DNA from: Eledone cirrhosa
Lineage: Eukaryota
Direction of reading: 5' to 3'
Assembly (NCBI GenBank): GCA_964016885.1
Contig: OZ024743.1
Location: 166,532,001-166,596,000 of the forward strand
DNA length: 64,000 nt
Both the position numbers and the translations under genes were made by a program. Below are positions 1 to 64,000 of this stretch, piece by piece (position 1 is the first letter of the stretch; each line of letters begins with the position of its first letter). Below the pieces are notes generated by a model. The model ran no database searches. It was not told the DNA's origin and worked only from the letters and a program-made list of their open reading frames with translations.

Positions 1-455
1 CCCGACGATCCAGTGGCCTTACCACTTTTCATTTCCTTAATTGCCTCTTTGACCCTATAGTTGTCAATCTCAATAGCTAGTCCCTCTGTTGGGTCTACCA
101 GGGGTAATTTCTCTCTGTCCCATTCGTTCTCAATATTCATCAGTCTCTCATAATGACATTTTCTGAGCATCAGTGACACTAAGTATACCCGCATCATTTC
201 GGACACATTTATCTCCAACAACATCCCGATTTACACTGACACACTGCCTTGCAATGCGGAACACCGCCCGTCTCTGATCTGCTCGTCGCAAAACATTGGT
301 AAACCTCCTACTCTTAGCTTCCTTGCGTGCTAAGTACACCTGACGTCTAGCTTCTCTTTTAGCGGATGTGTATCGGTCTCTACTCCCACCATTTTTCCAA
401 TCCTTCCATGCTAGTCTTTTGTCGCTAATGGCCCTATCTACTGTGCTGTTCCAAA
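1..455 (-). mobile_element. RTE-clade LINE fragment (region between endonuclease and RT)
   Basis: ORF 148-339 VFRIARQCVSVNRDVVGDKCVRND, homologous to the other RTE copies. Confidence 0.8.
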
Positions 456-479
456 CTTTTAAAAAACAGACAATAGCTT

Positions 480-1900
480 GATCATCTATAGATCAGATCC
501 TAACCAGAAGACGAGACAGAGTTACTGTTGTAAACAAAGTCCTTTCCCGATGAAGAATGCATCTCCCAACACAACCTAAAACTTGACGACAGATGACAAC
601 CTCAAGGAGAAGAACGGGGAAGTTGAAGGACCCCACAGCCAGTAACAAATTTAGAGCAAATAGAGATGTACAATATAGAAGAGCAGTGGGAATACCTGAA
701 AGATAATCTATTGAAGGTGACAAATGAAATCTGTGGTTGGAACAGGTTTCTAGGGAGAAGGATAGTAACTTGGTGGTGGAATAGTAGGGTAGAGGAGACA
801 ATTAAAGCCAAAAGGCAGGCATGGAGAAAATAGAGAACACTACCAGGTGACTAGGAGAAAAGTATACTTTGCAAGAAGGGAAGCAGAAGATATAAAATTT
901 AAGCATGTTCTGCAACGTGAGGACCAAAGGCATGAGGTGTTTAGGATTGCGAGACAATGTGTCAGGGAAAATTGTGATATTGTTGGGGAGAAGTGTGCCC
1001 ATATGATAATGGAGTAATTGCCCTCACTGATGTTGAAAAGAAGGTAGTATGGAAGAGCCACTATGAAAGACTACTAAATGAGGAGAATGAATGAGATGAA
1101 GATATTTTGCCACAAGTTGACCCAACAGAGGGACCAGCTGTGCAAGTTAATGGTGGTATAGTAAATAAGGCAATCAAAGATATGAAGACAGGCAAGATAG
1201 TAGCTGAGATGTTGAAAGCATCTGGAATGGTGGGACACACCATAGTCACACGTATTGTAAACCAAGTAATACAAAATGAGGTCATACCCAATGACTGGCA
1301 CAACAGCATCATTGTCAACTGCTATAAGGGTAAAGGAGATGCTCTAGACAGAAAAAATTATAGAGGCATTAAGTTGGTTGACCAGGTCATAAAGGTCACA
1401 GAAAGTTACCGCACAACTGATTAGGGATTGAATTAACCTTGATGAAATGCAGTTTGGATTTGAGCCAGGTAAAAGTACCATGGATGCTCTCTTCCTTGTG
1501 AGGCAACTGCAGAAGTACCTAGCTTTTGTTGAACTGGAGAAAGTCTTTGACAGAGTCCCTCGTTCCATTATCTACTAGGAGTAGATGAGTGGCTTATGAA
1601 AGCTATACAAGCCATGTATAGAGGAACAGCCTGCAAGGTTAGAATTAACAATGACTATAATGAAGAATTTAACATACAGGTAGGCGTTCATCAGGGCTCC
1701 GTCATTAGCCCTCTCCTGTTTATTATTGCCCTGCAAGCTATAACAGAAGAGTTTAAGACTGGCTGCTCATGGGAACTGTATGCAGATGATCTTATTCTCA
1801 TAGCTGAATCTATGGCTGAACTAGAGAAATTCCAAACCTGGGAGCATAGCCTAAAATCAAAAGGTCTTAGAGTTAATTTGTCAAAGACTAAAGTTCTAGT
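480..1900 (+). mobile_element. Degenerate RTE LINE (RT region)
   Basis: NCYKGKGDALDRKNYRGIKL, GVHQGSVISPLLF, LYADDL; stops and frameshifts; boundaries approximate. Confidence 0.88.
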
Positions 1901-2140
1901 ATCACCATCATCACCGTTTTACATCAATGTTTCCACGCTTGCATGGGTTAAACAGGTTGTCGTGTTGTGGGCAATGCCAGGTCAGGTGACCATGTCTTGC
2001 TCATACAGGACTGATTTTGGCTCGGTTTCTACAGCTGGATGCCCTTCCCAACACCAACCTCATTTACAGTGAGTACTGGGTGCTTTTTGTTGTGACACCG
2101 ACACGACCACTTTACAATGGGAGGGGCGTGGGGGCATATT
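1900..2140 (-). mobile_element. RTE-dependent SINE / bipartite non-autonomous element
   Basis: gttgg..ggaagggcatccagctgtagaaa motif and (gat)n tail, shared with copies near 32190, 34185, 38680, 42890 and 46780. Confidence 0.7.
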
Positions 2141-2239
2141 GTCTATATGCTTCAGTTTCGGGTTGCAACCGTGAGAACTTGGGTCTTCTGTATTACTGTG
2201 TATCGCCAGAGATCTTGGTCCAGTGTCATTGGGCAAGGT

Positions 2240-5060
2240 CAATTTTTATCACCTCATTCCAGGTCTTCTTGGGTCTCCCCACTCCAAGGCTTCCATCGAC
2301 CTCTAGTGCTCTGCACCTTTTTATGCAACTGTCATCCTTCATATGCATCACATGTCCATACCAACACAATCTCCACTCCTGCACACATTTGATTCCTCTT
2401 TATGTTAAGTTTCTCTCTTAATTTGTCTATGCTTTGCCATTCGCGTAGATTACTAATACAGATCCATCGGAACATGCAAGCTTCATTTCTTTCTAATCTA
2501 CGCAAGTCTTCTGCACACAATGTCCAGTCTCACTAGCATGTAATATTGCTGTTCGTATGCATGCATCATAAGGGAAAAGCCCCTTGTCGCTAACAGTGGT
2601 AGCAGCTCCCTGAACTTCTTCTACCCTGTTCTTACCTTGGTTACAATACTTTCAGAACACACCCTCCGCTGCTAATTTGGTCACTTAGATAGCAGAAGGT
2701 GTCTACCATTTCTACAGAGCCCTCCCAGAATTTAGCAGTTTTTGTTTCCTGTGGCTGCTTACTGTCCCGGTGCAACTGCTACATGTAAAGCCTACATTCT
2801 TAGCTAGACTTCCTGAGAACCCACTACATCTCTTGTGCACCCACAGTTTCCATTTGGGGCAGAGGATGGAATTTCTACCTACACCTTTACTGCATACTGA
2901 GCAAGGCCATTTCCCTGAGGGGATCTGGGTTCTGTTTTCCCACCTGCTTACGGGGGACCTTAGTCTTTGTCAGGTTGACTTTGAGACCCTTTCTTTCTAG
3001 TCCCTGCTTCCATGTTTGGAATTTCTTCTCTAGTTCCACCATAGATTCAGCTATAAATGCGAGGTCATCCGCATACAGGAGTTCTCATGGGCATCCGGTC
3101 TTAAACTCCTGTTATAGCCTGCAGTACTATAATAAACAGGAGAGGGCTAAGAACGGAGCCTGGTGGACACCAACCAGTATGCTGAATTCCTTGCTATAGC
3201 CATTGTTAACCCTAACTTTGCTGACTGCTCTCTTATACTTGCACAGCCTTCACAAGCCATTCATCTACTCCTCACCAGATTATTGCATGCGGCACTTTGT
3301 CGAAGGTTTTTTCCAGATCGACAAATGCCAGGTAAAGCAGTTTACTTTTAGCTAGGTACTTTTCCTGTAACTGCTTCACAAGATAGAAAGCATCAGTGGT
3401 GCTTTTGCCTGGCACAAACCTAGACTGCATCTAGTTTTACCCGGTCCCTAATCAGTTGAGCTATAACTCTTTATTACTTTCATGACCTGGTCCATCAGCT
3501 TTATACCTCTATTTAGTGCATCTCCTTCACCCTTGTAGCAGTTGACAATGATGCTGCTGCACCAATCCTATGGTATGACGCCCTCTAGTATTACATGGTT
3601 AACAATACGTGTGGTTATGGTGTGACCTACCAACGCAGATGCTTTCAGTATCTCAGCAGCTATACCCGATGGACCAGTTACTTACTACACTACTGCTGAC
3701 TTGTTTTGCTGGGCCCTCTATAGGGTCCACTTGCGTTACGGTCTCTTTCTCCCATGCATTCTCCTCATTCAGTAATCTTTCATAATGGTTCTTCCACGTA
3801 ACTTTCTTTTCAGCACTTGTGAGGGCAAGCTCACCTTTATTGTTCCTGACACACATCTCTCCAACGACATCACAATTTTTTCTAACACACTGCCTCGCAA
3901 TCCTGAGTACCTCCTGTTCCTGGTCCTCACACTGCAAAACATGCTTGAATTTTTTATCTTCTACTTCCTTTCTAATTAAGTATACTTGTCGCCTAGCTTC
4001 CCTCCTGGTATCTATGTAATGTACCCTATTTCCCCCGTTCTTCCATTGTTTCCACGCCTGTCTCTTAGCCTTAATTGCCTCATCTACCTTATTGTTCCAC
4101 CACCAGGTCATTCTTTTTCCCTGTGGTCTTGCTCCAACAACAAATCTCATCTGTCGCCTTTAGTAAGTTAATTTTTAGGAACTTCCAGTGCTCTTCTATA
4201 TTGAATGTTTCTATCTGTTCTTCTTTACTGTCATAAGCGTCATATCTTTAAATCTGTTACCGGCTGAGGGGCCTTTCAGCTGCCAGATCTTTCTTCAAGT
4301 TCCTCTCGTTCTGACAATGAAGTTATGTTGGGAAGTACATTCCTCACCAAGGAAGGCTTTTGTGTTTACAACCGTACATCTATCTTGTCCTCTGATAAGG
4401 AAAAATATATCTGACTAGAATGCTCCCCTGATCTATAGGTGATCAGATGGTTGTCGGGTTTTTTGAAGTTTGTGTTACATATCGACATGTCATTGGCATC
4501 ACAGAATTCTATAAGCCCGAAGCCTTCTTCATTTCTTGTGCCAAACCTCCATAGACTCTATAGAAGCCGTCACGGTGTTTCCCAACGTGTCCATTAAAGT
4601 CTCCTGCAATGATTAGAAAGTCATTGTCATTTGTTAGGGCAGTAGTGTGCAGTAAAGATTCATAAAACCTATCCTTAAGTTTGTCTGGCAACCCAGATTG
4701 GGGTGTGTAAGCTGATATAATTGTAGCAATTGTTTTATTTAGGACTAGTCTGAGATTACCTTATCTACCCATTTGTCAGCTAATAGTATACCTACACCAC
4801 CCAAACTGTTGTCATTTCCCACCCAGAATTTTTGCCTACAAGAACTCTAGCAGACTCTCCTCTCCACTTAGTCACTTGCACGCAGCATACATCAATTTCC
4901 TTTCCCTCTAACATCTCTACGATTTCTCCTGCTCTGCCTTTCATCGTGCTTATGTTGATGGTGCCAACTCGGAGTTTTGGGCATTTGCTGTCACTTGTGG
5001 GAAAGGTTGAATTTGTGTGTATGCTTTCTGTCTCTGAATTAAATAGTCGCATATTCCATC
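2240..5060 (-). mobile_element. Near full-length degenerate RTE LINE (APE + RT + PHD-like finger)
   Basis: LRVGTINISTMKGR..DVCCVQ and IIAGDFNGHVG (APE), RT motifs, RRLERNEACMFRW C-terminus. Confidence 0.88.
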
Positions 5061-6129
5061 ATCCTCAGCTCATTCATAGATAACGATAAACAGAAATTTC
5101 TTTGGGGCAGGGATAGAAAAGGAAGTAGTAGTAATAGTAGAATTTGTTGCCGCAGGAAATGGGTGGGGATATGTTGCTGTGGTTTGATTGGTCGAAAAGC
5201 CTATAGTGGTTTGGGAGTGGGCAGGAGGCTAATGGTAGGTAGCCATCATGGCGTATATTGTCATTGAAGATTTGGGGGGAAATAAGCAGATACAAGTAGG
5301 CACATTCAACAAGGTGAGTGTGCAGGAATTTCAAAGATGGTCACCGACTAAATGATAGATTGATTGGAATGATTTCAAAGATAGTTGGAGAGAGAGAAAG
5401 AGAGAGAGAGAGAGGGGGGGGGGGGGATATCCAACATGGTTGATTTCGTAAATAGATAAATATAAGTTGGGGAAAATAAAACGAATAACAGTAATAATGT
5501 ATACAGTACATTTTCAAATTGGGAAGAAGAAATACCTGTAAAACAAGAAATTTATGGCTAGCTGGGATGATTTGGGAATTTTTCTACAAATCCATAGAGG
5601 TAAAAAAATCTGAATATATTTGCAACACTGAAATGAATGAATGAGGAATGCATAGGTTTTGGGAGGCTTTGAAGTATGTAAAGAGAGTAGAAAGGAAAAT
5701 AGGGCCCAGATTCCCTCTGGGAAATGCCCATGCTCAGTGTGTAGGAAAAGAGTAGGTAGAAATTCTATTCATGTCCTTTTATGGTTACATAAAAGATGTA
5801 GTGGGATCACAGGCAGACTATCAGAGGACATTAGATCCTTCAAATGCCTAAACGTTTCTATAGAAATAGTCAACACTCTTCGTTACCTATAATTTCCTTG
5901 AGTTGGTGTCTGAATGATACTGACTTAATTAAATTATTGAGTGAGTGCAAAAGCGACTGAAGTTGTATTGGTCCTATTCGATAGCTTCATATATATATCA
6001 TCATCATCATCACCACTTAACATCCATTTTTCCATGCTAGTATGTGTATGTGAGGGACAGAGTGTTAGGACATGGGTAGGGTGTTAGGGCGTGGAGGTGA
6101 TGCATACTAAGTGTATGTTTCAGCCTGTG

Positions 6130-8040
6130 TTCATGGGAAGGCAGGTCTTCTGTATAAGAGATCTTTGAGAGGTGCAAGTTCAGCTTTTATTACCTCATGC
6201 CAAGTCTTCTTACTCTATAGATTCCATCAACTTTGAACACCCTGCACTTTTTTATACAGCCATCACCCTTCATATGGATCACATGTCCATACCAATGCAA
6301 TCTCCTCTCCTACAAACTGTATCTAATTCCTCTTATACCAAGTTTCTCTCTCAGTTCATTAATGCTTTGCCTTTCATATATATTACTATTACACATCCAC
6401 TGAAGCATGCGTCATTTCTTTCCAATCTTCGCAGGTCCACTGCACACAGCGCCCAGGCCTCACTATTTTGCAACGTTGCTGTTCATATACACGCATCATA
6501 TACACAATCTGCCCTTCATAGCTTGTAGTGGTAGTAGCTCCCTGAACTTCTTCCATCCCGTTTTCACTATGGCTACTGTACTTTCAGAACACCCATCTTC
6601 ATTGCTTATTTGGTCACGCAGGTAGTAGAAGCAGAATTTCCTAGAATTTGATAGCACTTGTTTCCTGTGGGCATTTGCTGCTTTCTGCTCTTTTGCAAAG
6701 GCCACATGTAAAACCTACTTTCTTAGATAAACTACCTGAGATCCTACATCTCTTGTGTACCCATAGTCTGCATTTGAAACAGAGAATGGAATTTCTACGC
6801 CTTTCCTACACACTAAGCAAGGCCATTTCCCCGAGGGGATGTAGGCCCTGACTTTGAGATCTTTTATTTCTAGGCCATGCTTCCAGGTTGAGAATTTCTT
6901 CTCTAATTCTGCCATAGATTCAGCTATAAGTATGAGATCATCTGCATGGGCAGTCAGTCTTAGACTCCTCTGCAGGACGATAATAAACAGGAGAAGGCTA
7001 AGAACAGAGCCCTGCACGTTTAGTCATTGTTAATCCTAACTGTGCTGACTACTTCTCTATACATGGCTTGTACAGCCTTCACAAGCCACTCATCTACTCC
7101 TGGTTTTCTAAGAGCCTACCAGATTATGGCAAGTGGGACTGTCAAAAGTTTTTTCCAGATCAACAAATGCCAGGTAGAGCTGCTTACTTTTAGCTAGGTA
7201 CTTCTTCTGTAGCTGCTTCACAAGGATGAGAGCATCTGTGGTACTTTTACTTGGCACAAATCCTAACTACATCTCATCTAAGTTAACCTGGTCTCTAATC
7301 AGCTGTGCTATAACTCTTTCTGTTACTTTCATAACCTAATCCATCAACTTGATGCCTCTATAGTTTTCTCAATCTAGAGCACCTACTCTACCCTTGTAGC
7401 AGTTGACAATAATGCTGCTGCATCAATCTTTCGGTATGACATTTAGTATTACTTGGTTTACAAGATGAGAGGTTAAGGTGTGAACTACCAACCCAGATGC
7501 TTTCAGCATCTCGGCAACTATCCCTGATAGACCAGCTGCTTTTGCCCGTCTTCATATTTTTAATTGCCTTACTTACTACACTGTTGTTGACTTATATGGC
7601 TGCGCCCTATGTTGGGTCTACTGGAGGTAGTATCTTTCTCCCATGCTACTTTCTTTTCAGAATCTGTGAGGGAAAGTGCTCCTTTATCATCAGACACACT
7701 TCTCTCCAATGACATCAAAATGTTCCCTAACACTGCCTCGCAATCCTGAACACCTTATGCCTCTGGTCTTCATGCTGCAAAACATGATTACATTTTTTAT
7801 CTCCTGGTCTCTATGTAATGTACCCTGCTTCCCCTGTTCTTCCATTTTTTCCATGCTTGTCTCTTGGCCTTAATTGTCTCATCTACCCTACCGTTCTACC
7901 AAGTCGCTCTTCTTCTCTCTGTAGCCCTGCTCCATCCACAGATCTCGTCTGTCACCTTCAGCAGATTATCTTTCAGGAACTCCCAGTGCTCTCCTATTTT
8001 GAATGTCTCTATTTGCTTTTCCTTACTGTTATAAACATCA
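6130..8040 (-). mobile_element. Degenerate RTE LINE
   Basis: QGSVLSLLLFIIVLQ, ADDLILIAES, PSGKWPC, KTGWKKFRELLPL. Confidence 0.85.
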
Positions 8041-8588
8041 AGTAAAATACAAACACACACTATATATATATATTGGAATTTCGTATTTCAGAAGAAATAC
8101 GGTATGTTTAAAATATACATTTGGAGAGCCGTAGCTATGCCATAACACTAGCGACTAATGCCATCTGCCGGTGTCCAGCAGAAGCAAGGGGGACAATTGT
8201 GGACACGCATTTTGAACTGAACTGGTTCTCATCAGCATGATCCCTCCCACTCTTGCAGCTGCTGGACTTTGAATACAGGTGAGAATATATGGTTTTCTCG
8301 TCTGTGAAAATGAGGTGATTAATCTCATTGGCTTATGAAGCTGTATACAGAAATACGGTATGTTTAAAATAAACATTTGGAAAGCCATAACTATGTCAAA
8401 ACACCAAGTTGGCTTAACTTATAATAGAATAGACAGCATTAGTCTTCTGAAATACGAAATTCCAATACATATCTGTATACAACTATGCCTGAAGCTAAAT
8501 TGTAATTTTCTCTCTATTTATATATTTGAAAAAGGAGTAAGGTTCTATACAAAACAGAGGTTATAGAGAAGAAGTGGAATTGAAACTG

Positions 8589-11500
8589 GCACGAAAAGTA
8601 TATTTTTAAAGTATCTGCTTTTCTTTTTTTCTTCTTTGATTTGTCAAAGTGACATTATTGAAAAAATGAGAGGAACAATTTAAAAAAAGAGGAGTTTTAT
8701 AATGTATATAAATATAACCAGTTTCAATGTATCAGTGTAATCCATCTTATCAAATGTTGAATATTACAATTAAAAAGAATTAAAAATTAAAGATTTAAAA
8801 TTAAGTGTTGAAGCAGGTTTGTTCATCTTTCTTGTTGAGAAGAAGACTGGATCTAAAATGGAATCTTATATGTATAGAGAGAGGTAGTAGTAGTAGTAGA
8901 AGCAGTGGTGGTAGTTGTGTCTTTTCACAGAACAAAATTATTTTTAGGGAGAGAAAAATTTTCTGTATATATGTGTATCTCAATTGTGTTAAAGGACTGG
9001 TCAAGAGTTTAGATGGAGGTGGCGAAGAGGGGAAATGTAAGCTAGAGAAAATTCTATGGATGAGAGAGGTAAATGGGATTGGCAAAAGTAAGGTTAAAAA
9101 GAAATTCTATTTTTGGAATATGGTTTTAGAGAGTATGAGTGTGTATATATAAATACATAAGTGTGTGCGTGCGTGTCTTATTGTAAGTGTGATGGGATCA
9201 AAACTTGGTCAGAGAAATATTTTTTGGGAAAAGAAAGAAGTTTTTTTAGGGATATTGTATACTAGCTGAGGTACCCGGTAATACCCGGGAAAGAGGGTAT
9301 TCTCAGTTCCCATTAAAATGCCCAATGCCTCTCAGACGAAAAATAAATGTTACAGCAAGCAGAGAATATTAAGTAGATTTATAGAGAACATTTTAAGCCC
9401 ACAACAGCTGAAGCCAAATTTTGCTCATCAGTTAATCAAAAATCAGCTTATGCTTTGCTCGAGTGGTCTGGATAATTTTCTTTATCCAAAAAGCCATCTT
9501 AGCACATAATCTATCTGTGTTTCAAGTTTGAAGGAAATCGGATGAGAGCTTTAAAAGTTATCGCAGAAAATAACATTCATATGAGTAAATTTCCTATTCA
9601 TTTTTTGAAAAATCGATGCATACTGGAAATTATCAATTTTTTAACTTCAAAGTACATAAGAAATCAAATGGGCATGAGCCCCACACATGTGTCAAGTTTC
9701 ATCAAGATCGGTTTGGTAGTTTGAGTTTTAGGTTCACAAACAAACACACACGCAAAAGACAGAAAATGCCATTTAGGTATATAGATAAGGGGTTTAACCC
9801 CCATTAGGGTATCTTAATATTATTGAAATGTGCTGAAACTTTGTGAATAGGCATCATATCTTGCCATTTACCTATGGTTTAAATTTCATATAAATCGAAG
9901 GGAAAACATTTTCAGCAGGGGTTTGAGCCGCCGGGGAACCCTTTGATTAAAATGAAATATACGTAAGAAATCAAATGGGCATGAGCCCCACACACATCAA
10001 GTTTCACCAAGGTCGGTTTGGTAGTTTTTGAGTTTTAGGTTCACAAACAGAAATTGCCATTTATGTATACACACACACACATATATACATATATATATTT
10101 GTTTGTTAGTCACAGGTCTTTTTGTGGTGGGCAGAGGGGTTATTTTTGGAAAATATGTGTATGAATAATTTCTTTTTTAATTTTATTTCATGATGTGTGT
10201 CAAAGAGAGAGGGAAAGCATATGTGTATACACACACCTGTATGTTTGCAAATGTATCGATCTGTCTGTATATGCATATGTGCTTAGTCAATGGGTCCTGA
10301 TGAATAATTTAATGGGGGTGATTACATATTTAATTTTGGTTTAAATCTGTTAAGAAATAGTTTTTCTTTATTTAGTCTTTGTTGTTGTGTGAAAGAATCT
10401 GAGCACTTATAAAATTTAATTAAATTCTGGAAACAGGACTTCGAAATCGAACCTCACAAAACACAAATGGAAAGAATTATTCACATTCCGAGATAACACT
10501 GAAATAACCATCAAAGTGGCCGATAAAGGGAATACTTTAGTCATCATGAATACTGACTACTATAGAGACCTGGCACTGAAAATCTTAAACAAATACTACG
10601 AAAAAAACCCAGAAAACTACAAACAAACTAAAACAATGGGGAATCTCCTCGCATTACAAAAAAATATTGCAATAGCCTGACTAACCACAAAAGAATTTGA
10701 ATACTTAAGCCATTTCAAATGTAAAACAAGTACTTTTTACAGCTTACCGAAGATCCACAAATGTAAACTCATAAAAGATGCCTGTGACACTTCGACTATC
10801 AAATACACACAATTAACACCACTGGAAGACTTAAAACTCAGACCAATTATAGCAGACCCTGCATGTGAAACCCACAGACTTAGCAACTTCCTGGACATCC
10901 TACTAAAGCCCCTCCTAAAACATATACAGAGTTACATACGGGATGATCTTGATATGCTGAACCACCTACCTAAAACAGTAAGTGAAGACATATTTCTTGT
11001 CTCCTTTGACAGAGGAAACCTTTACACTAACATACCTGACAACTATGGAATAACGACAATCTGGTACTAGCTAGACACACACCAATTTGAAATACCAATA
11101 CGCATCAACAAAAACTTTTTTATTGACAGACTCCGATTTATCTTACAGAATAATTATTTTACTTCCAATACTTCAACATACCGGCAAATCCCAGGTAGTG
11201 CAATGGGCACGAAGGTAGCCTCCACATATGCCAACTCAGTCATGGGATATCATGAACAAATCTACAACCAATCCCTTCTATTGTTCAGAGATACCTAGAC
11301 GATTGCTTTATACTATGACAGAAAGACATGAATACACTCACTGATTTCAAAAATATGATAAACAACATAAACAATAACATACAATTCACAATGGAATCCA
11401 ACTCCAAGGAATTAGCCTTCTTGTATATCCTTTTAAAAACAGATGGGAAAATAGAAAAAGACATTTTTTTTATAAACCCACGGACTCCAAACTGTATCTC

Positions 11501-12280
11501 CTTTTCACATCAAGTCGCCCTAAACATACAAAACTTAACATTCCTTTTAACTTAGCCAAACGTATATGCACTATAGTATCAGACCCAACTAAATGAACTA
11601 AAAAACACACTTACCTTAAGAGCCTTCCCACTTGACATAATTAATAACGGAATAGACAGAGCAAAACACGCAAATTTTCATCAACTTAACAATCCAAAGC
11701 ACAGAACCACGAACAATACCTTACCATATATATCCACCTTCAACCTCAGAAACACCGAAATGTTCGACCACCTACAGAAAAACCTCCCCATTCTATTTAA
11801 TGTGGTGGTTGTCGACATAACTACATAGGACAGACGGGTGTGTCATTACGCAAAAGAATGACCACCCATCGCCAACAAGTACGAGGGGTAAACACAAGAA
11901 AAATCCCCTTAAGATTGTGCAGGAATGACCCTTCTCAACTTTAAAATCTTCCCCCTTTATAAGTGCTCAGATTCTTTCACACAACAACATTGAATAAATA
12001 AATAAAATCTATTTCTTGACAGATTTAAACCAAAATTAAATATGTAATCACCCCCATTAGATTATTTATAAGGACCCATTGACTAAGCACATACACATAT
12101 ACAGACAGGTCGATACATTTGCACAAATACAGGCATGTGTGTATATATACATATGCACTCTCTCTCTCACATGCACACTCACCACAAAATAAAAAAAATT
12201 ATTCATACACATATTTTCCAAAAATAATCCCTCTACCCACCACAAAAAGACCTGTGACTAACTAACAAATATATACATAC

Positions 12281-12313
<33 letters not shown>

Positions 12314-12959
12314 CAATATCCCTAAAAAACCTTTTTTCTTTCCTTCCACAAAAAATATTTCTCTGACCAAGACACGCACACACTTATGTATTTATATATA
12401 CACACTCATACTCTCTAAAACCATATTCCAAAAATAGAATTTCTTTTTAACCTTACTTTTGCCAATCCCATTTACCTCTCTCATCCATAGAATTTGTCTC
12501 TAGCTTACATTTCCCCTCTTCGCCACCTCCATCTGAACTCTTGACCAGTCCTTTAACACAATTGAGATACACACACATATACACAGAAAATTTTTCTCTC
12601 CCTAAAAATAATTTTGTTCTGTGAAAAGACAACTACCACCACTGCTTCTTCTACTACTACTACTACTACTACTACTACCTCTCTCTATACATATAAGATT
12701 CCATTTTAGATCCAGTCTTCTTCTCAACAAGAAAGATGAACAAACCTGCTTCAACACTTAATTTTTAATTCTTTTTAATTGTAATATTCCATTTGGATAG
12801 ATAGATTACACTGATACATCGAAGCCGGTTATATTTTATATACATTATAAAACTCCTTTTTTTTAAAAATGGTTCCTCTCATTTTTTCAATAATGTCACT
12901 TTGATGAATCCAAAGAAGAAAAAAGAAAAACAGATCCTTTAAAAATATACTTTTCGTGC
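8589..12959 (+). mobile_element. Penelope-like element: decayed RT + GIY-YIG (about 10410-12045), 3' pseudo-LTR (about 11958-12959) and inverted 5' copy (about 8589-10410)
   Basis: ADKGNTLVIM, LPKIHK, LRPII, GSAMGT, YLDD, IQFTME, CGGCRHNYIGQTG..LRKRMTTHR, FKPKLN*; about 1-kb inverted repeat. Confidence 0.88.
9260..10070 (+). mobile_element. Non-autonomous Helitron-like (Lep1/DINE-like) insertion splitting the inverted pLTR
   Basis: Begins actagctg..acccgg-taat-acccggg; aagtttcatcaagatcggtt..acaaac block duplicated (about 9655-9790 and 9960-10070); absent from the other pLTR arm. Confidence 0.65.
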
Positions 12960-13204
12960 TACCCCCCCCCCCCCCCCCCCCATATATATGTATGTATGTA
13001 TAGTTTGGAATATCAAAAACCAAAAAGGTGAAAAACGCAGGAGTAAATGTTACAAATATTATTAGTTTCACGTTTGGTGAGAATGGAGGGATATATATAT
13101 ATATATAAATTCCGCCTGCAGGAAGTGAAACAATCATCTCATTTTTAATTAAACACTATTTAATCCATTAACTATTATTGTTATAAAAGAATTCATGCAC
13201 TCAC

Positions 13205-13248
13205 CTTGGTGTTTCATCATCATCTGCACTCTCAGAAGCATCTGTTTT
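13205..13248 (-). CDS. CANX: Calnexin tail exon: KTDASESADDDETP(R/S); the following last exon was not found in the window
   Basis: cacag/gtgagt; 44 nt, acidic, in phase with previous exon. Confidence 0.82.
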
Positions 13249-14144
13249 CTGTGAAGGTATATTATAAATATTACTTGTCATTCACTTCAATATCAACATG
13301 TACATCAACTATTTCAATAATACAATGACTGAATAGAGAGCCACCATCTAGTTACCCCATCAGTACATCTTTCTTTAGAAATAACTCAATGCATGCCAGA
13401 CTACACTGGTCTTACTACACCAATACAGCTTTCTTTAGCAATAACCTAACATATATAGTACTATATTGGCCTTACTACATCAATACATCTTCCTTTAATT
13501 AAGTTTATAGCTAGGGTAACATCATGACATGATTTACTTTACAAAGTAAATCTATATACCTACAAAATTGTCATCTGTGTGTATCATGTATTCATGTATG
13601 GTGATGGTAAGGTGAGATGGTGGTGTGATAGTAAGATAGAATGGTGGTGTGATCGTGAGATAGAATAGTGGTGTGATGGTGGGATAGAATGGTGGCGTGA
13701 TGGTGAGATAGGATGGTGGTGTGATAGGATGGTAGTGTGATAGTAGGATACAATTATATCATGAAAAGTAATATATTGTAAAGTATCTTGTTCAAGAACA
13801 ACACACACTCCTTGGTCTAGAAATTGGACTCCTGACTTTATAACTGTACATTCACAATCATAAAGTCATGAGTTCAATTTCTAGACGACCAGACAGCATG
13901 TGTTGTTCTTGAACAAGATGCTTCACATTATATTGCTTTTTACTGATATGACTGGGGACCTTATCATTAAAACTGAGAAACCTATGAGATGCAACCTGCA
14001 AATATGTGAGCTGTAAATTTCTTTGTTAGTTATAAAGGCTCAATAGATCAAGTAATATTTTTAGGGGCCAGTGTTGTGGAATGTACCAGAAAAAGTTAAC
14101 TAAATATGAAATGAGACAATTGTCTAATAATATTTTCAACTTAC

Positions 14145-14393
14145 TTTTTCAACTTCAAGATTCCCCTTTAAAGGTTTTTTAGGTTTATCATCAGCTGGTT
14201 CTACTTTCTCTTCAGAACCTGAAACATTACTTCCTTCCTCTTCTTCTCCTTCTGCCTCCTCATCACCATCATCAGATTTCCTATCAGAATCTTCTTTCTT
14301 CTTGTCAGAATCATCTTTTGTTTTATCTAAGTCACCCTTAACCTTGTCATCAGGTGATACTGCATCCGTTTTCTTCCTCTCTGCAGTTTCATC
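14145..14393 (-). CDS. CANX: Calnexin acidic cytosolic tail exon: DETAERKKTDAVSPDDK...GNLEVEK
   Basis: aag acceptor, gtaagt donor; 249 nt open; KKTDA motif, D/E/K-rich. Confidence 0.92.
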
Positions 14394-14629
14394 CTTGTAT
14401 CAATGTGAGGAAAAATATTAGAAATAATTTTTCACCAAATTTCATATAAATAAACTATTATCATTACAATAAAAGGCATGATCATGTGACAACTACTTTC
14501 AGATAGATTTGTTAGGGAAGTGGTAATTTGAGCAAATATGACCTTTGATATCTTGTCAACACAGAGAGGCAGAGAGGAAGATGTATCCACCTTCCAATGT
14601 GTCAGTAGCTATTTACCTATCTATCTATG

Positions 14630-15552
14630 AGTGCCTTCAGGCACTCACAGCCCTCTACCAAACAAAAACGACAATCAGCAGACTCCACTTCGACATTCTA
14701 TAGGGGATTAGTGGAGGATAAGTGCGATGACGTTCTCGAGGAAACTAGGCATTAAAGAGGACGAACTGACCACTATGTTTGGGAAGACTTTCCACCCAGG
14801 GCCTATGGATAACTTCCAGAGGTCTCTGGCCTGGCAGTGCTACCGAGGAACTCTACCAGTTCAAGACAAAATCTACAGGCACGGATGCCCCAGCAGATTT
14901 CCTGCCAAAAGGACCTATCCGAAATGCAAGCAGGACATTGAAACCATTCTGCACACAATTGTTCAGTGACCAGGAGTGACTGACCTGTGGAATTATGTTG
15001 AACAGCTACTTTCACATGTGGGACGCATCCAGTTGTCAGTCGAGTCCATCATGAGGATCACCTGGTCGCCTTCATTTAAGAATGAAGGAGAGGCAGTTTT
15101 CCTGTTTGGTGGCTATGGTGAAAGAGGGAATATGGTGGATGAGGTTAAAAGGACTGACGGCAAACACCTTTCTCTTTGGACAACAACTCATCCTTTTCTT
15201 TAAATACCATTCAGAAGGAAGGCGAGAGTGGAGAAATTCGCTGAAAGGTGGGTCAATGTGGCGAAAATGCCCCTAGTGAATGGGCTTTCTCTGTATATAA
15301 ACCTGAAGGTTGAGGAATACAAACAGAGGGAAGACGGGATCATCTTCAAAACATGCTCTTGGTGTTGAGGGTTGTTCTATCCATGGGGTGTAAAACCCCG
15401 CAGTAACGTTCCCCCCTACTGGGGATTTCGATTGTTTTATTTTATATATAGTTTATTGTTATTCATTATGGTTAAAGATTTTATGTAAAACCCTTGCCAT
15501 CACGTCTGGTAATGTCCCATTTTTGTATGCCCTGGTGGCAAATAAAGAAAGA
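14630..15552 (+). mobile_element. 3' fragment of L1/Tx1-group LINE
   Basis: RSLAWQCYRGTLPV..PKCKQDIETILH (degenerate zf-RVT/CCHC); ends aataaagaaaga. Confidence 0.7.
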
Positions 15553-17586
15553 TATCTATCTTCACACAATAATAACAACATCTATTTACCTATCTATTTA
15601 TCTTTGATCTATCTATTTGTCTGTCTATATCTCACTCTAACTAGCTCTCTGTCTATCTTTCACTCTCTCTGCTTGCCTCTCTACCTAAATAGATAGATGT
15701 ATAATTACCAATGTATCTATCCTCAATCAAGAACAACAACCAACAACAAAGCACAAAACTCAGACTTCTTTATTCCCATGTTAGACAATTCTTGAATATT
15801 ATTTTAATTAATAGATAAAAATCATTCATCTTTAAATTCAATAACCTGATTACACACATCACTTTAAAAAATATTTAGTCCACAGAATATAGTGCTCTAA
15901 TGAATAACTGTCGCCTACTTTTAAAGTATTTTATATACATCATATTAAATAACAGATTAGTGTAAAGCTTTGGTATAGCATTTTGATTTTTGCATGCACA
16001 CACACAACATATACATGTGCATAATATCATTGCTGTAAAGCAAGTACACGAAAGGGCTACAATGTGCCAGTGAAATGTGCTGGGGAGAACAAGGTAAACT
16101 ATATTCAATATTGAAAAGTAAAAATAATTATGCCATAGTTATAATTGTTCAGTTTAACAACCATAATTAGTGATATCAATAAAAGTGAGCAGTATTTTCT
16201 TTACACAAATGTTGAGAATTACTCAAAACTATATAATACAGTTGATTTTGATATGCAAAATGTCACATTTAACTTTTAATGTCCTGTACCACATGAAACC
16301 ACTTTAGCAACATATTCTTCAAAAGTACAAAACAGCACTATCACATTAAAAACTGAAGTCTTTATTCTAATATAAATTTTTATAACAGTCTGTCTATTAA
16401 TAAAGATACTATGAACATTTGAATTAACAAAGCTGTTTTTAGATATTTTCTGCTGAATCATTACAAATGATTTAAGAGAAGGCAAAAAAAATCCAAAAGA
16501 ACTATAAGATACATAACCTAGGTTTATATCTAATTTGTTTACTGTCACATAAAGACAGTGATATAGACAAGATTTAAACCTTGCATGCTGCCTAAAATTA
16601 TAAAAGCTGGTTTCAGATTTGGACTCATTTAAAAAAAAAAAAAGCTTTCACTGTGAACATGAAACAACTTGAATTTTTGTCAAGTTACATTGATAACAAG
16701 GCAGTCTTTGAATAAAAATCTGTATAAAATTTAGTCTAAGACAGTAATGAAAGCTTGGCCTGAGACATGAATATCACTAATTATGAACCTGTGATGCAAA
16801 AGATGACACATTGCCTGATGTAATTTTGATAGTTGCTAATTAGCATCTTGGTCTGCTAGTTGTAGCTGTTGGGCTTCATATTAAGTGAACTCTCAGGAGT
16901 AAGTCTTGTGCAGTCACAGGGAGATCACAAGGTGAGGAAGAACGACGAGGCAGCCTCAAGGATATCACCGGTCAGTAGGGCAAAAGAGTATAAGGAATGG
17001 GCTGTGTAATAAAAGCTTTTATAAAAAACCCTCTATTACGTGTTATACTTAACAGTAATTATACAATCCAGTTTCATTTTGGTAAGACTAAAGCCATAAC
17101 CTCAGAGACTACAAGATTGTAGCAACTGACAATATCTTCTTAATTATACAATTTTTTACCACAATATTGACATAACTAAACTATTGTAAATCTTTAGTGC
17201 TGTTCCACATGATTGTTTCAATGTCACACAATATATAACTATTATATGTATCTCAAAATATCTTCAATGGAATGAAAGTCAAAGAACACCCTATAAAACC
17301 ATGCCTTTGGCAGGCTTTCTCACAGCTTCCATCTATTAGATTTTATACACACAAAATATAGTTCAATCTAACCCTAGACCATGAAGCTACAAAACAAACT
17401 TCTTAACAATACAACTATGTATGTGCTGCATAATGATTACATATACAAGCAGAATACTTAAACTAGGTTTTAGATGTACACATATTTAAAACACTGGGGT
17501 AAGGAGAAGAAGCAGTGTGAATATTAGTTAGAAGTTACAACTACAACTATATAGAAAGTACTGAACAACAGAGCCACAACACATAC

Positions 17587-17739
17587 TACTACCTCTTGAT
17601 TGTCTCCTCTAGAGATAATGTAGAGAGACAGTAAAATAATCGGAATAACAATAATCATTCCATATGTTACAATTAACCAGGGACTGTCTTCAGCAGCAGA
17701 TGAAAGTTTATTCATCAACATCATGAAATAGTTGCTTTC
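17587..17739 (-). CDS. CANX: Putative alternative TM exon (B): ESNYFMMLMNKLSSAAEDSPWLIVTYGMIIVIPIILLSLYIISRGDNQE(VV)
   Basis: Acceptor ttttctgtatacag; in-frame donors gtagta (exon ends 17593) or gtatgt (ends 17587); phase 0-0; AAEDSPWL parallels calnexin AAEERPWL, with mid-helix Pro. Confidence 0.72.
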
Positions 17740-18036
17740 CTGTATACAGAAAACAAAGCCAACATAATACATGAAATCATTCAGATGGTGGTAAGTAAAA
17801 TGCTGAAAGTGAAAACCTTGCAACAGAATAGGGTTAGGGGCCAGAAATGCTGTGGTATTAAGCAATACCCAGAAATATGTTCAGAATCCAGACACTTTCC
17901 AAGAGTAGTTAGTTTTACACTGCACATGAAAACTGGAGCTTTAAAGTAGAGCCATGCTTTTTGGAAAATAAATGTAAAAAAAAACAAAACAGGGTATATA
18001 GCTGCATGCAGCAGAAACCAGCTGGCGGGGGCTTAC

Positions 18037-18165
18037 CTTTGCTGAACTGCCCACACAGCAGTAGGCAATAACAAGTACAATAGGAAGTAAAACAACAACA
18101 ATGAATACAGCCCACAGCCAAGGCCGTTCATTAGTCACATCAAGAACAGCTTGCACTACACTTTT
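18037..18165 (-). CDS. CANX: Calnexin canonical TM exon (A): KSVVQAVLDVTNERPWLWAVFIVVVLLPIVLVIAYCCVGSSAK
   Basis: tttcag/gtaagc; 129 nt, phase 0-0; ERPWLW, hydrophobic helix and juxtamembrane CC. Confidence 0.96.
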
Positions 18166-20674
18166 CTGAAACAGAGAGGTAATTAATTGAAGAATACTGA
18201 CATAAATTAGAGAATTAAAAGTAATATTCCATAACCCATTGAGTCATTGGGGCACCACTGAAGACATTTTTTTGTACACCGATTCAAAATTGTGATTGTA
18301 ATGGTGGTAAAAACTAAAAGAAACGTTTGATGATTGTGGCCTTCTGAAGATTTGAGTCAATAGCACAAGCTAGCCAAACAATTCTGATACACACAGCCAA
18401 CATAGTTTATAACAGTAAATGATACCTATACATAGTACCTAATCACAATTAGGTGGTCTCAACCTGTGAATGTGCATGGCTAAGCGGTTTGGAATGCTGG
18501 ACTCATGATCATAAAGTTGTGAGTTTGATTCCTGAACTAGGCAGCGTGCTGAGTCCTTGAGCAAGACACTTTATTTCAAGTTGTTCCAGTTCACCTGGAA
18601 AAAATAAGTTACAACCACATGATGAAAAGCTGTATTGGCTTTTCTTTTCCTGCTGGTCTTCCACAAAACACCCAGCCCCAGATTGAGTCTTTAAGAGGAA
18701 AGGCAAAATCCATGGTTAATCAATCAACCATGACCAAAGGAATATTTTCTGATTTCTTTTGTAGATAAATATAATATATTAACTAGAACTATTGGTTAGC
18801 CATGTAACACCTATGTGAATATTCTCACTGCATCAGTTTACTATTCATAAGAATGAAATATAATAGTTCTGGTTCCTGTGTGTATCCAGTTTATTGTAGC
18901 CACATGGTATCCTTGTGTGTAAGTATAATGGTTGGAACCAGGAAGGGCATCTAGCTGTATAACATTGCCTCAAAAAGGACCCTATGATAAATATGAAGCC
19001 TTTTGTAGGACCCACAAAGCTAACCACTGATCTAGCAAGGGAAAATGGCCATAAAATACTTGCTGCTTCATATCACTAATACCATTATTTATAGAAACAG
19101 AGAAACTGATAATCATAAATGTTGACATGCTACGATTAATAAATTACTAAAGTGACTGATCCTTAGAGTTCATGAGTAATATCTTCCATTTTTAAACTGG
19201 ACAGAATTTACATCTGTAGCTCCATAGTCTTCAGTCTTTTATTTGAAAACAAAATCATTTTGTCTAAAGCTACTACACATACACAGGAGGACCATAAGGC
19301 AGTGGTTCCTACTAGGGTTCCACAAAGGTAGAACTGCAGGCTATTGAGCTAAATTCAAATTTTCAAGTACTTTGTTAAAGACAATATGTACATGCTAACT
19401 GGATATCCATTCTTCTCTAAGTATAAACATTTTTTTTTCTTTTGATTTCTTTATCATTGTATATCTGGGAAGGGAGTATATGTTGCAGGGGGTCTATGGG
19501 ATAATTCATTTGAATAAAAGGCGTTTATTTATTTAAATAGAAGGATGCAGCAGGAAAATATTAATTATAATTATGTCCATTTCATAAAAAAAAAAAAATT
19601 ACTTTGGCACAAGGTCATTAATAGGAGAGACCTCCAAAGCTGATAGAACTAAATTAAAACCAGAGATATGAACAGTTAAGTTAAGCCAGGCAATTTGAAC
19701 ACAGAAGGGGCATAATTGAATATATACTTCTCGGCATTCAGTTCATTTTTGCCACTCCACTCTCTTTAATTATTATTAATAATTGTTTCTACTTTAGGCA
19801 CAAGGCCAGCAATTACCCAGTTCATTACTGGTACTTTATTTTATCGACCCCGTAAGGATGAAAGGCAAAGTCAACCTCGGCGCTTTGGTACGCAATGATG
19901 AATTTGATAAGGAGGGAGTAACCAATTTAAATCACATCTGGTACTTGACTGCTGCTTATTTATTTTATTAACGTGGAATGGATGAGAAGCAATGTTGACA
20001 CAAACAGGATTTAAACTCAGAACCTAACTAAATATAGTAAGTAATTTTGTCTGTTACACTACTAATTAAGCCATCCACCTTGGAACAGTCCATCACTTTC
20101 CTCAACAACCATTATATCTAACTTTGACACAAGGCTACCAATTCAGAAAAGGGATACAGCCATTCCCTGTACATAAATGGTACTTTTTATCAAGTTGCAA
20201 AATTCATCTAATTTTACCCCTGTCCCTCTTTATATATTTTCACAAGTTTTTAAATGTAATATTTCAGCCAAAGTTGATGGAAGTCCAATTCAACTGTGGT
20301 TGGCATTAAAATTCTATAAAATGTATTAGAGCAGTGTTGTAATGATGGCATGTGACATGTTGTTATGGTGTTGGACACAGGATCATAAAGTTGTGGGTTC
20401 AATTCCTGAGCTGGGTAGCATGTTGTATTCTTGAGCAAGATGTTTCATTTCATGTTGCTTTTCATGACATGACTGGGACCCTTGTCATTCAAACACCTAA
20501 GAAACCTATGAGATACAACACCAATGGGGGCCAACTAAACCTTCATTTACATTTTTTCTAACAACTCTACGATTCCACTGCCTTGCTAGAAACCCAAAAT
20601 TTAACATAGAAACTTCTGAAGTAGCTGAAGCTGTAACTATAGATTTCATTAGCAAGAAGACTTATTCAACTTAC

Positions 20675-20821
20675 ACCAGAAATAGAAGATTTTTCTTGAA
20701 CTTGTTTCAATACAAATGTATCTTCAGTCCATTTTGTTGTTGTTGCAAGATTGTCTGTTATAAGAATATTATCAAACATAATGGCATCAGTCATAGACCA
20801 AAGCTCTAACCCAACAGCACC
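20675..20821 (-). CDS. CANX: Calnexin exon: GAVGLELWSMTDAIMFDNILITDNLATTTKWTEDTFVLKQVQEKSSISG
   Basis: ttccag/gtaagt; 147 nt; GLELWSM..FDN motif. Confidence 0.97.
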
Positions 20822-21059
20822 CTGGAAAAGAAAATTTCAAATCTATTATATTAAAGTTGTATATTTTATGTAAAACGTTGGTTACGCTGAAAAGGGATAG
20901 TGTGCATCTGAGAAAGAGAATGGTAGTAGCAATACCAAATCTTTTTTAAAATCCCATGCTGTAACAAATCTTTATGAAAAGGGGATGGTATGAATGTCTA
21001 TATGCATGTGTGAGAGAGAGAGGAATGTTTAATTTTTCCTTTTGTTTGTGTGGAAGTGG

Positions 21060-21116
<57 letters not shown>

Positions 21117-21237
21117 GTATTATGAATAAATTTTACATTCACTCTGAGTGAGTGAGTGAGAGAGAGAGAGAGAGAGAGAGGTGATGAGGGTAAGCTATTT
21201 TTTCTCTCTCAAGGTTAAAATTAAATGATCAACTTAC

Positions 21238-21312
21238 AATTGCCATCATTTGATAAGGATTCAAATCTTCAAAATAATCAGGGTTAACAATCATTCTTGG
21301 TTTCCAGATACC
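21238..21312 (-). CDS. CANX: Calnexin exon: GIWKPRMIVNPDYFEDLNPYQMMAI
   Basis: ctttag/gtaagt; 75 nt. Confidence 0.96.
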
Positions 21313-21529
21313 CTAAAGAGAGAACGACAGAGAAATATAGTGATATATATATATATATATATATATAGAAAGAGACAGAGAAAAAGGTATAACGGCAAAA
21401 ATTCAAGAGTTGAAACCAAGTTGAAACTCTTGTAATTCCAACAGAACTATAAAAATCTAATAAATAACATTGTTTCAATATAATAAAAATAAGAAAAAAG
21501 AAGTAGTAGTAGTGGTATTACTACCATTA

Positions 21530-24490
21530 CATCGAATTTAGCTGTTGCCTGGTTCTTAGGGTGCTTTTACAGGAATCTACTGTTATAAGTGTAGAAGATC
21601 ACGCCACCTAGCGTCGACTTTGGAAGCAGTCGATTAAGTTCTGACGTCAGTAGCTGAATAAACTCTCTTAGGCTTTTTGTATCTCGAAGTGAACAGACGT
21701 GTTTCCAAGCAGCGACAACACACCATGCGGTCGCAGAATAATTGAAGATCGCTAATTAATGATAATTGGCAATTACCCAACCTAGGAGCACTGATGTGAT
21801 ACCCGTTTTATAATTTGCTCTAATAAAAATGTTCACGTAACATAATCTCGAGGTATGTTCTTTTTTGTTTGATGTGCCAGCCTATACATATATTCAATTA
21901 GACTGGATGTCTGACCAACCCGCCTAAAGTGGTGACCTCCGATGATAAATCAAGAAAACGCAGCCTATTTAATTTCGCCATTCGCTTTAAATTGAAAATT
22001 GTTCGTCAATTGTCTTTCTTTCTTTCTTTCTCCAAAATGCAGCCATCTGATTGGATGCGGCGCATCACGTAAGGCCGTCTTTCCCGACCTTAACTAAATA
22101 GCATGGTTTGCTGTCGCCATATTTTTCTGCCATGAAATGATTTGACTTGTCGAGTTCGGATTGTTTTCTGCAAATTCACCGGATTATTTTCACGTACCAG
22201 ATCGGTATCCTATTCCTCATTTGCAGGATTTTGCATCCTCGTTGCAAGGTTGCAACATTTTTTCGAAACTCGATTTGATACGAGCCTACAACCAGATTCC
22301 TGTCAACAGAGACGACATCCCAAAAATGGCTATAACTACGCCATTTGGATATTTTGAATTTCTCACCATGCCTTTCGGGTTAAGGAATGCTGCTAGCACC
22401 TTCCAGTGATTTATGGATGAGGTCACTCGCGGCCTTGACTTTGTATACACAAATATTGATGACCTTCTTGTTGCTAGCTCTTCTCCAGAGCAACATTTGC
22501 GCCATCTGGACCTTCTATTTTGTCGTTTGAAGGATTACAATGTTCGGATTAATCCATCAAAATGTGTTTTGGGTTCCGAATCTCTGAATTTTTTGGGTCA
22601 CGTCATAGATGCTGACAGTATTCGACCTATTCCTGAGAGAGTTAAAGCTATAGAGGATTTGCCTCCACCAACCTCACTCCGTCAGTTGTGCCAATTCTTG
22701 GGGCTGATTAATTTTTATAGGCGGTTTGTGCCTAATTGTGCTAAGCTACTCTTCTCTTTGACGGAAACTTTGAAAAATTGCCGAAAGAAAAATAAAGACA
22801 TTTCTTTGAATGAAACTCAGCTCGAAGATTTTGAAAATGCGAAAATTGCTCTAGCCAATGCATCTTTGCTGGCTCACCCAGTGTCCAACGCTAAGCTTTC
22901 GCTTTGTGTTGATGCGTCGGATACTGCCGTGGGCGCAGTTTTACAACAAAGTAAGAATGATCAACAGCAACCGTTGGAATTTTTCTCCAGGAAGCTGAAA
23001 CCTGCCGAAACCCGCTACAGTACCTTTGGACGGGAGTTGTTAGCTATATACTTATCGGTGAAGCATTTTTCGCACATGCTTGAAGGAAGAACGTTTACTA
23101 TCTTCACGGATCACAAGCCGTTGACATTCACCTTGCAGGCAAAGGCCGACAAATACTCACCTAGAGAAACTAGACATCTCGACCTCATCTCTCAATTTAC
23201 TAATGATATTCGACTTATTCTGGGTTCTATGAATACAGCGGCCGATGCCCTGTCTCGTTTGCCGATTACTTTGATCTCATCGTCCGATGACATAGATTTG
23301 AATCGCTTGGCAGCCGATCAGCCTACCCTCGAATCGTTGGATGTTACATCGCCTGAATTTGTGAATTGCAGGATGAAATACCTACCTTTATCGACCGCAG
23401 ACAGACGGATCCTCTGCGACGTCTCTTTGGATGCGTCACGCCCTTTTGTTCCGTTGAACCATCGTCGAACTGTGTTTCTTGTTTTACACGGCATTTCTTA
23501 TCCAGTATCTTCTGCCACAGTAAAACTCATAACGGCTAGATTCTTCTGGCCAAATATGAGACGTGATATCCTGTGTTGCTTGCCAAAGATCAAAAGTTCA
23601 TTGACATATTAAGACTCCTCTAGATACTTTTAGTAACCCGGACGCCCGGTTTCGCCACATTCATGTGGACATTGTGGGACCTTGGCCAATCAGCGGTGGT
23701 CATAATTACTTATTGACTGTTATCGATCGTTTTTCGCGATGGCCTGAAGCCATCCCGTTGAGGGATATCACTGCTGAGACGACAGCGTGTGCCCTTGTGT
23801 CTGGATGGATCGCTCAATATGGAGTACCAACGTCAATTACCACGGACCGTGGAAGGCAGTTTGAATCAAATATCTTCCATGAATTAACGAAGATCATCGG
23901 CGCTAAACGCATCCGAACGACTGCATATCATCCTGCCTCTAATGGAATGGTGGAGCGTTTCCACCGACAACTGAAAGCCGCTCTACGGACTTCTCTTGAC
24001 TCTACGTGTTGGAGTGAGTACCTCCCTATTGTGTTGTTGGGGATTCCGTCAATAATAAAGGAGGACCTTGGGTTCTCCCCTGCCAAATTGTTATATGGTG
24101 CTCCTCTAGCGTTACCTGGGCAAATGCTTGCCTCTGTCGATTTTGCTGAACAAGATCCACTTTCCTACGTATCCCGTCTGCGTTCTTATTTTCAGGACCT
24201 GCCACCGATGGATACGAGGAAGCAAACTGTAAAATCTGCAGTCCCGAGGGATATTGCCTCGTGGACCCATGTGTTTGTGAGAAACCATGCTGTGAGAACA
24301 CCTCTCACACAACCATACTCTGGACCCTACCGTGTATTAGCTCGTTCAGAGAAACATTTCACTGTAGACATTAAGGGTTCCAGAGAGACGGTTTCGATTG
24401 ATAAACTCAAACGAACACATTTGGATACAGATGCTATCACACCTCAGCCACAAACGGCCCCGTCTTTTTCTTTCGCGCACACACCTGCTA
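21530..24490 (+). mobile_element. Truncated Gypsy LTR retrotransposon (partial 5' LTR, PBS, gag/PR deleted, RT-RH-IN, no 3' LTR)
   Basis: PBS tggtgacc at about 21930; [44 protein letters not shown]. Confidence 0.92.
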
Positions 24491-24581
24491 TGGCAGTCCT
24501 AAAAAGAGTTATGGATACAGCCCCTGCCCCCTCTTCAAGTAAACTATAATAAAAAGGAAAGAAAAACAAAACCCAACTCAC

Positions 24582-24697
24582 CTGGTAATTTGGATTGTCA
24601 ATCATTGGAGACCTCCATTTCCCCTTGTATTTAGGGTTATCAATCATACCCGCTTTCCATTCACCACAACCAGAGGCGTCTGCACATTTTGGGTTAG
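24582..24697 (-). CDS. CANX: Calnexin exon: (S)[38 protein letters not shown]
   Basis: atag/gtgagt; 116 nt; calnexin-specific C..GCG insert plus type-2 repeats. Confidence 0.97.
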
Positions 24698-25084
24698 CTA
24701 TATTAAAAAAAAAAATTATACCACTCATTATGAAGAAAATATATTTTATGTACCATATTTCTTTGTGTACAATACTATCTCTATTTCTGAAGCTAAAAAA
24801 CCAATAAAGTCATCATCATTTGATGTCTGCTTTCTATGCAGGCATGAGTTGAATGGGTTGTCACAATTGAAGACTAGATGATTCAGAAAGACTTTATTTG
24901 CTTATACATTCCATATTTGGAATGGCTTCTATAGCTAGATGTCCTTCCCAATGCCAAACATTGTACAAACTACTGAGTGCATTTTATTTTGGTACCAGCA
25001 CTGCCACTGTACAGTGTACTGGATGAAGAGTTGAGGAAGTAAAAAAAGATCTAAAGAGAATGACAGATGTTAGTAATTACTTAC

Positions 25085-25125
25085 AGATCAATGGAGCTTC
25101 CCATTCACCATCCATATCATCATCC
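25085..25125 (-). CDS. CANX: Calnexin exon: DDDMDGEWEAPLI
   Basis: tttag/gtaagt; 41 nt; P-arm tip DMDGEWE. Confidence 0.96.
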
Positions 25126-26026
25126 CTAAATGACAAAAAAAGGAAGAGTAAAATACCATCTGGTCTGAATTTAAAATAATATGAAACATCATCGTTTTTA
25201 CGATGACTTTTCCATGCTGGCATGGGAATTTTTGAAGTAATGTTTAACAGCTGGATACTGTTCCTGACAACACACAGCTAAATAAAAATAATACAAACAT
25301 CCTGATATTAAATGAGAACATTTTAGTTAATAATTGATCTTATATAATTTTTAAATTCTTAAAATGATTTGTTCAAAATATTGTAAAATTTAATGACTGC
25401 CTATTTCTTTTCAAATTACTGTTTCCACTGTTCAAGTTGTTATAGAAGGCCAATAACATCAGTTCAGTATATAAACAAGCCACATCATTATCATCTTACA
25501 TCCATCTTTTCATGCTTGCATGAGTTAGATGGGTTTTTTCCATCACAGTCTCCGTCAAGTTGTTGTGTTCTTTTATCTCCTCTGTGAGGTTGAGATCAGC
25601 TCTTACCACCCCCACTCAGTTTTTCTTCTTTTGTAGTTTCTTCTAACAATCGTTATCCATACACATTACATATCCTCACCAGCATAATCTCTCTGAATCT
25701 GATAACACTCATGCTCGGTTTTTTCCTCAGCTCATCCATGCTACATCTTTCATGTACGCTAACATTACACATCCATCAGAGCATACTTGCTTTGTTTCTC
25801 TTTAGCCTTCGCATATCCTCTGAAATCATTGTCTTTGTCTTACTGTAAAAGTGGTTAGTGATATGAAGGGCATCCAATCTGAAAAACCCAGCCTTAATAT
25901 GAAAAGCATGACCAATATGATTTCCATTAATTGCATACACGGGGCTAACATTAATTATGTTAGTGCTGTGCATGGTAGTGGGGTGGCTAGAGTAGCCATG
26001 AGCGAGAACCCCTGGACTGCCATTAA

Positions 26027-28461
26027 CCCTTTAGCATTCAAACCGACAAGATTATGTCCCCTTTCATTTATTCAAACCGACAAAAACCGACATTTAATAC
26101 TACATGGAGATCTCCTTCTAAAAATAGACATTGACATCATCGAAATCTCGTCAATTCGAGATTACTGCGAGATAAAGCCCTTACGCGCGAAAATTAACTC
26201 TTAGTATAGTTAAAGAATTTGCGATAACACGTGTTTTTAACGTTGAAAGTGTAACATGGCTTTCGAAAGTAGCGACAACGAATTTGAAGGTTTTACGTCC
26301 GACGACATTCGAGATCAAAAAGAAACAGAAGATAATATCAGTGATTTATCTTCAAACGAATCAGATATATCTGATGATGATGATAGTCACTTTGAAAGTG
26401 AAAGACACCATTGAAAAAACACCAACGTGGTTGAAAGAAACAACACCGATACATGTTTCGGATTTTACTTAAAATATTGGACCACAACACACATTACCAC
26501 CCGATGCTAAAGCACTGGATTATTTTTTTTAATTTTTACCACAAACTTTCTTCGAAGTTGTGGCAGAAGAGACAAATCGCTATGCACAACAACAGATTTC
26601 TAATATCGGAAAACCCGATCTGTTATGGCGTCCGACAGATTCTGCCGAAATGAAAGCGTTTTTTACCATAAACATTGTTTGGTATTAAACAATTTCCACG
26701 ACTGTGGAATTATTGGAGTACTGATATAAGGTTTGGTGACCCTTATATATCTAGTATTATGGCAAAAACGAGATTCATCAAATAAAACCAGTATTTGCAT
26801 CTGGTTGATACTTCAAATGCCCCTGGTAGAAATGAATCAAATTACGACCCACTGTACAAAGTATGACCATTAATTGAAATGTTGTCAGAAAAATATAAAA
26901 GTGTGTATATACCTGGAAAAAATCTTAGTGTTGATGAAGCTATGATTGGGTATAAGGGTAGGGTTAATTTCAGACAGTATATGCCAGCTAAACCCACCAA
27001 ATGGGGCATCAAAGTGTGGGAACTGTGTGAATTGGACACAGGATACTGTGTGGTCGCTGACTCAACCCTTCCACTTTCAACAGACATATATATTTTGACC
27101 GTTTTTTTTTCTTCGGTGCTTTTAGCAGAGAATCTTGCCCTTGTAAATACATACACCTGCGGCACAATAATGAGCAATCGGAAAGGGCTACCCCAAGAAA
27201 TAAAAGTTGCGAAACTGAAAAACAGAGGGGACATTCTCCAAATGCAAAAAGAGAACATGTTAGCCACAGTGTTCAAAGACAAACGGCAAATTTTGTTCCT
27301 GAGTTCTAACCAACAATCAGGTGTTGGGGCTAAGGGTAGACCTTTGGTTAACCTCTCCTACAATAAATATATGGGTGGGGTTGACAAATCTGACCAGTAC
27401 TGTGCTTATTACCCAGTTGGGCGCCCTGGAAAGAAATGGTGGAGATACATCTTGTGGTTTTTAGTGAATTTAACCCTTGTGAATTCTTTTATTGTATTTA
27501 CTAAAAGCTACAAGGACCCGCCACCACCAAAGGACTACTGTCATATGAAGTTTTGCGTGGACATTGCATCCCAGCTACATGGAGGATATACTTCTCGCAA
27601 ACACAAAGCTGGGAAAAAAAATCAAAATTAGCAGTGGTTCACAATGAAAATATTGATTTTCATAAAGTGGAGAGAATTGATGGTAGGAGGAAGGTTTGCT
27701 GATTGTGCTCTTTGCAAAAGAGAAAAACTGTTAAAGGTTACGCAATCCAAACCCTATTTATTTGTTCCTTTTGCAAAGTACCATTATGTAAAGGGTGCTT
27801 TGGGCAGTATCACGATAGAAATATTGTCTGACAATATTGAAAACAATATTTTAAAAATATATTAGAACACATATACAAAAACACCTGCATTCACCTGTGT
27901 TACACCTGTTAATGAACTTATATATTGGGAACATTCTGTTACGTAAATTTACACCGTACATTGTGTAAGAGTACATTGCCAATATTATTTTGACTGGTGA
28001 AAAGGTTTTATACATTTTTTTCAATAAAAATATTTGCCTGGAATGTAGAGAAAGACTGATTGTACTGATTACACCTGCATTTTTAATTAATTCACCTGTT
28101 CGGAATACTGCTAGAATTGAAATCAGCATCTAGATCATTATTGGATTTTTTTGCAACAAATCTAACAGGTAAGGCAGATAAAGTTTAAATTTTTGTGTTT
28201 ATCCATAAAGTTATTACCTTTACACCTGTTAATTAATTTCACCTGCCCATAAAAGTCAAATTTAACAAAAAAAAAATCAGGTAAAAATATATAATTGTAA
28301 ATTATAGTTATTTAAACATCTGACAAAATTTCAAGTCTGCACATAGAAAATTAAAGTAATTACAAACAAATAAAATTGATAACCCTCTTGAGTATAATTA
28401 AGTGAAAATAATGCGAATAGATGAACATGACATTTGACAATTCAATGTGAATGCTAAAGGG
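26027..28461 (+). mobile_element. piggyBac (PGBD4-like) transposon, decayed transposase
   Basis: TTAA on both sides; TIR ccctttagcattca; VDEAM, YMPAKPTKWGIK, YNKYMGGVDKSDQ; Cys-rich C-terminus. Confidence 0.95.
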
Positions 28462-28469
28462 TTAAACAA

Positions 28470-31380
28470 TCACACAACCATCTTCTCTTTCAGGTACATA
28501 GAACCCCTACCCAAGGAAGTAACAACAACTGTCAAGGTACAAATTTCAGGACTGCCACTCCCAATGTTGGTATCCTGAAAGGCAGATCAGGTGAAATTGT
28601 GGAGCTATTAAAAAAAAGAGGAGTAGATGTATGCTGTGTACAAGAAGCGAGATGAAGGGGTGCGTCAGCAAGAATAATCCCGGGCAAGCAGCTTAGATAT
28701 TACTGGGTAAGAAATGACAATGTGGTAGGAGGTGTAGGCATCTTACTAGTTGAGAAATAGTTAGAGGTAGTTAGAGTAAGTGACAGAATCATCAAGCTTA
28801 GATTAACTGTAGGAAATAGACTGGTGACAATTATATCTACCTTTACAGACAGGACTGGGTAAAGAGCAAAAGGAGAGGTTCTATAAGGAACATTTACAGA
28901 CAACTTCAGGTGTTTACGAAAAAGACCTCATCATCCTGGCAGGCAACTTCAATGGACATGTGGGACAGTACCAGGATGGATTCAGCGGAGTTCATGGCGG
29001 CTATGGTTATGGCTCAAGGAACGAAGATTGACTGAGACTCTTAGAATTCTGTGATGCAAATGAAAACCATTTGCAACATAAATTTCAGGAAATCCACTAA
29101 TCATCTGATCTCATATCAATCAGGCAAACACATAAGCCAAATTGATTACTTACTTGTAAGACAAAGAGATAAATGGACTGTAATAAATACTGGGAAAGAA
29201 TGCACTGTCCAGAACAAGTTAATCATTAGTGACATCAATATAAAGACAAGACGGAAAAAGTCATGCAAGAAAATATGGAGACAGAGGGTTTGGAAACTAA
29301 AGGACCTTTTGATTAAATATAGGTTTAGAAAGGCCCAACAGGATGCACTTGATGAGAGGGATGACAAACTAGATACATATAATGTAGAGGACAACTGGAA
29401 ATTATTACGCAACAACCTTTCGCGAACTACTGACAAGACTTGCCGCTGGAGTAAAGGACCAGCCAGACAGGGGGTGACCTGGTAGTGGAATGGCACAGTG
29501 GATACAGCCAAGAGACAAGCGTGGAAAGACTGTAAAAATTGGGTAGCAGAAACTGGTACCAGGTAGTTAAGAAAGAAGCTCGATGGCAGGTATACACAGC
29601 TCAGAGAGGGACTGAAAGTAAATTTGGCAATGTCTTGAAATGCAACAACCAGAAATGTGAAGTATTCCGTATTGCAAGGCCGTGTGTTAGTATACATCGA
29701 AATGTTGTTGGGGAAAAACGTATTAGAAATGATGGTGTACTTAGCACCACTGATGCCCAAAAGAAAGAGGCCTGGAAATGTTACTATGAGAGAATAATTG
29801 TTTCTACTTTTTGGCACAAGGCCGGCACAAGGCCAGCAATTATCCCAGTGTATTACTGGTACTTTATTTTATCAACCCCATAAGGATGAAAGGCAAAGTT
29901 AACCTCGGTGGGATTTGAACTCAGACCATAAAGGGACATAACTTTTTTGCTGCAAAGCATGGCGTCCGACCCTCTACCGATACTGCCAATCCACCACCGT
30001 TACTATGAGAGAATAATGAATGCAGACAATGAATGGGAGGGAAAGGAAGGGCCAGCTTCTGAAGTTGATAGTTTTAGGGTCAAAGACACAATCAAGGAGA
30101 TGAAGATGGGTAAAGTAGCGGGACCATGAGAGATAGTTGCTGAGATGCTAAAGCATTGGGAGAGGCAGGAGTGAAACTAGTAACCCGCATAGTAAATCAA
30201 ATAGTACATGACGGAGTCATATCAAATGACTGGTGCAGCAGTACAATCATAAATTGCTACAAGGGCAAAGGTGATGCTCTAGAAAGGAGCAACTATAGAG
30301 GAATAAAACTAATGGACCAAGTTATGAAAGTGACAGAAAGAGTTATAGCACATCTAATTAAGGAAGGAGTCAAATTAGATGAGATGCAGTTTGGATTCAT
30401 GCCTGGGAAAAGTACTACAGATGCCCTCTTCCTAGTGAGGCAACTACAAGAGAAGTTCCTAGCCAAAAATAAGCCACAAAATTTAGCTTTTGTTGATCTA
30501 GAAAAGGCCATTGACAGGCTATCTCGATCTAACATCTGGTAGTCCTCAAAGAAATTAGGTGTAGAAGTATGGCTTGTGAAAGCAGTGCAAGCTATGTATA
30601 GAAGAGCTGTCAGTAAAGTGAGAGTAGGAAATGTTTAGTGAGGAATTCAAGGTACAGGTAGTTCATCAAGGTTCAGTTCTTAGCCCACTGCTGTTCATCA
30701 GTTCTCCAGGCCATAACAGAGGAGTTTAAAATGGGATGTCCAAGGGAACTTCTCTACGTAGATGATTTGGTCCTTATAGCTGAAACCAAAAAAAGAACTC
30801 AAAAATGAATTCCGATTACGGAAACAGACTTTGGAATCAAAAGGTCTGGAGCAAACTTAGCCAAAACTAAAGTGCTAGTGACTAGGAAAGAAGATTTGAC
30901 CCAGATTCCTTCAGGGAAGTGGCCCTACTCAATATGTAGATAAGGAGTAGGCATAAACTCCATACAATATACACAATGTAAATCTTGGGTACACAAAAGA
31001 TGTAGAGAGATAACAAGTAGACTAATAAGAAGGGAGAACTTTGTATGTAGAAGATGCACAGGAGTAATCGAAGGGAAGAGTGCTAATGATATAAACCTCT
31101 TCCAGTCACAGGAAGGATCCATAGCTTATGCTATCTGGGTGACCTAATTAACAGTGGAAGAGGGTGCGCCAAGAGTATAATAGCTGGAATAAGGATAGGA
31201 TGGAAGAAGTTTAGAGAATCACTCACTGTTGACAACGAAAGGTTTCTCCCAACATACAAAGGGACAGCTGTATGACGCCTATGTGCAGAGTGATGTTGCA
31301 TGGTAGTGAAACATGGGCTGTGACTGCAGAGGACTTGATGAAGCAACCATGCTTCGTTGGATGGGCAATGTAAGTGTAAG
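28470..31380 (+). mobile_element. Near full-length degenerate RTE LINE, with SINE inserted at about 29795-29998
   Basis: APE remnants, SQIDYLL, NCYKGKGDALERSNYRGIKL, MQFGF. Confidence 0.88.
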
Positions 31381-31523
31381 AGAAAGGCAGATCGTCGAAC
31401 TGCTGCTGCTGCTGATAATACCTTTTCTAACACCAACCCTTTTACTGCTTCATACAACATGCAGGGATATGATATATCTATTCTAAACGAGATACATATT
31501 TTGAAATATCAGAGATGACCTAC

Positions 31524-31637
31524 CAATCAGCTGGTTTTTCAGCATCAGGATCTGGAATGTCTTCTGGTTCATCATCAAGCCAACCAGCAGGTTTCACGGC
31601 ATCTTCATCAATTATTTTCTCTGGTTGGTCTTCATCC
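31524..31637 (-). CDS. CANX: Calnexin exon: [37 protein letters not shown](W)
   Basis: tttag/gtaggt; 114 nt; P repeats. Confidence 0.96.
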
Positions 31638-32189
31638 CTAAATTTACAAATATACATTATTAATACATATAGTGAATTTCTTTACAAAAGATTCATTCAA
31701 ATATGGAGGAAGTGTGTAGCATCTAGTAATATATGTTGTGCTGTGTTGGATTTCAATCAGTTTCGATGAGTGCTTCAGTTGTTTGAACAACAGGACAGCT
31801 TGAGCATAAAATTAACACGTGAGTGGCTGAGTATTCCACAGATACATATATTTTTACCGTAGTTCTCAGGGAGATTTAGCATGACACTGTGTACAGGTAC
31901 AACTCAATTTTGCCAAGTGACTGCACTGGACCCACATGAAATAAAGTTTTTGCTCAAGAACATAACCACATCACATAAGTTGCTAATACCAACCACATAA
32001 TCATTTCATGAGGTTTGAATAATACCAACCACATAACCATATATAAGGCATTAATATCAACTACATAAACATATAAAGTACTAATACCATATCATATAAA
32101 GTATTAATACTAACTACATAACCATATAAAAGGTACAAATACTACCAATATTGCCATATAAAGTATTAATACTAGCCATATAACAATAT

Positions 32190-32520
32190 CATCATCATTT
32201 CATTTTACGTCCACTTTTCCCTGCTTGCAAGGGTGGGACGGGAACCGATTCTGGCTTGATTTCTACAGCTGGATGCCCTTCCTAACACCAACCTCATTTA
32301 CAGTGAGTGCTGGGTGCTTTTTTTCCGTGGCACCTCCACGACCACTTTGCAGTGGAATGATAGGGACCCCAGTCCCTATCATCTCATTTCTACAGCTGAG
32401 TAAACTGGAGCAATGTGAAATAAAGTACCTTGCTCAAGGAAACAACACATCACCCGGTCTGAGAATTGAACTCACAACCTTTCGATTGCAAGGCCAATGC
32501 TCTAACCACTAAGCCATGTG
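32190..32520 (-). mobile_element. tRNA-derived CORE-like SINE with RTE-derived tail; second copy at about 34185-34500
   Basis: A box tggcttagtggt, B box gagttcaatt; tail cccgtcccacccttgcaag..ggacgtaaaatg matches the RTE 3' end at about 42826-42880. Confidence 0.8.
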
Positions 32521-32851
32521 TCTCCATTGTATAAGGTATTTGTTCAGCTAATAAGTTCCAATAATATCTACCATGATTGACTATATTTTATTCCTCTAGC
32601 ACCTATAAAATAGGAAGCAGTAAAAAAAAAGTGGAGGGTAATTTTAACAAGTGATAATAATATTTAATCAAGTGAATTGGCTAAGGTAAACTAAATATAT
32701 TTACCTTAGGACACAGTATGATTACACCCCTGAACTATTCATTTTGTACTATCTCAATATATTCACACACAATGTAATCCAGCTGTCTAACCACTGAGCA
32801 ACTTACTACATAACAAATATGAATGAAGTACAAATGAATTTAGAGAATTAA

Positions 32852-33075
32852 CCCTTTTGATGCTAACTTGGCCAAAACCAGCTCTGCTTCTCTGAAACAA
32901 AACCACCTATTTTAAATGGTTCCTATTTAAATTAAAATCTTCCAACATTTTTATATAAGAAACATATGTTAAGTTACAATCTGAGTAATGAAATAATAAT
33001 TTTAGTGAATCCCTCCAAATTCTTCAATTATTAATTGAAATATTGTATTCCATTAAAAATATGGCCACAAAAGGG
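32852..33075. mobile_element. piggyBac-type MITE (about 225 bp); related copies near 47750, 48645-48866, 62780-63010 and 63526-63755
   Basis: ttaa-cccttttg ... caaaaggg-ttga ends; shared internal ggttcctatttaaattaaaa. Confidence 0.75.
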
Positions 33076-33147
33076 TTGACAGCAAAAGATTTAGAGATTT
33101 TCTTTATCAAATTAAGACGAGGTTTTAAAAATTAAAATAAGTTTTAC

Positions 33148-33183
33148 CAATCATCAGGTTTCACTGCATCAGGATCAGCAATT
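33148..33183 (-). CDS. CANX: Calnexin 36-nt exon: IADPDAVKPDD(W)
   Basis: ttttag/gtaaaa; P-domain repeat; symmetric phase 2-2. Confidence 0.93.
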
Positions 33184-33382
33184 CTAAAAGTAGAGTGAAT
33201 AAATATATCATTGACCAAAAGTGGAATAAATGTAGGCTGTGAAAGCCATTTTAATTAAGGAACAAATTAAACAATAACATTATTAAGATACAAGCATTTC
33301 ATTATCTCAGATTAATTAAATAATTAATATGACAGAAAAATAGTATCTGTAAATGGATATTCCTTTTTAAACAATTACTCAC

Positions 33383-33457
33383 TTCTCTCTATCATCCCAG
33401 TCAGTAGGCTTCTGGTCCTTAGTATCTTCAATTTCCTTAGATGGATTAACTGGAGGT
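33383..33457 (-). CDS. CANX: Calnexin exon, P-domain start: PPVNPSKEIEDTKDQKPTDWDDRE(K)
   Basis: tatag/gtgagt; 75 nt; type-1 P repeat KPxDWD. Confidence 0.96.
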
Positions 33458-34001
33458 CTATAATAAAATAACATTAGTTATCCAAAGAGAATGTCATAAA
33501 TAACAATAGCTATTTTATATCTGTTTCCATTCATGTATAGGTTAGACAGGTCTGCAGCGGAACAGCTTTCCTCCACTTATCATGTCTTCTATGAGGCTCA
33601 GCATTTTGAGATCAGCTCCCACAACTTCACCTCAGTTTTTCCTTAGTTGTCCTGTTCCACTGCAATCTCTTGGCATTTCTTCACCCAACAACCATCACCT
33701 ATATGCATCACATGCTCATACCAGTGCAATCTTCTATCCTGCACACTACATCTGATTCCTTTTATGCCCAGTTTTTTCTTTCTTACACAAACACACACTC
33801 ACACATAAATACAGGTGTGTGTGTGTGTGCGTGCGTGCGTGCGTGTGTGTGTGATCACCCCCATTAGATTCTCTCTCCCTTCCACTCACACCATGAAATA
33901 AGGAAATTGCTCATACACATATTTTCCAAAAATTCCTGATTAGAAGCCACCATATATATATATAGAAGTGGTTACACAACAGTTAGTTCACCATACCGAG
34001 A

Positions 34002-34057
34002 ACAATTGTTTCACCTTAGCGGATCCTCATGAGGATCCGCTAAGGTGAAACAATTGT
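34002..34057. repeat. Perfect 56-bp palindrome, followed by an imperfect hairpin at about 34078-34179
   Basis: acaattgtttcaccttagcggatcctca|tgaggatccgctaaggtgaaacaattgt. Confidence 0.95.
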
Positions 34058-34784
34058 ATATAAGAACCCTAGAGCAAATATTTATTAAAATAACAGATTG
34101 AAGTTTAAGCAAAGGATCGCTGCTTTTACCCTTAACGCGATTCTTTGCTTAAACTTTAATCTGTTATTTTAATAAATATATATATCATTTCATTTTATGT
34201 CCGCTTTTTCCCTGCTTGCAAGGGTGGGACGGGAACTGATACTGGCTTGATTTCTACAGCTGGATGCCCTTCCTAACACCAACCTCATTTACAGTGAGTG
34301 CTGGGTGCTTTTTTGCCGTGGCACCTCCAGTGGAATGATATGGATCCCAGTCCCTATCATCTCATTTCTACAGCTGAGTAAACTGGAGCAATGTGAAATA
34401 AAGTGTCTTGCTCAAGGAAACAACACATCACCCGGTCTGAGAATTGAACTCACAACCTTTTGATTGCAAGGCCAATGCTCTAACCACTAAGCCATGTGCC
34501 TCCATATATATATATATATATATAAATGTAATCTGAGTTTTTCGAATATTAACAATAACATTCGATTCATTTACAATTATGCAAACAAGCCTCATTTTTA
34601 TAGACATGTCAGTAGAATGAACTCTTCATTCTTGGTTTTGTGTTGGCATGTAAACAGAAGTGCAGACACTAATGTTTCTGGGTATCATCCTTAATCAGTA
34701 CAGCTCACTGTTCACCTGCCAACTGTCAGAGCTAGTGAAAATATATGCTATTTTCTAAAATATACAGTGACTGATCAGCGACTC

Positions 34785-35435
34785 GTTGGATCTTGAGGAC
34801 TTTCCGGACAAGAGACCGAGAGACCATGTTGATACTATGGAGGACATTTGTCCTAAGCCGCCTGGACTATTGCTCCCAGCTGTGGTCACCCCATAGTGTC
34901 AAACTAACCACGGAGCTTGAGGCAATCCAACAAAGCTACACCTAGAGGATTGCAACGATGAAGGAGATAAGCTACTTGGAGAGGCTAAAAGAACTGAACC
35001 TCTATTCCTTGGAACGAAGACAGGAGAGATACGCAGTGATATACATGTGGAAAATACTGGAGGGACTAGCACCAAACTTTGGCATTGGGAGCTGGACCAA
35101 CCCCGAACAGGATGTCATTATGTGGTGTCAAAGGTCTCGTCTTCCACATCTAGAATAAGGAGCAGATATTGCAATAGCCTGGAGTTCAAGGGCCCTCAAC
35201 TCTTCAACAAGCTGCTGAGGGATCTGAGAGATCTGCATGGTGTGGACATGGATGTTTTCAACAAACATCTCGATATCTTGCTATCCAGGATCCCGGATGA
35301 GCCCACAGCAAGGCTCGAGGGAAACATAAGGGCAGCAGCAACGAACTCCCTCTTGCACCAGTGGCCAACCAATACAGGCTGGAGATAAAATGTGTGCATG
35401 GCCTCAGCCAGATGGCTGGAACAGGTAAAAGAGTA
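34785..35435 (+). mobile_element. 3' end of a CR1/L2-group LINE
   Basis: LDYCSQLWSP, SYLERLKELNLYSLERRQERY..WKILEG, GPQLFN. Confidence 0.8.
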
Positions 35436-36122
35436 ATATATATATACATATATACACATTTCTTTAAAATTGACACCCACCTAGTTTTGTCTGCCCTATA
35501 CTTGGATTTGGGGGCCTCTGTCGTATATGTATATGCACTTGTGTGTACATATGTATATATACACACCTGTATGGATCTGTGTGTGTGAGTGTATGTACAA
35601 GTCAACCAACATAGGTCTTTTTATTTCTAAACTCTCTAAGTAACTCTTACCATAATTTTCAGTATTATCACCTCACATAAATTCCTCAATTTGTATGTGT
35701 GGATGTGTGTGTGTGTCTGAGGGGGTGGGTGTGAATGTATGTGCAAGTCAACCAACATTAGTCTTGTTATATGTAAATTTTCTAGTATTCTACTCTAACC
35801 ATAAATTCCTCAATTTAAGATTGACCTGTAGTATCGAATTTCATACTATAAACCTCAATTGAATATATATCTGACCAGGAATGCTTTTTGTGAAAATCAG
35901 TCATATGGAACTATTGTCATCTTGCCTGATGGTTTGAACTTTACAACACCACCTGCCTCTTTGAGGTCAAATACCAACCCTGCTAGCATCTACTACTGAC
36001 CAATGAGAATTAAGATTATTCCTGCTGACAACATTAAATTATTCCTAACAAGCTCATATGTCCCAAGGCTCTGATACAATCAACACCATAAACACAGAGC
36101 TGGCATATCTAAGAACTGACTA

Positions 36123-36178
36123 ACTGCCTGATGAGGTCATAGCCACTCAATGGCTATCATCGAAATATATATAGCAGT
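36123..36178 (+). ncRNA. Minimal type I hammerhead ribozyme (Penelope/retrozyme type)
   Basis: Stem I ACTGC/GCAGT; core CTGATGA and GAAA; stem II GGT-C-ATAGCCA[CTCAA]TGGCTAT-C-ATC; palindromic stem III ATATATAT; AUA cleavage triplet; AATAAA just downstream. Confidence 0.82.
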
Positions 36179-36219
36179 AAATAAAGGATTATGAATTCAT
36201 GCAATTGACTTATGTTTCG

Positions 36220-36254
<35 letters not shown>

Positions 36255-36309
36255 ATATGTATATATATATATGTATATGTATTTATATGTATATGTATAT
36301 ATATATATT

Positions 36310-37089
36310 CACCTCATGCTGCCGGACGAAAATGCAAGGACTCCTCTTTTCTTCAACAGAACCCCATCTCCCTCACCGCGCCCCACCGTTCCCACCCAAC
36401 AAACGCAATCAAAAACTTCAGAGTTGGTACCATGAATGTAGGCATCTTAAAAGGTCGCTCTAACGAGGTTGTAGAAATGCTTGCATGTAGAGATGTTGAT
36501 GTTTGCTGTATCCAAGAGACCAGTGGAGGGGTGGGTCTGTTAGATTCATTGTGGGTAAAAAACGATGCTATAAGCTTTTCTGGGTGGGGTAGAAATCATG
36601 TTAGCAGAAAAATGGGTAGATAATATAATATATGTGAATAGAGTGAATGACAGAATAATTAAAATAAGACTTGTCATAAATAGAACTACTGTGACAGTAA
36701 TATTGGCGTCCGCACCCCAATTCGGGCTGCCTGGCGTTATAAAAGACAGATTCTATGAGTCATTGATGCTCACTACCTCCCAAATAACCGACAGTGACTA
36801 CATAATTATTGCTGGCGACCTAAACGGTCACATTGGACAACATTGTGACGGCTATGACGGAATTCATGGAGGCTATGGGTTTGGTACTAGAAATGAGGAA
36901 GGTTCAGAATCCTGGAATTCTGTAACGCAAATAACCTAACTCTCTGTAACACTAACTTCAAAAAACGAGACAATCACTTGTACACCTATAGATCAGGGGA
37001 ACACACCAGTCAGATTGATTATATCCTCACTAGAAGACGTAATAGAGTGTCTGTTGTAAACACTAAATCCCTCCCCCATGAAGAATGCA

Positions 37090-37090
<1 letters not shown>
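36310..37090 (+). mobile_element. RTE LINE 5' part (APE endonuclease)
   Basis: FRVGTMNVGILKGR, DVCCIQET, IIAGDLNGHIG, SQIDYIL. Confidence 0.88.
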
Positions 37091-40120
<3,030 letters not shown>

Positions 40121-40462
40121 GACACTACGGCTTAATACGGGATGTTTGTTTACAAACACACCGAGCATTATAATAAATGTTTGGTGAATCCATACGTGCA
40201 TATATATATGTGTGCATGTATGTATATATATATATATACATACTACTGTACGTCGGTATACATATATGTATGTACGTGTACATACTTATATTTAAGTAAC
40301 AGCCGTACTAAGAGTGGGAAATGAAATATCGTTTCATTTTTTCCGTTTATACATATATATATATACACATATATAGTAATAATAATAAAATTGAAGACTA
40401 AAATCCAAAGAGGGCTCGATAAGGAAAATATATATCAAATATATAAGAACCGTAGAGCAAAT

Positions 40463-41278
40463 ATTTATTAAAATAACAGATTAAAGTTTAAGCAAAGAAT
40501 CGCTGCTTTCACCCTTAACGGGATCTTCTGAAACTAACAGTGTACTTGTTTTAGTTGACTTACGTCTCCGAACATTTGTGTATTTATATGTAGATATGCG
40601 TGTGCGCTTGTTATATACGTATTTATTTACTTATATACGTTTATATAATTATTTATTATTTGTACACAAGCATACACACACACACACATATTTATATGTG
40701 CGTGGTTTTGTATACCCATGGTAAGGTTTTGCGTATGCTTGTGTATTTACGTATCTGTTTGCGTGTATGTATTTATTTGTTTCTATTACTTCTGTATTGT
40801 ATTTATTTACTTTGTTCTTAACTCTGTAGCGGAGATTCATTTGGTCTCCTAGTTAGAATTTAGTCTACGATTTCTGCTATACCATTTACGTGGTTTTGTC
40901 TTTGCGTGCTATTGTTCTCCACGCTCCACATACGACTTATTATCTTTGTTTTTTCGTTCATTGCCAGAGAACGTCTCTATGCACCACCTAAGAGAACATT
41001 AGTCTACGACCTCTTTTATACCATAAACGTGGTTTTGTCTTTGCGCGTAATTGTTTTTCACCGCTCCTATTAATGACGTATTATTCGTTTTTTCCCGTTC
41101 TTTACTAGCGAACGTTACCACGAACCAAAGTATCGTCTTCCCGTCTTCCTCCGGTTGCAACGTTTTTTGAAATATCCAGTTCTGTGTTTACAGATTGACT
41201 TTGTTAGTTTCAGAAGATCCCGTTAAGGGTGAAAGCAGCGATTCTTTGCTTAAACTTTAATCTGTTATTTTAATAAAT
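40463..41278. mobile_element. Non-coding element bounded by 77-bp inverted repeats (40463-40539 / 41202-41278)
   Basis: The arms are reverse complements; the same arm sequence forms the hairpin at about 34078-34179. Confidence 0.75.
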
Positions 41279-41438
41279 GTACACATATATATATACATAT
41301 ATACACACATATATATACATATATACACATATATATACACATATATATATACATATATACACATATATATATATACACACACATATATATATATATATAC
41401 ATATATACACACATATATACATACATATATACATATAT

Positions 41439-41489
<51 letters not shown>

Positions 41490-41491
41490 TA

Positions 41492-42880
41492 AAGGGTCAA
41501 ACTAGATGAGATGCAGTTTGGTTTTGTGCCTGGGAAGAGTACAACAGATGCCCTCTTCTTGGTGAGACAAATGCAAGAGAGGTTCTTAGAGAAGAATAAG
41601 CCACTATACTTAGCCTTTGTTGACCTAGAGAAGGCCTTTGATAGGGTACCCCGATCTGTCATCTGGTGGTCCCTAAGGAAGCTAGGTGTTGAGGAATGGC
41701 TTGTGAGGACAGTGCAAACTTTGTACAGAGGTACTCTCAGTAAAGTCAGGGTAGGAATGGAGTTTAGTGAGGAATTCCAGATACAAGTAGGAGTACATCA
41801 GGGTTCGGTCCTCAGCCCGCTCTTGTTCATTATAGTCCTCCAAGCCATAACAGAGGAGTTTAAGACTGGCTGTCCATGGGAACTTCTCTATGCTAACGAT
41901 CTGGCTCTTATAGCAGAATCAGTAGAGGAGCTAGAGAATAAATTCCGGCTATGGAAACAGCAGTTGGAAGCAAGAGGACTGAGAGTAAATCTAGCTAAGA
42001 CAAAAGTGTTGATGAGTAGAAAGGAGGACAAAACCCTGATTCCGTCAGGGAAATGGCCATGTTCGATATGCAGAAAAGGAACTGGCATAAATTCTATAAA
42101 ATGCACACAATGCAGGTCCTGGGTACACAAGAGATGTAGCGGGATAGCAGGCAAACTAACAGGTAGGGAGAAATATGTATGCAGTAGATGTACAGGGAAA
42201 TTAGACAGTAGAAGTCGCACTGATAGACACATTTTTCAAATGCGAGAGGGCGCTATAGAAGTGGTGGATAGCTTCCGGTACCTAGGAGATCAGATTAGCA
42301 TGGGAGGAGGGTGTTCCGAGGCCATAGTATCTAGAATAAGGACGGGTTGGAAGAAGTTTAGGGAGCTGCTTCCTGTTGACGAAGAAGGGTTTCTCCCTGC
42401 GTACGAAAGGCCGGTTGTATGATGCCTGTGTGAGGAGCGCGATGCTGCATGGTAGTGAGACATGGGCAGCAACCGCAGAGGATATGCGACGGCTGGAGAG
42501 AAATGAGGCAAGCATGCTCCGTTGGATGTGCAGTGTAAATGTGCGTGAACGACCCAGCATAAATGTGTTGAGAGAGAAACTATGTCTGAGAGGGATAGAA
42601 TGTAGTGTACGGGAGAGGAGACTGAGGTGGTATGGACATGTGATGCGCATGGAGGATGACCGATGGGTGAAGAAGTGCCAGGAAATGCCAGTTGAAGGAA
42701 GACGTGGTAGAGGTAGACCACGAAAAACATGGGCGGAGGTGGTGAGAACAGACCTCAGATCATTGAAGCTCACGGTGGAGATGACGAGGGACCGTGACGA
42801 GTGGAGAGATGCTGTGCTGAATAAGACCCGTCCCACCCTTGCAAGTAGGGAAAAGCGGACGTAAAATGATGATGATGATG
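41492..42880 (+). mobile_element. Young 5'-truncated RTE LINE (RT, PHD-like finger, C-terminus, (gat)n tail)
   Basis: 303-aa + 162-aa ORFs separated by one 2-nt deletion; YAND in place of YADD. Confidence 0.93.
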
Positions 42881-43189
42881 ATATATATACATCGTCATCC
42901 TTTAACGTCCACCTTCCACGCCAGCATGGTTTGGACTGTTTTGTCCTAATTGAGGAATGATTGGTCGGGAGACCGTGTCTCGTATTTACAGAACTGTTTC
43001 TGGCAGGTTTTCTACGGCTGGAAGCCCTTCCTAACACCAATCACATTTACAGTGTGGACTGGGAGACTTTTTACCGTGTCTCCTAAACGACCACTTTACA
43101 GTGGACGGAAATGGGAGGATGGAGTAGGGCGTGTGGGGTGGGGTGTACATTGGGGTTAAGAGGTGCCTACTGACTAGGTTTAAGTTTGT

Positions 43190-45065
43190 ATGCAAGAGAA
43201 GGCGGGTCTTCTCTACAACTGCATAATGCCAAAGATCCCGATCCAGTGACATTGTCTTAGATTGTAAGTGAGCAAGGTCAGTTTTTATCACCTCATCCCA
43301 GGTTTTTCTTATTCTACCCACTCCGTAGCTTTCATCAATTTTGATCGCCTTGCACTTTTTTATACAGCTGTTGTCCTTCATATGTATCACATGTCCATAC
43401 CAACGCAATCTCCTCTCCTGCACACAACATTTGATACCTCTTATGCTCAGTCTCTCTCTCAATTCATTTATGCTTTGTTGTTCGTGTAAATTACTATTAC
43501 ACATCAATCGGAGCATACAAACTTCACTTCTTTCTAATCTACACAAGTCTTCTGCACACAACACCCAGGTTTCACTAACATTTTATATTGCCGTTCGAAT
43601 ACAAGCATCAAACTATCTGCCTTTCATTTTTAGAGAAAAACCCTTTGTGGCTAACAGCGGTATTAGCTCACTGAAGTTTTTCCATCCCGTTCTAACTCTG
43701 GATACTGTACTTTAAGAGCACCCTCCTGCACTGCTGATTTTATTACGCAGGTAACAGAAAGTGTCCACTATTTCTATAGAACCATCTGGGCAATAGAAGG
43801 AGCTAGTATCCAGTGGGCCCTTGCTACTTACTGCACATGAGTAACAGCCACATATACAATCTATGTTCTTAGATAGCTTACCTGTGATCCCACTACATCT
43901 TTTATGAACCCATAGTTTGGATTTGGGGCATAGAATGGAATTTCTACCTACTCCCTTACACATTGAGCATGGCCATTTCCCTGAGGGCACCTGTGCCCTA
44001 TTCTCCTCTCTACATACTAGAACTTTAGTCTGAGACAAGTTATATAAGACCTTTTGATTCTAGACCATGCTTCCATGTTTGGAATTTCTTCTCTAGTTCA
44101 GCCATCGATTCAGCTATGAGCGTTAGATCATCTACATAGAGAAGTTGCCATGGCCAGCCAGTCTTGAACTCCTCTGTTATAGCCTGAAGGGCAATAATAA
44201 ATAGGAGGGGGTTAAGGACAGAGCCCTGATGAACACCAACTTTTAATTAAAATTCTTCACTATATTTGTTGTTAATTCTAACCTTGCTGACTGTTTCTTT
44301 ATACATGGCTTGTATAGCTCTCACAAGCCAGTCATCAACCCTTAGTTTTCTAAGGGCCCACCAGATAATGGCGCAGGGGACTGTCAAATGCTTTCTCTAA
44401 ATCAACAAAAGCTAAGTACTTCTCGTGTAGTTGCCGTACAAGGAAAAGAGCATCCGTGGTACTTTTACCTGACACAAACCCAAAGTGTATTTCATCTAGA
44501 TCAATTCTGTCTCTAATCAATTGAGTAATAACTCTTTCTGTGACCTTCATGAGCTGGTCAACCATTTTAATGCCTGTATAGTTTCCTCTATCTAGGGTAT
44601 CTCCTTTGCCCTTGTAACAGTTGACGATGAAGCTGCTACGCCAGTCATTTGGTATGACCCCATTCTGTATTACTTGGTTAACTATCCAGGTGACCACAGT
44701 ATGTTCCACCATCCCAGATGCTTTCAAGATTTCAGCAACTATCCATGAAGGCCCAGCTGCCTTACCTGTCTTCATATCTTTGATTGCCTTACTTACTATA
44801 CTACCATTAGCTTGCACAGCTTGTCTTGCTGTTGGATCAATTTGGAGCAGACTTTCTTTATTCTATTCATCTTCCTCAGTTAGTAGTCTCTCGTAGTGAC
44901 ACTTCCAAGCTACCATCGTCATTACGGACACACTTCTCCCCGACATTATCACAATTATCCTTGACACATTGTCTCGCAATCCCGAAAACCTCACACGTAG
45001 AACATGCTTGAACTTTCTATCTTCTGCCTCCCTTTCTGCAAAATATACTTGTCGCCTAGCCATCC
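43190..45065 (-). mobile_element. Degenerate RTE LINE
   Basis: ORFs 44350-44817, 43712-44038 and 43031-43564 carry RT and C-terminal motifs. Confidence 0.88.
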
Positions 45066-45094
45066 AATATATATATATATATATATACATATAC

Positions 45095-45872
45095 ATACAA
45101 TGTAGGTCCTGGGTACACAAGAGATGTAGCGGGATAGCAGGCAAACTAACAGGTAGGGAGAACTATGTATGCAGTAGATGTACAGGGAAATTAGACAGTA
45201 GAAGTCGCACTCATAGACACATTTTTCAAATGCGAGAGGGCGCTATAGAAGTGGTGGATAGCTTCCGGTACCTAGGAGATCAGATTAGCATGGGAGGAGG
45301 GTGTTCCGAGGCCATAGTATCTAGAATAATGACGGGTTGGAAGAAGTTTAGGGAGCTGCTTCCTCTGTTGACGAAGAAGGGTTTCTCCCTGCGTACGAAA
45401 GGCCGGTTGTATGATGCCTGTGTGAGGAGCGCGATGCTGCATGGTAGTGAGACATGGGCAGCTACCGCAGAAGATATGCGACGGCTGGAGAGAAATGAGG
45501 CAAGCATGCTCCGTTGGATGTGCAGTGTAAATGTGCGTGAACGACCCAGCATAAATGTGTTGAGAGAGAAACTGTGTCTGAGAGGGATAGAATGTAGTGT
45601 ACGGGAGAGGAGACTGAGGTGGTATGGACATGTGATGCGCATGGAGGATGACCGATGGGTGAAGAAGTGCCAGGAAATGCCAGTTGAAGGAAGACGTGGT
45701 AGAGGTAGACCACGAAAAACATGGGCGGAGGTGGTGAGAACAGACCTCAGATCATTGAAGCTCACGGTGGAGATGACGAGGGACCGTGACGAGTGGAGAG
45801 ATGCTGTGCTGAATAAGACCCGTCCCACCCTTGCAAGCAGGGAAAAGCGGACGTAAAATGATGATGATGATG
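45095..45872 (+). mobile_element. Young RTE 3' fragment, nearly identical to 42105-42880
   Basis: Open frame to the stop ..LASREKRT*, then (gat)n. Confidence 0.93.
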
Positions 45873-45875
45873 ATA

Positions 45876-46742
45876 CACACAGTTGGAATCAAGAGGACTG
45901 AGAGTGAACCTAGCTAAGACTAAAGTGTTGATAAGTAGGAAAGAGGACAATACTCAGATTCCATCAGGGAAATGGCCATTTTCGATATGTAGAATAGGAG
46001 TTGGCATAAATTCTATAGTATATACACAATGCAGATCATGGGTACACAAGAGGTGTAGTGGGATAGCAGGCAAACTAACAGGAAGGGAAAACTATATATG
46101 CAGTAGATGTTCAGGGAAATTTGATAGTAGAAGTGGCAATGATAGACACATTTATCAAATGTAGGTAGCATCTATAGAGGTGGTTGACAGCTTCTGATAC
46201 CTAGGTGATCATAGCAAGGAGGAGGGTGCTCCGAGGCCATAGTAGTTAGAAAAAGTTCAGGAAGCTGCTTCCTGTTCACAAAGGCCGGTTATATGATGCC
46301 TGTGTGAGATGCACGATGCTGCATGGCGGTGAGACATGGGCGGCAACTGCGGAGGATATGCGACGGCTAGAGAGAAATGAAGAAAGTATGCTCCGATGGA
46401 TGTGTAATGTCAGTGTGTGTGAACGACCAAGCATAGACGAGTTGAGAGTGAAACTGTGTATAAGAGGGATAAGCTGTAGTGTGCGGGAGAGAAGACTGCG
46501 TTGGTATGGCCATGTGATGCGCATGGAAGATGACCGCTGGGTGAAGAAGTGCCAAGAAATCCCAGTGGAGGGAAGACGCAGTAGAGGAAGACCACGAAAA
46601 ACACGGGCGCAGGTGGTGAGAGCTGACCTCAGATTGCTGAAGCTCACAGAGGCGATGACGAATGGAGAGATGCTGTGCTGAAAAAGACTCACCCCACCCT
46701 TGCAAGCAAGGAAAAGCGAACGCAAAATTATGGCGATGATGA

Positions 46743-46745
<3 letters not shown>
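45876..46745 (+). mobile_element. Older RTE 3' fragment
   Basis: ESRGLRVNLAKTK..RRLRWYGHV, with stops. Confidence 0.85.
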
Positions 46746-46773
<28 letters not shown>

Positions 46774-46779
46774 ACCGCC

Positions 46780-47140
46780 CGGCCCACACTCTAAAGTGGT
46801 CTTGTAGGCGTCACAACAAAAAGCACCCAGTTCACACTGCAAAGTAGTCGTGTAGGTGTCACGACAAAGGGCTCCCAGTTCACTGCAAAGTGGTCGTGTA
46901 GGTGTCACAACAAAGAGCACCCAGTCCACACTAAAGTGGTCATGTAGGTGTCACAGCAATGAGCACCCAGTACTCACTGTAAATGAGGTTGGCGTTAGGA
47001 AGGGCATCCAGCAGTAGAAATCAAGCCAGAATCAGTTCTGTGTGAGCAAGACATGGTCACCTGACCTGGCATTGCTCACAACAGGACAACTCGTTTAATC
47101 CATGCTAGCACGGAAAAATGGACATTAAACAGTGATGATG
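46780..47140 (+). repeat. RTE-tail SINE headed by about 4.5 tandem 43-45-bp units
   Basis: Repeat unit resembling cacactgcaaagtggtcgtgtaggtgtcacaacaaagagcacccagt. Confidence 0.8.
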
Positions 47141-48218
47141 ATATGTGTGTGTATATATATATAAGCTCCTACATGCTTCGACATTCATGCACAACCAACA
47201 GAACAGGCTTGATTCATTTCTGTCTAGTTTTTGCAAATCCTCTGCATTCATTGCCCATGACACACTATCATATAACATAACATTGTGCTTTGTATGCACG
47301 TTCCATACAACCTGATGTTCATGCAGAGAGAAATTTGCAGACAGACAGGGAAAAGAGGAACTGAGGAGTGCTGTCTTTCTGTTGTTACAGCTCACATGTA
47401 TGCAAGTTTAACTGACTTCTTACAAGGTTGTATCTCATACAATTCTCAGGTATTTTAATGATAGGAGCCACAGTACTATCAGTCTATCTCCTTAATGATG
47501 TTGGTGCAGAAAGTCCAAAGACTTTATTTACCAAGAGGCATCACTACCACAACAATCAGACAATGCTAATGTGAATCAACAATGGAGCATTTGTGGGGTC
47601 ACTCAATTTGCTTAATGCAGCAGACAATAAATTTCCCACTGCTTAACTTTGAAAAAGGAACCACATCCTGAAATCCTGTGTAACAGAAAAATAACCAAAT
47701 GGTTTTAAATGCTATATACATCTATTTAAAAAGAAGACCACAATAGGTAACCCTTTTCAAACAAACCCGGCCAAAAACAGTCTTGGGTTCTATGAAACAA
47801 AACCACCCATTTTAAAGGGTTACTATTTAAATTAAAACCTTACAACAATTTTACATTAACTCCTGTTCTACAACAGCTTTCTGAAGCACTTGTGCTTGAA
47901 TGCATAGATTCTTTGTTCTATGTTGGTTGTAAGAGTCCAGCTTCCACATCCATTCAGACAAATCAAGTTGTCAAACTGATGGAGTGGCTTTTCCATACGA
48001 CACAGTTTTGTCATGGTAGAAGAGGCCAGGCTAAGCACAATAAAGACAAGATTTAGACTTGAAGGTAGAGTGCCATAAACAATTAAAACATTCTGTTTTA
48101 AAGGAGGGTTAATGCCAAGAAACTGATTCTATGCATTTAGTCAACAATAACTGTATTTCGTGAAATAGAGGCTTGAAAAACACAAAAACAAACAAAGATG
48201 CAGAAATTTCATGCTTAC

Positions 48219-48297
48219 GTCATGTCTTCTAACAAATTTCCTTCATTCACAACTGTTCCATCAACGGAGATTTTAAAAGTATTATCAGGATTGACAA
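48219..48297 (-). CDS. CANX: Calnexin exon: (I)VNPDNTFKISVDGTVVNEGNLLEDM(T)
   Basis: cacag/gtaagc; 79 nt; phases 1 and 2 fit the neighbouring exons. Confidence 0.96.
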
Positions 48298-49621
48298 CTG
48301 TGAAGAAATATTTTAGATATGAACTACTGTTAAGTTATCATTTATGATTCAGGTAACATTTTAAAGATTTGCATATACAAATACAATGGCAGATTGAGTG
48401 AGGATGTAGCCAGGTGCCACACAATATTTAAAGAGCCTAAAGATTAACTTTTTGATATCATAAATAATACGTAAATATAATAAATCAATTTGATGCAATG
48501 GACCTGATGAAATTTTCAGTCCACCTTACTGAAAATATAAAAAAATTATTTTACACTAACAAATATAAACATGCCTAGAAACAAACATTTAGAGTAGAGA
48601 GCCTTGTTCAGTAGTGAGAAAAAGTCTGTCCTAATTGTACAACACTTCCATTATGAATCTAGCCAAAACTGCCACTAGTTCTATAAAAGAAAACCACTCA
48701 CTTTCAAGTGTTCCTATTTATATTAAAATCTTCCAACATGATTTTATATAAAAACCATATATTACCTTGGTAATGGAATAATAAATAATTTTAGTAAATC
48801 CCTCCAAATTCTTCATTAATTAATTAAAAATGATTTTATTTCATTAAAAATATGGTTACAAAAGGGTTAAATAGAATTGCTATACAGCTTGAATTGGGAT
48901 GGCTTAGTTTTGAGGAAGGCTATTGTTTATGTATGTCAGTGGAGAAGGATTAGGGTTCCTGACCTACTCAAACTGTCCTAGACTGGGAAAACTGATGTGG
49001 TGGATTCGATGGTCAGTTTGAAATTCAGATCACTGAGATAAGAAAAACGTAAGCAGGGAGGGAAGTCCAGAAGAATTGTTGAATAAAGTGATTAGTGTGG
49101 GAGGTGTTTGTTGGTATTTCAGATGGGGAAGAGCAACACCCATGAACAATTTCAGGGCATTTATGATTGGGAGTAAATTATCCTCAAACAAGAAACCTGG
49201 CCTAAATACTTGCAACAGAGTGATTTCTACTAAAGGTACCAAGAGGCCAGGTGATGGTGTTAAAACAGGCAACGTTTACCACTCAAGTAGACCATAGTAG
49301 GATTTGAACTCAGAATACAAAGGACCAGAGCAAGTAATCACAAGGTTTGACACATTAACAATTCTGCCAACCTAACATTTTATTTTATTGACTTTGAAAG
49401 GATGAAAGGCCATGTTGAGCTTGCCTGGATTTGAAATCAGAGTACAAAAGGGGGAAAAAAAAAAAAAGAAAAAAAAATTCACAGCTCAGGTTTAGCTGGC
49501 CTCCTACAAGGTTGCATATCATAGAAGGTTTCTTGGTATTTTAGTGCAGCTGCTACTAAACAAATTTAGAGAGTATTACATGAATAAACACTAAAATAAA
49601 TGAAGATTAAATTAAACTTAC

Positions 49622-49697
49622 TAAGTTGATATAAATGTGTTTTTTTATCAGTAAAGTAACTTTCAATACTTCCTGTAGGCTTTTTGGCATGTTTTTC
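49622..49697 (-). CDS. CANX: Calnexin exon: EKHAKKPTGSIESYFTDKKTHLYQL
   Basis: tttcag/gtaagt; 76 nt; DKKTHLY motif. Confidence 0.96.
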
Positions 49698-50219
49698 CTG
49701 AAAGAAGAAAATTAATAGTAAGAATTTATCAAGTCATACATAAATATAATGAAGATGTCTAGGTTCTATATCGACATACATTATTGAAATGGTTACTACT
49801 AAATACCACTGGAAATCAGGAGATAGTACAGACATTAGTTAAGATGTTACTACTAACATAAAAGTCAAGCTCAGGAGTTAGTACATATATGATTATGATC
49901 ACCATACAAGAGAAGATCAGGAAACAGTGCATACATCAGTTATGACATCCCTATTGCTACCCAAGACTCAATCCTATTATGACACACCTCTGTAGCTATC
50001 CTCTGATGTTGCTTATATATCTTTTTTTACTTCACAAAGTTTGTATCATAAATTTAAATAATACAGTGACAAATGTGAAATAAGACAGAAACAAAGTAGA
50101 GATCAAACTGTGTCTGTTGTATCTTCAACAAATTCTCATCAAATTTAGCATATGTAAACAAGCTCTACTATCTCTTAAGCTCCACTGGTATGGTAATAGT
50201 AACTACTTTAAATATTGCA

Positions 50220-51435
50220 TTTATGTACAAGAGGTTTGCTAATGTACTATGGCATGAGGATCAACAGCATGACATGTTCTGCATTGTAAAGCAATGTATC
50301 ATTGTGAATCAGAATGTTGTTGGGGAGAAGTGTGTTCGGAATGACACAGATACACTTAGTCTCACCGACGCTCAAAATAAAAAAGACCTTGAAAGGCTAC
50401 TATGAAAGGTTGATGAATGTGGAGAATGAGTGGAAAGATTAGCAACTGCCTCCAATTGACTCAGCAGAGGGACTATCAAAGTAGACAGTTATAGGATCAA
50501 AGAAGTAATCAAGGAGATGAAAAAAATGGTAAAGCTGGAAGGTTATGAATGTTTAACAAGCGATTAACAAAAAGCAAAACTGCAAGATTTGTTCTGTTCA
50601 ATACGACAAAAACAACCCTATTTAAACATAAATAAATAACAAAAAATACAGATTTCGGATTTTGCGAGATTGGATGTTTGGACTAGGTACGAAATTGAAG
50701 CGTGGAGTAGATAGAAAAATGTGTACATTACGATTACATGGGTACACCGTAGTAGGAATAATTGAAGCAGCAATGAATTGGCGAAAAGTGAATAAACATG
50801 AAGGGGAATTTATCTTATATATATATATATATATATATATGTAGCTAAGAGAGAGAGAGAGAGGGGAAGGGAGAGAGAGAGAGTGGACTATCAGAGATAG
50901 TCACTGAGGTGCTGAAATCATTTGGGTAAATAAGTCAATCTAATCACCTACTTAATCAATCAGTTAATTCATTATGGGGTCATATCCCTTGATGGGTGTA
51001 GCAGTATAATCATTAATTGTTACAAGGGAAAGCTAATGCTCAAGAAAGGAGCAACTACAGAGGCATAAAATTGATGGATCAAGTTATGAACGTGGTAGAA
51101 AGAGTGTTAGCACAACTAATTAGGGTAGAGTCAAAATAGATGATGCAGTTTAGCTTTGTGCCAGGAAGGAGCACCATAGATGTAACCTTGGACAACTACA
51201 AGAGAATTTCCTAGCTAAGTGTAAGCCATTATACCTAGCTCTTGTAGATTTGGAAAAGGCCTCACAGAGTACCAAGATCTGTTATGTGGTGGTTCTGAAG
51301 AAAATAGCTTGTAAGAGCAGTGCAAACCACGTACAAAGGTGCTGTCAGTAAAGAGACAGTAGGTAATGAATTTAGTGAGGAATTCAAACTACAGGTAGAT
51401 GTTCATCAAGGCTCAGTCATCATCCTCTTCCTGTA
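50220..51435 (+). mobile_element. Degenerate RTE fragment with an unrelated insertion at about 50545-50880
   Basis: VVGEKCVRND, then decayed RT sequence. Confidence 0.75.
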
Positions 51436-51610
51436 AGGTATGTATGTACTATCTATTGATTTTCAGTGGTATGGTAGTAATAGCAATAGGGGTGTGTCAT
51501 AGTAGGAGTGCATGATGTATATAAACTGAGATGTGTTATGGTATGAGTAAAACAGACCAATATTTTGACTTAATATATAAAGCATATTAATAGTAATTAA
51601 ATTTACTTAC

Positions 51611-51658
51611 TGTGATTTCTCCAGTTTTAGGATTTTTGTGTCTAAAAATGAAATGAAG
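51611..51658 (-). CDS. CANX: Calnexin exon: LHFIFRHKNPKTGEIT
   Basis: tttcag/gtaagt; 48 nt; LHFIFRHKNP motif. Confidence 0.96.
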
Positions 51659-51974
51659 CTGAAAAAAAAAAAAATCACTTTTTGATTAATGTTTAATTTT
51701 GACACCAATGTTTAGTTAAAGAGACAGTAATAAATTTTAAAGTAAGCAAATAAAGCCAATTTACTAAGAGGATAACTAGAGCAACCTCAACCATTAGACA
51801 GTTGCTTAACCAACTAGAAATAGCATCTAAATCTCCCTCAAATCACTACCTTTTTAAGAAAAAGGACACAATGAACAATTTAATCCCTGATTAAATCACC
51901 TAGTTAAAGGAAGCTGTCAATTTTTCTTAGGGAGTTATGAGAACATTTGATAGAGCCTGTTTCATGTAAGCTCT

Positions 51975-53385
51975 AGCTGCTTACCGCTCCAGTGCATCTG
52001 CCACATACAAAGCCTACATTCTTTGTTAGCTTCCCTGTGATTCAGCTACATCTAAATACCCATAATTTACATTTTGTACACTATATAGAATTTCTACAAA
52101 TTCCTTTTTTGCAAACTGAGCCTGGCCATTTCCCTGATGGAGTCAGGGACCTGTCATCTTTCTTACTAGTCTTTGCTAAGTTGACTTTGAGACCTTTTAA
52201 TTCCAGATTTTGGAATTTCTTCTCGAGTTCCTCTGAAGATTCAACTATGAGAACTAGGTCATTTTCATATGAGTTCCCATGGGCAGTTAACCTTAAACTC
52301 CTCTTTTATGGTCTAGAAGACTGGGATGATGGCTCCTACCTGAATTCTAAACTTGTCATTACACTCATTGTTAACTCTGACCCTGCTGACTGCACTTTTG
52401 CACATAGCTTGTACCACCTTAACAAGCTACTCATCTACCCTTAATTTCATAAGAGCCCAACAGATTTTGGAATGAGATACCCTGTCAAAAGCTTTCTTCA
52501 GATCGACGAATGCTAGTTACAGGGGCTTACTCTTGGCTAAATACTTTTCCTTCAGTTGTCTCACAAGGACGAGGGCACTGAAAGTCTGTCATATTTGCCC
52601 TTGTAACAGTTAATAATGATGTTACACCAATCATTTGGTATGATACCATCATGTATTATCCAATGCATGGTCAAAGTTTGGCTCACCATCCCAGGTGCTT
52701 TCAGCATATCAGCAACCATTCCTGATGGCCCAGCTGCTTTGCCTGTCTTCATATCCTTGATTGACGTACTTACTATACTGCTGCTAACTTGGATGGGTGG
52801 TCCCTCTATGAGGTTTATCTGGGTAGGCCTTCCCACTCTCATACTTTCCTCATTCAATGGTCTCTTATAATGGCTCTTCCATGCTTCTTTCCTTTCCACA
52901 TCAGTGAGGGCACGTGCACCACTGAAATTTTGAATGCATTTCTCTCCAATGACATCTTGATTTTCTATAACACACTGCCCTACGATCCAAAACACCTCTC
53001 ACTTTTGGTCCTTAGTGTAGGACATGTGCAAACTTCTAACATCCCACCAGCATGTTACCCACCATCTTTTCGGGGCCTTGCTCATACGACAGACAAGATC
53101 TATGGCCTTCAGCAGATTAACTCTCAGGAACCCCCACAGCTCTTCTATGTTGGGAGTCTCTAATTCCTCTTCCTTACTGTTATAAGTATCAAGCAGGGCA
53201 TTCCTGAATTTGTCACTGACTGAAGGCTCTTTCATCTTCCATGTCCTCTTTCAAATTGCATTCTGTTTCTAAGTTCATTTATCTAATTATAAGGTTATAT
53301 TGCAAGGTGCACTCCTCAGCAGGGAATGATTTTGTGTTTGCCTAACTTATAAGTAATCAAGTGGGTGGCTGGTTTTCTGAAGTAA
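51975..53385 (-). mobile_element. Degenerate RTE fragment
   Basis: IKDMKTGKAAGPSG, NCYKGK. Confidence 0.8.
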
Positions 53386-53416
53386 GGGGAGAGGGGAAAA
53401 TGTAATTTCGGCTCAC

Positions 53417-53485
53417 CTTGTAATCTAAACCACACTTGTCTGGACCAAACATAATTGTATATGGTGTTTTATCATAAAAATGTAA
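53417..53485 (-). CDS. CANX: Calnexin exon: [23 protein letters not shown]
   Basis: Signature IMFGPDKCG; tttcag/gtgagc; 69 nt, phase 0. Confidence 0.97.
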
Positions 53486-54295
53486 CTGAAATAAAAGAAA
53501 ATTAAATAGATTTCAAAATTAAAATGGAAATGACTGTAATTATAAAAAGAAATAAATGGTTTTAAAACGGGAAAATGGGGTCCGTATGAAAAATGTTTTG
53601 TTTTTTTTCCATAATTAATCAACAAAGCAAATATAAGGTATTCTGATTGACAATGTCAACTGCACCATACTAAATGTCAGGCATAACAAATAACAATACA
53701 ACAAGCATTTTAACCCTTTAGCATTCACATTAATTTGTCAAATGTCATGCTTATCTATTCACATTATTTTGAGTTAATCATACTCAAGAAGGTTATCAAT
53801 TTTATTTGTTTGTAATTTTCTTAATTTTCTATGTGCAGGCTTGAAATTTTGTCAGTAGATGTTAAAATATCAATAATTTACAATTATATATTTTTACCTG
53901 ATTTCTTTTGTTAAATTTGACTTTTATGGTGAAATTAATTAATGAGTGTAAAAGTAATGACTTTATGGATAAACACAAAAATTAAAACTTTATCTGCCTT
54001 ACCTGTTAGATTTGTTACAAAAAATATCCAACAATGACCTAGATATCGACTTTAGCACTTTTCCGAACAGGTGAATTAATTTAAAATGCAGGTATAATCA
54101 GTACAAGGTTTTATTTAGTCTTTCTCTACATTCCATGCAAATATTTTCATTGAAAAAATTGTATAAAACCCTTTCACCAGTCAAAATAATATTGGCAATG
54201 TACTGAGTAGATTTATATAACAGAATGTGCCCATATATAAGTTCATTAACAGGTGTGATGCAGTGTGAGACAGTGAATGCAGGTGTTTTTGTATA

Positions 54296-54484
54296 TAATT
54301 GTTTCTACTTTAGGCACAAGGCCAGCAATTATCCAGTGCATTACTGGTACTTTATTTTATCGACCCCGTAAGGATGAAAGGCAAAGTCAACCTCGGCGGG
54401 ATTTGAACTCAGATCGTAAAGGGACGTAACTATGCTGGAAAGCATGGCGTCCGACCCTCTACCGATACTGCCAATCCACCGCCC
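54296..54484 (-). mobile_element. tRNA-derived SINE (Meta-domain-like core) with about 15-bp TSD; other copies near 19780 and 29795
   Basis: A/B boxes tggcagtatcggtaga / gagttcaaatccc; TSD tgtttttgtatataa. Confidence 0.82.
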
Positions 54485-54580
54485 TGTTTTTGTATATAAT
54501 GTGTTCCAATATATTTTTTAAAATATTGTCAGACAATATCTCTATCGTGATTGGCCAAAACAGCCTTTACATAATGAGAC

Positions 54581-57500
54581 TGTAGTGACCTACATTCCGC
54601 GGGCTCACATACATTCTCTGTGCGTGATTTGGCTTAGCTCAGCCAATCAGCGCCAGCAGAAGAGGATGTATCCCTACGCGTCCTGAGAGAGAAATTACTC
54701 GCGAAGATTTGAAGAAAATCTCTCTCTTGCACCGGGGACTTCGAACCAGCAACACGTACATGTGACGGTGAGATTTTGCACCTTAACCTGCCGACTTTCC
54801 GGCACAATGACACATTCCCTTTTGTAACCTCATTTTTATGTGTAACTTCAACCATACAAGTTAACCAACATTATTTGTGCTACAACAAAAATAAACATAC
54901 ATTTCATCTCTAATTTCTGCTGTTGACATCATTATTACGTTACTCGTGTCTCAATAACATTTAATTTACCATGCTGATTATTTGGCGACCGGCTCTCGGT
55001 CAGTTTACTCATGAGTAAGTTTGTTAACCTTATTATATCTGTATCGAATTTAATTAGTGGTTGGCCTGCAGTGGCGTTTACCAAAGTAAATAACCCTGTG
55101 ACCAATTCACTAAATTGGTGACCTTCGACGATTAAGTATGAAAACGCAGCCTATTTGAATTCGCCATTCGTTTTAACGGCAATGTGGAGTGGCTTAACAT
55201 TTGGAATGTTCGAATCGGGTAGCTAGACTCACTTAGCGTAAGTCCATAAAATTCATAATATTCCATTTATTGAAGCACGCAGCCTGCACAATATTTCTAT
55301 CATAACTTTCATGGAAAATGATTTTTTTTATTATTCAAATTTTCTTTAGAATATTTAAAAAAAAAAAAAAATTTAGCAGTATTTCAAAACGGCTACCACC
55401 AAGTACCAGCCATCAGCAGCAACACCTGGCTAACTATGAACCAACACCAAAAATTCATCAAATACAAGGGCACCACGAGTCAACATCATTTGCCGTCCTT
55501 CGCAGGCGACATCAAGTTGTGGTTTGTGCAGCTGGAATGTTTCTTTGAATTAACCAAGACAAAAGAACAGCATAAGCTGAAGGTCCTGATCAATGGCCTA
55601 CCTGTTTCCTTGGCATTCTCGGTGAAGGACGTTGTGACGGATTTGGATGCCGACGTTACCTACGGCTCATTAAAAAACGAAATTCTTCGGAGAAATACCA
55701 AGTCGGTAGAGAGTCGTTTTCAGGAGTTGGACGATGCTCAAATAGGTGACAGGAAGCCGAGCTCCTATTTGCGGGAGTTGAGTGACTCCCAGGGGATTGA
55801 CACCCCCTTCATAAAGCAGCTCTTTTTCTCACGTTTACCGCCAAGTGCGCAAAGGATTTTGGTTAATAGTTTGGAGAGGGAGTCGTTAGAGCAACTTGCC
55901 GCGTCTGCGGATAGAATACTTGAGGTGGACTCGAACAGCAATCGGCATAATGCTTATGTGGCTTCAGCTTGCGTCCCCCTACGCAATTCTTCTGTGGCCG
56001 ACAGCAAACTGTTGGAGTTGATTGAAGCTCTCACCAAAAAGGTAGAAAATTTGACTGTACAACATAGAGAGCCTTCTCAACGTTTAAGGTACCGTTCGCC
56101 TCCGTCAGCTATTCCTCGAAACCGTTACGAGTACCGTCCGCCACCGTCTTCTGTTCCTCGCCAACACTACACTTCAGGCAGCAGTAATTCTTCGATTTGT
56201 TGGTATCATGTTAACTTTCGCTGTCGGGCGCCTTGCAACTATAGGAGTTCGGAAAACGCAAAGCAGAGCCACTAGGGGCGGCTAGTGAACTCTGGGAAAC
56301 TCGACCAAACCGTCATCTTTTTGTGTACGATCTGCAGTCAAAAAAATTTTTTCTTGTCGACACTGGCACGTCACTAAGTATTTGGCCAGTCAGTTATCTT
56401 AAAAAAACCCCATCTGAATCAAATATCAATTTACGAGCAATCAACAACACGGCCATTCGAACGTACGGGCATATTTCCCTTCCTCTTCGGTTTAAAAATT
56501 TGTGTCGTGAATTGAAGTGGAAGTTTACTATCGCCGACTTGCCATACGCCATTTTGGGAGCAGATTTCCTCCACCATTTTTCCTTGTCGATTGACATCCG
56601 CAGACAACGACTTTTTGATGCTAATACAGGCCTATCGTTCGAGGGTTCAAAGCCGGAGATCGCCACAGTAAGCCCTGCTTTTTTCTTGGCTGAAGTGGGC
56701 AACCAGTATCACAGTTTGTTAAAATTATTCCCACAGCTGATGCAAGGAAGATTACGAATTGCTAGTCCGGATCATGTGATTGAACATTTTATATCTACTA
56801 CAGGTCCACCCGTTTTCTCACGTCCTCGAAGATTATCTGCAGAGAAGTTGAAAGCTGCACGTCTTGAATTCGACCACATGCTGGAATTAGGAATAATTCG
56901 GCGTTCCATAAGTCCTTGGGCATCGCCTCTGCATATGGTACTTAAATCTTCTGGTGATTGGAGACCGACGGGTGACTACCGACGCTTAAACGCAATTACT
57001 GTGTCTGACCGTTATCCAATCCCGCATTGGCAGGATTTTGCATCGTCATTGCAGGGTTGCAGAATCTTTTCTAAGCTTGATTTGATCCGCGCTTATAATC
57101 AAATTCCGGTTAAAAAGGAGGATATTCCAAAGACTGCTATTGCCACTCCTTTCGGATCATTCGAGTTCCTCACTATGCCTTTCGGACTTAGAAATGCTGC
57201 AAGTACTTTCCAATGATTCATGGATGATGTCACTCGTGGTCTCGATTTTGTTTACACGTATATCGATGATGTACTGATTGCTAGTTCTTCTCCTGAACAA
57301 CATTCCAAACATTTGGATATATTATTTCGGCGTTTACAGAAATATAATGTTCGTGTTAATGCCGCTAAGTGTGTTTTCGGCTCGACATCGCTAACATTTT
57401 TGGGCCATCTTATTGATGCTGATGGTATTCGGCCCCTTCCGGAAAAAGTTAAGGCAATTTTGGATTTGCCTCTGCCAAGTTCGCTTCGACAATTACGGCA

Positions 57501-60301
57501 ATTCTTGGGCCTTGTGAATTTTTATAGGCAATTCGTGCCTAATTGTTCCAGCTTACTGTCCTCGTTGACAGAAATTTTTAAAAACTGTCGACAGAAGAAT
57601 ATGAACATTTCATTAAATGCAACGCACCTGGCGGATTTTGAGAAAGTCAAGAAAGCGTTAGCGACTGCATCTTTGCTCGCCCACCCCATGCCCAACGCCG
57701 AGCTGTCGCTCTGTGTTGATGCTTCGGATAGCGCCGTGGGCGCAGTCTTACAGCAGAAGTGTGAAGGGTTACAGCAACCACTTGAGTTCTTTTCGAGAAA
57801 GTTAAAGCCTGCCGAAACTCGCTATAGCACCTTTGGCAGGGAGCTATTAGCAATTTATTTATCAGTGAAACATTTTGCTCATGTACTTGAAGGTAGAATG
57901 TTCACTATTTTCACTGATCATAAACCTTTGACGTTTGCTCTTCGAACTAAAGCAGACAAATACTTGCCCAGAGAAACGAGACATCTGGACTTCATCTCAC
58001 AGTTCACGAACGACATTCAACATATTCCGGGTTCTTTGAATACAGCGGCCGTTGCGCTCTCTCGCCTGCCGATCGCATCGATTTCGTCTTCCGAGGAGAT
58101 AGATTTACATCGAATGGCAGCTACTCAACCCACTCTCGAATCGTTGGATGTTACATCGCCAGAGTTTGTACATTGCAAACTGAAATACATTCCGATCTCA
58201 ACGGCTGACGGAAAAATACTGTGTGATGTTTCGTTGGACTCACCACGACCTCTAGTCCCAGTGGAACATCGACGAACTGTGTTTCTCGCTTTACATGGCA
58301 TTTCTCACCCTGGAGTATCAGCCTCAGTAAAACTCATAACAGCCAGATTTTTCTGGCCTGATATGAGACGTGACATTGCTGCTTGGTGCCGTTCCTGTGT
58401 CGCTTGCCAAAAGTCAAAAGTTTATAAGCACGTTAAAACTCCTCTCGGAACTTTCACCTGTCCTGATGCCAGATTTCGTCACATTCATGTGGACATCGTC
58501 GGCCCGTGGCCGATTAGTCGTGGTTATTCGTATATTTTGACGATCGTTGACCGTTTTTCGCGTTGGCCTGAAGCCATCCCTATGACAGATATCACTGCTG
58601 AAACGACAGCGCGTACTCTCGTATCTGCATGGATCGCTCGTTTTGGAGTACCAACCACAATAACAACAGACCGCGGTCGTCAATTTGAATTGAACCTCTT
58701 CCGTGAATTAACATAAATTATTGGCGCCACTCGCATAAGAACCACGGCATATCATCCAGCATCAAACGGAATGGTGGAAAGATTCCACAGGCAACTCAAA
58801 GCCTCCTTAAGGGCTTCCATGGACTCTTCACGTTGGAGCGAGTACCTACCTATTGTGTTGTTGGGTATTCGGTCGACGGTAAAGGTGGACCTTGGGTTCT
58901 CCTCTGCCGAATTAGTTTATGGTACTCCTCTGGCGTTACCGGGGCAAATGCTGGCTCCTTTTGACCTGACTTCGCAGGACCCCGCTTCCTACGTGTCCCG
59001 GCTTCACTCTTATTTCAAGGATCTACCACCGATGCGCACTAGGAAGCAGACTGTAAAAACTGCCGTCCCAAGGGATATTGCCTTGTGGACACGTGTTCGT
59101 TAGAGACGACGCAGTGCGACCCCCTCTTCGACGGCCGTACTCTGGACCCTATCGTGTGCTTGCTCGCACAGACAAACATTTCACACTGGACATTCGGGGT
59201 TCCAGGGAAACGGTTTCCGTTGATCGTCTCAAACGAGCAAACCTGGACAATGACACAATGACACTTGAAACTCAAATGCCCCCCTTCTTTTTCTTTGCCA
59301 CATTCGCCTATCCCCCCCCCCCCATCAACATACAGAACTACGACCCGTTCTGGGCGAAGGGTGCATTGGCCTCGTAAGCTATGCAGTAATATAAACTGAA
59401 TTGTATTCTTTTCTTCTTCCAATTGTTTTTGCTGTATATTTCATTGTGTTGCTTTTTGATTCTTGACTGCCTACGGCAGTGACAATATGTTATTTTTCGT
59501 AACATTACGACTGTTGTCAATTCTGACAGTCCATTTTTTTTTAGTGCATTTTTATAGCTATGCTACATGTGGCATTTTCAGTGCCTAGCAAAAAATTTAT
59601 TTGTGTTTATCACATTTGGGGCCCCTTTATTGCGAAGAGTGTTACCTTTTCATGCATTTTGCATCTTTTGCAGTACATTTTTTTTTACTGTGTTAATGCT
59701 TGCAGACATGAACCTTTTTCTTGCTGATTCAATAATCTGTATCGACTTCCGTCTAGAAGGGGGGTATTGTAGTGACCTACATTCCGCGGGCTCACATACA
59801 TTCTCTGTGCGTGATTTGGCTCAGCTCAGCCAATCAGCGCCAGCAGAAGAGGATGTATCCCTACGCGTCCTGAGAGAGAAATTACCCGCGAAGATTTGAA
59901 GAAAATCTCTCTCTCGCACCGGGGACTTCGAACCAGCAACACGTACATGTGACGGTGAGATTTTGCACCTTAACCTGCCGACTTTCCGGCGTAATGACAC
60001 ATTCCCTTTTGTAACCTCATTTTTATGTGTAACTTCAACCATACAAGTTAACCAACATTATTTGTGCTACAACAAAAATAAACATACATTTCATCTCTAA
60101 TTTCTGCTGTTGACATCATTATTACGTTACTCGTGTCTCAACAACATTTAATTTACCATGCTGATTATTTGGCGACCGGCTCTCGGTCAGTTTACTCACG
60201 AGTAAGTTTGTTAACCTTATTATATCTGTATCGAATTTAATTAGTGGTTGGCCTGCAGTGGCATTTACCAAAGTAAATAACCCTGTGACCAATTCACTAA
60301 A
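54581..60301 (+). mobile_element. Full-length Gypsy LTR retrotransposon (LTRs 54581-55114 and 59768-60301; gag 55436-56275; pol in -1 frame)
   Basis: 534-bp LTRs, TSD AGAC, PBS tggtgacc, PPT agaaggggg; DTG protease, YIDD, RNase H, HHCC/DDE integrase; two stops and one frameshift. Confidence 0.97.
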
Positions 60302-62251
60302 AGACCTTGCAAAAAGAACACATAAACGAGGTTTCAATTCGATAACCTTTAGCAGTTTTTCTCTTTTGCAAAGAACACATTCGGCAAACCTTCTTCCTCC
60401 CATCAATTCTCTCCACTTTATGAAAATCAATATTTTCTTTGTTCACCTCAGATAATTTTGACTTTCTCCCAGCTTTGTGTTTGTGAGAAGTATATCGTCT
60501 ATGTAGCTGAATATGCGACGTCCACACAAAATTTCATGTGGCAGTAGTCCTTTGGTGGTGGCGGATCCTTGTGGCTGTTAGTGAATACAATATAAGAATT
60601 CACTAAAAACCACAAGATATATCTCCACCATTTCTTTCCAGGGCGTCCAACTGGGTAATACACACAATATTGGTTGGATTTGTCAACCCCACCCATATAT
60701 TTTTTATTGGAGAGATTGACTAAAGGTTTACCTTCAGCCCCAACACCTGATTGTTGCTTAGAAGATAGGAACAAAATTTGCCGTTTGTCTTTGTACAATG
60801 TGGCTAACATGTTAACTTTTTGCACTTGGAGAATATCCTCTCTTTTTAAATTTTATGACATATTTCTTGGGGGTAGCCCTTTGCGATTCCCCATTATTGT
60901 ACCGCAGGTGTACGTATTTACGAGGGCAAGATCCTCTGCTAGAAGCACTGAAGAAAAAAACGGTCAAAATATATGTGTCTGTGTTGAGAGTGGAAGGGTA
61001 CTGTCAGAGACCACACAACCATTTTTTCTCTCTCTGTTGTGTTTCTTTCCTGTGTAAACATTGAAGTTTGCACAGTAGCCTGTGTCCGATTCACAGAGTT
61101 CCCACACCTTGATGCCCCATTTGGTGGGTTTAGCTGGCATATATTGTCTGAAATGTACCCTACCCTTATACCCAATCATAGCTTCATCAACACTAAGATT
61201 TTTTCCAGGTATATATACTGTTTTAAATTTTTCAGATAGCATTTTAATTAATGATCGAACTTTATACAGAGGGTTATCAACCAGGTGCAAATACTTGTTT
61301 AATTTTAAACACCTTGTTTTCGGCATAATACTTGATATATAAGGGTCACTAAACCTTATATCAGTGCTCCAGTAATTCCACAGTCTTGGAAATTGTTTTA
61401 TACCGAACATAATATTTACGGTAAAAAAATGCTTGCATTTCCACATCTGTCGATCACCATAACAGATTGGGTTTTCCTCGATTTGAAATTTGTTGTTGGG
61501 CATATCGATTAGTTTCTTCTGCCACAACCTTTAAGAAAATTTGTGGCAAAAACAAAAAGAAATAATCCAGTGCTTTAGCATCAGGAGGTAATGTGTGTTG
61601 TGGACCAGTATTTTGAATAAAATCGGGAACATGTGTTGGTGTGGTATTTTCCAACCACGTTGCTGTAATATCTTCAATGGTATCCCGGAGATCTCCTTCT
61701 CTTTCAAAACCAACAATCATCGTTGGATGAAATTTCAGAAATGTACACATCTGATTCATTTGAAGATAAATCACTAATATTATCTTTTGTTTCTTGTTCA
61801 TTTTGAATGTCATTGTGTGTAAAACCTTCAAAGTCGGTATCGCTACTGTCACAAGCCATGTTGATACACACAAAAAATCTGTTGTACTTTCAACATTAAA
61901 AAAACACATTTCAAGTCGTTTCACTATATTAAGTGTTAATTTTCGCAGTAATCTCGAATTGACAAGATTTTGATGATGGTATTGTTTATTTTTAGAACAA
62001 TATTTTAGTGTGGGTGTTATTATCCGGTTTAGGCAGGTTTGAACAAAAGGGGAAATAATTTCGACCGGTTTTGAACACTAAAGGGTTACGGCCATATTCC
62101 TTGCTAAAGCAAGGGTTATCCTTACATGGGAGCCATTTTGAAACAAAGTTTTATAGCTGGATGCCCTTCCCGGCATCATCCCTTTCATTTGCCTCATACA
62201 ACATACAGTAATGAATGAATAACAGAATAAGAAATAGAATAATTTACTCAC

Positions 62252-62330
62252 AAGGTCTAATTTATCTTTAGCCAACAACTTCACATATGCTCCTCCACAT
62301 TCAATACCATTCTGAAATTTAACTTCATAC
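62252..62330 (-). CDS. CANX: Calnexin exon: (Q)YEVKFQNGIECGGAYVKLLAKDKLDL
   Basis: Calreticulin-family signature CGGAYVKLL; ag/gtgagt boundaries; phase matches previous exon. Confidence 0.97.
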
Positions 62331-63781
62331 CTTTCAAAAGAAAGAGAAAGCAAATATTAGATGAAACATTTTATTGGTTTATATTCTATTTTATTAGCTG
62401 AAAATAATTTATCTAGTTTACTTCAATAAAGGAGAATCAAAATAAAATTTAGAAAAAGAATTAAAAAGCCCCAAAAAAAAAAAAAAGTTACATCTCTGTT
62501 GTTACAGCTCACACCTTTGGTCACCTATCTCAGAGGAAGTTTCTTAGGTGTTTTAATGATAAGGACCCCTATCCTATCATGAAAAGCATGAAATGAAACA
62601 TCTTGCTAAAAAATGGAATGTGCTACCCGATCCAAGAATCAAACCCACAACCATGAGTTCGACAGCCTAACCACTAGACCACATGCTTTCACACCACCTT
62701 TAGAAAAGAACTATGATCAAATTTTAACTAGACAAAATTTTTGCAATTAATTGGAGGCTGTGTACAAGTTTGGCTTCTAAAATCTTTTTGATATGGCTAA
62801 AACCAGCTTTCATTCTATGAAACAAAACTCCACTATTTTAAAGGGTTCCTATTTAAATTGAAATCCTCTTACATAATTTCATATAAGAACCATATATTAA
62901 GTTACTATCTTGGTAATGAAATAATAAATCATTTTAGTAAAAACCTCAAAATTCTTCATTAATTAATTGAAAGAGAGTGTATTTCATTAGAAACATGGTT
63001 ATGAAAAGGTTAGCTCCCTCCCCATCTTGTTCAACATGCAATTTTCCAGAGTGTCATAGTGTGCAATAGATCAATATGTCAGCTTGTAGAAACAGGTTGC
63101 ATTGTAGGTCAGTAGAGAAAATAACAAGTTAATAAATATCTTCCCATTAACAGTCATTCTATCCTACATTCCATAAGCAGGATAGGGAAATTGTATAGTT
63201 CTTTAGATAAGTATCTTCTACTATAGTTTCAGGTTAACCAATACCTAGTGAGTGAATTTGAAAGACTGAAACAAACTATATACTGTGTTTGTGTTTACAT
63301 TTACACTGCATAACAAAGTGTTGTTTGTTGTCTTGCATTTAACAATGATGATGATGATTTAGCGATTTTGCAAATAAGGTGCAATGAAATAAGGATTGAT
63401 CAACCAATCGCACAAAAGCAGTGCCCTAGCAGGCATATAGTCAATGACTGAAACCGGTAAAATGATAAAAGAATATAAAAACAAATGAATAAAAATAATT
63501 TTCTCAGAAGTTACACATAAACATAACCTTTTGATAACAGCCCGGTCAAAACTGCCTCAAGTTCAAAAAACAAAACAACCAAGTTTAAAGGGTTCCTATT
63601 CAAATTAAAACTGTCCAATATAATTTTATATAAAAACCTTTTGTTAACTTATGATACAAATACTATCATAATAATGAAATAGTTTTAGTAAATCTTTTTA
63701 AATTTTTCATTAATTAAATGGAATACAGTGTATTACAAATATGGTAATGAAAGGTTTAATAAAAAACAAAAATATACTTAC

Positions 63782-63858
63782 TGTATAATAAAAGTTTTAC
63801 CAACAAATTCATAGGGCTTTTGTAATTTACATGATATGGCATGATGCTTGGCTTTCGA
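63782..63858 (-). CDS. CANX: Calnexin exon (first visible), lectin domain: SKAKHHAISCKLQKPYEFVGKTFII(Q)
   Basis: Acceptor tttcag, donor gtaagt; 77 nt, ends phase 2; resembles calnexin SRAKHHAISAKL..PLIVQ. Confidence 0.93.
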
Positions 63859-64000
63859 CTGAAATCATAAACAATTAACTACTGATATACTCGTATATAA
63901 GCCGAGAAATATGTGACAAAAAAACAACAACAAAAAACACGATTGTAAAATGGTGTGTGTGTGGAGAGGGGCAGTAGTAGCTTATGTTCAAAGTCAATAT

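Follow-up and report, generated by a model that had tools for sequence, protein, structure and literature searches.

A calnexin gene in the window (the whole 64,000-nt stretch of DNA that was analysed) contains two tandem exons for its transmembrane (TM) anchor, the canonical exon A and, downstream of it, exon B, which is a true paralog of A. The reading we favor, at a probability of about 0.55, is that exon B is a conserved, Cys-free copy of the anchor that is spliced in place of A, that it belongs to an old lophotrochozoan exon pair, and that it serves as a minor alternative last exon.

Two anchor exons in one calnexin gene

The window carries most of one calnexin gene on the minus strand, as located by tblastn with O. 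sinensis calnexin, and its protein is close, but not identical, to the calnexins of Octopus and Argonauta. Membership in the calreticulin family was seen in the O. sinensis B isoform (PF00262, E = 1.5e-164), in which the luminal domain is followed by a TM helix. The features of the gene are given below; X4 denotes an RNA-like run.

21238..63873, minus strand: span with the upstream exons for the luminal domain of this gene (tblastn; boundaries approximate; 5' exons beyond the window)
20675..20821, minus strand: constitutive exon 5' of both anchors, encoding the end of the luminal domain (X4 joint and identity with O. sinensis)
18037..18165, minus strand: TM exon A, canonical anchor with juxtamembrane Cys-Cys (129 nt; both junctions in X4)
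17740..18036, minus strand: intron between A and B, 297 nt (sequence)
17593..17739, minus strand: core of TM exon B, Cys-free paralog of A (147 nt; ends at the ancestral donor position)
17524..17592, minus strand: read-through extension beyond the weak donor GAG/GTAGTA (22 hydrophobic codons and a TAA stop at 17526-17524; second GT site at 17586)
16361..16366, minus strand: first AATAAA past the B stop codon, a putative signal for intronic polyadenylation (sequence)
14145..14393, minus strand: first cytosolic-tail exon, acidic tail (AAG acceptor; X4 joint from 18037 to 14393)
13204..13248, minus strand: next tail exon, short (tblastn of O. sinensis calnexin; sequence)

The constitutive exon upstream of the anchors is identical to O. 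sinensis at 46 of 49 residues. It has one match in its own genome in a protein search, and exon B likewise has one in a DNA search. Below 13204, tblastn and pattern search within the window did not recover the last coding exon, which bears the basic C-terminal motif; it may lie beyond the window or have diverged. The acceptor of the first tail exon (14394-14396) is AAG with a weak pyrimidine tract, and its junction is present in X4.

Exon A encodes the usual anchor and ends in Tyr-Cys-Cys, the homologous Cys pair of mammalian calnexin. Exon B extends from 17739 to 17593 (147 nt) or to 17587 (153 nt), with an acceptor ending in TACAG and the donors GAG/GTAGTA and GTA/GTATGT. All boundaries of A and B are in phase 0, and the tandem neighbors are of similar length (129 versus 147 nt). 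When 1959 six-frame fragments of the window were scored with an HMM of 15 calnexin and calmegin TM segments, none from a named mollusc, exon A ranked first and exon B second (E = 2.9e-6 for B, 0.44 for the next best fragment); a Pfam search returned nothing above cut-off for either exon. The initial annotation had claimed an exon 297 nt past A with a good acceptor and 0-0 phase, and the coordinates and the HMM ranking bear this out. It was also right that B lacks the juxtamembrane Cys pair, as exon B contains no Cys up to either donor. Its two in-frame donors are both present as GT sites in frame in the window, but the second is in frame because of a 1-nt indel that separates the window from the other three octopod records.

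Comparison among octopods confirms that exon B is real and conserved. The B core is identical to three octopod orthologs at 44/49 (O. sinensis), 43/49, and 39/44 residues; conservation of the reading frame in related species had been suggested as a check, and the core is free of indels in all three of these records. As an intron control, the read-through of the upstream donor in O. sinensis gave 15/51 identical residues, with indels and a stop (P = 3e-10 against the B core, Fisher's exact test, which is generous because the control alignment decays after ~25 residues). Exon A is identical to O. sinensis at 42/43 residues, and the conservation of B is indistinguishable from that of A (P = 0.21).

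Splicing of exon B and its read-through extension

Of four unlabelled runs, one, the RNA-like run X4, contained spliced joints, and in it the main mRNA consists of the upstream exon, A, and the tail: the spliced joint from 20675 to 18165 has a depth of 176.7, and the joint from 18037 to 14393 has a depth of 232.9. No junction at B occurs among the 15 of 191 X4 joints listed, where only A junctions appear, although this cannot show that B is not used because X4 represents a single sample and rare variants are lost from contigs. An unbroken X4 contig (16761-18065) spans B at a depth of 7, like the flanking intron, versus ~180 for A.

The splicing of A is known from the X4 contigs, and the skipping of A into B from automated annotation. 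Among 14 listed members of four cephalopod clusters, two contain B, O. sinensis X3 (XP_036364191.1) and O. bimaculoides X2 (XP_052828346.1). Both of these RefSeq models join the upstream exon directly to B and skip A, and at the level of annotation the proposed use of B in place of A is thereby supported. Automated RefSeq models generally rest on RNA alignments. A third ortholog of exon B is the Logan protein P0135 (E = 1e-16). In two cephalopod-like transcript clusters, none of the 11 members showed B, and comparison of the exon B peptide with longer proteins gave no match, as clustering at 90% places the B isoform under a representative that has A. A scan of 50% representatives with exon B gave six matches, namely one octopod-type B, one A+B model from Mya, and four that are chance-like, one of which was inspected.

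The initial annotation had further expected B to be spliced onward to the tail exon, and here the annotated transcripts differ from it. Of the two junctions that it named, the one from 20675 to 17739 is found in the two RefSeq models, but the onward junction from 17593 or 17587 to 14393 is found in none of the 14 listed cephalopod members. Both B-containing Octopus models run past the B donor to a stop 22 codons on, and the acidic cytosolic tail, present in the A isoform, is absent from both annotated octopod B isoforms.

The donor GAG/GTAGTA is considered ancestral because it is located where oyster B ends, 30 residues past the PW motif in octopod and oyster B alike. It is weak, lacking both +4A and +5G, and in one ortholog the second codon encodes Ala. 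Past this donor, the stop stands 22 codons beyond the core in 4/4 octopod records (the window, the two Octopus models, and the Logan ORF). The extension in the window is separated from the other three records by +1 and −1 indels that cancel, and ~11 of its codons are read in a different frame than in Octopus. Its best 19-residue hydropathy is 3.0, which ranks second of 1271 stop-free, GT-started 22-codon stretches and is reached by 3/5121 mononucleotide and 42/1452 dinucleotide stop-free shuffles; the extensions of the other three octopod records reach 2.2-2.35, corresponding to the top 1-2% of the stretch distribution. Because the extension is so strongly hydrophobic, octopod B is somewhat more likely to be a terminal exon than a cassette, and both forms may occur. 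A single-sequence AlphaFold model of B plus the extension gave three helices (pLDDT 70.6, pTM 0.38), values too weak to weigh. Four AATAAA hexamers lie within 3.1 kb of AT-rich intron, and the one at 16366 may therefore be due to chance.

The best-surviving alternative, which we regard as possible yet rather unlikely, is that B is still a mutually exclusive cassette, spliced from GAG/GTAGTA to 14393 to give a full-length single-pass calnexin with the tail and without juxtamembrane Cys, and that the terminal models represent a retained intron. B is used as a cassette in six oysters and two nemerteans, and the arthropod exon without the Cys pair is so used in Palaemon, Macrobrachium, Oratosquilla, and a Penaeus-cluster record. 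The octopod donor occupies the ancestral position, is in phase, and retains its GT in 4/4 octopod records, and conservation falls off there, from 44/49 in the core to 13/22 in the extension (P = 0.007). Furthermore, RefSeq read-through models also exist at two certainly used donors of the same gene (O. sinensis X2 and X4), and the alternative anchor of Tachypleus is read through in RefSeq whereas its crustacean counterpart is spliced to the tail; read-through models can thus be by-products of annotation. Against this alternative, the B-to-tail junction is missing from all 14 listed cephalopod members, though oyster annotation recovers A, B, and A+B forms; the donor is weak; and the extension is unusually hydrophobic and has kept its length. 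The O. sinensis X2 and X4 models read through the donors at 14145 and 20675, and the window has stops two codons in at both, so these particular read-through isoforms are not conserved.

The proposal that inclusion of both exons would keep the frame holds, as Ostrea edulis and Magallana gigas have A+B models. Together with the Mya model, they indicate that frame does not enforce the exclusion of one exon. Among 25 of 48 inverted repeats listed for 16000-19500, there is no evident docking/selector pair at A and B. Steric exclusion is unlikely, since the 297-nt intron is too long for it, and regulated skipping appears more likely.

Distribution and age of the exon pair

The initial annotation had suggested the swap for this lineage, but the duplication is not specific to it, as the A/B pair is also present in oysters, Mya, and nemerteans, where B has cysteines. 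Separate A and B isoforms, each with a normal tail, appear in the cluster listings of six oyster species (M. gigas, with 15 of its 28 cluster members listed, M. angulata, C. virginica, O. edulis, S. cucullata, and S. echinata) and two nemerteans (Lineus and Tubulanus). Examples from automated annotation are XP_065927321.1 (B) and NP_001292307.1 (A) in Magallana gigas, XP_064636288.1/XP_064636290.1 in Lineus, and XP_074651742.1/XP_074651741.1 in Tubulanus. B with the tail is found further in Elysia marginata and in two full-length Logan proteins (P0026 and P0169), and the A+B models of O. edulis, M. gigas, and Mya arenaria all place A before B. These results refer to the 120 of 784 homologs that were listed.

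The oyster and nemertean pairs resemble the octopod pair in gene, position, A-then-B order, and B-type residues, with one exon per isoform in most models. They differ in that their B has one or two juxtamembrane Cys and is spliced to the tail, whereas octopod B lacks them and is a terminal exon in the annotation. A juxtamembrane Cys (CxC, WxC, or WCC before Pro-Arg/Lys) is present in 9/9 non-cephalopod B rows and in 0/4 octopod rows. Octopod B scored 29-31 bits on an HMM of non-cephalopod B, 17-20 on that of A, and 27-28 on an outgroup HMM. In a tree of 45 rows and 38 columns, octopod B falls within the B group on a long branch (1.18 changes per column), with support of 91/98, less than the starred threshold. 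Judging from these comparisons, octopod B is likely orthologous to the lophotrochozoan exon B; the A/B pair is likely old, and octopod B has likely lost the cysteines that oyster and nemertean B kept.

The same long branch, together with the loss of Cys and Trp residues and the weak donor, would fit octopod B as a decaying relic of the ancestral pair, spliced in as rare noise and giving a product without a role, and this agrees with X4, where no use of B was seen, and with the 11 members of the two cephalopod-like clusters, which showed no B. We consider such a relic improbable. The octopod core is indel-free, ~90% identical, far above the intron control, and not distinguishable from A in its conservation, and the same acceptor junction was recovered by two independent annotations. 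That octopod B instead stems from a duplication of A restricted to cephalopods, and came to resemble oyster B by convergence, is very improbable: in a short alignment, the AU test did not reject octopod B with all A (p-AU 0.20), but grouping with cephalopod A was borderline rejected (p-AU 0.048), A and B of the window share only 7/37 residues, octopod B is closer to non-cephalopod B (mean BLOSUM 74-77 versus 51-56), and the order of A then B is the same in Ostrea, Magallana, and Mya.

Alternative anchors were also observed in arthropods. Of five arthropod clusters examined, four include members with a different anchor in this position (Palaemon/Macrobrachium 5/6, Oratosquilla 3/4, Penaeus 1/7, Tachypleus/Limulus 1/5, Centruroides 0/4). 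The records are Palaemon X1, X3, and X4 versus X2; Macrobrachium; Oratosquilla X1, X3, and X4 versus X2; a Logan record of the Penaeus cluster; and Tachypleus X3 (arthropod calnexin records P0203-P0207, P0210, P0215-P0217, and P0222). Among six distinct alternative sequences, the Cys-Cys pair is absent from all, one Cys near the cytosolic end is present in two, and Arg stands in all six where lophotrochozoan B has Arg or Lys. These exons are therefore like octopod B in place, in the absence of Cys-Cys, and in the basic residue, and unlike it in the single Cys of 2/6 and in the tail, which the crustacean forms retain; the Tachypleus X3 model reads through. No alternative anchor was seen in Branchiostoma (0/12), Clavelina (0/4, one a fragment), or one further cluster (0/2). 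An Atlas search with the crustacean exon returned calreticulin-family clusters only.

In the best tree, the arthropod exon groups with arthropod A at 67/94, and a single origin of all alternative exons was not rejected (p-AU 0.49). The initial annotation had envisaged an exchange of the whole membrane anchor by splicing that yields palmitoylatable and non-palmitoylatable calnexins, and the crustacean form, without the Cys pair and with the tail, fits this idea better than the octopod case does. More tentatively, there may be a protostome-wide, hard-wired switch of the calnexin anchor, in which tissue-regulated splicing swaps the palmitoylated TM exon. Arthropods and octopods would each have reached a version without the Cys pair, octopods would have gone further to a tail-less, two-helix form, and each isoform would have an ER domain or a set of clients of its own.

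Predicted product and comparison with known switches

If octopod B is a minor last exon, as we favor, the upstream exon would skip A and join B, as it does in the automated models of two Octopus species, and at the weak ancestral donor the transcript would read on, add 22 hydrophobic residues, and stop; it would presumably be polyadenylated within the intron. The predicted product is an intact lectin/P-domain chaperone on a two-helix anchor, with neither the Cys-Cys site nor the acidic tail, the second helix probably leaving a 7-residue cytosolic loop. By analogy with mammalian work, this product may fold glycoproteins but lack the sorting, dependent on palmitoylation and the tail, that brings calnexin to the translocon or ER-mitochondria contacts. 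The initial description of B as palmitoylation-free is correct for the Cys-free core and uncertain for the terminal form, which might still be acylated because the read-through extension carries one Cys.

In mammals, palmitoylation of Cys502 and Cys503 by DHHC6 raises the half-life of calnexin and affects its localization to the translocon and ER-mitochondria contacts (PMC9913998; PMC8107437), and palmitoylated calnexin was reported at both the ribosome-translocon and ER-mitochondria contacts, according to the review (PMC9913998). Mice without the C-terminal domain of calnexin are described there as having no motor defect (PMC9913998; PMC8107437). The mammalian palmitoylation switch is a reversible modification, and octopod exon A carries the homologous Cys pair. 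We found no evidence of palmitoylation of an invertebrate calnexin; in the accessible text of a paper on the fly palmitoylome, calnexin is named only in the introduction and references (PMC9374236).

The exchange of a TM exon is itself a known kind of switch. An alternative choice of membrane-targeting ends is familiar from KRAS4A and KRAS4B, in which alternative 3' exons encode a palmitoylatable or a non-palmitoylatable end. These differ from calnexin A and B in that they are lipid anchors on a soluble GTPase and involve no TM helices. Another case is exon 17 of Drosophila Dscam1, described as two mutually exclusive TM exons, tandem alternatives that, like calnexin A and B, swap the whole transmembrane segment (PMC3364881); unlike calnexin, Dscam1 is a cell-surface receptor rather than an ER chaperone, and both of its exons are cassettes.

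For calnexin, a full-text literature search, with most subscription journals outside it, found no published account of alternative TM exons, and no paper was found on the oyster and nemertean A/B isoforms. In the main text of the calnexin review, neither "splic" nor "isoform" occurs (PMC9913998); isoforms and splicing go unmentioned in the available text of a scallop paper (PMC9680081), and the six supplementary files of PMC7954323 gave no calnexin match. The A/B isoforms are already in databases as unremarked automated annotations. Thus, the switch is undescribed for calnexin in the literature searched, and what octopods add to it is the loss of Cys and probably that of the tail. The usual picture is of a single calnexin protein that reversible palmitoylation and phosphorylation of the tail direct to its location. 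An old, conserved swap that takes away the Cys pair, and probably also the tail in octopods, would offer natural isoforms with which to test the role of the anchor. If the protostome-wide switch exists, these isoforms would be natural counterparts of the Cys and tail mutants studied in mammalian cells. Expression studies of invertebrate calnexin may have measured mixed isoforms.

Repeats and ORFs that resemble mobile elements were observed in the window. A ~3.3-kb AT-rich block of simple repeats (37000-40300; GC content 16% in 38001-40000) lies in a calnexin intron. Long ORFs judged by eye to resemble LTR-retrotransposon reverse transcriptase/integrase lie in pieces, antisense, in introns (22410-24546 and 55322-59100, both plus strand), and ORFs that resemble DNA-transposase fragments, again by eye, are present at 26867-27628 (plus strand) and 60502-62077 (minus strand). 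Very high-copy repeats are located at 19644-20105, 14680-15100, and 18489-18719, with contig depths of 1e4 to 1e6 in DNA-like runs.
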